NCBI GenBank assembly: GCA_024704765.1 | Contig: JAKMXF010000144.1 | Location: forward strand, 558,001-622,000 | Direction of reading: 5' to 3' | Length of the DNA stretch: 64,000 nt | Source of the DNA: Oopsacas minuta | Taxonomy: Eukaryota; Animalia; Porifera | Part shown: positions 1-64,000 of the stretch, piece after piece | Position numbering within the stretch: position 1 is the stretch's first letter | Layout: every line of letters begins with the position of its first letter | Position numbers and translations under genes: made by a program | The notes under the pieces: model-generated | Seen by the model: the letters and a program-made list of their open reading frames with translations, nothing else | Databases searched by the model: none | Told to the model about the DNA's origin: nothing

Positions 1-2457
1 ATTTACAGAATACCGCCTCTCTACAGGCTTATTTTCTTCCTGTGCATACTCCTCAGGGTTAGATAAAGACCTGGATCTTCTGAAAACTGTTTTCAAATCT
101 AGCTGTAAATCTTTCTTCATCTCTTCTATATCAGGAGTAGATGATAAGGGAGAGGTTACGGATCCAACTGTTATATCAAATGAGTTCACAGATCCAACTG
201 TTATATCAAATGAGTTTACAGGTGAAGAAATTACATTAGTGTGTCCGTTGATGCCTACCATTGTACCAGACTTTTTTATCGGATGAGGTTTCCCGTTATT
301 TATAGTATTCGCCCTGTGGCAGCCAGATATAGTCTGTTCTTGATCCGCACTTTTCCCTCTATACGATTTACTGCGAGAATAAGACGAATGAGGATCTGGT
401 TCCTTTTCCACTAGATGTAAAACTATTTTACACTTTTCGAATAAACTACACCATTTCATGTCTGAACAAACTGAATATTTCAATGCTTTCTCTTCCCAAT
501 TTATGAAATCAAATCTTTGTGATTTTCTCGTTACTTCCTGTTTAGTAATGAACCCAGTTGTTACTTTAAGTTCGGTACCAATCCCAATCCAATCACTCCA
601 CTTCCCATTAAATGCACCATTTATTACAGTATTATCTTCTAACCTGAGTTCACCACTGCCGTTTATCCCCATTTCACCATTCAACCATCCTTCATAAGAT
701 CTCCCCGTCCCGTTAATAATGAATCCTCTCCCTGCAAGCAAATTCTCTCTGAATCGGCAGGAACAATACAGATCTCCAGTAGTGATTGTAAATCCCTGAC
801 CTTCTCTTATATCATCTTTCCACATACCGTGATAGCTCTTTTCAGCATCGGTTGCATTCTCAACACCAAAACCATTGCGTTTCCCATTCGCCCATTCACC
901 AATATACATGCTGTATTGATTATTCCGTGTCAGACTGAACTTTCCATATCCTTGTCTCTGACCTTTGGACCATTCTCCCTCGTAACGATCTCCATTAGCG
1001 TAACTTAGTATACCTTGTCCGTGGTATAGCCCTTCTTTAAAATTCCCGTCATAAACTTCCATCCGCTTACCTTCATTTTCAATTACGTGAGGTATTTTGA
1101 GCGATCCTGTTCCATGAAATAAACCTTTCCTAAAATAGCCTACATATAATTTCCCATCTGGCCAATTGCATGTTCCTCTCCCATTCTGTTTACCGTCTAC
1201 CCAAAACCCTATGTACTTAGCTCCCTGGTACTGCCCTAATTGGAAAACATACGCGGTTTTCCGTACTGGAGGAGGCCATAGCAAGCTAGAGGTAGATTCT
1301 ATACGTTTGTTAGTAATCTCTTGTCTTGGTGCACCAAGATAATCTATTGTAGCCTCGTTTATGGCTTTCACCCAGTAATCTCTATCATCTTGACTGTTAC
1401 ATTGTAGCACAAGGTGAGCTTCAGGTGAGATTAGTTGGATCTGTAGACGAGATTCAGGTTTTGACTTTCCTGCATACACCCACAGTAGTGTTAATGGAAG
1501 AGTTTGGGCGTCGTAGTTGCCCATAAAATCTATCGTGTATTTTAGAAGAGAGTCTTGGAACAATACAAATCCTATTGTATGACTAGACCATTTGACGTAG
1601 TTCAGTTTCCTATCTTTGCTTGTGAGAATTATTAACTTTTTAATACTTTTAACTTCCAAACAGTTTAAAAGTTTAGGATGTTCATTCCAGAACTTTCTGG
1701 TCACTTCAACTTGATTATGGAGGTTTCTTTTCCGCTCAGTGAGTCTAGCAAGTTTATCACAACTCATCTTGAAGTCTGACTCATTTTTTTCCGTGTGTGT
1801 ACCCATAGAAACGTAGAGTTCATTGGATAGGACAACGATTGAGGCTCGCTCCTCGTGGAATATCAATAATAGACTGGAGAGTTTTAGAGAAAGTTTAGCG
1901 TTCGAACTTTCCTTGTGTGATGAACCTTCTAATGAGTGGTTACAGAACTCTGCAAATTCTGTGTAACCTCTTTCAATAATTTCATGTGCACTTGGCAGTT
2001 TTGCGACTTCCTCAAATGCTTCGAATGCGTCTGCTTCTGCATAAGCTACGAGATATTCCTCCCATGCTTTTATAGTGGCAGTCAGACAAGACGCGCAGTT
2101 TATGAATATTCTCCTTTCCTCAGCGATCGCTGTGTTTTTGAAATACATCACTGAGTATTTATGGAACTTCACTACCATCTCTTCTACCACTATCAAATGG
2201 CTGCAGATACGTTTTACACATCTAAGTCCATGTGTTTCTGAGCTCAAACTTAGGATAATATCCTGAATTGGAATTACAAGGTTTTGTTTTAGATTAGTGA
2301 GTACTCGTGTATAAGTGTTCAGTTCTTCAAGCTCAATATCTATACGACTGCCTCTGTCTAATTCGGTCTCTATAGGTGTGTAAGCGAAATGTTCCTCATT
2401 AAACTCAAGCTGGCTCATTCTCACCAAATTAATGCTTCTATCTTTCCTCAAACTCAT
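1..2457 (-). CDS. Alsin C-terminal-like protein (DH/PH-like region + MORN repeats); 3' end runs off the window
   Basis: Manual translation from ATG 2457 (or in-frame ATG 2418) is open to base 1, so it is missing from the ORF track. PH-like segment (TLPLTLLWV...QLISPE...CNSQDDRDYWVKAINEA) followed by MORN repeats (YIGFWVDGKQNGRGTCNWPDGKLYVGYFRKGLFHGTG; YEGEWSKGQRQGYG). Order matches ALS2/ALS2CL; a VPS9 domain would lie beyond the window. Confidence 0.75.
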   Translation of the reverse strand, partial: MSLRKDRSINLVRMSQLEFNEEHFAYTPIETELDRGSRIDIELEELNTYTRVLTNLKQNLVIPIQDIILSLSSETHGLRCVKRICSHLIVVEEMVVKFHKYSVMYFKNTAIAEERRIFINCASCLTATIKAWEEYLVAYAEADAFEAFEEVAKLPSAHEIIERGYTEFAEFCNHSLEGSSHKESSNAKLSLKLSSLLLIFHEERASIVVLSNELYVSMGTHTEKNESDFKMSCDKLARLTERKRNLHNQVEVTRKFWNEHPKLLNCLEVKSIKKLIILTSKDRKLNYVKWSSHTIGFVLFQDSLLKYTIDFMGNYDAQTLPLTLLWVYAGKSKPESRLQIQLISPEAHLVLQCNSQDDRDYWVKAINEATIDYLGAPRQEITNKRIESTSSLLWPPPVRKTAYVFQLGQYQGAKYIGFWVDGKQNGRGTCNWPDGKLYVGYFRKGLFHGTGSLKIPHVIENEGKRMEVYDGNFKEGLYHGQGILSYANGDRYEGEWSKGQRQGYGKFSLTRNNQYSMYIGEWANGKRNGFGVENATDAEKSYHGMWKDDIREGQGFTITTGDLYCSCRFRENLLAGRGFIINGTGRSYEGWLNGEMGINGSGELRLEDNTVINGAFNGKWSDWIGIGTELKVTTGFITKQEVTRKSQRFDFINWEEKALKYSVCSDMKWCSLFEKCKIVLHLVEKEPDPHSSYSRSKSYRGKSADQEQTISGCHRANTINNGKPHPIKKSGTMVGINGHTNVISSPVNSFDITVGSVNSFDITVGSVTSPLSSTPDIEEMKKDLQLDLKTVFRRSRSLSNPEEYAQEENKPVERRYSVN
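161..220. repeat. 30-bp tandem duplication inside the ALS2CL-like CDS
   Basis: gatccaactgttatatcaaatgagtt(c/t)aca x2, in frame (VNSFDITVGS x2 on the minus strand). Confidence 0.9.
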
Positions 2458-3105
2458 TTCTCCTGGTTACACTAATATATAGCCTGACTTAGTTATAATC
2501 GTAAATCAGTGCACTTCTCATATATTTATACATAAACTTTATTGCTTATGAAACTGGTTTTCCATTTGTTAGTCAACTAGGCTTCCAATTTCAATGAAGT
2601 AAGGGGATACTGCCATGCCATAGGGTATTACAGTATATTCTTTACAGGATTTTAAAATTATGCGTATTGGGGTTCAGTAAATTAGTAGTCTCCCAGCATT
2701 TATGTTGTTGCATCACATCAAATGCTGGTTTTATATACATATATATACACATATAACTGATTATCTAATGGCATAACCATGTGTTTTGCATGTATACTTC
2801 CTAATCATGTACTGACAAACGTCAGTGGCATTCTTCTCAGCTAGCAGCTAATGCCATCCTACCAAGATCAAGTTGCATTATTCGAATTCTTTTCAGCTCT
2901 TTGCAATTTGGCATCTAATTTCATTCATGCTAAATATAATTCTACAAGTATTACTGAAAATTACTGATTATATAATTCTCCTCTAATAATTGACAACATT
3001 ATATGTTCCGTGAGCTTATAACTTATACAGAGAAGTGACATAATAATATATACAGAATTTTTATAATATTGTGACATGTAAATGTAATCAATGCATTGAT
3101 GTATA

Positions 3106-3272
3106 CAGTGGAACCTCGTTAATACGAACATGGTTAGTACCAATTTCCTAGTAAGACGAACACATATTTATGGAGAATCAGGTCCCTACAATGCCAGTCA
3201 ACTAGTATTACTCCGGATAACGCGAACAAATTTTGACGGTCCGTTGGTGTTCGTATTAACGAGGTTACACTG
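3106..3272. mobile_element. MITE, Tc1/mariner-pogo(Tigger)-like, 167 bp
   Basis: TIRs cagtggaacctcgttaatacgaac / gttcgtattaacgaggttacactg (1 mismatch in 24); TA on the left flank, right flank gta. Confidence 0.8.
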
Positions 3273-3331
3273 GTACTTATGATCTCTCTTCAGTATAAAC
3301 ACTGGATTGGTGGTACAGTGTAAAATCAGGT

Positions 3332-6300
3332 TTGATCATCGCAAAGAATTTCATAACAGATAATAATATCAAAGAACCAGAGATTCACCTAGAGAGAAAT
3401 AAGAAATCTACTATATTCGAAAATCCACGAGGGTCTCCTGAAGGAGCCGAAAAAGAAGAATTTGTTCCAGTAATTGTGGATAGTGCTGATACTACAGTTA
3501 ATACAGATAGTACAATGGCTAACAGTAATGAAAGGAATGATTGGAGAACAAGAAAACGTTCTCCAGATGACCAATATGCAACATTTGTGCATACTGGGGC
3601 CCCCAACTATAGAGGCAGGGGAAGAAAGAAAAATAAAAAAGCATATAGTGACAGATATGGAGGTCACCGGGAATATTACTATGATCATGAAGAAAACTAT
3701 TATTATGACAGTAGAAGATATAGCTACGATAACGGTGTATATCATGATAGATTTGATAATCAGCATAATAAGCAGGGGAATAAAGATAAGGATAAGAAGA
3801 AACAGAGGCCTAATTCTTGTAGCACAGTTAGAATAGATGAAGATGGAAACCTATCCGACACTTCTACTCAAAGTGAACCTCCGTATAACGAAAGAAATAA
3901 TGTACAAGGAAAAATCCCATTCTCTAAAATTACTGGAGAAGTGAGAACTAAGGATAAAAGAGATATTCCACCCAAAGAGACCAGAGCTAATGAAAATAGA
4001 TCAGCTCAGCAAAGAGATAATACATCTAAAGGTGATGAAAATGATGGGAAAGGGAAGCTAGTTAAGACAGTAAATGATAATCCTAGTTCTGCCACAAACA
4101 AGGAGTCGAAGAAAATTATAGCTGCCTCTAAGACTAATACCAGTGGCAGTACTGCTGCCAACAAGGGCACTACTGTGCAGCTAGAACTGGCACAAAATAA
4201 AGTATCCGACAGTCCAAATCTTCCTGTACAAACTATGACTCAACCCACACCTATTTCCCCTCCTACTGCTCCACCGACACCTCCTATTCCTCCTACTGCT
4301 TCTCCTAAGACTAAACCAACTCAATCTCCAAGCTCCTCAAATACTACACTGCCTACTTCGACCATCGAAAAGAATGCTAATAAACATGTTGAAACATCAA
4401 ATAACCCCCCGAATAAAGAAGTTTCTATTGATAGTAAAAATTCTTCTCTACCCTCAAATCATACCTCTCCTCCAAAAACAAATACACCAGTAAAGCCTGC
4501 AGAAAATTCCTCTGATAACAATCAATCTAAAATACAGTCTAATAAGGTAATAAATACACAAGATGGATTATATACAATACCTCCTAAAAGACAGGAACCA
4601 ACTACAGATATTCCTCCGAAAGCACCAGATGATCCTCCTCCCCCAGTGTCTGGTAATCTTAATCCTGCTTATATACATACAGATAACGAATCTGACCAAC
4701 TATCGCCAAATGACGAATCCAATCCTCAAATGAACGAACCTACACCAAATAATCCTGAACCTACTAAACTAGAGAATCCGAAAAGCATATCTCCTCCTAC
4801 TAATATTTCCTCTAATGCTACTAATGTAACCGACTCTCAACAACCTTCATTATTTTCCACGTCAGGTGAATCCTATTTTAACTCATCTAACATTAATACT
4901 GGTGCTGGTATAGGACCCAATCCGTTTATGACTACACAAGAGGATCCTGGAGTCAACTCAGATACAAATATAGTTTCTATCTTTCCAAAACCCACTGTAG
5001 AACCTGTTACTCAACCTAATAGTGTTCCAAAAGAGTCTAGTTTACATTCTAACACCTTACAGACGATAGTTCCGATAGCTGTGGAAGATATAACAGAAGC
5101 CCATACAAATCAGAATTCTATTAATACACGACCATCTCAAGGTAATCTAACACCTCAACAATGTGCTATAGATCCATCTTCTACAATTTCAGCTTCTACC
5201 AAATCTTTGGTTTCTCAAGATACAAGTTTATTACCTGATAGTATGTCAAACGAGGATCCACCTCTCGAAGTGAAAGTAAAATCACTAACTGAAGAATTAG
5301 AAGCAACGAAAAATATAATCAGTGAATTTGAAACTAAAGAAAAAAACTCTTTGAGTGAATTTCAAAGAATTATAGATGAGAATGTTCGCATTACTAAAGA
5401 GCTAGAACAAAAGAAAACGGATATTCTTACAAAAGATCAAGATAAACAAAAGGTGTCAGACGAATTGCAAACAGAAAAACAACAGGTCATTAAACTAGCA
5501 GGTGAGAAGAAGAAAACGGTTGATGAATTGAAAGCCTCTAAAAAGGAATATGATAACCTCAAAACACAAGTACAACAATCTTCAATTGATCAAGCAACTA
5601 TTATAAGTGAACATCAAAGAGAAAACCAGCAGCTAACTGAAAAAATAACTAACCTCGAATCTAAATCTAAGAAAGTTGCAAAAGATCTTACAGATAAGGA
5701 AAAACAAATAACTCGATTAAAAGAATCTCATCTAATCGAAATTACAGAACTGAAAAAAGCAATGGATTCAGTCGCTGGAGACTCAGAAGCACTTTCTGGG
5801 ATGGAAAAGAATATTAAAGAAAAAGATATTGAACTGGAACAGGTTAAAAAAGAATTGCAAACAGTTCGAAAAGACAAGAATCGATTGGAAAGTGAGAGTA
5901 AGGACAAAATCCAGGAAATAAATCAATTGAAACAACAGCTAGGACAATTGGACAAAGAGCAAGCTAATTTGAAAGAGAATATTTCCCAACTAGAAAGAGA
6001 GATTGATGAAAACACAGCTATAATGAAATCGTCCGTTGATATAGAACTATTATCTAAGATAGAAGAGGTTTTTATCGGTTTGAGTAGCCAGAATCCTCCG
6101 TCTGAATACGCACTTGGGTCTCCAGACCGTGTAGAATGGTTAGTAGCAAGTTTGACTTCTTGGAATGCTGATCTTCTGGGTAAGATCTCAACTAATGAAA
6201 GTTTGCTGTTTGAAAAACAAACAGAAATCGATTCGAACAAAGAAGAACTGCAAACTATTCAAAATTATCTGCAAGAACAAATGCCTACTAACAAAGGTTC

Positions 6301-7588
6301 TAGCATGACTAGCTTAACAGATAGGCCGTTGAATTTAATCCAAATTATATCTGATAAAATGGAACAACTTTCAAAAGCAAACGAGTCAATACAGAAAATA
6401 GAAAGTGACAAGCAAACCATGGAGATTCAGATTCAAGACATACGTCAGCATTACAATAATGAAGACAGCAAGAATGATCAGTTGATGAAGGATAACGCAG
6501 CATTAGAGAGACAAATACAAACCTTAATTAGCGAGAAAGAAGAACTTGAAGTGAAGAATGTAGAGCTAATCAATGAGCTCTGTGAGTTACGAGATGGATC
6601 TGGGAACTTCAATAATCCCCAGTCACAAGCTATTAACAAGTTTCCTTCTCATGTGCAGGAGGCATACAATCCTAGACCCTCTCCACTCTATTTGGAATCT
6701 ACATCACCTTTTCCCTTCGATTCCCCTGCTTCTCCTCCTCCCACTGCTTTCTCCTCCCTAACACAAGGACACAGATCAACCTTACAGAAGGCAGCTGATG
6801 AATTAAGTCACTTGAAAGTGAAACTATGGGAATCAGAGGCTGAGAATAGTAAGCTCCGTGAACAAATGGCCGTTCGTAACCGAGACCCTACTCTTCCTGC
6901 TACCATATCTTCTGATGCAGAGAATGCATTCCAAGCAGTATTCGAAGCTAATCAGTCAAATCTTCTAAAACTCTCTGAGAGTCTTAGAGAGAAAGATATG
7001 CTATATAAGGACGTTGAGTTCCTACGTCAGCGAACCGAAGATTTAGAGAAAAACATTGAAAGACATAAAGTATCGATTGAAGTGAAAGAAGTTGCATATA
7101 AAGAGCTGTACACAGAATGTCGTGATTGGGAGCGGAAGTACAAAAAATGTGGTCAGGTACACCACGAAATGGAACGTGTAAAGAGACAGATTATGCGTAA
7201 AGAAGCCGATACACAGGAATGCGCTACCCTAAGAGCAGAGCGTCTTAACCAACAGACAACACTAGACAACCTCCTTGCTGAGCTACAAGAAAGGAAGAAA
7301 ATTGAACAAAATCTGAAAATAGAGAATCATAATTTGCGTTCAAGACTCGATGAATGTCTCAAACTCATATCTGGCATGCAGCTTCATATCCAAGAGCAAT
7401 TTGATCATAAGAATCTACAGTCTGAAGAACCGCCTCATAAGCCCCCTCCTCAGCCTCAACAAGAACCTCGCCCTGTCTCCCCTATCATCTTGAAACCTCC
7501 TTCAATGTCTTCAATTCCGCTATCTCCTCCCACAAGACAGCCGGCTACGAAGGGGCATCCTCCTATCCTCTACCCCCCTAAGTCATAA
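3332..7588 (+). CDS. Large low-complexity/coiled-coil protein (~1360-1420 aa), function unknown
   Basis: 4.26-kb open frame: basic/Tyr-rich N-terminus, Pro/Ser/Thr-rich middle, long heptad region, Pro-rich tail. ORF start 3332 is TTG; first ATG is 3515, so the true start is uncertain. Confidence 0.8.
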   Translation: MIIAKNFITDNNIKEPEIHLERNKKSTIFENPRGSPEGAEKEEFVPVIVDSADTTVNTDSTMANSNERNDWRTRKRSPDDQYATFVHTGAPNYRGRGRKKNKKAYSDRYGGHREYYYDHEENYYYDSRRYSYDNGVYHDRFDNQHNKQGNKDKDKKKQRPNSCSTVRIDEDGNLSDTSTQSEPPYNERNNVQGKIPFSKITGEVRTKDKRDIPPKETRANENRSAQQRDNTSKGDENDGKGKLVKTVNDNPSSATNKESKKIIAASKTNTSGSTAANKGTTVQLELAQNKVSDSPNLPVQTMTQPTPISPPTAPPTPPIPPTASPKTKPTQSPSSSNTTLPTSTIEKNANKHVETSNNPPNKEVSIDSKNSSLPSNHTSPPKTNTPVKPAENSSDNNQSKIQSNKVINTQDGLYTIPPKRQEPTTDIPPKAPDDPPPPVSGNLNPAYIHTDNESDQLSPNDESNPQMNEPTPNNPEPTKLENPKSISPPTNISSNATNVTDSQQPSLFSTSGESYFNSSNINTGAGIGPNPFMTTQEDPGVNSDTNIVSIFPKPTVEPVTQPNSVPKESSLHSNTLQTIVPIAVEDITEAHTNQNSINTRPSQGNLTPQQCAIDPSSTISASTKSLVSQDTSLLPDSMSNEDPPLEVKVKSLTEELEATKNIISEFETKEKNSLSEFQRIIDENVRITKELEQKKTDILTKDQDKQKVSDELQTEKQQVIKLAGEKKKTVDELKASKKEYDNLKTQVQQSSIDQATIISEHQRENQQLTEKITNLESKSKKVAKDLTDKEKQITRLKESHLIEITELKKAMDSVAGDSEALSGMEKNIKEKDIELEQVKKELQTVRKDKNRLESESKDKIQEINQLKQQLGQLDKEQANLKENISQLEREIDENTAIMKSSVDIELLSKIEEVFIGLSSQNPPSEYALGSPDRVEWLVASLTSWNADLLGKISTNESLLFEKQTEIDSNKEELQTIQNYLQEQMPTNKGSSMTSLTDRPLNLIQIISDKMEQLSKANESIQKIESDKQTMEIQIQDIRQHYNNEDSKNDQLMKDNAALERQIQTLISEKEELEVKNVELINELCELRDGSGNFNNPQSQAINKFPSHVQEAYNPRPSPLYLESTSPFPFDSPASPPPTAFSSLTQGHRSTLQKAADELSHLKVKLWESEAENSKLREQMAVRNRDPTLPATISSDAENAFQAVFEANQSNLLKLSESLREKDMLYKDVEFLRQRTEDLEKNIERHKVSIEVKEVAYKELYTECRDWERKYKKCGQVHHEMERVKRQIMRKEADTQECATLRAERLNQQTTLDNLLAELQERKKIEQNLKIENHNLRSRLDECLKLISGMQLHIQEQFDHKNLQSEEPPHKPPPQPQQEPRPVSPIILKPPSMSSIPLSPPTRQPATKGHPPILYPPKS

Positions 7589-8149
7589 CTCCCTCTCACT
7601 ATTCTATTAGTTTGTAGTTCATTCGGCCTAATTTGATCATTTACACATCTCCAATTACCTTTCTAATCTAATATTATTTCAAACTACTTTTGTACACTCT
7701 GTCAGATTCTGTTTTCGAGTTACGTTGTTCAGTTCCTCATACACCCCTGTGTATGCTTCCCAGTTTATACCTCTAATTACACTCTGCATACACCCAATTG
7801 CTCGCTTTTTATTATGCTTATTAATTACTGTTAACTATTTTCGTAATTCAGAGTATTTTCGTAATTTCTCATAATATGAATACTTTATTATGTGTTTACT
7901 CGATCTAACTTTTAAGTACTTTCATTGATCTTACGTCACATATGTTGCGAAACCATAACACTTGCTTCAATCTGGCATCTTTGGATTGAAGTATTCTTTT
8001 CATTTCTATATGCGCCATTTCTTTCATTTATATGCGTTCCATGCGGGAACCAACATCTCATATTCTGAAGATATTTATACGAAAATCGAGTAGTTGCGTT
8101 ATCCCATTTCAGGAATATTGAGTAGTTTCGTTATTATTTAGTCATTTCC

Positions 8150-9631
8150 ATGTCTGAATTTCCTAAAAGCTCTAGACTTAAAAGGGAGAAAAATTCAAAT
8201 GACCTGAATACCCAAACATTTCAAAATTCACTACTTACAGCAGAACCCATTGATGAAATAATTATAGAGGAAACACGTGAGGAACCGTACTATTCAGCAT
8301 CATCACGCGAAAATTATAGAAAATTAGCAATGTTAGAAAGTCTGATTCGAGAAAAGGAGTGTGAGATAAAACGTATGGCTCATGATCATCAACTCACTTT
8401 ATCACAGGTATCATCACAAGCTGATTTCTACAAGAATCAATACAGTATTATGATGGAAGAATTACAGGGGGAAAACCGTGATTTCCGTGAAGCTAACATG
8501 CAGCTATCTGCTAATTATGAACATGCACTTGAGAATATTCAAAAAATGAATCTTAGAATACAAAAAGAAAGGGGCGAGTACGATTCAAGAGAGAAGAGAT
8601 GCGAAGAAATGTTAATAAAGAATCAAAACGACTCAAATTTGAGTAAGAAAGAGTTATGCAGACTACAAGATAGAGCTCAACTCCTCGACAAGGAATTACA
8701 AGAATCACGTTCAAGAGAAAACAATCTGAATAAAGAATTAACAAATCGAACACGTGCTCTATCTAATGTAGATTCACAATTACAAATATTGAAAGGAGAG
8801 AATCAGAATGTAGAATCCAAACTTGTAAATTCACTAAAAGAAATAGAAACATACAAAAGCTATCTGCTTGCCATCGAGAATCATTTCCATATTTCCTTCC
8901 CCAGAATTACACGTCCTCACTCTACTTCTCAATCCTTCCGTTTCGAATGGCTAGTAACTACAATGAGAGACTACACACAACAGTTATTAGCTGATCATCA
9001 ACAACTACAATCTAATGTCTCACGTATTGAGAAAGACAGAGATCTATTGAAGAGCGAACAATTCTCCATCTACAACTCTCTAATGCGAGAGATAGCAATT
9101 CTCCAGTTAGATAGTCAACTCAATGAGGATTCTAGCAATAGCATGCTACTACACTTACTGGTTACTAAACTCAAAGAGTCACTACAGAGCTCAGAATTAG
9201 GGATGATGGAGAAATCACAGGAAAATGAGTTTCTCAGTAAAGAAGTTGTTAACTTACAGATTTATGTAACTAGCTTGAAAGAAGACAAAGAAGATCTACA
9301 GCTCTCAAACACGCGATTAGAACAGATGAACAAAAAGTCACTCAGTCGTATTGATACTCTGCAGAAGGAAAATGCAAATTTCAGCAAACCAGACTACACA
9401 AACCCGACTCATGACGTCACCAACTTTGCGTCATCAAATTGCTACTCTCCCTCAAGACAGAGAGAACCAAACTCTATTATGAAATCTAAACAAGGACTAA
9501 GTAATGTAGAGAGAGATAAAATGTTCCTTCTATCTCAAGTAGAATCTCTAACCGACAGGCTGACTAACAGTAATGTCTTCCAATCTACACCAAAATATAA
9601 CTCCACCAGCAAACTGAGTACTTATGCCTAG
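8150..9631 (+). CDS. Coiled-coil protein, 493 aa, unknown function
   Basis: Single ATG-started ORF, E/K/L/Q-rich heptads. Confidence 0.8.
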   Translation: MSEFPKSSRLKREKNSNDLNTQTFQNSLLTAEPIDEIIIEETREEPYYSASSRENYRKLAMLESLIREKECEIKRMAHDHQLTLSQVSSQADFYKNQYSIMMEELQGENRDFREANMQLSANYEHALENIQKMNLRIQKERGEYDSREKRCEEMLIKNQNDSNLSKKELCRLQDRAQLLDKELQESRSRENNLNKELTNRTRALSNVDSQLQILKGENQNVESKLVNSLKEIETYKSYLLAIENHFHISFPRITRPHSTSQSFRFEWLVTTMRDYTQQLLADHQQLQSNVSRIEKDRDLLKSEQFSIYNSLMREIAILQLDSQLNEDSSNSMLLHLLVTKLKESLQSSELGMMEKSQENEFLSKEVVNLQIYVTSLKEDKEDLQLSNTRLEQMNKKSLSRIDTLQKENANFSKPDYTNPTHDVTNFASSNCYSPSRQREPNSIMKSKQGLSNVERDKMFLLSQVESLTDRLTNSNVFQSTPKYNSTSKLSTYA

Positions 9632-10052
9632 CTCATTCGGCAGTATTATCACTGTAGATCTTCTAATAACCAGTAAATCACTAAATCGAATCATTACTCA
9701 GAGTAGTTGAGATTTATACTTATTCAAATCGCGATCATTTGATTGTAGCACATTTATTATATTTGTCCATCTGGTTTAGTAATTGTTAATTTCCAATCTG
9801 TTCATTTCATGTATTTTACAATTATTGGATGATTATGCAGGATATCAGCTGATTATGATTAGTAGATTTTCCAACTAGTAAGGGTCTGGGGGTAATTATA
9901 TAATTATCCCAAATTGGACGGGGAATTTATTACTTTTTAGTTAAACATAATTGATGCCAAAGTTCGTGTAAATTTGTACATCTTACCGTCATATTAATAA
10001 ATTTTTGCTGTATTTTAATTCTTCGTTATTTCGCTAGCAAACAACGAAGATA

Positions 10053-11384
10053 ATGAACACTTCATCTACTCTTCTAAGCAAGAGCATAGGCCTACGCCAA
10101 ATGTTCTATTTGGTTCTGCCTAACGAGGCTAACTTTGAGTACTACAAACAAGTTCCCGAATACATCAATGCAGCATTACCCTACTTTACTGGCATGATAT
10201 TGGTTGAGTATATAATGTGTATATTTCTTAATGTGAGGAGACTTAGGATATCTGATGGTATCAGCTCTGCATCAGCTGGTTTGATGCAACAAATTCCTAA
10301 GTTGGTTATTAAATCGCTGGCATTCCCAATCTACCTCTGGGTTAATGAGAATTACAAACTGTACTCGTTTGAATGGGACAGCCCATTTACATGGTATATG
10401 TCATTTCTGTTATTGGACTTCGGTTACTATGTATTCCATAGACTTGCACATGAAGTGCATGTTGTATGGGGAGCACATCAGGTCCATCATAGCTCTGAAG
10501 ATTACAATCTAACTACAGCCTTGAGGCAATCCATGTTCCAACATTGCTTCAGTGAATGTCTCTACATACCTCTAGGCATGATAATACCTCCTTCCCATTA
10601 CATGATTCACGTCCAACTCAATACTCTATACCAATTCTGGATACACACAGAGTGTATTGATACTCTAGGCCCTTTAGAGTACATACTTAACACTCCTTCT
10701 CATCATAGAGTACATCATGGAAGGAATATCTACTGTATTGATAAGAATTATGCTGGCGTACTTATTATCTTTGATAAGATGTTTGGTACATTTGAAGCAG
10801 AGAGAAAGGCAGAACCTGTAGTATACGGCCTAGTTACACCTCTGGCTAGTTGGAATCCATTCTGGACACAGATATGTGTGTATGTGCATATGTTTAAACG
10901 TATGTATAACATAAAAGGTGTGAAGAATAAACTATCTGTCCTGTTAATGGGTCCCGGTTGGACCGAGGGGTCACCGAGACTAGGAGATCCTTCAAAATTA
11001 CCAGATATACGCGCTCCACAACCTCGATATGACAGGAATATCTCCAATGCTGTTTCTGTCTACGGTTTAATACATTTTGTGTTGATTATTGCAATGTTTG
11101 ACTTCTTTATTCGTAAACAGCAATATCTATCAGCTCTTTCTCTATCAGTTGGTATTTTATTAATCCTATTCTCTCTTCTCTGTTTTGGGTTCATATTTGA
11201 TGACAAAGAAGATGCTATCTCTTTTGAAATTACCAGATTGGTTACTGTATTTATTGGTACATTTATTGGTGAGAGATTCGATGCCTTGGATCCTAATACT
11301 GCTCTTATCATAAGATTTGTAATAATCGTATCTATCGGGTTTTGGGTCAGCAATCATTTTAATAAGAAGAAAAAAGTTGAATAA
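10053..11384 (+). CDS. AGMO: Alkylglycerol monooxygenase (fatty-acid hydroxylase family), intronless
   Basis: His boxes HRLAHE, HQVHHSSEDYNLTTALRQS, TPSHHRVHHGRN, IDKNYAGVLIIFDKMFGTF; C-terminal TM helices. Confidence 0.95.
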   Translation: MNTSSTLLSKSIGLRQMFYLVLPNEANFEYYKQVPEYINAALPYFTGMILVEYIMCIFLNVRRLRISDGISSASAGLMQQIPKLVIKSLAFPIYLWVNENYKLYSFEWDSPFTWYMSFLLLDFGYYVFHRLAHEVHVVWGAHQVHHSSEDYNLTTALRQSMFQHCFSECLYIPLGMIIPPSHYMIHVQLNTLYQFWIHTECIDTLGPLEYILNTPSHHRVHHGRNIYCIDKNYAGVLIIFDKMFGTFEAERKAEPVVYGLVTPLASWNPFWTQICVYVHMFKRMYNIKGVKNKLSVLLMGPGWTEGSPRLGDPSKLPDIRAPQPRYDRNISNAVSVYGLIHFVLIIAMFDFFIRKQQYLSALSLSVGILLILFSLLCFGFIFDDKEDAISFEITRLVTVFIGTFIGERFDALDPNTALIIRFVIIVSIGFWVSNHFNKKKKVE

Positions 11385-11565
11385 ATTCGCAGTAATTTGG
11401 ATATCCCACTATCTATGTATATTTATTTTGTCGTTAACTCTCTTATAAATATTTTCTTAACACGTCACTATGCCTGAATTCATAGTTTCTTCTCGAATTT
11501 GAATCGGTGAATTTTGTTTATTTGTATAATATGAGTTTGACACAGACAAATATGGAATAATATAA

Positions 11566-12169
11566 TCTCTATATCTAAAACAAAGTGTGTTTGTGTGTCG
11601 CGCGTTTTCTCAAAGATGCCAGGGCCGATTCGAACCAAATTTTGTGTGTCGACTAAGTAGTACTCAACCTTTCTAATTAAGAATTATTTTTCGAATCGAA
11701 CCATTTTTGGACAAGATATGAGAATTTTTCACACCTCGCTCATATAAATCAATGCATTTTCGGAGGAATCTGATTGGTCAACGTTGGCCAATCAGTTTCA
11801 TTCCTTCGTATAATATGAAAAGGTCTGGGAATTTGGTTCAATCAGATTCTACCAATTACAATAGTTACTATTCACAGTTTATTGATCCCGTGGAGTAATG
11901 TGGAGAAAGTGATACCCAACTTTCTCCCAAAAAAGGAACATTTTTTACGAAACAAACAAGAATATTTTCCTATACAATTAGTACAAAATTGATGATCCGT
12001 TATTCAGAAAAGTTAACGGATCATCTATTTTGTGCTAATTGTATAGGAAAATACATGCGGACGCGTAGCGTTCACAAATTCCAAAAGGCAATCGTCAGGA
12101 CCGAAGGTCCTAAAAAGCATTCCGCAGGAACCAGCAGAAAAAGCCGCCAAAAGGGCGGCGTTGCGGCTA
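11566..12169 (+). mobile_element. Non-autonomous Helitron-like element, 604 bp
   Basis: Flanked by A (11565) and T (12170); starts TCTCTATATCTAAAA, ends CTAG; GC hairpin gccgcc-aaaag-ggcggc (12142-12158) 7 nt before the CTAG; no TSD, as expected for rolling-circle elements. Confidence 0.75.
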
Positions 12170-12318
12170 GTCTTCTTTATATTTATGCATCAATTGGGCT
12201 TAATTTTTGCTAGAAATCCTTTTCTCAAATTTGTGTTTGAGTCTAAACCGTTACCTGCATGCATGTACCACAGTATTACTTAACATGAGCTTTTAAATTA
12301 TATTATAGAGCTGATAAG

Positions 12319-15300
12319 ATGAACAGAGAGCAGTCAAAGAGTTATTTTGAGAATAAGATCACAGCTCAACCATTTGAACAGGCAAATACTCAGCCTACTG
12401 TTACAGTACCAGACATAACACAGCCTTCTTCTGCTACTGCAGATCTTACTATCTATCAAACTAATGAAAGGCCATTTGTAAGAATATTTGTGTTTATTCC
12501 TTGCCTGATATTGATAATATTTCTAATTGTTTATTTTATAGAAAATATTCGCTGGTATAACAACTATCCCTCTTATCGTCATATTTCTGGTAAGTTATAA
12601 TAACAAAATATTGGGAGCTGTTTCATTATTATTACTATTATTATTATTATTATTATTCAGTATATCTAATTATAGGCATCTTTTGCAATCGTTATCTATA
12701 AAGGAATAGAAACGCCAACTTATCTACCTCTGCTCATCAACCTAATCCGTAAGTTATAGTATATACTGTACCAGGTTATACCCTCTATAATTGTCCCATA
12801 CCTAACCTTCGTTACCCCCTCTCTTCGTGAGAGAGGTACTACTACTATTACTTGGCCAGTATTTGTTAATGTCTCATCAAAACACACTTAAGCCTATAGT
12901 AATTAACTCAAATTATAGTAGTAGTCACAACAGAGTTCAATCAAGCAAGTACATACTAATCCATAGTCTATAATTGTTGTTGTGGGAGATTGTATCCCTG
13001 TGGAGCAGCTGGTAGAACATAGGGCTGTCCTGGGTATACCATAGGGGTTCCCTGTGGGAGGACCGTGGGGTACGTACCTGGCACAACTTGGAAAGGAAGG
13101 GGTTGCTCAGGGACAGTAGGGGGAGGTGGGTAAGCTGCTTGCAGGCTCTGGGGTGCTGGAGGGTAGGTAGGGTAGTTGAAATCAGGTATGAGAGAGGGAG
13201 GTTGTTGTTCCTGTGTACCAGGGGGAGGATATTGAGGGGGGTACTGCGAGGGTTGTTGGTACACAGGGAGAGCTTGCTCTTGTACTATTACCTGTGTGTG
13301 TCTGTACGCATCACTTGATTCTTTGAGTAGTTTCTGGTAGAAAGCCATAGCCTCTCTAAACTGTACATTTAAATCCATTAATCTATCATATTTGGATTGA
13401 TAATGCTGTATTTTCTGGTTAATTAATGGACGCATTAATTCACAGTGTTGCTCTAGTTCCTTCAATGTTTTATCTTCTACAGAGGCTTCTGAATGTGCAT
13501 CAGCTTTCTTCAACATTTCTAGAGTTAAATCTAGTTTCTCTTCGTTTATATCTATTTTCTTTCCGCGATCTTCTTTTTCTTTTCTCTCCTTAGCGCGCTC
13601 TTTCTTAGCTTGAGACTGTCCGGCTACATGTTTAGACACGAAATTCTTGGGAAATAGGCCTACCTTGCCTCTCAGCTGACCTTTCCACCAGTTTTCGTCA
13701 CTGTTGTCCAAAATCTCAATAACCTAACAATAGCAATAATATTACATACCCAAGGGACCGCGATAATTACTTCTATATAAGCGGGTATTCCGGCATAATG
13801 GGAGTTGAGTGTAGTATACAACAATAAATAAATTAAAGTAATTCCATCTAGACTATTTATACTTACATCCCCTGATTTGAAATTGAGCTCGTTTTCCTCT
13901 CCAGCATCGAAATCGTACAAAGCTTCATACCTATCTACATTTCCTTTCTTCTGCACACTCCCTCCTGTACCAATACCTCCTCCTCCTCCTCCTCCTAAGG
14001 ATAATCCCTCCATTGCTGGGTACATACTACTAACACCAGCTGTAGCTCCCAGTCTCTGTTCCTCTTTGAGAGAAGCTGCTATAGCTTTCTTCATATCCTC
14101 ATCTTCCTTCTTCTTCGCTACCTCATCAGTAGTCTTTGGAGGTTTATTTTCACCCCCTGCTTCCTCTGCATCTGGGAATTTTATTCCATCCCTCTTCAGC
14201 ATGTGATAAGCTACACATAATAAGTTCATGTCAGGATCGTGTTCATTCTCAGTCGCCCAATTATGTAAAAGCCCTCTCAATCTATCTCTGACTCTGTCAT
14301 GTAGCTGACTCACTTGTCCTAGGAGACGACGTAGCTCATCAGTGAACTCCCTCTTAGCCAAGAGGATCTGGAACTTCTTCCCACAATTACTGTAGCAAGC
14401 ATCTAGCAGTGTAATCGCCTTCATTGCTACATTGGGATTAGGGTTCCTCAGACGTTTCATAATAACGTTGAGGTAATTCTGTGGTGTGTTACCATGCGAA
14501 GCAGTAATCTGGTGACATATAACTATTATAGCTGTCCAATCCTCTTCCTGAGTTTTGTCACTGGTTACTTTTGTCACTTCATCTTCTATTGACGGCATTC
14601 TAGAATATTCTAAAGCTTAGACAATGGTATTATAATTATTGTAATATAATGTAAGGCATTATATTCTTATTACTTATGTATGTAACTATGGATTCATTGA
14701 CGATACAAACATTGTGCAATAATTATGATTTCACCCTTTCTGTATACAAATCTACACTGATGATGATGGGCAGATATTATAATTTTTGCCTTTTATAGTG
14801 ATAATCCTGGTCACTGGACTTGTTGTAAGTATTCTTTTTATTCTCTAACGATCTCATGTTGTACCTTAAAGTCAATATTATCCCCAATATTTGTATTTAC
14901 ATATGATATTATATATGTATATTATTTAGTACTTTTGGTATTTCAGAGGCACAATGGTAAGTTATAATTATGCATAAATACAAATATTCATAGACATACT
15001 TGCCAACCTGAGTGGAGGAAAACGTGGGACGTAAGGTACTACTTTAGCGGAACGTGGCATATTTGTATTAGACTGGACTACAAAAATGTGGGACAATTAA
15101 GGTCTTTGGCAAGTTTTGGCGGGACATTATCCTCAACACATGTCCGAAAAAACGGGACAGTTGGCAAGTATGTATATAATTTGTATCCATAAACTTTATG
15201 ATATACACATTATCCTAGTCCTACACCATGATCTGGTATATCGTAATCTACGCTATACTAACAGTATCGCAGTGTATTTTCATTGACATATTTGCTCTCG

Positions 15301-15437
15301 TGACGATATCACCTAGCTCTAGTGGACCCGCTACCCCCCATACTATTCCTGCTATCCCTATTAATACATCCAATACTACAAAGCATTTACTCTTTACTAA
15401 TCCAACTACTACTATATCACAATTGGATCTGTCATAG
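12319..15437 (+). CDS. Orphan small multi-pass membrane protein (183 aa, ~3 TM helices), 6 exons; hosts STAM in intron 3
   Basis: Exons 12319-12477, 12542-12589, 12676-12748, 14799-14824, 14930-14956, 15219-15437; all GT-AG (donors gtaaga/gtaagt), phases 0,0,1,0,0 join into one 552-nt frame: ...TNERPF|KIFAGITTIPLIVIFL|ASFAIVIYKGIETPTYLPLLINLIL|IILVTGLV|YFWYFRGTM|SYTMIWYIVIYAILTVSQCIFIDIFALVTI... No homolog recognised. Confidence 0.7.
12625..12657. repeat. (ATT)n microsatellite in intron 2 of the orphan TM gene
   Basis: About 11 ATT units with one ACT interruption. Confidence 0.9.
12968..14598 (-). CDS. STAM: Signal-transducing adaptor molecule (ESCRT-0; VHS-UIM-SH3-GAT), 2 exons, 495 aa
   Basis: Exons 14598-13867 and 13723-12968 (phase 0, gtaagt...ttag). 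VHS (EEDWTAIIVIC...NPNVAMKAITLLDAC), UIM (KEDEDMKKAIAASLKE), SH3 split by the intron (ALYDFDAGEENELNFKSGD|VIEILDNSDENWWKG...GLFPKNFV), GAT region, P/Q/Y tail. Confidence 0.95.
13749..13813. mobile_element. MITE remnant in the STAM intron (same family as 57123 and 58300)
   Basis: Shares caagggac-gcgataattacttctatataa with the copies at 57123-57264 and 58300-58479; ends ggagttgagtg, a degenerate TIR. Confidence 0.6.
14995..15172. mobile_element. MITE with 13-bp perfect TIRs, 178 bp, in intron 5 of the orphan TM gene
   Basis: CATACTTGCCAAC ... GTTGGCAAGTATG; internal repeated gggac motifs; no clear TSD, superfamily not assigned. Confidence 0.7.
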
Positions 15438-16033
15438 CTAGTTAGTTTGGTGTTTGTATGTTTATATTATTGGTTATCTTTGCTACCTCTACTTGCTTGT
15501 TTTGGTTCATATTTTGAGGCTTATAATTATTATTGATTGAATTTTTGCATTATTGTACGATTAGAGTTATTAATTTTTTCGAAATTAAGTGTATTATTAT
15601 ATAATTGTTACTCATTTAAATTCTCTTTTTGACATATCTATAACTTTCTGATGTCTCTTGAGTCATTTTAACGTCTCTCGGCGCTGGCGCTAATTGCTTA
15701 TTCTATCAAGGACAGCAAATTACTTATTGCACTTAATCATTCTCTACTCGATGTATTCAGGGTTGTTTCCATGGTTGAACTGTTCTTCGTTTGAATATAC
15801 TTGTGTGATTACAAACTAGCTCAGAAATTAATAAAATTACTTATTTTGAAACAATTACACAAATTATTGCAAGAGTTGGACATTTTGGAACATCAAAAAT
15901 CTAAATTACATTTAACTATGATTTCTTCACAAACACGTATAATAATTGTCCTTTTCTTTTCCATATTAGTAGCTTTATAAAAGAAATAAGAGAATTCAGT
16001 TTAGTTGGGAATTGCATACACTCGTGTTAGGAA

Positions 16034-16261
16034 ATGTTAAATTCAGAAGTTGATAAGGGAATGAGAGACTCCTTACAAATATGGAGACAAAAATTATCTG
16101 AAATATATGAAGATAGACTTAGTTCACTTGAAAAAAGAATTATTGAAGACAGGAAACGTATTTCAGAATTAGAACAAGAAGTTCAATTGATTTATCTTAA
16201 AGTTATACTTCTTGTACAAATGTTAAGAGATATCGATACGACGAATACTATCCAAGGATAA
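16034..16261 (+). CDS. Possible short coiled-coil ORF or exon
   Basis: 75-aa ATG ORF with heptad character (IYEDRLSSLEKRIIEDRKRISELEQEVQ); no family recognised. Confidence 0.35.
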   Translation: MLNSEVDKGMRDSLQIWRQKLSEIYEDRLSSLEKRIIEDRKRISELEQEVQLIYLKVILLVQMLRDIDTTNTIQG

Positions 16262-16626
16262 TAGCTACATATAGTACGAATCTTAAGGCAAATCAAAGTT
16301 AATTCAGCTCCTTAATATCAAGCTCAAGATTGTATTTATTCATATTCATGCTTTGTTCATGGTTTTGGTGATTGTTGTTATTATTCGATTCACTTATCGG
16401 TTAGATGATTATTTCCATATTCGTGTTTGAAGTATTGTAACTCATTATTTAATAAAATGGTTTAGATCGATATTTAAGTAAGTAAACACAGACGAAATTG
16501 AGAATTCGCGAATTAAGATTTGGACTAGTCTAGTTCTCAAATCCGCGGATTCTCTATTCAATAGCAACATATGCTATTATAATTTTCCATTTGGAAATTA
16601 TACTATTTGATAGTTTGCAGTTAGGT

Positions 16627-18126
16627 ATGCACCAACCTACCAGTTCCCATGCTCCACATCTTAATCACAGATCGCCAGAGGGTATATTACTCGGCTCCCA
16701 AATAGCAGTAGAATCAATTCGTATTATGGGGGAGTCTATGATAATAAACAATCTCCCTGAAGATGCTGCTAGCTATCTCGCGGATGATATAACCTTTCGA
16801 TTGAAAGATATTATAAGACTTTCTCAGAAATTCATGCATCACTCCATTAGGAACAGGCTCACAACATCTGATATTGATTCTGCCATGAGAGCACGTAACA
16901 TAGAACCTGTGTATGGATTTAATTCAGATGACGTCATACCCTTACGTATGACCTCAGGAGTAGGACGGGAAGTTTTCTACAAGGAAGAACCAGAAATTGA
17001 TATTGGCAAGATATTAAACTCTACACTGCCAAAGGCTCCACATGAAATATCCCTGAGAGCTCATTGGCTAGCCATAGAGGGAGTTCAGCCTAGAATCCCA
17101 GAAAATCCAGTTTCTCATTGCAAAGAAGAGAAAGAAGTGAGTGAAGAATCTCCTAGTAGTAGATCACCTCGTGTAGAAAGTTCTTATGAGATTATTGAGT
17201 CTCCTGCTCTTATAGACTTACCAGCAGAACTACAGTTATATTACAAAGAAATTTCAGAGGCTTGTGTGGGTATAAATCGTGTTAGACGAGAGGAAGCACT
17301 CAACAGTCTCAGTAGTGATCCGGGGCTACTCCCACTTATGCCACGATTTTCTGTGTTCATAAATGAAGGTGTGAAATTAAAATTGAGTGAGAACAAAGTA
17401 CCAACACTCCTGTCACTTGCAAAAATGCTAAGAGCCCTGCTAGATAATCCAACCTTATCACTGGATAAATATTTACATGAGTTGCTACCGTCTGCATGTT
17501 CTTGTGCTCTGTTTAACTACCAGGCTACACATGACTCACCAGAGATATGGAATCTAAGAACAGAATCAGCTGTAATTGTAGGTCGTATGTGTAAGAAATA
17601 TAATGACTCTGTTAACAGTATACAGTCACGTCTCACACGTCTATTATTCCAGATTCTGTCAGATGAGGCTACGAGTCTTGGGAGTAGATTTGGAGCTGTT
17701 AATATTATATCAGAGTTAGGTCCTGAAGCTGTTAAGATATTATTGTTACCACATTTACAAATTGGAGGTGAGATAGTTAAGAAAGCATTAGATAGTGAAG
17801 ATACTGCTGCACTTATAGCAGCTAATAGATTACAGTCCCTGATTGTTAAAACATGTGCTCCTGTGCTGGTGAAGAGCCGTGAACCTCCTGATGTAGTGGA
17901 GAAGTTTGAGTTAGAATTTGGATATCTGGGAAAGCAGGTTTGGACAGAAGTACGAGGGCTACGTCCTCACTTACATGCTGTGAATGACGTAAATGTTATT
18001 GTAGCTGATTCACCAGTTAATAATGAGGAAGTAGTAGGGGAAGATGTATTATCTGATTACACAGGGTTTACTGATGAGATGGGGTACTCGTCTCTCAATC
18101 AGACTGTTAACAGCATGGACACGTAA
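16627..18126 (+). CDS. TAF6: TFIID subunit 6, intronless CDS
   Basis: Histone fold (ESIRIMGESM...LADDITFRLKDII...KFMHHSIRNRLTTSDID...NIEPVYGF), LRAHWLAIEGVQPRIPENP, HEAT-like C-terminal domain. First ATG 16627. Confidence 0.93.
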   Translation: MHQPTSSHAPHLNHRSPEGILLGSQIAVESIRIMGESMIINNLPEDAASYLADDITFRLKDIIRLSQKFMHHSIRNRLTTSDIDSAMRARNIEPVYGFNSDDVIPLRMTSGVGREVFYKEEPEIDIGKILNSTLPKAPHEISLRAHWLAIEGVQPRIPENPVSHCKEEKEVSEESPSSRSPRVESSYEIIESPALIDLPAELQLYYKEISEACVGINRVRREEALNSLSSDPGLLPLMPRFSVFINEGVKLKLSENKVPTLLSLAKMLRALLDNPTLSLDKYLHELLPSACSCALFNYQATHDSPEIWNLRTESAVIVGRMCKKYNDSVNSIQSRLTRLLFQILSDEATSLGSRFGAVNIISELGPEAVKILLLPHLQIGGEIVKKALDSEDTAALIAANRLQSLIVKTCAPVLVKSREPPDVVEKFELEFGYLGKQVWTEVRGLRPHLHAVNDVNVIVADSPVNNEEVVGEDVLSDYTGFTDEMGYSSLNQTVNSMDT

Positions 18127-18674
18127 TATAGATATTAATTACACAATAACATTCACGTGTTGTTGATTTTGTTAGTGATAAATTGGTTCTGGCAAAATTT
18201 GAGTTCGTTTATTTCAACAAGGGTTGTTTTCTAAGTTTTAAGGAGTTCACGTTCGTTTATTAGCAAGTCGTATTTTGCACGAATTTTCCTTGCTAATACG
18301 CGAATTTGCTATTAGAGGAATTATTTAAATACGAAATGGACTCTAAGTCCGCGATAACTTGTTAGAATATTGCTAATAGACGAACAACTGACGTCTAATT
18401 TGATACATTTCAATGGATATAATATCAATGGCTTTAGTATGTTTTATTTCTTCAAGAATTCAGCCGTTTTCATAGCTCCCCTTAGTATCTGTCCTCAGTA
18501 TTTCCGCATATACTCATTTCGTACACGGTTCTGCTCTCATCACTACGTATGCATGTACTATCTTGATCCTACTGATATTAGGCATAGCATCTTAGAAGCC
18601 GAGTGAGTATTTTTACTTGATATTGCATTATGAAACAGTATTATACTATTTCAACTTGTCTGTTGTCATATTGA

Positions 18675-21017
18675 ATGTCTCGAAATCAAAAGCAAAAGCT
18701 CGCGAATTTGAAAGCAACAAACGCTCGTAGACATCTGCGGAATTTGGAAATAGAAGCATATGCATCTGCAGTGAATGTATTTCGTGCACAAGGAGTGCTG
18801 ACAAAGGACAAATTAGATGTTTTAGATAATTTAGGTAAGCATCTTGATATTCCTATAGAAAGACATTATGCTGAATTGAGACGTGCTCTCAGTGACTACG
18901 AACTGAACAAAACAGCTGAAACTTTGACAGGTTTCGATCCTTCGTCCAGCTGGTACGAAGAAGCGCAAAAATTCGCAGACAATTATCAGCCGTTCATCCC
19001 AAAAGCCCGCTTCACAACCAATGCATTTCGTGCTATCAGCAACTACTGTACTAACCAGATGCTACGTGACTTACTGCCTTGCGAGGAGAATGGAAAGAAT
19101 ATAACTGAGCTGAATGCAGGAGATACGAATGAGAAATCAGATCATTGTTATCATAACAGAATACACCCTCTAGCTGCTAAGATATTAGCAGAATGGGGAG
19201 CAGATTTGGAGGAACCTGGTGCCCTCTCTCGTTCCTACCTTACCCCTGTTGGGCTAGAAGAACTAACAGAGGTGTTCCCAGATCAAAGCGAAATTGAAGA
19301 CTTGGAGAATCCACCTCTATCTCCATCAGAAGACGTTACTATAGAAAACTACATGCTTACTAGCGGTATGAGAAGAGGAACTGAACCGAAGAGCCTCTCA
19401 ACCAAACGGAGACGCTGTACCTCAGAACACAAATCTCAAACAGATGATACTCCCAGCTATGAACCTAGACGTAGTAGTGATAAGAACACTCCCACTAACC
19501 TGAGCAAGATTATGCAAGATTATCAATTGATAATGAGTCTAACTAAGAAGAAGAAAGTAGACCAGCCTGAAGCTTCTACTGACAGGAGACGTAAGGGAAA
19601 GAAGGCAGAGTCTGTAACACAGGAATCTCCCATACAGGTTACTGAAACCAAGAATAGAAGTGGACTTATAGTACCATGTATTTCTATTGAGAGAATGCCT
19701 CTATCTCAGCCTAAGACTCGTACTCCATCACCTGGAAAGAAAATTTCAACAAGCACCATACCAGCTGTAATAGCAAGTCCTAAGAAACCAAATATTAAAC
19801 GTATGAAGAAGAAACAACTCTCACAAACTACATGTGTACCTATACCCACAGAATCTAAATCTCCTTTGAAACGTAGAAGAGTTAGACTGAAGAGAATTTC
19901 TGTTGTTGTTTCACCAAATAAAGTTATTGACTCTCAAAAGGAGACGTTAGGAAACTCCCAAACTTCCTCACTAAATCCAACAATACAAACTCAATCAGTA
20001 ACAGAGTCTACCCAAGACATTATTGAACATACTAGCCATAGTCCTGAACCAATGGAAGAGGTAACTGAACTTCTAACTACAGACACTAAGGATATTGATA
20101 ATACTCAGGAACATGAAAGTGAACCTCCACAGACTGATCGCGATAATTTCGAGTCTTTTGTATCTGACATGCCAATCACGTCATACGGTAACAATGAAGA
20201 AGACAAATCAGCTAGTACACAGGAAGTTGTTTTAGAGGCGACAGCACGTAGTCCTGAATATATGCAAACACCTGAACAAACGGATACAACACTCATAACA
20301 GAGCAGATAGTATCAGAGCAAGTACTAGTTAGACGTAAGAAAGATAGTAATACTTCTCTAGATATTCCATCTCCTGACAAGATACGTAACGAGATGCAGA
20401 GCTTATACTCTCCTATTTCAAGTCTAGACACTCCTCCAGACCTAGAGAGAGCTGGTCACTTTGAGCTGGTACCAGAGACTGCCCCTTCTATCCACCCTAA
20501 TTTCTCTCCCATAACTTCCCCCGAGGAGTCTCAGTCTCCAGACAAACAGCTCCATTCGTTAGTTATACAACCAGCTGAGCGGTTATCCCTAGTCCTCCAG
20601 GACCCCTCAATAGATGTACTCCCTCATAAATGCTCTCTAGCACTCAGTGATATCGTAGAGGAGGTGTGTGACTCCATTTCTGACCCTCTCTCTCCCTCCC
20701 TCACATATACACGTGACGAATCGAAACCCTATACTTCACCAGACTCTGTATTCACAGATTCTTCTCTAATGTTATCAAAAGCTCTCAATTCCTTCATGAT
20801 GAGTCAAGGTATATCAGAAGATAATATAGAACATAGACCTGCTGCACAAGAACATATCTCTGATACAACTACAGAGTTATCTGATCTCATAAGTACACAG
20901 GTGCTACCAGCTGTTGAGGATCTAGACTTTGCTCAGATATCAGCTTCATTGCTTAGCATAGATCAGCTGACTACAGAGCCCACACATCAGCCTCCATCTG
21001 ACTCAACAAACAGCTGA
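18675..21017 (+). CDS. EMSY: EMSY-like ENT-domain protein, 780 aa, intronless
   Basis: N-terminal ENT domain (LRNLEIEAYASAVNVFRAQGVLTKDKLDVL...IPIERHYAELRRA); remainder is S/T/P/K-rich and disordered. Confidence 0.8.
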   Translation: MSRNQKQKLANLKATNARRHLRNLEIEAYASAVNVFRAQGVLTKDKLDVLDNLGKHLDIPIERHYAELRRALSDYELNKTAETLTGFDPSSSWYEEAQKFADNYQPFIPKARFTTNAFRAISNYCTNQMLRDLLPCEENGKNITELNAGDTNEKSDHCYHNRIHPLAAKILAEWGADLEEPGALSRSYLTPVGLEELTEVFPDQSEIEDLENPPLSPSEDVTIENYMLTSGMRRGTEPKSLSTKRRRCTSEHKSQTDDTPSYEPRRSSDKNTPTNLSKIMQDYQLIMSLTKKKKVDQPEASTDRRRKGKKAESVTQESPIQVTETKNRSGLIVPCISIERMPLSQPKTRTPSPGKKISTSTIPAVIASPKKPNIKRMKKKQLSQTTCVPIPTESKSPLKRRRVRLKRISVVVSPNKVIDSQKETLGNSQTSSLNPTIQTQSVTESTQDIIEHTSHSPEPMEEVTELLTTDTKDIDNTQEHESEPPQTDRDNFESFVSDMPITSYGNNEEDKSASTQEVVLEATARSPEYMQTPEQTDTTLITEQIVSEQVLVRRKKDSNTSLDIPSPDKIRNEMQSLYSPISSLDTPPDLERAGHFELVPETAPSIHPNFSPITSPEESQSPDKQLHSLVIQPAERLSLVLQDPSIDVLPHKCSLALSDIVEEVCDSISDPLSPSLTYTRDESKPYTSPDSVFTDSSLMLSKALNSFMMSQGISEDNIEHRPAAQEHISDTTTELSDLISTQVLPAVEDLDFAQISASLLSIDQLTTEPTHQPPSDSTNS

Positions 21018-21154
21018 TCTCTTAGACTGTAATAACAGTGTATTTGTAGGATACGATATATTCGATATGTGTTCGTATATATTCACTAATATTTTCTAGT
21101 TATTTTATTGTCTAAATAGAAGGCTTAATTCCTTCCATTGAAATAGGTAATGGT

Positions 21155-22225
21155 ATGTCACTCCCACACATAGATGACCTAATCGGAGAATTACCCTCTC
21201 TTCAACTAGAGAATACACTAACTCCCTCAGAAATAGGATGTCTACCTCTTAGACTACAATCCAATGCATTTCTCCTCACTGCATTAACTCAGTGTAGATA
21301 CCTTATACACACGTGGAAAGCACTCAAGGAGGTATGTCCCACGTACAAGAAGAGTTCCTCTAAATCATATACCAGTCTACACACACTATCCTCTATCTCC
21401 AGAACTAGTGATCGGACTGATAGTACATTTTGTATTGGTGTTATTGGTTGTGGTCGTATAGGTAGTCATCTTGTACGGAAACTATTACAAGATCCAAATA
21501 TCACACCGGATATGATTCGTCTTTCCACTCGACAACCTGATCACCTTCAAGAATTCGAATCCCAAGGTGTTACATGTCGTTTCGATAACATATGGCTTGC
21601 TAATAACTCTGACGTCATAATAATTTGCTGTTTGCCCAGTCAAATAGCCCCAGTCTTACTTGACTTATCGAAAAGTTCTATTTCGAATACAACTCTCCTC
21701 GTATCTATCCTAGCAGGAGTAGGAGTAAACAGGATAAGGCGAGCTCTGAATGATCGTACAAATGTAATGAGAGTGTATTTTGATTGGAGTCACCTTAGTT
21801 TAGAAGATAGAGGAGTAATGTCTATTGATAGTTATGGAGTATCGAATAGAATGAGTCGTCATAAGCTAGCTCTTGCTAACTGTCCGTTCAAAACTGATAC
21901 AGGCTGTTGGTTTGGAGAATTCGTGGTATCTTGTATAGCTTACTGTTTGAATCAGCTGATTGTTGCTAGTGAGATAGGAAATCTAGTGTGCAATCTTATT
22001 GCTGATGAATCTGTTGATGTAAATGATTTGTTACCTGATGTGAAATTCGACAAGAAATTTATTTCTAAGTTTTTGGAGAAAGAAGGAGAGATGACTAAAT
22101 TGGGGAGTGTGCTGGAGAAGAAAGAAATGAGAGATTTACTTGTTGAGAAATACTGGCAGAGAGTCAGAGAAGTAGAACCGAGTTTATTAGATATTGCTAA
22201 AACACAGACTCCAACAAAATTATAG
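21155..22225 (+). CDS. NOXRED1: NADP-dependent oxidoreductase domain-containing protein 1 (P5CR-like)
   Basis: Rossmann motif IGVIGCGRIG, IRLSTRQPDHL, SDVIIICCLPSQ, LVSILAGV. Confidence 0.85.
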   Translation: MSLPHIDDLIGELPSLQLENTLTPSEIGCLPLRLQSNAFLLTALTQCRYLIHTWKALKEVCPTYKKSSSKSYTSLHTLSSISRTSDRTDSTFCIGVIGCGRIGSHLVRKLLQDPNITPDMIRLSTRQPDHLQEFESQGVTCRFDNIWLANNSDVIIICCLPSQIAPVLLDLSKSSISNTTLLVSILAGVGVNRIRRALNDRTNVMRVYFDWSHLSLEDRGVMSIDSYGVSNRMSRHKLALANCPFKTDTGCWFGEFVVSCIAYCLNQLIVASEIGNLVCNLIADESVDVNDLLPDVKFDKKFISKFLEKEGEMTKLGSVLEKKEMRDLLVEKYWQRVREVEPSLLDIAKTQTPTKL

Positions 22226-22528
22226 AGGATATATATACGTATCGTATAACAATTACTTTCTACGATCAATCAACTCTCCTGTTTGACCTTTCATGTTCTT
22301 TCATGAGTTCTCAACTTTGATGATACGATCATATATCAAATACATTATCACATCTCTTTTGATTCCGGTGGAAAGTAATCATTATTTATATTAGCTACAT
22401 AAAATTAGCTCCTTATAAGTAGACTAAATTCATAGCAGTATTTGTTGTTAATTAGAATATAATAAGGACATGCACATAACTATCTCCAATTAGTGGGTGA
22501 TATCTAGCAATAATAAAGAAATAATACG

Positions 22529-23272
22529 ATGACAAAGGCAGGCAGTTATTCTCCAAATGCTCTTGCTTTCGAGCATGAGCTAGATGACACATCTCTACAA
22601 GAGCTCTACTCTTGGATAGACTCAATTCCTCTCTCCAGACCGAAGAAGAATATATCTCGGGATTTTAGTGACGGTGTCCTTGCAGCTGAGGTAGTATCTC
22701 ACTTCATTCCCCGATTGGTAGAGTTACATAACTACAGTCCTGCCTCCAGTACAACTCAGAAATTAACAAACTGGCAGACATTGAATAGGAAAGTTCTAGT
22801 CAAAGTAGGTCTAAAGCTTCCTGACGGTACCTTACGTCAGATCGTCAGCTGTCAGCCTGGCTCAGTAGAGATAGCATTGCATAATATTAAACTACGTTTA
22901 GAAGCTACCTTAGCACGTACAAGACATGAGTCACACGGAATCGGAAATTCCTACATGAACCATGCAGGGGAGAGGTATTATGATAATGAAAGAATTTCTG
23001 GTATGCGACCTCCTTACTCATTTGCTGGGTCTGACGGGGTAATAGATAATTACACTGAGATTGAGAAACGGATATTTGCAGCAGAGAAAGATCAAAATTT
23101 CTATGAACAACAAGAAACGATGCATCTTCTACAAATGAAAATCAGACGACTAGAACATCTTGTTAGAATTCGCGATCTTAGAATTGAGCATTTGAGTACA
23201 CAGCTAAGTGAATCAAACCGGAAACTACAAGAATACGACCATGAGAAAAACGTTGCTCAAATTCACCAATAA
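22529..23272 (+). CDS. SPEF1: Sperm flagellar protein 1 (CLAMP; CH domain + coiled coil)
   Basis: LYSWIDSIPLSRPKKNISRDFSDGVLAAEVV...VELHNYSPASSTTQKLTNWQTLNRKV; C-terminal LQMKIRRLEHLVRIRDLRIEHL. Confidence 0.95.
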   Translation: MTKAGSYSPNALAFEHELDDTSLQELYSWIDSIPLSRPKKNISRDFSDGVLAAEVVSHFIPRLVELHNYSPASSTTQKLTNWQTLNRKVLVKVGLKLPDGTLRQIVSCQPGSVEIALHNIKLRLEATLARTRHESHGIGNSYMNHAGERYYDNERISGMRPPYSFAGSDGVIDNYTEIEKRIFAAEKDQNFYEQQETMHLLQMKIRRLEHLVRIRDLRIEHLSTQLSESNRKLQEYDHEKNVAQIHQ

Positions 23273-23926
23273 CATATCCCTTGTCACACCCCGAGTCACT
23301 CCCATCTAACCATGTTCATAGAAGTAAGAGCAACCCTGTCACCACGATGAACTGTTTGAATAGGACAACCTATTCTTATACTATCTGTTTGCTAATTATC
23401 CTACTTCACCAGCACAATATAATAATCACTGAAGTATATGTTAACTGTTTTATGGTTATTATTATATTGGGAGGGATATACACTCTTCTATTTGTTTATA
23501 GAAATATGAGGATTGTAATTTTAGCTCTTATAATTGAATATACAAGTAACCAAAATCAGCTGATCGCTTATCATAGTGGCATAGTCCAACACGTGTCAGA
23601 TACTATAGGGCATTTAATCATAGCAAGTTGAGCAATTTTGGTGAGGTTCTCCAGAAACAGAATTCCTTTAGATTTATCCATTGAGTAGAACTAATCATTC
23701 TATATTTTTGGTTAAATGAATAACTGGATTTTTTAACAAATTTATTCTCTTTATTCAGCACATAAATATATTTTATCTACAACCTGATCACTTCTGTTAT
23801 AACACTACCATCTAATAACCAGGTGAGTTATACATTTATCCGTGAATTACATAACTCACGATTTATCCATACCATCTATATTATTTATTTCTCAATTGTA
23901 GTTGCTACAGATCTCACTATAGCAAT

Positions 23927-26049
23927 ATGGCAGCGGAAGGTAACCACATTAATCCACCTCACGTGGCTATAGAAGACGAATTGACTGAGATAAGACGCTT
24001 ACTAACTCTAATGGTTAACAATCCTGCTACTGATCAGGCTAACATAGCACTAGAAACAATTGTCTACAAATATCACGCTAATCTCCTTCAGCATAGTGAA
24101 GTACTAGCTGCCCGTGAAGTAGTAAGACTGCCTCTAAGACCACCTGATGCAGATCTCCAGCACCAACAACTACAACAGCTGGCTAGGGAGAATGATGAGC
24201 TAACTAACAAATTACGTGAACAAGAGGAAAACATTGATTTGGTAACCGTTAGATTAGTAGAATATTATAAACGTATTTTGAGGCGATTTTATCTTTGTAT
24301 ATTAGTTACATCGTGTAAATAAAGATTGGGAAAACCAGTATAAACGCAATGATGCAAATCATTTGAGGGAAAAGCAACTATTAGAGAAGTCTATTAGAGA
24401 ATTACAGAGTAAGATAGAGTTAATATCCACTATACGATCTGGTGATGATAGTAACCCTCCCCCACAGGAACACATAGTACAGCTTATCAACGAGAAAGAG
24501 GAAGCTCTCAACAAGGCAAGTATTAATAAGAGTGTATCCATGGCTACAGAAGTGTAGACTTATCTGGGAGTTTCATATTATCAGTTCTACATTCAAATAT
24601 TTCTACTGTGTGTTTGTAGGTCAAAGAATTGTTTAATGCTAACAATAAGCTGAAGAAGAAACTAGAAACACAGGAACAATTGATTCAGGAAGATGAACAA
24701 AATGCTGAAGCTGTTGACAAGATGCTGAATGAACTCAAAGATAGATACAAGCAGAAAGAGGCTGAAGAAGCTAAGAATATCTCTGAATACAATGAACTCA
24801 TGACTAGATATAACGAGTTCAAGGACCAGGTTAGATCTCTACTGAACTTATTTTATTTTGTGTGAATCTACCTTATAAATTGTATATTTTCTTGTGGAAT
24901 ATACTGATGAATAGGCATGATTGTACGTAGGTGGAATATTTGTATACAAAGCTATATGATTATTGAACTTTACTCACAATTCTACTAGATAACTAATTTC
25001 ACCAAATTAATACCTACCTACGTATTAATTGATAAATTCTGGACACAACAATTGTGTATTCAAATATATTTCCTTTTACTTCGCACAATCTTGTCTAAAG
25101 TCCCAACGAGTGTCGGTTCAGGCGGGTTCCATTGTATTGTTACGTTGAGTTTAATTTCCACACATATTTTCAGTATGAATCAGCAAAAGTATCAGAAGCA
25201 GATGCAAATACGAAACTAAGAAAATCAGAAGAATCTTTGAAATCTAAAGTGGATGAAATAGAAAAAGCTAAGACAGATTACAGAGCTCTTCAAAAAGTAA
25301 GTCATTTGCAATTTCTCATCAATCTATATGTATGTAGACATGTAGCTGTAGCTTCTATATACATATGTTTAATATTACCCATAAACATTTTATACTATGA
25401 GATGTATTACTCTAGTCCCCATTACCGAGTAATTATTTCCATTTGATGGAGTTTAATGGATGTGCTAATAATTAATCTTATTTTGTTATTACTGGTATAT
25501 AGCTTAATATATTATGGGGTGAGCAATACTGATTAACTAACTGATAATATTACTGGATATAATATGGTTGTTTGTTATAGAAATTGATTCTTAGCTTGTT
25601 GGGAGAAGAAAAGGTTGAACCGAAAAAGGAAACTAAGAAAAAGAAGAAAGTTAGACTACTTAGCAGGAATCCTTATGGGTTAGAGCACTATGATCCAGAA
25701 TTGCTTGATTTTTATCAACCTGACATTGTGAGTGAATTTTTGTATCCGAATTATTTACAGTCAACTCCTGTTATAAATAAATCGAAAAGCTCGCTTAGCG
25801 CAGTACGCTTCTGTACTTTATCTTAACCTTATTCATTATAATATAGGACATAATGGCTCACCGTCACGGATCTCGCAAGCATCGTACTCCTCCGTTATCT
25901 CGATTATCAGAATGGGATCTGGTTTGTTGTATTATCATTTATTTATTGAGACAATATCACTTTATACATTTTGTATATAGGATTATGAAACGCTGGATAC
26001 CCCCCGTTTCGGACACAGAGGCCGATATTATACTATCGATTCAGACTAA
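23927..26049 (+). CDS. Coiled-coil protein, 7 exons, 394 aa; contains a TNIP/ABIN- or CEP55-like motif
   Basis: Exons 23927-24241, 24306-24551, 24620-24829, 25174-25296, 25581-25727, 25847-25921, 25981-26049, all phase 0 GT-AG, 1185 nt. Junction reads NIDL|LHRVNKDWENQY. Confidence 0.7.
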
Positions 26050-26828
26050 TACACTTTACCATACATACAGTCACTAAAAGTACGATTTTGTAGTTCAATC
26101 CTCTTCAATCATCTGTGTACTATCCTCACACAACATTTCTACATTTTTCTTGATTGTAATAATGCACTAGAATTAGTTATACTCTTTCGTGATTTATTCT
26201 CTATCATATATCATTATAATGCACTCATTACACACAAATATTTGTTATTTTATACTATTAGGATGAATTTGTCAGTAAACAACAAAATTGATCCAAATTG
26301 AATAATTATGTAATAGTGACGGTTATACGTCACATTCTGAAACACGTTAGTTCATATGGAAAGTTATTCTGACATTGAAAGTATAACTTAATTATTATAC
26401 AAATTATTAACGAAGGGATAATTCTCTGAAAAGAACTGTTCAAAATTTCCGTTAACTAAATCTAAACTGACTGCAGAGCATATTAGAAATGGCTACAACC
26501 ATAAGCCAGGAAACACCATCAAAAGCACAGAAGATATTAAAGAACTAGAAGTACGAGGATAGATTGAAAGAAATTCGGTCCATTGACAGGCAATTTTACT
26601 TATCTGTTTGTTATAGTCCAAACTACAGTGTAAATATATGCAGTATTGAATTATTTATGTTTTGTTTATCAACTCTTCTTACGACATAATAGAAAGGTTA
26701 TTCAGTTTACTCGAATTATATTATACTTCCCTGGCTAGGATTTCTTAGCATTAAATGTTCGTTGCTTTTGATTTATTTAAGTTCTTTTATGGATAGATTA
26801 ATCCACTATTTTAACAGCTGTAGAAATA

Positions 26829-29800
26829 ATGACTAAAGTATACCTCGAGAGCTCAGAGGGTAAGAAGATTCTGGTTAAGAGAGATCTGCTACAGAATCTC
26901 GGTACTTTGAAGAAACTAGTACAAGGTAATTTATCATTAGTCAATAGACATTGCATTTATTCCAAATGGTTGCAAGATATTTTATTAAACTTAAACTGCA
27001 TTTACATAACTGATTCTACAGATTTAGGTTGTGAGGAAGATGAAGTTATCCCTCTTCCAGCAGTACCAGCTAAAATACTGAAAAAGGTATAATTATTATT
27101 ATCCAACACACGACACATATACACAAAAAATAAATATTAAATTCAACAAAGAGTTTGTATGTATACACCTTTTATTTCTTCTTATAAGCATGCACCGTAT
27201 CAACGAACTTTTTCACGTTACCAATGTCAGTTGTTGGGAATATTCCATTTCCTACATTAGCAATGCATTTATCAGCTCCTAACATTTTAATCATACTCTT
27301 GGTCATTTTTTCTATTTCCTTCTCATCTGCTAGTAACGCTACTGGATCCAAGTTACCCATTAGCACTTTCTTATCTCCTATTTGCTTCCTTGCTATATCT
27401 GGTTCTATTGTCCAGTCAATACCAATGATTTGGTAGTCCAACTTTCCCAATTCTTCTATAGCATAATGTACTCCTTGCAAATATAGCATAATCGGTACAT
27501 CTGATGATAACCTCTGCTTAATTTCCTTTGCTATCTCCTTCAGTTGTGGATAACAGAACTCCATGAACTGCTGCTTACCTAGAATACCAGTTAGTGAATC
27601 TATTAGCATTAGCACCTGAGCTCCTGCTTTGTATTGGTGTATCAGGAAGTCAATAACTACACCCGTTAGGTCGTTCAACAGCTGATGGGAAGTTTCTTTA
27701 TATAGATATAGCCAGGATTTAGCTCGAAACCATTTCGTCTCTCCCAATCCTTCCACGAGGTAGGCGAGAAGAGTCCAGGGTGCGAGAGAGAACCCAATCA
27801 ATGGAACCCTACCATCTAGCTCATAGCTTACTAAACTTATCGTGTCTAAGATCGGTTTCACCTTCTTTTCAACTTCTATATCCTTCTCCAACCTGTCTAT
27901 ATCACCGGGAGTCATTAACGGATTTGTTATTGTGAGATCCCCTCTCTCACTCTGCTCAATTTTTATTCCTAGGATTTTAAGTAAGACAAAAGAATCCGCG
28001 AATATTATAACCGCATCAACATCGAAATATTCCAAAGGCAGCTGAGTTAGTTCACTAGATAGTCTAGCGTTCTGATAAATCGTTTCCAATTTGTTCATGT
28101 TACAAATCTCTGTGAATTTAGGTAGATAGTGCCCGCTCTGTCTCAGCATCCACACTGGTATTTTCTCAACCTTCTCGCCTCTAGCCAGTCGTATTATGAC
28201 GTCATTCTTCAGTTTAGCCGGCGCCTTGGATCTGGTGATTTTCAACAGATTCTCACTACTGTTCATCATTATTTATTGATATTTATTGCTTATTTAAAAT
28301 TAATGGATACTGTATGGTCTATAATGGCTCTAAGATTGTGGTCAGATTACATTGAGCCATTTATCCTGTAATCATACACTAATGGTTGGAATAAACTGCA
28401 ACATAAACACATTCATTTTGCTGTATAGAAAATTATTTATTGCATTATAATCCATTTGTGTATTATTAAGTTCATACATACACACACGTGAACTAATTCT
28501 ATTATTGAGGATGCATAAGCTCTGATAATTAATTATTTGTAATAATCAATTTCTTCTATTCGTATTAATTGTTCTTTCAGATATCACCTGTCTGTCTACG
28601 TTCTATAATTTCCTTTTCGTGATTATTCTTTGGATTTTCTGTTTCCTTTATGCTACAGATTTCGGCTATTTCCCTTCCTTCTGAAATATATTTAAAACTT
28701 GACATTTTCAACATTTAATTGAATATATTATGCTAAAGGTTTTACAATGGTGTGAACATGAGATTCAACTTAATGATACTCAGCTATCTCTCTCTACTTC
28801 TCCTGGCTCCTTAACAACAGCTCATATAGTGAGAGGAGATCGAATAGAGGAGATTTCTTCTCGGATCAGACCTACACAAATTTTACTCAATAAGGATAAG
28901 CCATGGAAAGTTGATAACGATATTTGGGAACAGGAATTTTTGAATAAGAATAAGACTATTTGGCATCCACTTCTATTGGTTTGTTACATTAGAGCATTAT
29001 TTTATATCTTTCCATATTTGTATTCAAGATGTTGACTTTTCGTTGTATTCATTCAATCAGTTATCTGATATTAAAGTGGTTTATATTGCATTAAATTCGT
29101 AACACACAAGTACATTTATCTTTGACACATCTGAAAAATGTGAAAATTGGTGTCATGTCAGTATCTAAGACTATTTTTATTGGGCCAATATATATTATTA
29201 CTATACAGATTCTTGTTATTATTATTCACAATACATGTTTAACACATATAATACTTACACACGAATACTCTAGATGCAGTCTAACTCAATATGAGAATGT
29301 ATCTAGTTTAAACTTTTGTATCTGTCCCTTCTCCTGATCACACACAATGAATACTCCCTCTTCATTAATACAGGTACCATGATAATGATTCGAGTGCCAA
29401 GCGTTTAGCTTTTCTTTACCTAGTTTATAAACTAGCGTCCCTACAGGGTTTGTGACGTATATTACTCCATTGTTTGTGTCTGTCACTACTATATCATCGT
29501 TATCTCCCAATACTAGTCTACCAGTCAATAGACTACTCCTTGGAATATCGAGATATATTTGTTTGTACATTTCTCCAGTTAGCTGATACATATAGATTGA
29601 TGGCAATCCGCTATGTAACACTATAACTTTCCTGTCAATTGTCACTGATACTGAGCATGGATCTTTCAGGTCTCCTTTATTACCGATGAAGTGACTATGT
29701 GAGTGATTGAGTAGCGCCTGCACTCTATTGTGTTTCTGCTCACAAACAAATATATACTTTTTATATACACATAATCCAGTTGGACCGCCCAGTTCATATT

Positions 29801-32800
29801 CTCCAGTTAAATCTTTGCCTATTTCTTTGATGAATCTTCCTTCCTTGTCATACATCTGTATACGGTTCTGGTTTGTAACTGATATATAGAGATGTTTGTC
29901 AGAAACCGCGAGGTCTCCCACGCGAACTCTCGTGCCAAGTGAATGTTTGCAAGATGTATGTTTAATCGGCCTTAAGTTGGAATCTGTTATTTCTATTCCC
30001 TGACTGGATATAATATAATAATCTCCATCACTGTGTTGTCTAATGAAGTACGGCTTGAAGGGTAGGTCGATAAGCTCCTGTGGATAAATACTGCTTGATA
30101 CTGTAATCTCTCCTACATCATCAAATGATACAGGTGGTGACATCTCCTTGGTTGAGAATTTTATTTCCTCAATTTCTGTAACCTTTGAATCGTCGATCTT
30201 TTGGTTAAGAGCTTTCATACAGAATATACGTAAGTTATCTGCTTCGTTACAAATCGGTGTTTCTGACAGTAAACTATTCATCTTTTCCAGATCCTCAACG
30301 AGTTTAGAATGTTCGTTTATCTTTTCATAATAATTCTGCTCTATTCTATCTACGTTATCCAGGAGGATAGTTTTTCTCTTTTGCATCCTTTCTTCAAGTT
30401 CCTCAAAATACTCATGGATTTTCTGTCTAACTTCGTTCCAGTAAGATTTACCTGCCATTTTATTGTGTATATTATTATCCTTAAAATTTAATGAAACTTC
30501 ACCTTTAAATACTAGCAGCAGAACATGTAGCAAGTTTGGTAAAGTGAAACCTTACAACTTTCAGTTTATAAAGAGGTTCCGGCTTCGCATTTAATTATTT
30601 ATCTTTCTACAGACTTCTGAAAATACTTTTTTGGTACTTTTACAGATAAATATTTCTTGAACCTAATTCTTGATATTTATGTGTATTTTCAATTCTGTCA
30701 ACGAACAATGATTTTGTCCGAATTAAACAGGACTAATGACATACAGAAGAACTTTTCTCCAAAACAGATGATCTATTATTATACTAATTGTATAGGAATA
30801 ATATTCGTATAAGACTTACTTCAGTTAGTAGTAGTACGTGGTTGAAGTTTGCCGTCTGTGTATGTCTTATCCAAGTTCTGTAATTCAATTTTTTTAAGGA
30901 AAAATCTATTCGGATAGTACGTACTAAATTTATTTCCTGAAGGCAAGGGTGCCGAATTTCTAACAACTTGTACGATCCAGGGGTCCAGACATATATTTTG
31001 TCTTAGCTAAATGGGGCTGTAACCAAACGAGGTGGGCGGCTCGGGGCCCAACAGCTCTCCCGGGGTTATGCCCCTACTTAAAGGTTGATTTGTACTACAC
31101 TTAGACAATTTACATATAAGGCATCGAACGATCTAAAATAGAAATTATTGAACCCTGAGTCAATTACTTCAGATGCAGGAATTAATTCATGATATTATAA
31201 CGAGCACAGTTATTACTAGAACTATTATTCTGCTAATATTTGTATTTGTCAGTATTTTTATTGAACATAACAATCTATATTATTAAATCTCAATTGTTGT
31301 TTGTTTGTTTGTTTGTTTGTTTGTTTGTCCGTTGTCATGGAAAGGATTTACGGTATGCAATTTTGAAATGGTCGCGTAACTATGTATTTATCGTGTTTAT
31401 CAAGGAAGTAAATAGAATTCAATAAAACTGCACTAAACATATCGAACGTGCTGAATCCGATTTTGACACTTTTGGATTAATCATATGTAAATTTATTGTT
31501 GTTTTTATGAATATAAAGTAAACAAATAAGCAAAATCTCATAATTCACGTAGATACTTGCTCTCAACGGCTCCAAAGGGGGTTGATCTTACAAAATAATT
31601 CAATAATATATATACCATATATGTATATTTGTGAATTACATTACGTTATAAATAAAGTTCAACTTATGAGGTGAATAATTGTTAATTTGAAAATTCGTAG
31701 TTGGAATTAAGAAATAATATAAAAGTGAGTATTTAAGTTAACAATACTATTGTTTATAGTACTGAGAGGATCCTATTCATTGGAGAGGTGTTGGGTAGAT
31801 TGTCCCTCCTCTTCTTGGTGCTGATCCCCTTACTCTTTCCTTCTGCCTCTGAGAGCCTAAATGTGAGATCAGCTGCTGGGTCATCATCTCCATGTAGTCC
31901 ATGTCCCATTCCAAACGGTCGAAGTTGTTGTTGCCGCATTTTCGCATTTTCGAATTCTCGCTGCTTCTTTATTTTTATCATTTCCTTCTCATGAATTTGT
32001 TGTCTCAGTTCCATGAAAGATACCTCAATATCTTCCCCTTTATGCTGCTCCTTGAATGTCTGATACTCCATCCAGTATGAGAATATTACTCGGAACATCT
32101 CAGCTTGAGGCTCACGGAATAAATAAGGACCTACAGGTTTCCTTTGCAGTTTCTCCACCATTTCTTGACTCAAATCTACTTGTATTTTAGGTGGAACTTT
32201 GCTTTGTAGGAAACAATTTACAATGACATTTATCTTCAACTGTAATACAGCTTCTGGCGTGTGTGCATGACATAACTCTTTATAACGTTGTATTTCTAAC
32301 CAGAAATTCAGGTCATTCTTCAAATGTTCATCTTTGCTACTTTTCAGCTCAATAAATGTCTCAAACGGTTTACAAGTGATCGGGTTTAGTATTGCTTTAC
32401 GACAGTTGATTATATCTCTACTGTTAGTCATCCATCTACTCTCGAATATTTTGCTTTTCCACTCGTCCTGACTTCCTGCCACTCCCCCACCTTCTTTCTG
32501 ATGTTGCTGTTGTAATGGGGCTCTATAGTGGTCCTGACCTGGATACATGTACTGCAAGAACTCCCGTGTCTTTACGAATACAGGTAACCATCTGTGTTCT
32601 AATCTAGCTTGTACTTGTTTTTGTCCCTCGATCAGAACCGGGGTAGGGGGACGTTGTGGCACCTTACGTCCTAGACCTCCCAGCATAATCATTCTATTCT
32701 GGGCTTCCTTACTCGCTGGGCTGTTTAATCCGAAGTAATAGTTCTTTGTTAAATACTGCGAACGAATAAGTTTAGCTTTCGCATTCCTTAACTTTGACTC

Positions 32801-35578
32801 TTTTCCTGGAATTTTTCTGAAAGATTCTACTTCCATCCAGAACATTATATCCACTGATGCGTGTCTAGAATCAAGAAAGCTTTTGAATAAGTTTAATAGT
32901 GTATTTTCCTGTATAACCTGTTGTATAGTGTATCCCATGGGTGTGGCTAGTCCTGTACTTGAGGTGATGGGAAGTTTTGATTTATCTGATTCAATTTCAT
33001 TTCCTTCATTCACATCTGGTAATATATCTTCATCTTCAATTACATCTATGTCTACTGCGAGTTCTTCTAGAAATTCCTCATCATCATTTTCCCAATGAGA
33101 GAATGCTACTTCATCTGTTTTAGCTTCTTCTAAGAAAGTACTCTCTTCTTTCAAACAAGCTGTCCATGGTTCAGTTAATACATCTAGTACGTGTTCTTCC
33201 AATGAATCAAATAAATCCTCAAAAGCTGGGTAGATACTTAGGCCAATCTTGTTAGCGATTTCATACCTACAGCTCACATACATATTTCCTGATGTAAGCA
33301 CGTATTTACTGAGTATAGTTTTAGCTCTTGCTTCTGTTTGAAAAGGATTGAAATCCTCGGTTAGGAAACCATCTTTGAAGTTTTGTATTTCTCTCCAACA
33401 AAGTAAGCAATTCCTCCAGTTTATATTTCCAACTTTCTCGATATATTGTTGGAATATTCCTCCAGCCTTCCTATGCTCTATAGACAGGCATATTGTCAGC
33501 TGTTGATTGAGTTTACTATCCTTTGTAGGGACTATTACCTTAGGGAGAGGTACTGATTTGCTCCTCCTTCTCTTCTGTACTTCACTATGAAACATAACTG
33601 TATGGGATATCGGTAGAGCAACTGATTCAGCTAGAGAGTATTCATTGATATCTGGCAGTTTATTGATAGCTGTAATCGCACTGAAGCTCCTGACAGTAGA
33701 CATATGACAGGCTGGATTAGGAGTAGAGGAGAGGGGGAAATGGTTAGGAGAGAGTTGAGGGAAGATGAGAGGACTGGCTAACTCCCTAACTAACTTTGGA
33801 TCACATTTAAGTGCATTCTTCTGAGAATCATTCAAGACACTGACTCTACCTTGATGTGTAGTAGGACGGGATCTCTTATTATCATCTGTTGGAGATTTAA
33901 TTCTGCGTTTACTGGCACTCATTAGATATCTTGGACACCAATAGCTCACTAAGGAATGCAATACACTTGTTTGTAATGCAAATATATCCTCGCGTGTTAC
34001 TGGTTGAGTTTTGTGTATCCATCTTCCTTTAGCTATTTCGCATTTTGCACCAGGCCGTAGGTACTTTTCCTTAATTTCCTTGAATCCTGTCAGTGCCTCG
34101 ATCTCACTATCACAGTTAGAAAGACGTTCACACTCCACCCAGTATAAATAATCATTCTCTCCAGTTGTATTGACTAGGAATTTCTTGAACGCAGCTATTT
34201 CCCTTTTGGAACAAAATATTTGATAATCTACTCCATGTCTGTTCTGCTCGCTACTCAGTGCTATGTTAGATATACTCTTTGAGAGAGGAACAGATGGATG
34301 GTTAGCTCTTCTCTGCTCCATCCCACCCAGAAGACTAGCTAGATTATATTCACAGTATAGATCACTCTTTAGGAAAGAAGGTAGTCTCTCTTTGCAAATC
34401 CAATCTACCGTCCTTGTTCTGTCTAGAGTAGCTACATAGTTATCCTCACGGACTGAAAGAGCATGACTGTGTGTAACAGAAGGAGGAATAAGACTGTGTA
34501 CTTGTAATGCTTCGTGTGCATCAACAGATTGATCATCTCGGTCAAGATGAATTTCTTCAAATTGTTTAGTTTCCAGAACATATTGAATTGTTCTCGGAAA
34601 GATGGGTAGAGCAAGATAACAATTAATATATTCGATGAAAAGCTCTTCAGTAAGATATCTTTCAAATTGTGGTTCTTCCATAGTTATGTGGTTTACCCTT
34701 TTTATTATTATATAAACAATATATCTGTTTATTCGCAGTATTTGCTTGTGTTCTAATTGGTTCTTTGTGTTACTGTATTGTCTGTTTGTCAATAGCTTTG
34801 TCAATAGTATAGAATGTATGGTTAAATTAGAACCCGTTTACTCACACTAGATTTTGTAATTATCCATAGTCTCTTTACCCGAAAATGTAATAGGTGGCCG
34901 AAATACCAAACTGGAATTGCAGATATTCGCTACTATTATTTTGTCAGTAATTATACAGTCACAATTTTAATTTTATTCTGTAAATGATGCAAATAGCAGG
35001 AAAACTATTGTAGCAATCATGTAAACTCAGTCAAGTACTACTCCGTCTGCAACGAACACTAAATATATGTCTAAACCTACTGAACCAATATATATATTCC
35101 TTGGGTGAATACAGCTAATTTAGATTAACTTTAGTTTTGAAGAGCTAACAAATTGAAATTTCAATTGATCACTATTCTATGTATACAATTGTTCCAGCTA
35201 TTGCTAGATTGGAATTTTCCTAACCATCACTTTATTGATAGCAATTTGTCATTTTAGGTTGCCAACTATTTAGATCAACGCAGATTATCTTATTCTATCT
35301 CTGGTAGAGTTGCAGATTTAATTAAAGGTAATCTGACATTTATTTTAACTGAATTATCCCATAAATATTTGGTTAATGCAAGAGAAATATTTATGTTCCA
35401 AACTTCCATTTCAATCAATTTTGTATCAGGTAAAGATCCAGAGAAAATCAGAAAACTTTTCAACGCTCCTAAGAGGTCAACAGATCTAGACCTTATATCT
35501 CTCCACTCATTCTCTACAACTCTCACTTCCTTGTCACCCTCTCTAAGTATTTCCAGCATAACTCCTGAAAATATTTAA
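26829..35578 (+). CDS. SKP1: Divergent SKP1-family protein, 5 exons, 206 aa; hosts three antisense genes
   Basis: Exons 26829-26925, 27022-27086, 28739-28978, 35258-35327, 35430-35578 (phases 1,0,0,1; 621 nt). Reads KVYLESSEGK...LVQD|LGCEEDEVIPLPAVPAKILKK|VLQWCEH...IWEQEFL...PLLL|VANYLD...VADLIKG|KDPEKIRKLFN, colinear with SKP1 (ILKKVIQW, WDQEFL, AANYLD, GKTPEEIRKTFN). Probably a paralog; the final exon's 3' end is less certain. Confidence 0.85.
27172..28269 (-). CDS. UROD: Uroporphyrinogen decarboxylase-like protein (divergent active site), intronless, nested in SKP1-like intron 2
   Basis: LKNDVIIRLARGE...PVWMLRQSGHYLP, DAVIIFAD, VPLIGFSLAPWTLLAYLVEG, GIDWT, LMGNLDP. Confidence 0.9.
   Translation of the reverse strand: MMNSSENLLKITRSKAPAKLKNDVIIRLARGEKVEKIPVWMLRQSGHYLPKFTEICNMNKLETIYQNARLSSELTQLPLEYFDVDAVIIFADSFVLLKILGIKIEQSERGDLTITNPLMTPGDIDRLEKDIEVEKKVKPILDTISLVSYELDGRVPLIGFSLAPWTLLAYLVEGLGETKWFRAKSWLYLYKETSHQLLNDLTGVVIDFLIHQYKAGAQVLMLIDSLTGILGKQQFMEFCYPQLKEIAKEIKQRLSSDVPIMLYLQGVHYAIEELGKLDYQIIGIDWTIEPDIARKQIGDKKVLMGNLDPVALLADEKEIEKMTKSMIKMLGADKCIANVGNGIFPTTDIGNVKKFVDTVHAYKKK
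29286..30458 (-). CDS. Coiled-coil + NHL-repeat beta-propeller protein (TRIM-NHL-like, no RING), nested in SKP1-like intron 3
   Basis: First ATG 30458; BBC-like coiled coil (IHEYFEELEERMQKRKTILLDNV) then NHL repeats (PTGLCV...IFVCEQKHNRVQ, PCSVSV, IVVTDTNNGVIYV, FIVCDQEKGQIQKF). Confidence 0.85.
   Translation of the reverse strand: MAGKSYWNEVRQKIHEYFEELEERMQKRKTILLDNVDRIEQNYYEKINEHSKLVEDLEKMNSLLSETPICNEADNLRIFCMKALNQKIDDSKVTEIEEIKFSTKEMSPPVSFDDVGEITVSSSIYPQELIDLPFKPYFIRQHSDGDYYIISSQGIEITDSNLRPIKHTSCKHSLGTRVRVGDLAVSDKHLYISVTNQNRIQMYDKEGRFIKEIGKDLTGEYELGGPTGLCVYKKYIFVCEQKHNRVQALLNHSHSHFIGNKGDLKDPCSVSVTIDRKVIVLHSGLPSIYMYQLTGEMYKQIYLDIPRSSLLTGRLVLGDNDDIVVTDTNNGVIYVTNPVGTLVYKLGKEKLNAWHSNHYHGTCINEEGVFIVCDQEKGQIQKFKLDTFSY
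31274..31480 (+). mobile_element. 5' fragment of a Helitron-like element with a (GTTT)n tract
   Basis: A|TCTATATTATTAAA start followed by (GTTT)n at ~31297-31327; no 3' hairpin/CTAG found, so the end coordinate is approximate. Confidence 0.45.
31754..34681 (-). CDS. RGS22: Regulator of G-protein signalling 22, intronless, 975 aa, nested in SKP1-like intron 3
   Basis: ATG 34681; N-terminus FERYLTEELFIEYINCYLALPIFP, WICKERLPSFLKSDLYCEY, and RGS-like domains (FKKFLVNTTGENDYLYWVECE; FKSFLDSRHASVDIMFWMEVESFR; LKNDLNFWLEIQRYKELCH). Confidence 0.9.
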   Translation of the reverse strand: MEEPQFERYLTEELFIEYINCYLALPIFPRTIQYVLETKQFEEIHLDRDDQSVDAHEALQVHSLIPPSVTHSHALSVREDNYVATLDRTRTVDWICKERLPSFLKSDLYCEYNLASLLGGMEQRRANHPSVPLSKSISNIALSSEQNRHGVDYQIFCSKREIAAFKKFLVNTTGENDYLYWVECERLSNCDSEIEALTGFKEIKEKYLRPGAKCEIAKGRWIHKTQPVTREDIFALQTSVLHSLVSYWCPRYLMSASKRRIKSPTDDNKRSRPTTHQGRVSVLNDSQKNALKCDPKLVRELASPLIFPQLSPNHFPLSSTPNPACHMSTVRSFSAITAINKLPDINEYSLAESVALPISHTVMFHSEVQKRRRSKSVPLPKVIVPTKDSKLNQQLTICLSIEHRKAGGIFQQYIEKVGNINWRNCLLCWREIQNFKDGFLTEDFNPFQTEARAKTILSKYVLTSGNMYVSCRYEIANKIGLSIYPAFEDLFDSLEEHVLDVLTEPWTACLKEESTFLEEAKTDEVAFSHWENDDEEFLEELAVDIDVIEDEDILPDVNEGNEIESDKSKLPITSSTGLATPMGYTIQQVIQENTLLNLFKSFLDSRHASVDIMFWMEVESFRKIPGKESKLRNAKAKLIRSQYLTKNYYFGLNSPASKEAQNRMIMLGGLGRKVPQRPPTPVLIEGQKQVQARLEHRWLPVFVKTREFLQYMYPGQDHYRAPLQQQHQKEGGGVAGSQDEWKSKIFESRWMTNSRDIINCRKAILNPITCKPFETFIELKSSKDEHLKNDLNFWLEIQRYKELCHAHTPEAVLQLKINVIVNCFLQSKVPPKIQVDLSQEMVEKLQRKPVGPYLFREPQAEMFRVIFSYWMEYQTFKEQHKGEDIEVSFMELRQQIHEKEMIKIKKQREFENAKMRQQQLRPFGMGHGLHGDDDPAADLTFRLSEAEGKSKGISTKKRRDNLPNTSPMNRILSVL

Positions 35579-35908
35579 GTTTGTTAACGAATCAATCTTG
35601 CTATTATTCTCTTCATTCAATTCTAAGATTCATATTTATTTATTTATTTGTTGATTACTAAGAATTCGTATTGCATATTTTAATTTCACTAAACTCAACA
35701 TAGCATACCACGTTATTTTGTATCAGAATTTCAAATGGATACTGTATTAATCTATTCGTGTGCGTCCACCATATGGACATTTGTAGAATAACTCCTCTTC
35801 TATAATTATTGAGTATAATAATCCCAGAATCTAGAATTATTTAACCTCATATTGGTTACACTCTGCTTGAAAATATTTCCTAAAACGAACTGACGAGGTT
35901 CTTAGAAC

Positions 35909-36787
35909 ATGTATCGTATATTCAAGTCATTAGAATGTACAATTACAGCATTAAGAGACATTCCCACTACACACAACATGATGAAGAATTACTTTATAAG
36001 CAGAATTCAATTACGGAGACAAAGTAACTTAGCCCTTCTTCGTAAAAAGACAGGACTACCTATAATCAAGTGTAAAGAAGCTCTAACCAAATTTTCTAAT
36101 CTCGAAGAAGCAGAGAGCTGGTTGGAAGAGGAAGCTCGTAAAGAAGGAATGCAGCGTGTCTCGTTAGGCAGAGCTACTACAAATGGAGTAGTTGCTCTTA
36201 ATATTATAAAACAAGAATCTATGATAAGAACAACTCTAATTGAGCTTAATTGTGAGACTGACCATCTGTCACTATCTGAAGAATTTAGACAGCTTGCAGC
36301 TAAAATCTGTCAGCTGATTACTAACTCTAGTCTATCAGCTGGTAGTTTGACTCCTGAGAATATGTTAGCAGTTCCTCAAGATAATGGATTGACTGCGCTC
36401 GATGCTATTACAAGGTTTGTTGGTAGAGCTAAAGAGACTACGACATTAAAGCGAGGAGCTATTCATGATGCCAGGGGAGATATATGTATTGGTAGCTATG
36501 TACATAATGCTTTAGACTTATCTAGCTGTGATTCAGTATTGAAGGTAGGTACCCATGCTTCTTTTGTTGAAATAGAGAGATTAGAGGGAGAGAGTATTGA
36601 TACTCAATTATTAGCTGATCAACTAGCTCAGCATGTTGTAGGAATGCCACAAGAAGGGGCAGAAGATAAGATTGAAACACTTCTAGAGCAAGATTGGTTA
36701 TTTGATTTAGATAGAACTGTTAATTCAGTTTTGGGATCAAATCAGTTAAAATGTGTTCACTTCGTTAGGTATCAAGTAGGGAAATAA
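35909..36787 (+). CDS. TSFM: Mitochondrial elongation factor Ts
   Basis: UBA-like LALLRKKTGLPIIKCKEAL...AESWL, IELNCETDH, LAQHVVGM, LLEQDWLFD, FVRYQVG. Confidence 0.92.
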   Translation: MYRIFKSLECTITALRDIPTTHNMMKNYFISRIQLRRQSNLALLRKKTGLPIIKCKEALTKFSNLEEAESWLEEEARKEGMQRVSLGRATTNGVVALNIIKQESMIRTTLIELNCETDHLSLSEEFRQLAAKICQLITNSSLSAGSLTPENMLAVPQDNGLTALDAITRFVGRAKETTTLKRGAIHDARGDICIGSYVHNALDLSSCDSVLKVGTHASFVEIERLEGESIDTQLLADQLAQHVVGMPQEGAEDKIETLLEQDWLFDLDRTVNSVLGSNQLKCVHFVRYQVGK

Positions 36788-38153
36788 AATTTATCTAAAA
36801 ATTTTCAATTTGTATTTCTATTTGATTCTAGTATTTTCTAAATATCGTTGGGAGGCCGAGCACATAACTTGACAATTCCCTTATGTGTGTGTATTAACGA
36901 TACTCCACTGTATAATTATTTAGATAAACTGGACTTACACATGAAATATACTAGCTTGTTATTATGTCGTGCATCATGTATGCTTGTCCAGTATTATACT
37001 AACTTGGACAGACCATATGATTCCAATTCGGTTGATTCGTTTAATGATTTCCGTATTGTTTCGCATATTATATACAACGGAAATTGAAAGCTTATAATTC
37101 ATCTATTCAGTTTAAGAATTTGTATAGTAAACTGGTCTTATGTATTTGTTAATTAGTTTAGTTTGCTTGCGATTTATCCTTTTCGGGATAGATGTACTAT
37201 TATAATTAGAAATCATAACTAATCAGAGATACATTTGTGTTCTGTTTAAGTTTCTATTAATTATTGCCTTACTTGAGATGTTATAAGGAAGTTAATCAAG
37301 GTAAGGTAGACAGGTGTTCCAATTCATCTTACGTGTATTGTGACAACCATATACATCTGAATTCTAGCTAACCTATTCAATACTTATATGGCAGCCATTT
37401 TAGATTCTGAGTTTAAAAGATGTTTCAATTGGGGAGGGGGAGGGGGTAATTAATTCAGATTTATTTTCTGCAATCGTGTCACCTTAGAGGAAGTTATGTA
37501 TTGTCTGCAGCTCTCGGTGAGGTTTTAATCTAGCACTAGATAGATAAGTGATATTCCATGTAATAATGATTAAATACCTTTAATCAACCTCATTTTCATT
37601 TTATGTAGAGTTTTTCGAATTCATAAAGTGATTAGACCGAACTGGCTTGTCAAGTTGTACTAATACTAACTGTTTGAATATTACAAATGAATAGCAACTA
37701 ACCTAAACTCTAATATAGTTGATAGAATTAATCTCATTTATGTGTTAATTTTGGGGTCTTTTCATTTAAATTTACATATTAATCACCTCTTACGCGAATT
37801 TATTGAAAAAGTTTAGTGCAAATATATCATTTGAAGTCGCCTACGCGCAAGCTAGGAATTTTGAGTTTCATTATTCAGTTATCCATCAATTAATTCAATA
37901 AGTGTTTAAAATGCATTAACTTAATGTGTATAATTCTGCGTTTTCTACCACAACAATGGAAATTATACGTTCTAATAGATTCCTTACAATACAATACGAA
38001 GCATATCATATACACTGATTCATACGGTTCTAGATTTTATACATTATCCTAATGTATTTCTAATCAGAATCTCTTTCTATTTGTAGCAAAAAGTATAAAA
38101 GCATATTAGTATTTCTATGAACTAACTACTTAATATATTCTACAAATTGCTGA

Positions 38154-39245
38154 ATGAGTACTGATAGATTTGGCTTTGAATTAGAGTCGGAACAAGCTTC
38201 ATATAGCTTTTGCATACCACATAATAAGTTGAGAAAACGTGAGAGCAAATGGTTAAAAATGTTTGACAAATGGGATTATTATATGTCTAAAAAATCGGAT
38301 TTGATTAGAGTTCGTTGTCAGAAAGGAATCCCGTATTCCCTGCGTGGCAAAGCTTGGAGGTACCTAACACATAGTTATATCCTAGAAGAGCAACATCCAG
38401 GACTATTCAATGACCTTGTTAGACAGGCGGATAAGATAGCGAATCCAAATGATTTATCAGCCATCATTAAGGATCTGCATCGTACTTTCCCTGCGAATGA
38501 AACCTTTGCCGATGAAAAAGGCCGTGACGAATTGAGACGCGTTCTCTCAGCCCTTGCTGCCTACAAACCTGAGCATGGCTACTGCCAGGCCATGTCTCCC
38601 ATAGTAGCTACACTTCTGATGCATATGCCTGCTGAATCTGCTTTCTGGGTGATGGTTAGAATCTTAGAAGATTATCTCCCTGGATATTTCTCTGATGGTT
38701 TATTCTCTCTGCAAGTAGACTGTGAAATATTTGGCATGCTTCTTCCTTCCTTCGCGCCTAGATTAGCTGCACACATGAAATCAATCGGAGCTGTGCCTAG
38801 CGTTATCTTGCTGGAATGGTTCATGTGTCTCTTCTGTAGAACTTTACCGTTTTCATGTGCTCTTAGAGTAATAGACATATTTATGTACGAGGGGCCTATT
38901 GCTTTGATGAAAGCTGCACTATCTCTATCTATCCTTAAAATGGGATCATCATATGATAAATATTCAACAGTTAATGAGTTCTATCCAGCAATGCGAGAGT
39001 TATCCCCTGAGATAACTCATGAATCCGTTCTCATTCCTTACATGTTTTCTCTTAAAGTTAAGCAGAAACAAATTGAAAGATTACATCTTGTTTCTGAGGA
39101 GAGAATTAAGCAAGAACAAGCAGCAACAGCTAAGAGACGGTCAGAATACAAACAAAGACAAGCTGAACATAATCTGCTATCTGTTTCTAGCGAGGGTAGT
39201 CGTGGATCTACTCCCAGCCCTACAATCAGACTGAGTAACGAATAG
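38154..39245 (+). CDS. TBC1D10: TBC1D10/EPI64-family RabGAP, intronless
   Basis: RESKWLKMFDKWD...RCQKGIPYSLRGKAWRYL, Arg finger IKDLHRTFP, Gln finger GYCQAMSPIVATLLMHMPAESAFW. Confidence 0.92.
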   Translation: MSTDRFGFELESEQASYSFCIPHNKLRKRESKWLKMFDKWDYYMSKKSDLIRVRCQKGIPYSLRGKAWRYLTHSYILEEQHPGLFNDLVRQADKIANPNDLSAIIKDLHRTFPANETFADEKGRDELRRVLSALAAYKPEHGYCQAMSPIVATLLMHMPAESAFWVMVRILEDYLPGYFSDGLFSLQVDCEIFGMLLPSFAPRLAAHMKSIGAVPSVILLEWFMCLFCRTLPFSCALRVIDIFMYEGPIALMKAALSLSILKMGSSYDKYSTVNEFYPAMRELSPEITHESVLIPYMFSLKVKQKQIERLHLVSEERIKQEQAATAKRRSEYKQRQAEHNLLSVSSEGSRGSTPSPTIRLSNE

Positions 39246-40443
39246 CTTCACCCTTCCTTCCCAATACTTGTAAAATATATTTTTACCGAATAATTATAGA
39301 AAACTTCACTTCAAACTATTACTATTCTTATCGCTTAATTATATTAAATCATACATGCTGATATCTTTATTTGAATTAATGGGAGTGAAGGTTAATCGTG
39401 AATTATATTAATTATTAGATATTACAAGGCTTTGGCGCATATCAAGCTCAAATAGATTATTCCATTTGTTAAATAATTTGTTAATATCTTGTTGTTGCAT
39501 TAAACAGAGTTGGTAAATGGTTAAATTCGTTTCGAATCTTATTGCCCATTACAGTGGCTGATATATTTTCAATTATTCAAAGTTATACAGCGTAACAAAA
39601 AGGAACGATCTCGCCAATTCTTGTTAATCTCCCTGAAATTATTTTGATACAAGAAGCTAACAAATCGTCAAATCTCTGGCGCTTGATTTGAATTTAAAAT
39701 TATTAACGGTTGTATCATAGTTGCAAATATATTTATTTATCTTCTCTCTATAAGGTAAAGTATTCAAAAGTTCCATTCAAAAGTATTCTTTCTAACTGAT
39801 TCATAGCCAACTCAAAATTTACTATATATAGGCAATGAATGGATTAAACTACGTATTACAAGTCACATGTTTTAAAAGGACGCTACAGGATTTTTGGAAA
39901 AATTCCAACTTCCCTAATTACTCCATTATCAGGAGACATCGGCTTCCTATAATACTTAAGACAATAATTGACTAATGGGATTCTCAGTTCTAAGAAAATT
40001 CGTTTTACTGCTTCCATTCTTGTGTTATTTTTATAACACATGACTCTTCACGACTAGCTGTTTTGGTAAAAATCTCACATTCTTATCAGTTGATAGAAAT
40101 TCAGGGTTTCGCATCACTTAGATAATCTTCAAATAATTATCAATTCAGTATGAAATGTATTACATTTACTCAAGCTACGTAGTGAATGGAAGCACCTTAT
40201 CTTTTCCGTTTTTCTTTAAAACTTTCTGATTTTACCTCTGAATTGAATTACCTAATAGTTGGGGAAATAGCCGGTATTTTGATAACTTTATTTACGCCCT
40301 CATTTTACCTGATTTCCTCGACGATAAATAACAATTCATAAAATTACTTACAGTATGCATTATTTCTACTAAAGGAACTTTCATGAGAGTATTACTGAAT
40401 ATTTATACGAATTCTATACTATCCTGTTTCGCTATTAGCTTAC

Positions 40444-43400
40444 ATGATGAATAATATATTCCTATTTACCTTGTTCTTGGCTGTGACCTTTGTACCTCTT
40501 AATGGAGTTCCATCTCGACGACGTCTAGGTGTAGTAAGTGAGTATTTCAATTATCATATTTATTCGGAATGTTGCTTAATGATATCTATTTCCATCTTCT
40601 AGACGCAAGTCATTATATTACGCTACACTTACTAATTGAAGATTGTGTATCTGATAAAGTACATTTCAATATTCGCATCACTAGCCTGAGTAATAACGTA
40701 AGTTCCATGTTTCTATCATTACGATCGCAATTCTATAACTTAACAATTTTACCTATTCAGATTACTGTAGAACAGATCTCCCTTGGTTGTAGTGCCGAAC
40801 CGAGTTTCTGGACGGATGGTTGGTCAAATTGTGTATTAGAGCCATATTGTAATATATTTATTACGTAACTTTCTATTAGAATCTGGTCTCAATATTTTTG
40901 CTGGAAAAACAGAAAAGCTGGAATACATAACTAGTAAGTTAAAATCCACGAATTTCTAATATTCCTTATTACTACAAATAATGAAATCATAATTTCTTAG
41001 CCATCCTGCTACACTCTATGATAAAAGTTGCTAATTCTTCATCTTACACTAACAATACGTTTATATTCTATGGAAACCAAACTCAAGTATCGTTTTGGAA
41101 TAAGAATAATGATATGAAGTAAGCTCTGTTGCGAAATGCCATAAACATTCCTTTCTCCTAAATGTACTCTTGATCAGCTCTTTTTATTCCGTTTAGAGTA
41201 TCATCTGGCCCCCCTTCAATCGACACAGCATTAATACAGCTAACAAACTCGTTATATGATAACATCTCATTAAGTGGACTGTCAGAGCTATGTTATGAGG
41301 TTAGCTAACATCTAGTACTTACTGATGTTATTATTAAGTGCAATTGGAAGTATAATTATTTTAATTTACATTAGCCAGCATTTTTCTGAACTTTACCCTA
41401 TCTATCATTGCATATACTTCTTATCTATGTGTATTGAAATATTGTAATTATTATTATTTTTCATTTTGTAGTGTCAATATTATCCTATATTTGATGATAA
41501 ACCTTATATTAAACCATTGGAGAGTGTGTCTTTTGAAATAGACTCGCGGTTTTTGTACACACTTAAATTCACTCGGAGGTTCTATAGCAACCATTCAGAG
41601 AAAATGTATGTTGATTTATATGCAAATAATTAATGTATTTTACTAACAGTGTGTTTTCAAGCTTGTACCTCCCATACTATTACCAAGAACAAGCTATATA
41701 CATTATTCACATTACTCAGTTCAATAAAACGCCAGATATTTGGCTGCATAAGAAGGGAAACAACACATATTTACGTTAGTTAATTATTATTTTATAAACG
41801 TAATTCATACATAGTTTAATGATTGTAATTGAGTATAAAAGCTCGCATGTGGGTTTCCGTGATATTACCGATAATCTTAATCATTCTCTTCTATTATTGC
41901 CACCGATAACAATTGTCTATTCAAACTGACACACTTTTATATGTTATCAAATTATCTATTAATGCATTTACCAACATCTAGGTTAATTAAGCTTTACCTT
42001 AACTGCATGTTTGAAATAAATATATTTCCTCTCTCATTATACCCTTCATCCGCGTCAGAATTAATTAAGGAATGTAGGAGGGTTATGGTAATCCCATCTT
42101 TGACCTCATTTCATGCCATTCAATACTTTCGAACTATCAGCTTCCTTTATGCTAGATATAGATTATATAATACAAAACTATTTTTGTATAATTTGCCTAT
42201 TGTATTCAAGCATGTTTATACTCCTCTATATTACTAACTATTATCTTATTTAGCTCTTATTGTGAATTGTGCAATATTTGTACTCCTCGCCTCAATATTC
42301 ACTTTCCTATCATTGGTGTTGAAGTGAGTTAAATTAATTTACAAACCTGAAGATAGTGTAAATATCCGCTCGTTAATTGCTTTACCAGCCTGCCAGCTGG
42401 AGTGGAGTGGAGTATCTAATCCATAAGACAAAGTACGAATTTTAAAATAGCAACAAACAATTAATTATATAAAATATGTTCCTTAAATTAGAATTTTAAT
42501 TTACAATAAAAATGTATTTAAATCTAATCAAAATGGAAATTCTGATTTGTTTATTGAAAGTTGGACTTTTCTAAATATAGTTTGACCCTAAAATTATTAA
42601 TTATTCTGAAGTTATTATTTATTCTTAATAATATTTCATTTTCATTTCTAATCAAATTTAGATTTCTGAATAAGAAAAAGATCTTTATGCTCCCAAGCAT
42701 TGAGAAACTTATTAATAATGTAAGTTTTGATAATCCGTATGTGTTTACCCCTCTTGTCTGTTCTAATGGAAATGATGAGTTACTCTAAATCTGCTCAGTA
42801 ATTCTTTGTCGCCAATTCAGAATATGATATTTTAGGAGTTAGGAGGTGGAACAAGTCAGGTAGGTAGAGCATCAACCACTAGCGGAGACATCAATAATTC
42901 AAGTCATAAGGATGTCTCTCCTGCTGAAGAAGTTCCTTTGTTGAATGGCCGTTTTAAGGTTAGTATTAGTAGGGTTATATGTGAGTAGGTAACTGTATCG
43001 TGATCCTCGGGCTCCAATTTATTTGCATACAAATTACGAATTTCATCGTTATTCTGCAATTCAATCTTGATTACTTAAAATACAAATCTAATGTAAATAT
43101 AAAAGTGTGAAAAGGAGCACGATTGGATTAGTTATAACCCCACATAGTCTGGAAGCAAAAAAGACCCCTACGATGGCAAGAAAGAAAGATTAAAGTCTCT
43201 CGATACTTTTAGAGGGTAAAAGTATATTTTAATAATTATGTTAATAATATACCATATTTTTATTACAATATTTTATAGGTTATCGTTGTGTATAATGATA
43301 TTCGTTAACTATGGAGGAGGAGGTTATTGGTTCTTCGATCATAGCACATGGAATGGTAAGTATGATACTATTCCTTGGATAACTTTTAAATATTGGATTG

Positions 43401-46400
43401 TATAACTTTTCTTTTGAAAAGCAATCGATTTTTCTATATAATTATTCAACGTATGCTGACCTAATATATTTAATAGGAATTACAGTTGCTGATTTAGTAT
43501 TTCCTTGGTAAGTTACATTAGCAGTTCACTATTTGGGAAATGCAAATTCTTGTGTGTTTATTCTTACAGGTTCGTATGGATAATGGGAGTATCCATGGTG
43601 TATTCATTCCGTGGGAGGGGAGCTGATTCTAAATTATCCCTCTATTATCAAATTGTCAGGAGAAGTGTTATCTTATTTGGATTGGGAGTTCTATTTGTAA
43701 ATAACTGTAAGTAATCTCGAATGAATAATATAGCAAATTAATTACAATGATTCTCTCCTTATTAGGTTATGATCTTGCTACGTGTAGAGTCCCAGGAGTT
43801 CTACAAAGATTTGCTATTACATATTTCGTATGTGCTTCTATAGAATTCATCTTTCTATTCGTTTATCGAATCAAATGGCTTGCTAAGCTAGCTACATGGA
43901 TTCCTAATCTGGCAATAGATCTCTACTACACATCATTTCAATGGGTTATAATGTTTGTTATTGAGATTATTTGGCTTGCAATTACCTTTGGATTACAGTT
44001 TGATGATTGCCCCAGGTTAGATTTCTTATGTATTCATGTGTACAACAATTATTTTCTGTATAGTGCGCTACGATATTCTCGAATGAACATTATAACATAT
44101 TCATGTCAGGTTGTAACAAGGTGAACAATCCGTGAACTATAACCTGCTATTGTTTGCTTTCTGCCTGCAAACGTCACCGTTTGATCTTTAATGAATTCTT
44201 GTAATATCATTTAATCATCTGTATTTCCACAAAAATGCTATCATCTGCATTTTATGAGAATCAAATTCATGTTTCTATCAATAGTGTGTATTGTGTAGTA
44301 TATTTCACAGCCGTATATTTATCTTGACTCAATCTAACAAAGTGACTTTTGTAGAGAGATGAGTAATTAAGTTGTTGCTCTTCCCGATCTACTATATTAT
44401 TGCAAATGTATCAGCTGTGAAATCTCGTTAACCGTCAAGGAAATTTTGTCAGAGTATGCAATATCCAGAGTCATAGAAATACTATGATTGTCAGTGTACT
44501 ACCTGTCATTCGGGGTTCTTAATACTCAGATTCCTTATAGTTATATGGCATAACTATGTAGTTTTTCGTTGCTATGAAGATGTATCCTTACAAAGCACTT
44601 TATTGCATGACATGTAAAAAATTATCCACCAATAAATCACCCAACACATGATATTACTTTATGCTAATTATAAAATTCAGCTGAATATTTGTATATCTAC
44701 CACCGCCAGTAATATCACCTATACGCTATATTTTGTATTAGTCTGTGTTTGCGTTTTTTTAATTAATTACAACAACTTGTATGATACCACTAATATACCT
44801 ACAGTTATAATCGATCTACCGTATATGCTTGATGCCGCTAGATTTATTGATATAATTACATGTAGGAGTGTATTATATTATATTAATTACATTCATATGG
44901 GTAGAGGTTACCTGGGACCTGGTGGGATATCTCACGATGGAAACTACAGTGATTGTACAGGTGGAGCTGCCTACTACATTGATAAAACATTCTTCGGAAG
45001 AGATCATATCTACGCTACACCAACTTGTAAAGTATGTAATTGTGTGTTATTCGATAAAATGATGGCAAATTTGATATATACGATAAGGATGCTATGGTAG
45101 ATTGTGTAGACATATTCCTACGTGATTGTATCTTCACAATATTCCACACTTGATATACGTTATCTCGAACTTATCAAACATTTTGATTTCCCCTGAGGAT
45201 CCAAGATACCGGATGTCAACTAAGTAAATTTCGTGGAGAGGCGGAAGAAGCATAGAATCAAAGGAGACAATTGTATCTTCGCATTTCTGCTCGCGTTTAA
45301 TCCGTTGGGCGAACTATTACAATTGTCTCTTTCCTGAGTCAATTATTATCCATCACTCCTCGCTCTTAAATTCATTTGAATATAAGAAATATTTAATCTA
45401 ATTAATATCAATTCTGGTCTATTATACGGATTCGAATGCAGTGAGGAAGTATTATTTATTATAATCTATTACCACAGGAAGTCTATAAAACTGGACCGTT
45501 TGATCCGGAAGGAATGCTTGGGTCTCTCAACTCTATTGTCATGTGCTACTTTGGAGTATATGTAAGCTAACAACAACAACAATAACAATATTTATGTTAA
45601 TTAATTAACGAATAATTAAAATGTTTATCTGTCTCCAGGCTGGAAATATTCTTCTCCATCATAAAGGTCATCTGGGTAGGATAATTAGATGGCTTATATG
45701 GGCATTAGCAACGGTTAGCGATCTTAGCATATTATTTAATTATTCTTACTGATTTGTTTGCGATTCGGTTGCAAAATATTACTAAAATATTAATTATATT
45801 TTTTAGGGTGTTGTAGCGTTAGCTTTATGTGAAGGCAAGCAAAACGATGGTTTAATTCCAATCAACAAGAATCTTTGGTATGCAAATTTACAATTCACTT
45901 ACTAATATTCATATGTTATTTCTAATTATTTATTTGCTTCGTTTCAGGTCTCTATCTTTTATTTTATCCCTCACGTCGATGGCTTTTATTCTCCTCGCTG
46001 CTTTGTATGTATTAATTGATGTGACTAAGATTTGGAATGGAGCTCCATTTCGTTATGTTGGTATGTTTGCTATTTATATGAATTGATATTTTGTGTTTAT
46101 TGTTGAATATCTCTGGAAATTCGAGGGATAGCTTCATATCTGCGAAAATCCCTCCTTAACAACACAAGAATGTACAATAGTGCGAGAATATAACTTATTT
46201 TTACCGCTAATATTTCTGCGAAAATCGATCTAAATCACGTTTTCTATTAGGTTTGAATTCAATTTTGATCTACATGGGACATACAGTATTCCAGTACTAT
46301 TTCCCATTCAGATGGGTTGGTATTGAAGACAATCACACAACCTACCTGCTATCAAATGAAATTGGAGTAGCTATGTGGATGGCTATTGCTTTTTACTGCG

Positions 46401-46429
46401 ACTGTATCAAATTTTATATCAAGGTTTAG
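40444..46429 (+). CDS. HGSNAT: Heparan-alpha-glucosaminide N-acetyltransferase, 22 exons
   Basis: Phase-consistent GT-AG exons: 40444-40537, 40603-40697, 40761-40818, 40880-40933, 41001-41118, 41197-41299, 41472-41605, 41650-41774, 42254-42323, 42662-42719, 42836-42958, 43148-43215, 43279-43355, 43477-43507, 43570-43706, 43766-44015, 44905-45031, 45478-45561, 45639-45713, 45807-45877, 45948-46060, 46251-46429. Motifs RLKSLDTFRG, IFVNYGGG, WNGITVADLVFPW, RVPGVLQR, GYLGPGG, CTGGAA, FDPEGMLG, IPINKNLWSLS, GLNSILIYMGH. Exons 1-5 are less certain. Confidence 0.92.
45260..45332. other. Intronic fold-back hairpin, ~73 nt
   Basis: aaggagacaattgta pairs with tacaattgtctcttt (1 mismatch) plus inner ttcgc/gcgaa; lies in HGSNAT intron 17. 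Confidence 0.55.
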
Positions 46430-46635
46430 TCCCTATGGATACCCTATTATATCCCTACTCCCTCCGAACTGTTATTGGTAGATTTTAATATTTGTATACT
46501 TGTTCATAGATTCGTATTTTGTTGGAGCTTTTGCTATTCGCATATTGTATATTTGTACATTTTACATATTGCATATTTGTATTGTAAGAATAATGTGTAT
46601 ATTGATGATTATAGCTTATTAATTTGATTTGGTTG

Positions 46636-46675
46636 AAGAGGTAGGTTCTTGATCAAGAGGTAGAACCTACCTCTT
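46636..46675. repeat. Perfect 14-bp inverted repeat with a 12-nt spacer
   Basis: aagaggtaggttct-tgatcaagaggt-agaacctacctctt, ~200 bp downstream of the HGSNAT stop. Confidence 0.85.
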
Positions 46676-46800
46676 ACACCAAAAGTATTTGCATGATTGT
46701 ATGGAATGTTGTTATTCAGCCAGCCTCTTGTATGATTATCTGGAATTTGATTAGATTCTTAATTTATGAATTTGTTTTCCCTCTCTCCGCTATCAAATTA

Positions 46801-46946
46801 CAGTAGACAGAGTTAAACGGATCAACCTGGTTAATTGGGCCACTTGCCCAGAAACAGAACTGTAAAAATATTGTTAAATTTTTCCTTTTAATCGGGTCAA
46901 AATGGCCCCTACTCTTAACGTGGCCCAATCAAAGCAGAGTATACTG
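46801..46946. mobile_element. Degenerate TA-flanked MITE, 146 bp
   Basis: TA|CAGTAGAC...GTATACTG|TA; subterminal inverted ttgggcca/tggcccaa. Confidence 0.6.
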
Positions 46947-47285
46947 TACTTGTTATATAATCAGATGACTTTACTAGTTGTCGCCAATACTTAAGAATTT
47001 GTTTGGGGTTCTAAACGCTAAATTAGCTGTTTATATTTATCTCTTGATCAAGGCATTGTTATTCACCTGTTGTTTATCTAGCTACGTATGATACAATTAT
47101 TTGATCTGCCATGATTTATTCTAGAGCTATTTCCTCTGGCTTGTACTTCCACACGTTACAATTATGTCAACCACTTAAACTCTTTCATTATTAATGAACA
47201 AGAACTAATTGAGTAAGTTCTCTGTGTGTGTATCTAATAACATATCCTACATGACCTCAGAGTATAATTAATACAGCATGTTAGA

Positions 47286-50200
47286 ATGGCCAGCTGGTCT
47301 GATATAGAACCTGAAGAGATCCCAATCATCGCGTCAGGTGAAGCAGACAATGTACAGAAAAAGCCCCCATTCTCTCTAGAGCTATCCTCAAGAGAAGATG
47401 AATTCAGACTTGTGCATTTGAAACGTTGCTTCAATCGATGTGATAAAGACAGCGATGGTTTTATTGATAGTAAAGCGCTTAGGAAACTATGTGTGATGTT
47501 AGAAATGCCTCAGTTCGCTTCTGGAGAGAGTGCTACTGCTCTTTTCAAGGCATTGGATGTTAATTCTCTGGGCAAGATTGCCTTTAAGGATTTTCTTCGT
47601 TACAAAGATATTTATCTAAGGAGTGCGTTAGCTGTGGGTGACAAACCAACAAGGATTCTAGAGCAGACAGGATCCCTATCTCCCTCTTCTTCTGTCACAA
47701 CCTCCTCCTACCAAGAGGGTGTCATGTCTATGGACTCAGAACTAGAGACAGGACACACGTTTGAATCTCCAGGACATGAGGCAAGATCGTTCCCACACAG
47801 GACTGACCAGAGGAGATTACCTGGTGCTAGCGACAGCTCAGAATCTCCCGACAACTTGGAGACAGGTGCAAAGGGAGAGAAGAGACGTATCCGTCCGAGT
47901 AGCGCAGGACTTACTAGTGGAAATTCTACACGGAAAGTTAGCAGACCCAGTAGTGCTGAGCTAAGATATTCAGGTATGTGTCTGCTAGCTATTCTATAGA
48001 ATAAATGCTACTATTAGTTACTACAGTCGTTATTTGTATAATTACCGTATTTATTCGAATAGTAGCCGGGGCGATTATTTGAGTGAAGTAATTAGGTAAG
48101 TACTAGGTAGGTATTCATTTTATTCGCACTAAATAGAGTAATGCTATTAGTATTTACATTGACCTACTATTTGAAGAAATACGGTAGTCGTAGGTGTACA
48201 TAATCTTGCTTAGACTGTGTCTTGTGTGTCTTGTGTGTGTGTAACTGTCTAGATTATATAATTCGACTTATCAACAATTCGCGGTAGGCGATTATTAATT
48301 TCAAATCCCCCAAAAGGGGGGCAATTATTCGAGAGAGGCGATTATTTGAATAGGGGCTACTATTCGAATAAATACGGTAATACAATTTCAAAGAAACTGA
48401 GAGTGTTTCAATTCATTCTAAAATTTATTGAAAGTAAATGAATAATGAATTTACCGATGAACTAATTTGATATTCTTTTGTTTATATTGAAAATACATTA
48501 GAATCAATTGCCGAGTGCTTATTTGTATTGTAATTTCTGTTCTCAGATTTTGCACACAGTAATCCAAGTTTATCATTACGTGCTAAGAGCTATACATTCC
48601 TCAGTGCTTCCTCTTGTAAAGATGAGACAGTAAGAACTAGGAAACGTTCCTCCTCCTCTGGTTATATCCACCAGCTGTTATCTATACATCAACAACCTAG
48701 TAGTAGTGAAGTGAGGGACAGAGAGGCTGAACCTGAACCAGGAGAGGTTAATAATAATATTACTACTTAAAACAAGCTCCTAATTCGAATTCCCATCGAC
48801 GTTTTATGCATTTTACTATGTCTATGAAATTCCCATGTTTTTAAGGCCCAAATTAAATGTATGTCATACTGATTTGACCATATTTATAGATCCACTATAT
48901 CCCTATACCTGAAAATTTTCTCAGATATAGCTTTTTTGTGGTGTTCGTTTGGGTAGCTCCACTTCACAAAATTCTGAATATTCCATTAAGCTGAAGCATG
49001 CATAATATTCTGCTACGTAATTGTGGAGGTTTTTGGGTAGATTTATATTAAGTTCTTTTTTTAATGAATATTCCTGCAGCTGATGTATAGAAATATTCCC
49101 TACATCAATCTCAGTTAATTAACAGGAAATTACCATATTGCAACCTAGTCTAGACATAATTTTTGAATTATTTTAATTCACAGTAATTTATGTTGCTTAA
49201 CTTGTCTCTTGTTGTCACTCTATACCTTCTCTTCCCGTTCAGGATGATGTTACATCACTTACCCCCGTGTATCCTCAACCAAGTAAATTCAGGAAGAAAT
49301 TAAGTTCATTAGATTCTCCTATCTTCAATCCATCTCTACCTTCCAACTCCCTCCCATTAGAAGCTCTTCCCTCTGCGCCAGTATGCGTTCTACAGTCTAT
49401 GTGTCAGGACGGCAGTGATCACGTGAGTATGTCTGAAATAATGGAGTTACTGCAAGCCCTGGGATTTGATCAGAATGACATATCAGAGGATGTGGATAGA
49501 GTACTCCAGGAAGTCCCTAGAGATGGAGAGGGGAGATTGAGTGTCATAGGAGTAGCTCTTGCTATGGAGAGGATTCTAGTTGGTGAAGAGGATGTTCCAG
49601 AGGGGTCTTTCCTCAGACAATTGTCTCTTAAACTCTACCAACAAGAGATTATCATCTGGAGGAGAACTCACCAAATTGTAAGTATTATTACAGTGAATTA
49701 TAGGACTATGTATTGGCAGTTATTCAATATAGCTGTTTGTATTATAGTCTATGGCTGAGAAGGGTCAGCTGCTTGAGAACTTGGACTACCACAGAGGGGA
49801 ACAACGTCGATTACTCAACTGGGGAGATGAACAGGCTGAGCTAGAAGCACTGCACTGGGACCTGAAGTTAAGGGACATAGAACACAAACATAAACTCAAA
49901 CTGAGATCTATAGAAGATAGCAAAAGGGAAGAGTTAGATAATTTAATGGAGAAAACTACCAAAGAACTAGAAGATCGAGAAAAAGTAAATGATATTGTTT
50001 CTACTAACATATTGTTGTATTAAAATATACTTTCTACTCAGACAAATAGAGCTTTACAAAATGAAAGTGACCAATTAAGGGACCTTGTAAAAGACCTTAA
50101 GGCAGATTACAAATACATGTGCAGACAGTTAGATGAATATAAAATTAAATCTATTCACTCAGAACGTCTTATAGAAGCCTTACAGCTACAACAACAGGAT

Positions 50201-53200
50201 TCAGGTCTATCTCAATTCTCAGATATACCTCTAGACACAGAGATAGGTAGAAGCGAGCTGGATAGAGTAATAGATGAGAAGAATCAGCTTATGGATTCAC
50301 ACAAATATTTACAGGATAATTACGATGAGTTACAAGCTGAGAACCAGAAAATACAGCAACAACTACGTACACTACAGATTAGATTCAAACATTCTGTTAA
50401 AGCACTAGCAGCTCGTCCTGTTACCGCACCTAAGATGCGTCCTCCTCTTCCCCGGAACAGACACAGTATGTCTCTCAACGAACCTCCTCAGTTGGATGGA
50501 GGAGCTAGTCCAGATCCAGGAAGGAGGGATAATCTGATGGTGGAGATGATAGATCATGATTTTCAGGTATAATATATGATAATGTCTTTTAAACGTATAT
50601 ACATATATAACTCGTTACATCTACAGTAAGTGGAAGCTGGCTGTAAGAACGCAGGATATAAGCCGCTTCGCTTGCTAACGATACATACATAACGCATATT
50701 TACGTAATACGAACCTTTGGCTCGTGGCTTTGCGATGAGCTCATCGATTGCGCCTCGAGGTATTCAACGGACAAGCAAACTGACAAAAACAATTGAGATT
50801 TAATAATATTGATGCTGTTTACAATATTCAGCCTCAGCATACTCGAGTATACCAGTATAGTCGTTGAAAGTATGATTCTACCCTCAATTTTGAAATTTGT
50901 TTACTTTATGTGCCTAAAAGTAAACAATAAATTTACATATGATTAATCCAAAAGTGTGAAAATCAGACATGGTAGAACACTGTAGAACACTGTAGACGTG
51001 ATGGAACACAGTGGAAGACGATGGAACATTGGAAATGGTTCTCACTTATTTGTGCATCTTTTTTACTGGCTATACGATCATATATTGCTACTCCCAAGAG
51101 GCTTCTTATCTCCGGGAACCACTGTATTGTCTTGTGTGTTTGATTGTTTATTATTTTTCTTTTCCTAGGCCCAGGAGAAACTACGTATGACTCATTTAGA
51201 GGAGCTGTGTACTGACCTAGAACTCCGATTAGAACAGCTGGATATAGAAAAGAAGGCTGCAGAAACTAAACTTTTTGAAACAGAACAAGACCGAGACCGA
51301 GTGAGACAAAAGAAGAAGAAAGATGATAAGATAACTAACTCTAGAATATCTGATCTAGAATCTGATAATATACAACTTAATGTACTCAAATCTGATGCAG
51401 AGGATAGACTTAACGATACACAATCTACTCTCAGTAAGAGAACTACAGAACTGAATGAGATACAAAAGGAGTTTGCTATTCTAACTCGTAAATTAGCCGA
51501 TTTTGAGCTACAATTCAAATCTTTATCTTCTCAAAATGCTGATCTTGAACAATCTGGTAAAGAGAACGAGCAAAGAGAGTCAAATTTGGTGAATGAGAGA
51601 ACTCAACTCAAGAAACAAGTACAATTACTGCAATCTGAGCTATCTACATGTAAATCTAAATATGACACACATTCCTTTGAGTTAGAACGGTTGCTAGCTG
51701 AATCAGAGCAACATGTCAGTAGACTTAAGTTAGAAAATGAGCATAATGTAAAGCGTATTCAACAGGATTTACAGGCATCACAACAGCTGATAACTGAGAT
51801 GAAAAAGGAAAATTCTCAATTGGTCAACAACCTGGAGAAGAGAATTGAAGAATTGGATAATTCTCTTTCGGAAGCTACTCAGAAACATAAACAGGAAGTT
51901 GAAATTATGTCAGATGAAATTCGTAAGGCTGTAGACAGAGAGAAATCTAATCGAGATGAGAAACACGCGATAGAACTTAAACTCGCGGAAGTTATCACCG
52001 ACCTAGGTGAGGTTACAAAGAGTAGAGATGCAGGAGATCGTGCTAGGGTGAATTTGAATGAGACTTTAGATCGTAACAAGTTAGAACGTGATCAGCTGGA
52101 CAAACAGCTGAAATCTGAGTTAGCAATACTACAGACAACACACGGTGAGGTTTGTATCAAGCTAGATCAAGCTGAAGCAAATCATAAACAGCTATTGAAT
52201 GAAGTACGTACTGAGTATGAGAATCAAATTACTAAGCTACATCAGGAGATAAGGGATCATATCCAATCAGCTGTTTCTACAGAATCTAAGTCAAAACTTG
52301 AGATTACAAGTCTAACAGCTGAGATAGAATCATATAAGAAAGAGTTGTGTAAGTTGGAAGCATTGCTTACTCGTGCTAAATTAGAATCATCAGCTACTGA
52401 GGACGAGAAGAGATTTGAGGTAGATAACATTCTCCAGGAGTTAGAGAGCTGTAGAGCAGAAATGGATCTCAATAGTGAGACGTATTTTGAGCGGGTTAAT
52501 CAACTCAAAGAGAAGTTGAGTTGTATGGAAGAGAAGCTTAATGACGTCACACTACATTCTGAATTAGAGAGAAACGATTTAGAAGAGAATATACAGAATT
52601 ACGAAGAGAGAGAAAAGTTATTAATTGAGGAATACGAAATGAGATTATTGGAGTTACAAACTAAATTTGATAATGAAATTACAGCCCGGTCACTTGAGGA
52701 AGAGAAAATAGCTGAAGAGATGGAACAACTGAGTCTTGAGTTGACTGAGAGTAGAAAAGAAATTAAAAGAATACAAGAAGGACACCTTGAAGAGATTCAG
52801 AAGTTCAAACAAGAAGAATTAGCTTCTCTTCAAAATCTCAATAATATTAAAAAATCTAAAGAAATTGAAATCACGAAACTACGTAACTCTCTCATAGACT
52901 GCGAATCTAAAATACGAGCATTTGAACAAGCAGACAGTGCTAGTTCAAATATATTGCTAAGGAAATCTCATGCATTAGATAGTGTTACAAACGAGCTAGA
53001 GTTCAGTCATAATGCTCGCAAACATTTGGAAAAGCAATTGGAAATATCTAAGAAAGAACTCCAAGTTGCTAAACAGGAAAACGTTGAATCGAAGAGAAAG
53101 TTTCAAGAGAGCCTAAGAGATGTTGAAGATGACAAGAGGCTAGCTGAACTTGAAAAACTAAAGTGTATATCTGAAATAGAATCAAAATACTCATTGATAA

Positions 53201-53514
53201 CTCAAGATTTGAAGAGAGGAATTGAGACTAGACAAACTGAGATTAATCTTCTGAAATTACGGCTGATAGAGGCCGATTCCATCCGAGCAGGAGATGATCT
53301 CAATGCACAATGGAAATCACATATTCAAGAACTGACATCACAGATCCGTGAGTTAGAACGTCAAGTTAAATCTAAAGAATCTATTATCGAACAGATACGG
53401 AAAGATACTAAAGAGTTCAATGAATTTAAACATCGCATGAACCATTTTAAGATGGAGAAAGAAGCTCTCATCTCTGTTATAGAAGAAATCTCTCATATAG
53501 AAGATTCTATTTGA
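47286..53514 (+). CDS. Ninein-like EF-hand + long coiled-coil protein, 6 exons, 1476 aa
   Basis: Exons 47286-47973, 48547-48746, 49243-49677, 49748-49984, 50042-50566, 51169-53514 (4431 nt, phase-consistent). EF-hands CFNRCDKDSDGFIDSKAL and LFKALDVNSLGKIAFKDF, a degenerate second EF pair in exon 3, then ~900 aa of heptads. Ninein/NINL assignment is by architecture only. Confidence 0.75.
48045..48377. mobile_element. pogo-like MITE, 333 bp, 23-bp perfect TIRs, TA TSD, in ninein-like intron 1
   Basis: TA|CCGTATTTATTCGAATAGTAGCC ... GGCTACTATTCGAATAAATACGG|TA; subterminal ggcgattatt x3; a second degenerate right TIR at ~48164-48186. Confidence 0.88.
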
Positions 53515-54080
53515 CTGGAATTTCCATAACTCATCTTCCCCAACTTAATTTCTAGAATTATTTTATTGTATACTTTTAACTTTGTTATAACTTTATAATA
53601 TTCAAAAATTAATTTACTTATTTTTTGTATTTCCTTTTTGAATTATGTTTTCGATTCCTTACTAATAATGCTGTTTCTAGAATTACCAATATATTTGTTA
53701 GTTCGTTGATTGTTCATTTATCAAGCCGCTTCTCTTGCTCGCCTGCGCGGCTTGTGGACACTATGTTCACATGCAACTCGGCACTTACCTTTTTCATGAG
53801 TATACCTTGAAAGTGGGAAATTCGTATTCATGGTAATCGATTAACACTGTAAGGCAGTTCAAGCCAAATTTCTGGAACTTAGGATAGGCTTTACTTAACA
53901 TTATGATACCCCTGATATTGATTGTATTGTAATGTGATCTGTAGAGCATTTATTTATTAGGCATGTTAGATTTCTGCAATTCGGTATAAATTAATAATTA
54001 CCCACAATATTATATAAATTCTTTTGTGTAGATACTCTCTCTCTCTAGCGTTTTCTAACTTTTACTTCAATCAGAATAAA

Positions 54081-54410
54081 ATGGCAAGTGCAGGTGATTT
54101 GGAAACAAAGTTCAAGAAGGCAGCTGATTTTTTTAAGGCATACCCCAAAGGAGGTAAAATACAGCTCTCGAATGATCAGCAGTTAAAGTTCTATTCCCTC
54201 TTCAAGATAGCAACAGTTGGCAAGTGTAATATCGCTGCTCCTGGTGTAACTGATTTAGTAGGAAAAGCTAAATATGACGCTTGGAATGGGCTAGGTGATA
54301 AATCTAAGAACGATGCAATGACCGAGTACATACAGGCATTGATGGTTGTGCTCAATGAGCATGACAAGACTCCAGCTGAGGAAACCCTCCTCAAGGAAAT
54401 AGCCGTCTAG
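54081..54410 (+). CDS. ACBP: Acyl-CoA-binding protein
   Basis: FKKAADFF...SNDQQLKFYSLFKIATVGKCN...GKAKYDAWNGL...DAMTEYI; ATG 54081. Confidence 0.92.
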   Translation: MASAGDLETKFKKAADFFKAYPKGGKIQLSNDQQLKFYSLFKIATVGKCNIAAPGVTDLVGKAKYDAWNGLGDKSKNDAMTEYIQALMVVLNEHDKTPAEETLLKEIAV

Positions 54411-54643
54411 TTATTTTCTTTTCTCGATAGAATCTAGTTTTCATCCGTAAATTGTTTTCCTGTATAATCTATGTATCTAATGTTTGATCCGTATCTTTCT
54501 AGTGATATTCACCATGAATAGATTTATATTTGTACATTTTATTTGTGCAATTAAATCATGTAACTTAGTTCTATGTAATTTGTACTGCGAAACGTTCATC
54601 ATACAACGAAAATTATTTACAAATTTTGCTAAGATTTTCTGTA

Positions 54644-55375
54644 ATGTCAAATAGCAATTACGACTTCTTTGACTCGAAGGATTCTGCTAACTATCAATTC
54701 CATGTTCCTCTGAGAGAACTCAATCCGTACATAACATGTAGTCTTTGTGCTGGTTATCTTATCGACGCTACTACCATCATGGAATGTCACCATAGATTCT
54801 GTAAATCCTGTATAGTCCGTCATCTCCAGGCTAGCTCATCTTGTCCAGAATGTAATGCATTACTTAATGATTCTGATCCATTGTCCTGTCTTGCTTTTGA
54901 TAGAGACATACAGGATCTCGTGTATAAGCTAGTACCTGGTCTACAAGAGAGTGAAAAGAAAATGCGTACAGATTTCTATATTTCTAGGAGCTTAGAGATT
55001 CCTAACTTTAATATTTGGGAGAAAAACCCTTCAACATTCACTGACCCATCAGAAGTACATTTCCACAGTCGTGACGAAAAGATATCTCTTGAGATACTCC
55101 CTCACCACACACTCTCAAATTATAGAGAAGCTAATTTACAAACTTTATCAGATAAGTATACACGCTGCTCAATGCGTACTCTAGTCTATCATTTGAAAAG
55201 GTTTATTCACTGTAGGATTAAGGTCCCACACGCTTATGAATTAGAGTTACTGTGTAAGGATAACATTCTAAGGAAAGATACCAGTCTTAAAGAAGTGTAT
55301 TTACAATATTGGGCGACTACGGAGAAGTTATTTCCTGTTATAGTACACTACACTCTCAAAACTAGATTGTCTTAA
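54644..55375 (+). CDS. PCGF1: Polycomb group RING finger protein (PCGF1-like; RING + RAWUL)
   Basis: LNPYITCSLCAGYLIDATTIMECHHRFCKSCIV...CPEC, DRDIQDLVYKLVPGLQESE, C-terminal RAWUL-like region. Paralog identity uncertain. Confidence 0.85.
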   Translation: MSNSNYDFFDSKDSANYQFHVPLRELNPYITCSLCAGYLIDATTIMECHHRFCKSCIVRHLQASSSCPECNALLNDSDPLSCLAFDRDIQDLVYKLVPGLQESEKKMRTDFYISRSLEIPNFNIWEKNPSTFTDPSEVHFHSRDEKISLEILPHHTLSNYREANLQTLSDKYTRCSMRTLVYHLKRFIHCRIKVPHAYELELLCKDNILRKDTSLKEVYLQYWATTEKLFPVIVHYTLKTRLS

Positions 55376-55656
55376 ATTCGTATTTTATACTCATACGATT
55401 TCAATTCTTAGAGTGTTATTAATCGAAGAGTTTTGGCAATTCATAATTAGTTAACTTGCCAAAATTAAGGCCCCAGTATAGTGTATTAATGTTAGGTCGA
55501 ATTGTCCTGAGACATAATTTTTCTGAAAGACGGCACTCTGACCTACATTTTTGCAATTTTATGCATATAAAACTGACTCATAATTTTCGAGATATTATAG
55601 CCATGCTAAGTGTTTACAATTAATTATTTACTATGCACATGTTAGCCCACTTGTAT

Positions 55657-58600
55657 ATGTCACAACCTGATTCACCGGTATCACCGGACAAGGAGTCCCC
55701 TCCTCGCCTCTTTATAACACACATTGAAGCAGAGAATTTCAAATCTTACGCAGGCAAGAAGACAATTGGTCCATTTATACAGAAGTTTACCTGTATTATA
55801 GGACCTAATGGTAGTGGGAAATCTAACGTAATTGATGCTGTACTGTTTGTATTCGGATATAGAGCTAGGAAGATACGCTCTAAGAAGTTATCTGTGTTGA
55901 TTCACAAGTCAGCTGAGTTCCCTAATTTTCGTAGTTGTAAAGTTACTGTGTACTTCCAGCAGATTAGAGATATTGCTGATGACCAATACGAGGTGGATAT
56001 ACGTACAAATTATCTCAATAAAATATTGACTTATTTCTTGTATAGGTAATACCAGGTAGTGATTTTCAGGTATCACGAATTGCTCATCACGACAACACTT
56101 CTGAATACTTTCTAAGCGGAACTAAAGCTACTTACAGAGAAGTTACAGATCTGCTTAGAAACTACGGGATTGATTTAGATCACAATAGGTTTCTTATCCT
56201 ACAAGGAGAAGTATGTAGTTTTTAGAATATCAATCAAGTTAATTATTCATTTGATATGTAGGTAGAATCTGTTGCTCTTATGAAACCAAAGGGGCAACAC
56301 GAACATGACGAAGGAATGTTAGAATATCTAGAAGATATAATTGGTACAGCAGATTATAAAGATACTATTGAGGAATTATTTAAGGAATATGAAGAATTGC
56401 TTAATGCGAGAGGCGAAAAAGTTCATCGGTAAATGAAGATGACTAGCATAAATTAGATTTGTATTATTTGTATTATTTTAGATTAAAATTTGTTGAGAAG
56501 GAATTGAGTCAGTTAGAATCAGCAAAAGAAGAAGCAGAACAATTCTTGAAGCAGAGAGATAGAGTTGCTCTATCTAAGTATAAATTATTTCACAAAAACT
56601 TATTTGAATTGAAAACAGGTAGAGGAGGAGTTGATGAGAATTTAGAGGCATTGATAGTGGCGATTACTAAGATAGAAGATCAATCAGAAGAGGTAAATAT
56701 GATACTACGTACGTATTAATGTATTCATAACTATTTAGTATAATCTCTCTACACTATATCATATGAAGTGAGACGTGTACTGTATGCTTGTTTCTAGCAA
56801 TCAAATCTAGTCAAAGCAAAGCAGCATGATTTGAAGAAGAAAGGTAAGGTACTCGATAAGATGAAGGAAGCAGAGGAGAGTAAGACTGCTGCGCTGACTG
56901 AGTGTGAAAGAAGAGATGTAAAAGCTAGAGAAGATCAGAAAACAGTTAAATCTAATTTAAAATCATTCAACAAGACTCTTGAAAAAGAAAGACAGAAATT
57001 TGAGGACTTACAAACAGCTCCAGAGAGACTAACTAAACAGATTGAAGAAGGAGAGAAAACTAAAGTAATTATTGAAAAATCTCTCTATATAGAGGATCAG
57101 AAGTAAATATTGTAGGGATATGTAGTCAACTCCAGTTAAATCGAAGCTCAAGGGACCGGAGTAATTACTTATGGAATACGTGTTACTTTTATATTTTACA
57201 ATTTAAGAATTGGATACAAGCGGATATTCGATATATCCGTGTTCTATATAACAGGAGTTGATTGTAGTTTGTATAGAATGCAATAAATATAATTACGTAT
57301 GTATATAGATTGGAGCAGATAATGTCAGGGCTTAGAGAAGCTACGAGAGACTTACAGCAAGAAAAGGAGCAGAAAGTTAGTGTGCTATTACAAGCTAAAG
57401 TTAAAGTTAATGATGCTAAATCAGAGCAAGACATGGCTAGTACTGAGTATGACTTATACATGAGACAGGTCAGAGATCATGAAAGTCAAACAAAAGACAA
57501 ACAATTTAATCTGGAAGATTCTCAGAAGAAACTACAAGGTATGCTCCAAACATATTTCAGTGTTATTGTCATTTTAATAATTTTATTTTGACAATATAAC
57601 TATAAGGTAAATACCCGTTATAAGAATAACACGAGATATATCTTAATTTATTATGTGCTAATTGGTTGTAGTAATTACTTTACTCTTCTTGGGTAGTTCT
57701 TGACTGGATGTGGTTCCTTTCCTCTTACGGGTTGTTGGGGTAGAGCTACGACTTGATGTCTGCTTTGGAAATGATCCACTACCCTCTCCCTCATCCATGG
57801 AATATTCTAGAAAGTTCTCAACATCTGTCATACTACCAGACTCAGGTAGAGTCTCGTATTTATGTTTAATAGCTCCCCATTCAAATTCGGCAGATAGCAA
57901 TGCAGATTTCAGCTCCAATAGTAATAATACATTATTTCTGAGCACGTTAAATTGTGTAGTAACATTCTCTGTAGCAATTGGCTTAGTTCCTATACCCAAT
58001 TCATCTAGTAATTGCTCCATTGCTTTAGCTCGTTTGTTAGTCATTGTATTAGGAACTTTAAGTCTGTAACTACGGAGATATGGACCTGCACCTCTCTCCT
58101 CGATTATCTTATTCAGATGTTTTGTGATGTTCCCGCTTCTGTCTCTGTCTCTATCTCTATCCTTCTTACTCTTTTCCTTCTTCTTGCTGGTGCTACTACG
58201 TTTGTTCTTATCAGAACACCTATCGTCACTAATTTCTACTTGCTCTATTAATTTCTGTGCTGTTTGAGCTATTCTCTCTCTTTCCTATATACACATGTAC
58301 AGTTAACACCCGCTATATCGAAGCCAAGGGACAGCGATAATTACTTCTATATAATATATGCTGAATTGTTATAATCGATTAACTGTATGTTACTTTGAGG
58401 GTTTGGGACTATATTTGCACAATTTCAGACTTCCATATAAGCGAGTATTTCTATATATCCGTGTTCGTTGAGTTTACTGTATTTCAGTCTGAACTTACCT
58501 TCCTTCTATATTCCACCTTCTTCACTTCCTCCACTAGATAATCATGCTCTTCAATTTGTTTCTGAGTTCTACCAAATAGAAGTTCTAATTGCTCCTTCCT

Positions 58601-61600
58601 CAGCTTTTCATGTTCTACATCATATGCTACTAGTGACTCAGAGAGGTCTTCTCCTGGTATAGCCCTTAACTTGACTATACAGTTACATACTGTATAATAG
58701 CGATCCTTCAGCTCTTCAACTGATCTAGGGGGAAATCTGGCTATATCATACCTATCCTAAAAGAGAATCATTAATCACATTCCAAATACCTATATATCTA
58801 ACCAAGCTACCTTAATAATAATGAATCTCAGATCAAATCTATCACATAGCTCCAATAAATGCTTAGTCTCTTCCATGCTCCACTCAGAGTCCTCTAAATA
58901 TATTTTATATTCCTCTTCCGTATATTCAGGTATTCCTACTCTATCATTGTGTCTAGCGAATTGATATTTCTTGTTCTCCTCCCCAGCTCGTACCCAATGA
59001 TAGAGAATAGCATTGTCTGTACGAGCCTGGTTAATAAACGGTGTCCATTTCCAAGATCTAACTTTTTGAATACCTAATTTAGCTTTGACGTGTTTATACC
59101 CTAGACTGGTGTCTATTTCTATATCTGGGAGGAGTTTCTGTACTCCCTCTCCTTCTCTGAGAGCTTTTACTTCTCTGCTAGTACCGTCAGGTAGTAATGC
59201 AGCCCCAGTAGTTCTCTTCTTAACTCTCTTACTATGACCATGTGAGAGAGCTTGCTCTTTCAGACTTGTATTAGTTATTTCGCGGTTTTCTTCACCTTTT
59301 CTTCCGGCTAATATATCTTGAGCATCTTTTGCACTAGTCATTGTGTTATGTACTGGGATAGATACAATCAATATTTGTGAATATTTTAAGGGAAAAATAC
59401 AAAATTCTTAAATTTAACTACGTTTAATGAAATTTATATTTGTTTGCAGCAAACAGATCGCTTTGTGAAGAATTGAAACAAAAAGTTCCTAGACAGAGGA
59501 AGGAGATAGATAACTTTGAGATAGAGATTGATCAGTACACACAAATAGAGACTACATTAGCTCCTAAATTAGAGGCTACACAGCGTCAATTGGTGGAAGG
59601 GAGATCTTCTCTCTCAGCTCACAAAACTAGAGGTTATTGCAACTTATTTCATTAGATATTTATATATAGAGTGCATAAAGAACTGGGTTCATTTTATCTC
59701 ATAAGAAGGTTCAGTTACCTGAAGTAACATCTCTATGATTAAGATCCATAACCTTTGAATTGTAATCATTCAGGTGTACATATTTACTTTACCATTCTGT
59801 TGTTAGGGAAGTTGTTAGAGGGTTTAATGATGGCAAAGGAGGCTGGTCACATAAAAGGGATTATTGGCAGACTTGGAGATCTTGGTAAGTAGAACATAGT
59901 GTAACTAATGTTATCTATTTAATATACACCCTCATTCTACAACAGAAAATCAGTTAGAAAGTTTCTGTTAGAAACTATTGTACTTGAATTATAAATGTTT
60001 ATTCAATTTTGCTAAAGAAATCTTTTAATTCTAAAATGGCTACGAAAACTGTAATAAATGAGCCTCCTCGTGACATAATCACACCCCAGGTACAAGCGTC
60101 CCCAGATACTTCATCAGGTCCCAACAAGACCCTCTCCCCTACCCCCTGCATCCTAGTGGTCGGCATGGCGGGAGCTGGTAAGACTACTTTTGTACAGCGA
60201 TTAACTGCACATCTTCATTCTAAAGCCGCACCTCCTTACGTCATAAACCTAGACCCAGCAGTTCTTAAACTCCCCTACCCAGTCAATATAGATATCCGTG
60301 ATACAGTAAACTATAAGGAAGTAATGAAGCAGTATGGATTAGGTCCAAACGGGGGTATAATGACTGCATTGAACTTATTCTCCACTCAATTCGATCAAGT
60401 TCTACAATACATAGAGAAGAGAGCTAACGAACACAGTTTGGTTATATTCGATACTCCAGGACAACTTGAGGTATTCACATGGTCAGCCTCCGGTACTATA
60501 ATAACAGACACACTAGGTCTGACACTCCCTACCATCGTGGTGTATGTATTGGACACATCTCGTAGTGTAAATCCTACTACATTTATGTCAAATATGCTGA
60601 ATGCCTGTTCTATCCTATACAAAACTACTTTACCATTCATTCTGGTAATGAATAAGTGTGATATTATTGATAACGGATTTGCTGTGGAATGGATGAAAGA
60701 CTTTACTGTGTTCCGGCAGGCGTTATCCCAGGAGACCAGCTTTATGTCTAATCTTGTACAATCCATGAGTCTAGCACTAGAAGAGTTCTACTCTAATATT
60801 TCTAGCGTGGGAGTATCCTCACTGACTGGTGCTGGTATAAATGAATTCTTAGCTGCTGTAGATAAGGGAAGAGTTGAGTACTGGGATTATTTAGCCAGGA
60901 GGAAGAAGATTAGTGAGCAAAGAGAAAGGGAAATGAAGGAAAAGACGATTGACAAACTTACTGAACTCAAGAAACAAAGTGGAAAGGGCACCAAGCTTAA
61001 ATTAGGACTAGACCTCGCCGTACAGCCTGAATATGAATATGAAATAGAGGATGATATCTATGGTGTAGGGGGAGAGAGTCCTGATGAAGGGGACCTGGTA
61101 CATGATGAGGATTTGGATTTAGATGAATCTTGAATTTTACGGAATTTTGGAATTAATTATTAGCCCATCTGGATATTACAAATTTACAAAATATTTTATG
61201 ATAGCAGCTGAATGTATATGCCCAACTAGCAACTGATACACAGTAGAAACTCTATAAGCGGGGAGTGGGGCATAATTTAGAAAAAAATATGCCTCACGCC
61301 ATTGAAATTTTCCTCTCTAGGTGGGGAATTCAACGATAAATTTTCTTGAATAATCATTTTTGTGCTATATTTCCGTATTTATCGCTATGATGGAATGAAA
61401 TTTTTGGGTTTCTCAGGAGAAATTTATTTAACAAACAACTTTTGGGCATATTCTTATAATCAAATATCATTGAAAAACAGTCATTGGAGGAAGTGACATA
61501 TTGACTCGAAAATCTCAGCTTAAGACATTTACCTTCCACTTTTTCAAATATTGTACTACTTGTAATTATTGTATCCTGTTTCTCTAGCTTCCATAGACCA

Positions 61601-63635
61601 GAAGTATGACGTAGCCATCAGCACTGCATGTCCTTCTTTAGAGAATATCTTACTAGACACAGGTGATACCAGTGTACAATGTATCAACTTCCTGAAGGAG
61701 CATGATCTGGGTAGAGCTACTTTCTCAGTCTTAGAACGGATGGAAAGGAATAGAGCCCAGGCAATGAAACCATTTCACGGACCTGAGAACGTTCCCAGGT
61801 TATTTGATCTTCTTCATGTGAGTTGTATTTATCAATAACGTATTTGTGGTAACTTAGATTGTCCATTCTAAACTCTACTCCTTTTCAGATACAAAATGAT
61901 GCATATATACCTGCGTTATATTTCGTAACACAAGACACACTAGTTGCTAACAACCTAGAAGAAGCTACACGTATCGGTAAGCTAAACAACAACAATTTAT
62001 TCTAGTTAGTTGTATATTTATTGGTGTATCTATCTTGTCAAGGTATGGGGATAGGCACTGAAGGGAAGAGATATAGAGTTGTGACACTGAGTGGAGATGT
62101 GGTGGATAAGAGTGGTACTATGTCAGGGGGAGGGAAACAGGTTTCTAGAGGAAGAATGTCAGCTAACATTCAACAAGAATTCAGCCCTGTGCAGGTTCTT
62201 ATCTTTTTCATTGTTCTTTCCTTCCTAATTACTTTCAAGACGAAGAATTGCTACTAATACGCATAGGCGCCGAAAGTGGGAGGGTCAGAGAGGATAGGTA
62301 CCCCTACGCCCTAGTATTGAGGGAGCGTATACCTAAACTAGTAGTCAATGAGGTACATCCCCTGAGCTTAGGGAGGCTTCGCAGTCATGCTAGTAAGTAA
62401 GAATTGAGTATGACGTCATAATTTTATGAAACTAATCAAAAAGGCAAGGTTCGTCTGGGTCTCGAACCCAGGACCTTCTGCGTGTAAAGCAGACGTGATA
62501 ACCACTACACTAACGAACCAAGATTCTTATTAATTCTTACTGTTATGACTTTTGTAAAAACATCTTAAGAAAGTTGCTACAAAATAATTGAATGTTTTTG
62601 TTTTAGAAATACACAAATTTGCTAGTATTATTCTATAGAGAGATAAGACTGACGTTGCGAATGTGTATGTGTATAGTAGCAGTTTTGAAAACACTGACTT
62701 ATCATTGTATTTATGTCCCTATTTATGTCCAATCTGTATATAATATGCATTATCATAAGTTCTGGCACAATCTATTGTTAATATTTGCAAACATAATCTC
62801 TGCCAGAGAAACTTGTGTTGATAATATGTAATTCCTAAACTGATTAGCTTACCGGCCTTTCGGATACGCGTATTAGCCAAGTAAAGGAAATGTCAATCCA
62901 AATAGGATACAAGATTAGTGTTGCACGTAATCGCATTTATAACTGCCCTTATTAAATGTGTTACTTGTTTTATCTATTCCTCGTTACGCTACGTGTATAG
63001 AATTGCCCTGTGATGAGCTGTATTACAGCATATTGCTCCTACTGAGTGTGTACTTGATGAGGTGTTATACTGAGGGCTTATGATGCAAATTCGTTTGCAA
63101 AATATATCTAATTAATGGTGGAAAAATATAATTTTTGTTGTGGTTTGTGTTTACTTAACCCATTATTTGGAATTTATTTTCCACTCATTTTCAGATTGAA
63201 AGTCTTGAGAAAGATACAGCTAAGCTAAAGCATGAACTGGAAGAGTATCAGAAACGCAAGCGAGTAGCTGAAAGCAAGTTATCTCTCCTACAAACTGAAG
63301 TACAGGAGAATGAGAGTAGATTACAGAAAGCTAGCCTGGATATTGACTTCTGTTCTGCACAATGTGAAGTTTACAAAACCCAGCTGAATGAGCTCATGAG
63401 TAACAGAGTTACTGTGGATCCTAAGGAAGTAGAGAGGCTAGAGAAAAGATACAAGGAATGTCAGGACGTGTATAATCAAATACATACCAAGTTCTCTAAG
63501 TCTGAAGCTGAAGTAGAGAAGTTAGATGAACGGATTAATGCAGTAGGAGCTGATAAGGTTCAAGCACAGCAGAAAAAAATTAATTCTGTCAAGAAAGAAT
63601 TGGATGATCTGAAAAGTAATATCTCTAAAGCAAAT
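55657..63635 (+). CDS. SMC4: Condensin subunit SMC4, at least 12 exons, 3' part beyond the window; hosts DMAP1, GPN1 and tRNA-Val
   Basis: Exons 55657-55992, 56046-56210, 56262-56428, 56482-56692, 56798-57102, 57309-57538, 59450-59632, 59807-59884, 61588-61817, 61889-61976, 62043-62194, 63195-63635; phases all compatible. ENFKSY, Walker [37 protein letters not shown]|VE, hinge GIIGRLGDL|[29 protein letters not shown]...SGTMSGGG. Confidence 0.95.
57123..57264. mobile_element. MITE in SMC4 intron 5, 142 bp
   Basis: tagtcaactccagttaaat ... atataacaggagttgattg|ta; internal sequence shared with 58300 and 13749. Confidence 0.7.
57658..59341 (-). CDS. DMAP1: DNA methyltransferase 1-associated protein 1 (SWC4/EAF2), 3 exons, 471 aa, nested in SMC4 intron 6
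   Basis: Exons 59341-58811, 58756-58499, 58284-57658 (phase 0, GT-AG, 1416 nt). [17 protein letters not shown]...LYHW, SANT domain [24 protein letters not shown]|DRY...[40 protein letters not shown]-like [10 protein letters not shown]. Confidence 0.93.
58300..58479. mobile_element. TA-flanked MITE, 180 bp, filling most of DMAP1 intron 2
   Basis: TA|CAGTTAACACCCGCTATATCGAA ... GAGTTTACTG|TA; family sequence shared with 57123 and 13749. Confidence 0.72.
60036..61133 (+). CDS. GPN1: GPN-loop GTPase 1 (XAB1), intronless, nested on the SAME strand in SMC4 intron 8
   Basis: [83 protein letters not shown]; acidic tail. First ATG 60036. Confidence 0.96.
62438..62442 (-). terminator. RNA polymerase III T-run terminator
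   Basis: TTTTT on the minus strand, 5 nt downstream of the tRNA acceptor stem. Confidence 0.65.
62447..62519 (-). tRNA. tRNA-Val (UAC), in SMC4 intron 11
   Basis: GGTTCGTTAGTGTAGTGGTTATCACGTCTGCTTTACACGCAGAAGGTCCTGGGTTCGAGACCCAGACGAACC(T): perfect 7-bp acceptor stem, anticodon arm TCTGC-TTTACAC-GCAGA, T arm CTGGG-TTCGAGA-CCCAG, intact A and B boxes. Confidence 0.95.
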
Positions 63636-64000
63636 GTAAGTTTGTAAATTCGTACAATACCAAGTTTTTTGGTTTGGGATTCGCTCTAATGTCAATATTT
63701 CTTATACTTTTATAACAAACAAACAACAGGTGTAAACATTTCACCATATTTATCCACACAAAATGAGCTTAATATAAAATTTATTATCATGCAAGAATTC
63801 ATTCTCAAGAAATAATGTTTGCTAATTAGTCTTCATTCACAGTTTGAGGTAAAATGTCTTCCATTTCTATTCCGTGGTCATTCAGCAATATTCATTCGTT
63901 CATGAATTCTATACTTTCTATGGAGATAGTATCGTTTTGTAGCTAATATTATCCATGGTATTAATGAGAGAATCACAACTATTGCTGTAATTGAGTATGC

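What the first reader, a model, noticed from the sequence alone, without database searches (positions are those of the whole stretch)
26829..35578. A 621-nt SKP1-like CDS spread over 8.7 kb, with three whole antisense genes in two introns
Seen: intron 2 (27087-28738) holds UROD; intron 3 (28979-35257, 6.3 kb) holds both the NHL gene and the 2.9-kb RGS22 CDS. All three guests are intronless and antisense. The junctions ILKK|VLQW and PLLL|VANYL restore SKP1 colinearity exactly. The first three intron positions match human SKP1 as I recall them (c.97 phase 1, after K57, after L105), so the host introns appear ancestral and the guests later insertions. Several guests per host, repeated three times in 64 kb, suggests nesting is a genome-wide organising mode here (inference).
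Basis: partly seen in the sequence, partly recalled or inferred. Interest (0 to 1): 0.85.

Follow-up and report, generated by a model that had tools for sequence, protein, structure and literature searches.

The report
Split SKP1-like gene hosting three genes
A small, divergent SKP1-family gene of the glass sponge Oopsacas minuta really is spread over 8.75 kb with three complete opposite-strand genes inside two of its introns, and a distant relative shares the layout; such nests are already known to be very common in glass sponges, so this mainly corrects a fragmented annotation.

Summary
Five GT-AG exons (26829-26925, 27022-27086, 28739-28978, 35258-35327, 35430-35578) join into a 621-nt, 206-aa ORF. 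Single-exon minus-strand URO-D, NHL-repeat and triple-RGS genes lie in introns 2 and 3.

The window is Oopsacas minuta (JAKMXF010000144.1). GenBank splits the host into a 76-aa and a 101-aa gene and leaves exons 1-2 unannotated. The likely reasons are RNA mapping capped at 5-kb introns (intron 3 is 6.3 kb) and Augustus settings that forbid nesting.

Comparative evidence supports the junctions instead. The most distant of five related glass-sponge assemblies keeps all five exons, interleaved with the same guests. Exon lengths are 100/65/240/70/155, all splice sites are GT-AG, and pN is 0.21 against a saturated pS of 0.80.

The four other relatives keep the guests but only decayed host relics, so the nest is old and the host was lost at least twice.

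Abundant, conserved nesting in glass sponges, undercounted in O. minuta, was published in 2023. This scan has noted it many times in this genome, once with follow-up (s1-304904). The human intron positions were not testable here.

The parts
26829..26925 (+). SKP1-like exon 1 (ATG, 97 nt, donor in phase 1)
   Evidence: Weak Skp1_POZ match, profile positions 2-30. Ortholog exon at L008 20811-20712, 100 nt, same phase. Not annotated in GenBank.
26926..27021 (+). intron 1 (96 nt, GT-AG, in frame and stop-free)
   Evidence: It is 507 nt in L008, so the in-frame property is not conserved.
27022..27086 (+). SKP1-like exon 2 (65 nt)
   Evidence: Skp1_POZ profile positions 34-52. Exon 1 + intron 1 + exon 2 read together score 27.1 bits against a gathering score of 21.9. 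L008 20204-20140, also 65 nt.
27087..28738 (+). intron 2 (1652 nt), which holds the URO-D gene
27172..28269 (-). guest 1: uroporphyrinogen decarboxylase, single exon, 365 aa
   Evidence: Pfam URO-D, E 2.1e-96. Self-hit P0001 and orthologs of 69-79% identity. AATAAA overlaps its stop codon, which lies 85 nt from host exon 2.
28739..28978 (+). SKP1-like exon 3 (240 nt): VLQWCEHE, a lineage-specific insert, then WEQEFLNKNK.IWHPLLL
   Evidence: L008 17544-17305 is also 240 nt with the same boundaries. Annotated in GenBank as a separate 101-aa gene, 28730-29035. No Pfam or PDB hit on its own.
28979..35257 (+). intron 3 (6279 nt), which holds the NHL and RGS genes
29286..30458 (-). guest 2: NHL-repeat protein, single exon, 390 aa
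   Evidence: Pfam NHL, E 1e-7. Annotated as 390 aa, single exon. Syntenic orthologs in all five relatives.
31754..34681 (-). guest 3: protein with three RGS stretches (RGS22-like architecture), single exon, 975 aa
   Evidence: Pfam RGS, E 2.5e-28, three stretches. Annotated as 975 aa, single exon. Syntenic orthologs in all five relatives.
35258..35327 (+). SKP1-like exon 4 (70 nt, VANYLD...ADLIK)
   Evidence: L008 7817-7748 is 70 nt and 100% identical in amino acids, although synonymous sites are saturated. The GenBank 76-aa model uses an internal acceptor at 35284 instead.
35328..35429 (+). intron 4 (102 nt, GT-AG, in frame and stop-free)
   Evidence: It is 67 nt in L008.
35430..35578 (+). 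SKP1-like exon 5 (149 nt): GKDPEKIRKLFN, then a Ser/Thr/Leu-rich tail and TAA
   Evidence: Pfam Skp1 C-terminal domain, 17.2 bits, E 0.0046, profile positions 15-29 only. The tail is partly conserved in L008, pN 0.23 against pS 0.74.
35067..35104 (+). first exon of the existing 76-aa GenBank model; probably not part of the real gene
   Evidence: Reconstructed from the annotated range and product length. The stretch VANYLDQR, which that model skips, is 100% conserved in L008.

Best explanation
This is one functional, five-exon gene of Oopsacas minuta for a divergent SKP1-family protein of 206 aa. It has a Skp1 BTB/POZ domain, a lineage-specific conserved insert in the loop region, the core helices, and a Ser/Thr/Leu-rich tail where the last F-box-binding helices would be. 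It is transcribed on the + strand as a pre-mRNA of about 8.8 kb and spliced at canonical GT-AG sites. Introns 2 and 3 contain three independent single-exon genes on the opposite strand (URO-D; NHL-repeat; triple-RGS), each presumably with its own promoter inside the host intron. It is an ordinary example of the nested-gene architecture already described as pervasive and conserved in glass sponges.

Shown: the anatomy, the family assignment of the N-terminal domain, purifying selection on all five exons, and conservation of the interleaved order.

Inferred: that the exons are joined in mRNA, that host and guests are transcribed independently, and any interference between them.

The layout is at least as old as the deepest split among the six glass sponges compared. 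The host was later lost in several lineages while the guests stayed.
For: 1. The exons join into an open 621-nt frame with four GT-AG introns.
2. Skp1_POZ scores 27.1 bits, above the gathering score of 21.9. The Skp1 C-terminal domain scores E 0.0046, and it is listed as a weak hit on the annotated 76-aa fragment.
3. In assembly ERZ20067936 (L008, plus haplotig L009/L006) all five exons sit at the interleaved syntenic positions. Their lengths are 100/65/240/70/155 with identical phases and GT-AG sites. Protein identity is 66%, pN 0.21 against pS 0.80, and exon 4 is identical in protein.
4. Ungapped DNA identity is 0.76 on the exon side and 0.40 on the intron side of the eight boundaries. In-frame stops lie directly before exons 3 and 4 in both species.
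5. The UROD tree puts that species outside all the others.
6. The guests are single ORFs in the same order in all relatives.
7. The published annotation mapped RNA with a 5000-nt intron cap and used Braker1/Augustus. It also deleted genes under 100 aa that had no RNA coverage. The 76-aa fragment survived, which implies some RNA coverage of exons 4-5 (this last step is inference).
8. Nested genes are reported as abundant and conserved in glass sponges and undercounted in O. minuta.
Against:
- No full-length spliced protein exists in the protein collections searched.
- Exon 3 alone has no detectable similarity to SKP1, and piecewise PDB matches are insignificant.
- The C-terminal Skp1 domain is below Pfam's threshold.
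- The host is absent or decayed at the syntenic place in four relatives, including the closest one, so it is dispensable in those species.
Confidence: 0.85

Rival explanations
1. The pieces are separate small genes, as in the GenBank annotation (a 101-aa protein from 28730-29035 and a 76-aa protein from 35067-35578), and exons 1-2 are non-coding.
For: This is the deposited annotation. The 101-aa ORF has its own ATG at 28730.
Against: In L008 an in-frame stop lies immediately before exon 3 and there is no equivalent ATG. Conservation stops exactly at the splice donor in both species. The eight residues VANYLDQR, which the 76-aa model skips, are 100% conserved. Exons 1-2 are conserved and carry a Skp1_POZ domain above Pfam's threshold. 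The annotation pipeline could not find a 6.3-kb intron or predict nested genes.
Confidence: 0.05
2. The host is a dying or dead gene in O. minuta too: an intact-looking but unexpressed or non-functional remnant of an ancestral SKP1 paralogue, on its way to the relic state seen in the relatives.
For: The gene has decayed at the same place in four relatives, including the sister taxon L004. No transcript-derived protein is in the collections.
Against: The 206-codon frame is open with all eight splice sites intact. pN is far below the saturated pS against L008, which means selection along most of the path separating the two species. The 76-aa model survived a filter that removed short genes lacking RNA coverage.
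Confidence: 0.07
3. The exons are brought together only by mis-assembly, or are joined by trans-splicing of separate transcripts.
For: None directly.
Against: The same interleaved order appears in the O. minuta assembly and in two contigs of an independent long-read assembly of another species. The guest order is the same in all six species. All exons lie on one strand in colinear order with ordinary cis splice signals.
Confidence: 0.03

Closest known systems
Nested (intronic) genes of glass sponges, as described for Aphrocallistes vastus and Oopsacas minuta (Francis et al. 2023, PMC10282587), e.g. single-exon glassin nested inside another gene in both species
   Same: Same clade and the same genome. 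Single-exon guests lie inside host introns, the layout is conserved between species, and the paper says explicitly that the O. minuta annotation undercounts nests because of the gene-prediction method.
   Different: This particular host-guest set is not described there, as far as the text searched shows. Here a 0.6-kb CDS hosts 5.2 kb of guest CDS in two introns, and the host has been lost in several related species while the guests stayed.
Classic multi-guest nests in other animals, e.g. human NF1, whose intron carries the three small opposite-strand genes OMG, EVI2A and EVI2B (from my own knowledge, not checked with a tool)
   Same: Several complete genes on the opposite strand inside an intron of a host gene, each with its own promoter.
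   Different: There the host is huge and the guests are small. Here the guests are far larger than the host's coding sequence, and the genome is extremely compact.
SKP1 paralogue families and Elongin C (Pfam Skp1_POZ, PF03931; Skp1, PF01466)
   Same: The N-terminal Skp1-type BTB/POZ domain scores above Pfam's threshold. It is colinear with the SKP1 motifs ILKKV-QWC, W-QEFL, ANYLD and GK-PE-IRK-FN.
   Different: The acidic loop is replaced by an insert of about 45 aa with a conserved core (LTTAH.VRGDR.EEISS). The C-terminal part of the Skp1 domain (profile positions 30-48, the last helices that contact F-boxes) is replaced by a Ser/Thr/Leu-rich tail. No orthologue was found outside glass sponges.

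Membership tests
SKP1 family (Pfam clan of Skp1_POZ / Skp1) | N-terminal Skp1-type BTB/POZ domain (PF03931) above the curated threshold | tested here: met
   27.1 bits against a gathering score of 21.9, E 4.7e-06, two colinear stretches, on window:26829-27089 (exon 1 + in-frame intron 1 + exon 2). The separate exons score 13.5 and 15.2 bits on profile positions 2-30 and 34-52.
SKP1 family (Pfam clan of Skp1_POZ / Skp1) | C-terminal Skp1 dimerisation / F-box-binding domain (PF01466) above the curated threshold | tested here: inconclusive
   17.2 bits against a gathering score of 22.3, E 0.0046, profile positions 15-29 of 48 only. Listed as a weak precomputed hit on the annotated 76-aa product. 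The query had to include the 34 intron-coded residues because the spliced protein has no reference.
Canonical SKP1 (SCF adaptor) | Last C-terminal helices that complete the F-box-binding groove (profile positions about 30-48 of PF01466) | tested here: not met
   No match beyond profile position 29. The residues after KLFNAPKR form a Ser/Thr/Leu-rich tail that is conserved in L008 and runs to the stop codon. I did not scan the window for an alternative downstream exon that could encode these helices.
Nested (intronic) gene pair | The guest gene lies wholly between two exons of the host, on either strand | tested here: met
   Coordinates. The same interleaving is seen in L008.
Nested (intronic) gene pair | The host exons flanking the guests are joined in a mature transcript | not testable with these tools
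No transcript-derived protein is in the collections. The only support is comparative, plus the inference from the annotation filter.
   No canonical SKP1 gene structure could be fetched, and a literature search found none. The positions are identical between O. minuta and L008, which says nothing about SKP1 proper.
RGS22 | Multiple RGS domains in a protein of about 1000 aa; orthology to RGS22 | tested here: inconclusive
   Three RGS stretches in 975 aa.

The most novel reading that the evidence does not exclude
The host-guest block is an old, selected unit and not an accident of compaction. Under this reading, transcription of the SKP1-like host across three antisense genes (a haem-synthesis enzyme, an NHL protein and a ciliary-type RGS protein) tunes their expression. 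The protein itself would be a glass-sponge-specific SKP1 derivative that keeps the cullin-binding POZ domain but has swapped its F-box-binding end for a new tail and gained a conserved insert, acting as a decoy or as an adaptor for non-F-box partners. Repeated loss of the coding host, with the guest order retained, would then mark lineages that rewired this control.
Probability: 0.12. Interest if true: 0.55.

Novelty: new member of a known kind. Interest (0 to 1): 0.3.

Why it matters
It gives a corrected gene model for a locus that GenBank splits into two short proteins and leaves partly unannotated. It also shows a concrete cause: a 5-kb intron cap in RNA mapping plus a gene predictor that forbids nesting. 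This supports the published suspicion that the 83 nested genes annotated in O. minuta are a large undercount.

It adds a dated example. The nest predates the deepest split among six glass sponges compared, and the host gene decayed at least twice while the guests stayed. That bears on whether nests are selected or merely tolerated.

It is not a new phenomenon.

Tried and rejected
- Looking for a spliced, annotated or transcript-derived protein:
  - An exhaustive HMMER search with exon 3 found only the 101-aa genomic ORF.
  - A word-index search with that ORF found only itself.
  - The length filter of the search for homologous proteins cannot reach a 206-aa protein from any stop-free reference here; the longest is 110-113 aa.
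Whole-protein Pfam, PDB and structure-prediction steps were therefore left out. I used the read-through references window:26829-27089 and window:35258-35575 instead; both short introns are in frame and stop-free.
- PDB sequence searches with pieces gave only insignificant Elongin C and SKP1 hits, or unrelated hits for exon 3 and its two-species profile.
- A literature search for SKP1 intron positions found nothing usable.
- Retroposition or transposon signatures around the guests: no flanking repeats, tRNAs or Rfam families.
- The idea that the in-frame, stop-free introns 1 and 4 mark retained-intron isoforms was rejected. Each is expected by chance at about 0.11-0.13, and neither the lengths nor the frames are conserved in L008.
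- The third homologous-protein search was not spent.

Full report
**What is in the sequence**

On the + strand, five segments join into one open reading frame of 621 nt (206 codons plus TAA): 26829-26925, 27022-27086, 28739-28978, 35258-35327 and 35430-35578. All four introns (96, 1652, 6279 and 102 nt) start with GT and end with AG.

Three long ORFs lie on the minus strand:
- 27172-28269: URO-D, 365 aa, Pfam E 2e-96.
- 29286-30458: an NHL-repeat protein, 390 aa from its ATG.
- 31754-34681: 975 aa from its ATG, with three RGS stretches.

The first ORF lies inside intron 2 and the other two inside intron 3. No tRNA, Rfam family or notable repeat lies in the region.

**Source and existing annotation**

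The URO-D protein is found on NCBI GCA_024704765.1, contig JAKMXF010000144.1. JAKMXF is the Oopsacas minuta genome project. The locus fetched from that record is the exact reverse complement of window 17172-38269.

The GenBank annotation has the three guests as single-exon genes but breaks the host into pieces:
- A 101-aa single-exon gene at 28730-29035, which is exon 3 read through its donor.
- A 76-aa gene at 35067-35578, carrying a weak Skp1 Pfam hit.
- Nothing over exons 1-2.

The 76-aa model can be rebuilt as 35067-35104 + 35284-35327 + 35430-35578. It therefore uses an invented first exon and an internal acceptor inside exon 4.

The genome paper's methods explain this. RNA reads were mapped with TopHat using a maximum intron of 5000 nt, which is shorter than intron 3. 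Genes were called with Braker 1.9 and Augustus 3.2.3. The same methods state that genes under 100 aa with no transcript coverage were removed. Because the 76-aa fragment survived, I infer that exons 4-5 have some RNA coverage.

**Is the five-exon gene real?**

The protein collections hold no spliced version: an exhaustive search with exon 3 returns only the 101-aa genomic ORF. I therefore used comparative evidence.

The URO-D guest has orthologues of 69-79% identity on long contigs of five ENA assemblies. All five carry RGS, NHL and URO-D in the same order and orientation, with EF-Ts beyond the RGS gene.

In assembly ERZ20067936 (L008; its second contig gave L009 and L006), all five host exons lie on the opposite strand, interleaved with the guests exactly as in the window:
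- L008 20811-20712 and 20204-20140 beyond URO-D.
- L008 17544-17305 between URO-D and NHL.
- L008 7817-7748 and 7680-7526 beyond RGS.

Further points of agreement:
- Exon lengths are 100/65/240/70/155 against 97/65/240/70/149. Phases are the same, and every intron is GT-AG.
- The proteins are 66% identical. Synonymous sites are saturated (pS 0.80) while pN is 0.21. Across exon 4 and the start of exon 5 pN is 0.03, and exon 4 itself is identical in amino acids.
- Anchored at the eight splice boundaries, ungapped DNA identity is 0.76 on the exon side and 0.40 on the intron side.
- An in-frame stop lies directly before exons 3 and 4 in both species.

This is the signature of spliced coding exons under purifying selection. 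It does not fit independent small ORFs or pseudogene fragments.

**Age of the nest and fate of the host**

A URO-D tree with outgroups places the ERZ20067936 species outside all the others: (L008, ((L004, O. minuta), (L001, L003, L005))). The interleaved arrangement therefore predates the deepest split in this sample.

The other four species keep the guests, but the host survives only as relics at the right places and on the right strand:
- L003 has the end of exon 3 with TGA at both tryptophan codons, and exon 4 interrupted by 60 nt containing stops. No shuffle out of 300 reaches either score.
- L001, L004 and L005 have weaker traces (2-10 of 300 shuffles).
- In L004, the sister of O. minuta, a DDE-type transposase gene sits where exon 3 should be, and the interval that should hold exons 4-5 is only 610 nt.

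Given the tree, the host was lost at least twice. I cannot exclude an intact copy elsewhere in those genomes.

**What the protein is**

The N-terminal part is a Skp1-type BTB/POZ domain. It scores 27.1 bits against Pfam's threshold of 21.9 when exon 1, the in-frame intron 1 and exon 2 are read together, with the two exons matching profile positions 2-30 and 34-53 in order. Exon 5 matches positions 15-29 of the 48-position Skp1 C-terminal domain at E 0.0046, which is below threshold.

Exon 3 alone hits nothing in Pfam or the PDB, even as a two-species profile. It carries the short SKP1 motifs at both ends. Between them lies an insert of about 45 residues whose core (LTTAH.VRGDR.EEISS) is invariant between the two species.

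After KLFNAPKR the protein ends in a Ser/Thr/Leu-rich tail that is partly conserved. No match to the last helices of SKP1 was found.

I therefore file it as a divergent SKP1-family paralogue, not as the SCF adaptor SKP1. It plausibly still binds a cullin through the POZ domain, but its F-box groove is incomplete; this functional reading is inference.

**How it most likely works**

The host is transcribed across about 8.8 kb and spliced normally. The guests have their own promoters in the host's introns. Their poly(A) signals lie on the other strand, so they do not terminate the host transcript.

The URO-D gene has AATAAA overlapping its stop codon, 85 nt from host exon 2, so its mRNA probably ends just short of that exon. 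Convergent transcription could cause interference, but nothing here tests that.

**Comparison with what is known**

Francis et al. 2023 (PMC10282587) report the following:
- 2432 nested genes (12.4%) in the glass sponge Aphrocallistes vastus.
- Nests are often conserved.
- About 60% of genes in both glass sponges are single-exon.
- Only 83 nests are annotated in O. minuta; the authors blame low counts of this kind on gene-prediction settings.
- Glassin is a nested single-exon gene in both species.

Intronless guests are the norm in this genome and not a sign of retroposition.

This scan has noted many such nests in the same genome. One followed-up case, six genes inside UBASH3 (s1-304904), reached the same verdict.

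The claim that the host introns sit at ancestral SKP1 positions rests on recalled human coordinates. I could not test it: no canonical SKP1 gene structure was reachable, and a literature search found none.

**Verdict**

This is a real and well-conserved nested locus, a corrected gene model, and a small evolutionary vignette: an old nest whose host was lost repeatedly while the guests were retained. It belongs to an already described architecture.

Noticed in passing
L004:8614-9651: In the closest relative of O. minuta in the UROD tree (assembly ERZ25069837), a 345-aa DDE_3/HTH transposase gene (Tc1/mariner-like by Pfam) sits between the NHL and URO-D genes. That is where host exon 3 lies in O. 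minuta. Only a faint relic of exon 3 remains, at 8449-8405.
   Followed up: partly
L009:7880-8006: One haplotig of assembly ERZ20067936 carries a tandem duplication of about 63 nt that copies the acceptor site and the first 48 nt of host exon 4. The other contig (L008) has a single copy. Splicing to the second copy would give the normal mRNA.
   Followed up: partly
window 26926-27021 and 35328-35429: Both short host introns (96 and 102 nt) are multiples of three and free of stops in frame, so retained-intron products would stay open. Each is expected by chance at about 0.11-0.13, and the property is not conserved in L008 (507 and 67 nt).
   Followed up: yes
window 28739-28978 (residues 63-107 of the spliced protein): The loop insert of the SKP1-like protein has a core, LTTAH.VRGDR.EEISS, that is invariant between two species whose synonymous sites are saturated. 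It contains an RGD triplet and matches nothing in Pfam or the PDB.
   Followed up: partly
L008:8396-9133 (minus strand); L009:8582-9133: In the relative, host intron 3 also holds a 245-aa ORF (183 aa in the haplotig) on the host's own strand, between the RGS gene and exon 4. It has no Pfam hit and no counterpart in the O. minuta window.
   Followed up: no
window 27166-27175: The URO-D guest has AATAAA overlapping its stop codon, 85 nt from host exon 2. This implies an extremely short 3' UTR and a transcript end just short of the host exon.
   Followed up: no
window 12319-15437 and 55657-63635: Earlier notes on this window report two more nests: STAM inside a membrane-protein gene, and DMAP1, GPN1 and a tRNA inside SMC4. 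I did not check them.
   Followed up: no

Follow-up and report, generated by a model that had tools for sequence, protein, structure and literature searches.

The classic animal examples of nested genes are human NF1, an intron of which hosts EVI2A, EVI2B and OMG, F8, whose intron 22 hosts F8A and F8B, and Drosophila Gart, which hosts a cuticle gene. The guests in these cases are complete intronic genes, mostly antisense to the host and often intronless. tRNA genes are commonplace in introns of protein-coding genes, and human SMC4 itself hosts the miR-15b/16-2 cluster. For glass sponges, the genome paper on Aphrocallistes vastus reported 2432 nested genes (12.4%), many of them conserved between A. 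vastus and Oopsacas minuta, two genomes with extensive microsynteny (PMC10282587). The glassin gene was given as one nested example, and it was pointed out that automatic annotation overlooks nested genes, only 83 being annotated in O. minuta (PMC10282587).

The window analysed here is a 64,000-nucleotide stretch of the O. minuta genome, identical to positions 558001-622000 of contig JAKMXF010000144.1, and all coordinates refer to it. An earlier note made from this sequence had placed three genes in introns of SMC4, namely a spliced DMAP1 antisense to the host, GPN1 on the host strand and a tRNA gene, and both the structure and the identities were borne out. The hosts NF1, F8 and Gart have very large introns, whereas the host introns here consist of the guest plus only 100-450 nt on each side. 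As in human, SMC4 is the host of an intronic RNA gene, but the guests and the lineage are unrelated and the two arrangements are not homologous. The locus is like the nests of A. vastus in that the genome is compact and the guests are mostly single-exon genes in introns of longer hosts, although the SMC4/DMAP1/GPN1/tRNA locus is not described in that paper (PMC10282587). Set beside those nests, it combines three kinds of guest in a single host and has two host exons between divergent guests. It is not a new kind of system. We consider it very probable that there is one functional SMC4 gene, that three of its introns each carry a complete, independently functional gene, and that the locus is an instance of genome-wide nesting. 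At the sequence level, the following results established the exon structure and showed which four genes are present and that each is intact.

SMC4 was resolved into 12 GT-AG exons on the + strand, from 55633 or 55657 to 63635, which when joined gave 2610 nt, or 870 codons, with no stop. The two starting points correspond to the first in-frame ATG (55633) and to the start of the public model KAI6656566.1 (55657); similarity to relatives began at 55642. Exon 1 (55633..55992) encodes the Walker A head (Pfam SMC_N, 3e-29), and exon 2 (56046..56210), bounded by AG/GT and in frame, had 82-91% amino acid identity to relatives. Six further exons continued the joined frame and had a counterpart in the related loci, namely exon 3 (56262..56428), exon 10 (61889..61976), exon 11 (62043..62194) and the coiled-coil exons 4 (56482..56692), 5 (56798..57102) and 12 (63195..63635). 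Exon 6 (57309..57538) ends in a split codon (phase 1). Exons 7 (59450..59632) and 8 (59807..59884) both lie between the divergent start codons of DMAP1 and GPN1. The hinge begins in exon 8, which aligned to residues 2-26 of the mouse SMC4 hinge structure 3l51_B, and continues in exon 9 (61588..61817), which matched the SMC4 hinge at 1e-18.

The identity of the host was assessed from its domains and closest relatives. The gene encodes an N-terminal Walker A head and a long coiled coil, and among the SMC paralogues its hinge is nearest to that of SMC4; the eukaryotic hinge matches were SMC4 chains only (1e-18 to 2e-15), and bacterial Smc matched at 1e-3. The best full-length matches were named SMC4, as was the first public piece at NCBI. 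Compared with the full-length SMC4 P0132 (1302 aa), the joined frame gave a single blastp HSP, in which amino acids 24-868 corresponded to residues 65-907 (E 1e-178). P0132, the closest full-length SMC4, is a crustacean-like transcript contig and is unsuited to the comparison of intron positions. A profile search with the full-length SMC4 and the 12 window exons found the 488-aa O. minuta model described below and no hexactinellid full-length SMC4. The gene extends past the end of the window. In relatives, the C-terminal head was found complete downstream on the same strand (L001, L002, L003, L006), and an SMC_N match was also present in a chimeric public model downstream in O. minuta.

The guests occupy intron 6 (57539..59449, 1911 nt), intron 8 (59885..61587, 1703 nt) and intron 11 (62195..63194, 1000 nt), all on the + strand and bounded by GT..AG. 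The corresponding junctions 57538^59450, 59884^61588 and 62194^63195 each had a pyrimidine-rich acceptor, and the three junctions proposed in the earlier note stood as given, with GT...AG sites, the open 870-codon frame and an exact fit of the hinge. Across the GPN1 intron, exon 8 ended at residue 26 of 3l51_B, the split codon fell on 27, and exon 9 was aligned over 29-101, its unaligned first residue being placed at 28. The same join was equally exact on a second SMC4 hinge, 9f5w_B, at 639|642. A search of a large protein collection with exon 9 for transcript-derived fragments spanning exons 8 and 9 returned only four genomic exon fragments from hexactinellids, and an ungapped repeat search across the region gave nothing relevant.

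In the public O. minuta annotation, SMC4 is divided into at least four models, including one of 488 aa, one of 78 aa, one of 312 aa and a chimera that joins the C-terminal part to an LRR gene and ribophorin II. Taken at face value, these separate models would mean that the pieces are separate genes, or that separate transcripts are trans-spliced together. We regard this as very improbable. The split codons that end exons 6, 7 and 8 make sense only if the exons are joined, the end of the 488-aa model consists of 17 codons of intron 6 read through, and GT/AG is kept at the exact junctions in all relatives. A split would also break the hinge inside the conserved GRLGDL-x-IDxKYD motif.

For DMAP1, GPN1 and the tRNA gene alike, the whole coding sequence was contained in a single host intron. 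DMAP1, in intron 6, is on the - strand and has three coding exons (59341-58811, 58756-58499 and 58284-57658) encoding 471 aa; an identical 471-aa model exists in the public annotation. Both domains of the DMAP1/SWC4 family were found. PF16282 (SANT_DAMP1_like) is split between exons, exon 1 covering the profile up to position 51 and exon 2 from 53 on, and PF05499 (DMAP1) is in exon 3 (3e-32). An AATAAA lies 6 nt past the stop. In the window and its relatives, the DMAP1 start is 60-248 nt from exon 7 and the stop 28-318 nt from exon 6. Because these spacers are so short, the DMAP1 transcript and its UTRs may overlap host exons, in which case the nesting would not be strict.

The tRNA-Val gene (anticodon TAC) in intron 11 lies at 62447..62519 on the - strand, antisense to SMC4. 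It was found with ARAGORN and scored 66.3 bits against Rfam RF00005 (gathering score 29). A run of five T residues 5 nt downstream is a putative Pol III terminator, and the gene has the features of a eukaryotic tRNA-Val.

GPN1 (GPN-loop GTPase 1), in intron 8, is a single exon of 365 aa at 60036..61133 on the + strand, and the public annotation has a 365-aa GPN1 at the identical coordinates 60036-61133. PF03029 (ATP_bind_1) matched at 5e-80 over positions 1-236 of 240, and the P-loop, GPN, DTPGQ and NKCD motifs are present in the ORF. All named matches were GPN1 (XAB1/Npa3), at 55-68% identity, and the protein is closer to GPN1 than to GPN2 or GPN3. The ATG at 60036 is 151 nt past exon 8 in the window. 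A TATAAAT motif at 59990..59996 (+ strand), 40-46 nt upstream of this ATG, belongs to a block conserved in a six-species alignment, and the sequence separating the block from the ATG was not conserved in that alignment. The distance from the GPN1 stop to exon 9 was 108-454 nt in the six species, and a canonical AATAAA or ATTAAA was absent from this interval in five of them. Over all six, one hexamer occurred in 1591 nt versus ~3.7 expected by a rough estimate from base composition, a difference that is not significant. With regard to GPN1 3' end formation and read-through of the host, so short a spacer, mostly without a canonical hexamer, counts against the proposed arrangement.

These features bear on how GPN1 is expressed, which would be from the host strand. 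It could be cut from the SMC4 pre-mRNA in the manner of an operon, by spliced-leader trans-splicing upstream of its ATG and internal polyadenylation. The orientation of GPN1 along the host strand and the lack of a canonical hexamer in five of six species are in keeping with this, as is a report of a ~37-nt trans-spliced leader in A. vastus, also a glass sponge. We hold it to be unlikely, as the conserved TATAAAT block followed by a non-conserved stretch to the ATG is more in line with a promoter than with a trans-splice acceptor, and no more than 4% of the long reads of A. vastus carried the leader. GPN1 made from the SMC4 pre-mRNA would amount to an intron operon and, if true, would mechanically couple the output of a Pol II assembly factor to condensin transcription; a milder form, in which SMC4 exons 7 and 8 double as a bidirectional promoter for DMAP1 and GPN1, was included in the same low estimate. 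The TATAAAT block would instead be the promoter of an independently transcribed GPN1.

The comparison with related species drew on seven loci (L001-L007) in five other assemblies, with contigs reaching 1.67 Mb. Since GPN1 identity is 75-85% and synteny is shared, the assemblies probably come from further hexactinellids. The gene order, strands and splice positions of the nest recurred in 7/7 loci, each with all 12 SMC4 exons and with AG/GT at the projected boundaries. Intron 6 was 1627-2512 nt and carried DMAP1 in 7/7 loci, intron 8 was 1334-1530 nt and carried GPN1 in all, and intron 11 was 569-1653 nt, with the tRNA-Val gene in the same intron and on the same strand in L001-L007. Introns 6, 8 and 11 were the only consistently long ones, with the exception of intron 4 in L005 and L006 (1584 and 929 nt). 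The joined frames of exons 2-12 were open in L001, L003 and L005, with pS of 0.67-0.82 versus pN of 0.11-0.17 and a dN/dS of ~0.07; synonymous sites of the relatives were saturated relative to the window. At the sequence level, the arrangement was shown to be kept under purifying selection in the five other assemblies.

The earlier note had named long genomic reads showing a mis-join as a refutation, and had asked about the arrangement in related species. That the nest is an assembly artefact, through a mis-join or a collapsed region, is exceedingly improbable given the identical layout in seven loci of five independent assemblies. Synonymous saturation together with the shared layout therefore excludes mis-assembly and makes the nest old.

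In the arrangement that we propose, RNA polymerase II would transcribe SMC4 through the three guests, and ordinary cis-splicing would remove them with their introns. DMAP1 and GPN1 would start at their own promoters in the ~690-nt divergent interval that holds SMC4 exons 7 and 8, GPN1 probably using the conserved TATA-like block that precedes its ATG by ~45 nt. The tRNA-Val gene would be transcribed by Pol III from an internal promoter, with termination at the T-run. On this reading, special functional coupling of housekeeping genes is not the explanation, and nesting of this kind is typical of compact glass-sponge genomes. The view that the locus is an exceptional interleaving of housekeeping genes was not supported, as nests in glass sponges take in about 1 gene in 8 and are in many cases conserved (PMC10282587). 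An intronless nested gene is what is usually seen in this type of genome, because most genes there are single-exon, and GPN1 in this form is compatible with a retrogene origin. The Nematostella GPN1 has introns, has unrelated neighbours and is not nested.

The chief gain is the corrected SMC4 gene model, as nesting as such had been known before to be frequent in glass sponges. Counts of core genes as present, absent or truncated in the O. minuta genome can be misled by nests, and the annotation error is relevant in that this genome was published with the claim that key metazoan core genes are missing. As an example of nesting, the locus is clean and deeply conserved: same-strand, antisense spliced and Pol III guests are found in one essential host, and two host exons are squeezed between divergent guest starts. 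It is a handy test case for how premature termination and transcriptional interference are avoided in compact genomes.

The region from 55.6 to 63.7 kb is AT-rich (31-43% GC), and short ORFs are tightly packed within it. Pfam searches placed an SMC N-terminal head at 55633-56049 and an SMC hinge at 61569-61838, both on the plus strand. Sequence reading with a script check gave an SMC4 gene of 12 plus-strand exons in the window, each flanked by AG and GT. Joined, the exons form 2610 nt, or 870 stop-free codons, and amino acids 24-868 of the product aligned with residues 65-907 of an SMC4 reference of 1302 aa (P0132) in one HSP (E = 1e-178). About 40 further full-length SMC4-like proteins aligned likewise, and the named full-length best relatives in the profile search were all SMC4. 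Eight introns are short (51-206 nt); only introns 6 (1911 nt), 8 (1703 nt) and 11 (1000 nt) are long, and these are exactly the three to which the earlier note had assigned guest genes.

Two intronless genes on the same strand, encoding a PCGF-type RING finger and an ACBP, lie directly 5' of SMC4 (54081-55375). Only about 260-280 nt separate the PCGF stop from the SMC4 start, an adjacency kept in all relatives.

The junction across intron 8 was compared with solved structures containing the SMC4 hinge. Exon 8 aligned to residues 2-26 of 3l51_B (mouse SMC4 hinge) and 615-639 of 9f5w_B (a 1305-aa chain), and the exon 9 alignments start at residues 29 and 642, respectively. Residue 27 (3l51_B numbering) is encoded by the split codon and residue 28 by the codon that opens exon 9. 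Because the two exons abut on the hinge, the 1703-nt interruption falls inside the conserved motif GRLGDL-x-x-ID-x-KYD with no residue lost or gained. This fit is the strongest single test of the junction.

The guest in intron 6 is DMAP1, both halves of which were found by Pfam on the minus strand. Its three exons (59341-58811, 58756-58499 and 58284-57658; 471 aa) are all phase 0 and are separated by two GT-AG introns (54 and 214 nt). Exon 1 ends at position 51 of the SANT_DAMP1_like profile and exon 2 starts at position 53, while exon 3 carries the DMAP1 domain (3e-32). Intron 8 contains GPN1, a single plus-strand exon of 365 aa with its ATG at 60036, which Pfam matched as a full GPN-loop GTPase ORF. 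It shows the P-loop, GPN loop, DTPGQ and NKCD motifs, and its named relatives are all GPN1 (55-68% identity). The guest in intron 11 is a minus-strand tRNA-Val(TAC) at 62447-62519, the sole tRNA that either ARAGORN or Rfam found in the whole window; a T5 run lies 5 nt downstream, as for a Pol III terminator.

SMC4 intron 5 and DMAP1 intron 2 share a 57-nt stretch at 81% identity (57190-57244 and 58410-58466), and 31 nt of the latter intron (58324-58354) are 97% identical to 13750-13780. These stretches may represent a short interspersed repeat residing in introns.

Public models of DMAP1 (471 aa) and GPN1 (365 aa) agree with ours. SMC4 is divided among at least four public models (window 55657-64000 and beyond; 10001-21935 of L011, the O. 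minuta contig stretch that includes the window end). The profile search match KAI6656566.1, 'Structural maintenance of chromosomes protein 4 [Oopsacas minuta]' (488 aa), begins with the Met at 55657, comprises exons 1-6 and then runs through 17 codons of intron 6 to a stop. A 78-aa model covers exons 7-8, and a 312-aa model covers exons 9-12 with the tRNA intron already spliced out. The fourth, of 1388 aa, is a chimera of LRR_8, the SMC4 C-terminal SMC_N head and ribophorin II.

The closest GPN1 relatives (P0001-P0005) are 75-85% identical, and seven loci on long contigs (L001-L007) were fetched from the five ENA assemblies bearing them. Gene order and orientation are identical in all seven: PCGF, SMC4 head, DMAP1 (minus), GPN1 (plus) and SMC4 hinge. 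The C-terminal head exons were seen further downstream on the SMC4 strand in L001, L002, L003 and L006. The tRNA-Val(TAC) occupies the minus strand of the homologous intron in 7/7 loci. When the 12 window exons were projected onto each locus, all were recovered in order at 51-95% amino acid identity, with AG and GT at essentially every boundary. Only two projected acceptors were not AG (E5 in L006 and E11 in L007), perhaps reflecting small indels, and the DMAP1-hosting intron 6 has an apparent GC donor in L002 (7754-7755) and GT in all others. Introns 6 (1627-2512 nt), 8 (1334-1530 nt) and 11 (569-1653 nt) are long in every relative. The joined E2-E12 frames are open in L001, L003 and L005; against these, pS was 0.67-0.82 (saturated) and pN 0.11-0.17. 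SMC4 dN/dS was about 0.07 where computable, and GPN1 behaves alike. Since layout, exons, splice sites and open frames recur in related loci with saturated silent sites, mis-assembly is excluded. These substitution patterns indicate that the nest is older than a lineage split so deep that silent sites have become saturated, and point to purifying selection on host and guests alike. The nest does not date back to the animal ancestor, because Nematostella, a cnidarian, has an intron-containing GPN1 among unrelated neighbours.

The SMC4 intron after exon 12 contains LRR/EGF receptor-like genes in O. minuta (L011), L001 (14269-17607), L002 (13106-18760) and L007 (13237-15085). In L003-L006 this intron is without them, and the C-terminal SMC4 exons come directly. 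The SMC4 guest set therefore varies between lineages, the DMAP1/GPN1/tRNA set being older. Intron 4 measures 1584 nt in L005 (4744-6327) and 929 nt in L006 (5780-6708), as compared to 49-234 nt elsewhere, and in L005 it includes an unassigned 105-aa ORF (4845-5162); either an insertion or an additional guest may account for the enlargement. In L007, the 3' portion of exon 12 recurs in inverted orientation (15196-15429; 74% amino acid identity), with mirrored LRR matches, close to the end of the 26.7-kb contig; this resembles a palindromic contig end, probably an artefact of that assembly.

Transcription of SMC4 would run through all three guests; these would leave with their introns by ordinary splicing and be expressed independently of the host. 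A block that includes TATAAAT (59990-59996, 40-46 nt upstream of the GPN1 ATG) is conserved among six species, as are two further short blocks; the stretch that separates the TATA-like motif from the ATG is unconserved. An AATAAA lies 6 nt past the DMAP1 stop. The spacers are tight: 60-248 nt from the DMAP1 ATG to SMC4 exon 7, 28-318 nt from its stop to exon 6, and 108-454 nt from the GPN1 stop to exon 9. The divergent DMAP1 and GPN1 start codons are 694 nt apart, with SMC4 exons 7 and 8 filling 261 nt between them. Guest UTRs, above all those of DMAP1, may consequently extend into host exons. Between the GPN1 stop and exon 9 (61134-61587 and its homologues in L001-L007), AATAAA and ATTAAA were absent in 5/6 species; in these spacers of ~65% A+T, the single hexamer observed does not fall significantly below the roughly estimated expectation of about 3.7. 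GPN1 could conceivably be processed from the SMC4 pre-mRNA, because spliced-leader trans-splicing occurs in glass sponges, though we consider this route very improbable beside independent expression.

The Aphrocallistes vastus paper reports 19,578 genes, 2432 of them nested (12.4%) and many of these nests conserved, together with 12,409 single-exon transcripts and 848 synteny blocks shared with O. minuta; it puts the low O. minuta figure, 83 nested genes, down to annotation method (PMC10282587). The O. minuta genome paper makes no mention of gene nesting, and our literature search found no paper treating SMC4, GPN1 and DMAP1 together. The nest described in the earlier note is borne out by the exons, junction fit, intact guests and same layout in relatives. 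Its reading as a nested structure holds; its view that such interleaving of housekeeping genes is unusual is not supported. With one gene in eight nested and most genes single-exon, housekeeping guests and an intronless GPN1 are expected, and the SMC4 nest is an unreported yet typical member of a published glass-sponge class.

Follow-up and report, generated by a model that had tools for sequence, protein, structure and literature searches.

DMAP1 and GPN1 are nested head-to-head in consecutive introns of SMC4 in the glass sponge Oopsacas minuta, and the pair of SMC4 exons that separates them shows no sign of constraint beyond that on the protein

The window (the whole 64,000-nucleotide stretch of O. 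minuta DNA that was analysed) contains a plus-strand SMC gene with two further protein-coding genes inside it. By sequence similarity the host gene is SMC4, and other SMC proteins are ruled out: the top five solved-structure matches of its first exon were all SMC4 (best 1.6e-40), against 1e-17 for SMC1A. Within the window the host encodes the SMC_N domain, a coiled coil and the SMC hinge (Pfam values below), and the coding sequence for its C-terminal head is located past the end of the window. Each exon was searched separately, rather than as part of a spliced joint model of SMC4 or DMAP1. The genes, exons and introns of the locus were as follows:

55633 to 57538, plus strand: SMC4 upstream coding exons, six blocks, with Pfam SMC_N (3.2e-29) on the first exon; all blocks kept in five other assemblies
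57539 to 59449, plus strand: SMC4 intron with the whole of DMAP1 inside it on the opposite strand; splice sites read, phase 1+2 across 57538/59450
57658 to 59341, minus strand: DMAP1 coding sequence in three exons (59341-58811, 58756-58499 and 58284-57658, stop included); 471 aa
59450 to 59632, plus strand: SMC4 coding exon a; 2 nt, 60 codons and 1 nt, with AG at 59448-49 and GT at 59633-34
59633 to 59806, plus strand: SMC4 intron between exons a and b, 174 bp; alignable across species at its splice sites only
59807 to 59884, plus strand: SMC4 coding exon b; 2 nt, 25 codons and 1 nt, with AG at 59805-06 and GT at 59885-86 (GTAAGT at 59885)
59885 to 61587, plus strand: SMC4 intron with the whole of GPN1 inside it on the same strand; donor GTAAGT at 59885, acceptor AG at 61586-87, phase 1+2 across 59884/61588
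60036 to 61133, plus strand: GPN1 (GPN-loop GTPase 1) coding sequence, 365 aa and intronless; Pfam ATP_bind_1 4.9e-80
61588 to 61823 (3' boundary approximate), plus strand: SMC4 exon with the body of the hinge; Pfam SMC_hinge 1e-13; kept in five assemblies

The six upstream SMC4 blocks lie at approximately 55633-56000, 56046-56222, 56262-56432, 56477-56704, 56798-57103 and 57301-57538. Among their donors, the final one alone was resolved at single-base level, with its GT at 57539-40. Splice phases agreed at 57538/59450, 59632/59807 and 59884/61588, each junction being 1+2. The flanking SMC4 exons form one frame and one gene: the phases fit at these three junctions and the hinge motif spans 59884/61588. 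Exon a encodes part of the coiled-coil arm ahead of the hinge. Exon b ends in ...GRLGDL and the Pfam SMC_hinge match on the following exon begins at profile position 10; exon b therefore encodes the start of the hinge, as had been claimed from the sequence at the outset. The placement of exons a and b in the interval between the two guest genes, also part of that original prediction, was borne out by their AG/GT borders, their phases and their conservation. The sequence is 31-40% G+C, and its introns are short and of the GT-AG type.

Both guests were identified from their domains or closest matches. DMAP1 has GT/AG splice sites and all of its exons are in phase 0; its first exon matched Pfam SANT_DAMP1_like (PF16282, 8.8e-18) and its last exon matched DMAP1 (PF05499, 8e-18). 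The gene is single copy in the genome, and its N-terminus and all three exons were kept in the five other assemblies. For GPN1, all named best matches were GPN-loop GTPase 1, at 58-67% identity. It is the sole copy in the genome, where its two paralogues are 32-34% identical. DMAP1 lies wholly within the SMC4 intron at 57539-59449 and GPN1 wholly within the one at 59885-61587. Their start codons, at 59341 on the minus strand and 60036 on the plus strand, stand head-to-head 695 bp apart, with 694 bp between them, and the coordinates first given for this pair hold to the base. Because the guests point apart, the two short SMC4 exons fall between their start codons. Since both guests sit inside SMC4, host transcription must cross both of them; on this point, too, the two nested guests and the two coding exons between their ATGs agree with what was predicted.

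Relatives of the locus were collected by a word search with GPN1, which led to long contigs of ENA assemblies (L004, L005, L006/7, L008/9/13 and L010/11). Five other sponge-derived assemblies shared the layout, with both exons between the two ATGs, and their GPN1 sequences were 75-85% identical to that of O. minuta. Searches with O. minuta peptides (tblastn) placed exons a and b between the DMAP1 and GPN1 start codons in 5/5 assemblies. Gene order was also the same in 5/5 relatives: a RING/RAWUL gene, the SMC_N exon, further SMC4 exons, DMAP1 (opposite strand), GPN1 (same strand), and the SMC hinge. Across the five assemblies amino-acid identity was 68-80% for exon a and 84-95% for exon b, and the distance from ATG to ATG was 585-800 bp. 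In the sea anemone Nematostella, GPN1 spans 3.9 kb, has multiple exons and has unrelated neighbours, so the nest is not common to Nematostella. The double-nest layout is real and is conserved among the sponge-derived assemblies.

Coding exons that also carry regulatory sites, known as exonic enhancers or 'duons', predict extra synonymous constraint. A promoter shared by the two guests and running through exons a and b would amount to such a case, and the constraint that it predicts was not found in these exons. For the comparison of synonymous sites, O. minuta was aligned by codon with the five relatives one at a time, and residues that matched were scored for an identical codon. The codon was identical at 168/321 identical residues in exons a and b (0.523) and at 1529/2930 in ten other SMC4 exon blocks (0.522; odds ratio 1.006, p = 1.0), in a test that spans only 85 codons and whose comparisons share a tree. 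At residues conserved in all six species the corresponding counts were 8/48 and 70/438 (p = 0.84). Taken singly, exon a had a synonymous identity of 0.569, within the range of the other exons, and exon b had 0.417. The longest run of bases invariant in the six species was 8 in each of the two exons, compared with up to 11 elsewhere. The excess of synonymous constraint expected under the original prediction was thus absent from exons a and b relative to the ten other SMC4 exon blocks: the signal is flat. Apart from the constraint of coding itself, none was detected in exons a and b, which look like normal exons of the gene. A test of 85 codons could nevertheless miss an element that is short or lineage-specific, or a promoter role that is independent of sequence (e.g., nucleosome depletion).

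Conservation outside the exons was scanned in the six species across SMC4 exons 1 to 12, where conserved blocks delimit 14 non-coding intervals. The score was the number of columns with at least 5/6 species agreeing in the best interior 30-column window. Introns of the SMC4 locus were essentially unalignable, with best windows of at most 10/30 and three exceptions: a tRNA-Val gene (30/30), a window that overlaps exon b itself (14/30), and the stretch from exon b to the GPN1 ATG, which reached 21/30 at 59973-60003 and was the top non-coding stretch of the 14 intervals barring the tRNA. The last of these belongs to one further feature of the locus:

59917 to 60003 (approximate, ~85 bp), plus strand: conserved non-coding block, candidate GPN1 promoter; pure intron, with ACCCTCATTCTA at 59928-39, TAGAAAGTTTCT at 59955-66 and TATAAAT at 59990-96

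The TATAAAT lies 46 nt ahead of the GPN1 ATG in O. minuta and 36-71 nt ahead of it across the six species, and the spacing from TAGAAA to the TATA was 33-35 nt in 6/6 species. The three motifs of the block were not over-represented within the 64-kb window; they are specific to this locus and are not a general promoter grammar. A known small RNA was also considered as an identity for the block and was rejected, as it matched no Rfam family: an Rfam scan of 59200-60200 returned nothing credible, the sole match being a CRISPR repeat at E 0.94, which is a chance match. A promoter role of the block, the positions of the start sites and the separateness of the two promoters are inferred.

A transcript-like contig of GPN1 was found in the most distant relative. 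This Logan contig (L012, run SRR29297746) is 1139 bp long and consists of the GPN1 open reading frame, preceded by 41 nt and followed by 21 nt. Over its full length it is identical to and collinear with its genome, and it carries neither a leader nor any SMC4 exon. Its 5' end lies inside the intron, 41 nt ahead of the GPN1 ATG, and its 3' end lies within a short conserved motif downstream of the stop codon. Around both ends of the contig the two haplotigs of that genome do not differ, and the closest difference between them is 218 bp upstream; the ends are therefore not breaks in the assembly graph, and they look like transcript ends. Judged by the shape of the contig, the run behind it is probably RNA. 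L012 is thus consistent with transcription of GPN1 as its own unit with short genomic UTRs, as seen in a single contig from one relative and not from O. minuta itself. The 5' end is 17 nt past the T that opens the TATA box, and the usual distance from TATA to start is ~30 nt; a start so near the TATA is either an unusual start site or a sign that the contig includes some read-through. A second Logan source for GPN1 (P0132) was set aside as genomic and not a transcript.

The DMAP1 side of the interval was different in character. Between the DMAP1 start codon and exon a there is a single short gap:

59342 to 59449, strand not assigned: gap from the DMAP1 ATG to SMC4 exon a, 108 bp; 84-248 bp in the other assemblies, poorly conserved, best window 9/30

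This gap must accommodate the SMC4 branch point and acceptor and also some, if not all, of the DMAP1 core promoter and 5'UTR. The branch point and acceptor fill roughly its last 40 bp before exon a. No conserved promoter element was visible in it across the six species. The only recurring strings were the branch-point-like CTAAT/TTAAT and a weak ACTGTAT motif on the minus strand, found 27-40 nt ahead of the DMAP1 ATG in 4/6 species. TATA-like strings upstream of DMAP1 were discarded, being either not conserved or the complement of the SMC4 pyrimidine tract. A word search for DMAP1 transcripts with exon 1 returned only open reading frame calls from genomic assemblies and one stranger at 41% identity.

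The explanation favoured here, which we consider somewhat better than an even bet, is a conserved double nest in which each guest has its own very short intronic promoter and exons a and b are ordinary. SMC4 would be one long transcription unit, and two consecutive introns would each carry a complete and independently transcribed gene. Each guest would most likely be driven by a separate and very short promoter, placed in intron DNA beside its ATG. For GPN1 the promoter would be the ~85-bp conserved block ending in the TATA box, and the 5'UTR would not exceed a few tens of nucleotides. The DMAP1 promoter would be a poorly conserved, TATA-less stretch near the ATG that probably overlaps the SMC4 branch point and acceptor. 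A promoter belonging to GPN1 itself is reasonably supported, because the TATA block is intronic, L012 begins within the intron, and L008 has no acceptor between the TATA and the ATG; an intronic promoter belonging to DMAP1 is presumed. The original prediction was to fail if both core promoters proved to lie wholly within intronic sequence. For GPN1 this is what the candidate block at ~59917-60003 and the contig start in the intron indicate, while the DMAP1 half has no visible conserved promoter element to match.

The first alternative is the one originally put forward: the whole 695-bp interval would be one bidirectional promoter, and the SMC4 exon bases would bind transcription factors or belong to a nucleosome-free region common to both guests. 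In vertebrates, bidirectional promoters serve head-to-head pairs with start sites <1 kb apart, and the present locus resembles them in having divergent genes across a gap of <1 kb, here measured between ATGs (695 bp, and 585-800 bp in the relatives). The guests are head-to-head within this distance in 6/6 species, the arrangement has been retained over considerable divergence, and any DMAP1 elements more than ~100 bp upstream of the start site would fall in exon a or beyond. The gap nevertheless differs from that of a vertebrate pair in that a third gene contributes two coding exons and an intron to it, and in that its conserved element is one-sided and contains a TATA box. In place of constrained sequence shared by the two genes, the exons are flat at synonymous sites and have no unusually long invariant runs, the intron between them cannot be aligned, and the sole conserved non-coding block is intronic, lies at the GPN1 end and has its own TATA box. 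The claim that the exon bases do triple duty, as code, splice substrate and shared promoter, therefore finds no backing in these comparisons, and a single promoter across the interval is considered unlikely.

A narrower form of exon use concerns DMAP1. With no more than 84-248 bp between its ATG and exon a, its promoter may overlap to some extent with the SMC4 splice signals or exon a. In the tightest two species this distance is 84 and 93 bp, and a classical DMAP1 promoter could hardly fit there without touching the SMC4 splice signals or exon a. The promoter of DMAP1, perhaps together with a nucleosome-free region shared by both guests, might extend over SMC4 exon a and its acceptor, a triple use kept across glass sponges; we regard this as rather improbable. 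If it were true, a condensin subunit, a chromatin-complex subunit and an RNA polymerase II import factor would have their expression tied together mechanically.

According to another alternative, GPN1 would have no promoter of its own and would be cut from the SMC4 pre-mRNA by spliced-leader trans-splicing or by cis-splicing, the block being a splice signal, e.g., the acceptor TAG/AAA at 59955-57. GPN1 and its host are on the same strand, TAGAAA is invariant in 6/6 species, and a trans-spliced leader of ~37 nt has been reported in Aphrocallistes vastus (PMC10282587), although on only 4% of A. vastus long reads (PMC10282587). The contig L012, however, is collinear over its 41 nt, starts downstream of the TAG and has no AG just before its start. 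This one contig from one relative carries no leader, and no AG is conserved between the TATA and the GPN1 ATG. L008 lacks any AG between its TATA-like box and the ATG, the pyrimidine tract before the TAG is poor in several species, and a 5'UTR beginning at the TAG would include an upstream ATG (TAAATG) in three species. Excision of GPN1 from the host transcript is accordingly held to be very unlikely. Least probable of all is a role of the block for the host or for several genes, through SMC4 splicing over the 1.7-kb gene-bearing intron, suppression of the GPN1 poly(A) site or a distal enhancer: the block does lie 30-120 nt past the exon b donor, a frequent site of intronic splicing elements, and the host must read through a same-strand gene, but the conserved TATAAAT at the end of the block is as far from the GPN1 ATG as a promoter element would be, and the DMAP1-bearing SMC4 intron has no comparable block.

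The locus is a clear and conserved illustration of how tightly genes are packed in glass sponges: one host holds two guests, the first antisense with several exons and the second on the same strand, as well as a tRNA, and only tens to a couple of hundred bases remain for promoters and UTRs. It offers a place to measure the minimal length of an animal promoter, and to learn how the host polymerase gets past a poly(A) site on its own strand and a guest that meets it head-on. The dual-code reading, though more exciting, is unsupported.

Opposite-strand nested genes have been studied in C. elegans (PMC12274878), and interference by nested genes has also been treated (PMC3192792). These systems share with the present locus a guest in a host intron that the host polymerase must cross, with interference or coupling possible; they differ in being backed by expression data, whereas the SMC4 nest is known from its sequence.

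The closest parallels are in glass sponges themselves, in which very many genes are nested and many of the nests are conserved; in A. vastus there are 2432 nested genes, 12.4% of its genes (PMC10282587, Francis et al. 2023). As in those hexactinellid nests, complete genes lie in host introns, many guests there have a single exon, and nests and microsynteny are conserved among hexactinellids (PMC10282587). The present case differs from those nests in that two guests occupy consecutive introns and face apart across two host exons. Nested genes being already known in glass sponges, what is new here is a tidy double-guest example and not a new phenomenon. Francis et al. 2023 (PMC10282587) make no mention of this locus, of head-to-head or bidirectional pairs or of promoters, and nested genes, promoters and SMC are likewise absent from the genome paper on O. 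minuta. The public annotation of O. minuta includes only 83 nested genes, against the 2432 of A. vastus (PMC10282587), and low counts of nested genes in sequenced genomes were put down by the same authors to annotation settings (PMC10282587). The count of 83 is most likely due to how the annotation was made, and given these two counts the SMC4 locus is of use for annotation.

DMAP1, carried on the minus strand in one SMC4 intron, ends very close to the SMC4 exon that precedes it. Just 119 bp (window 57539-57657) separate the donor of that exon from the DMAP1 stop codon, and in the relative assembled as L005 the corresponding stop-to-donor gap was only ~29 bp (about 7810-7785). DMAP1 could avoid running antisense into an SMC4 coding exon only with an extremely short 3'UTR. 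The SMC4 donor at the DMAP1-side intron in L005 was GC rather than GT.

At the 3' end of GPN1, the guest in the next SMC4 intron, a conserved short motif (about TGAATTGAATTATTAG) was found 25-40 nt past the stop codon (window 61131-61175; 11077-11110 in L006, from the most distant relative). The end of L012, a transcript-like Logan contig from that same relative, fell within this motif, so GPN1 transcripts may be cleaved or polyadenylated here, inside the SMC4 intron.

Further SMC4 introns downstream contained additional guests, in the window or in some of the relatives:

62447-62519 (window), minus strand: tRNA-Val, anticodon TAC
14269-17607 (L004): LRR/EGF receptor-like genes
13106-18760 (L005): LRR/EGF receptor-like genes
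13237-15085 (L008): LRR/EGF receptor-like genes

Each of the five other assemblies had the tRNA-Val at this position, and the alignment was invariant in 30 of 30 columns. The downstream SMC4 intron of two other relatives (L006/L007 and L010/L011) was without LRR/EGF receptor-like genes; this guest set is therefore lineage-specific, in contrast to DMAP1, GPN1 and the tRNA.

Genes upstream of SMC4 were located within window positions 51187-55375, including a 775-aa coiled-coil ORF for which Pfam gave no match and two others:

54078-54410: ACBP gene
54626-55375: RING and RAWUL gene (PCGF-like)

The ACBP gene was not found among the genes called in the other assemblies; the order of the 775-aa ORF and the RING gene was preserved in every one of them. 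Within SMC4, the intron at 56696-56797 was ~100 bp long in the window, whereas in the most distant relative it spanned ~1.6 kb (L006, about 4752-6328).
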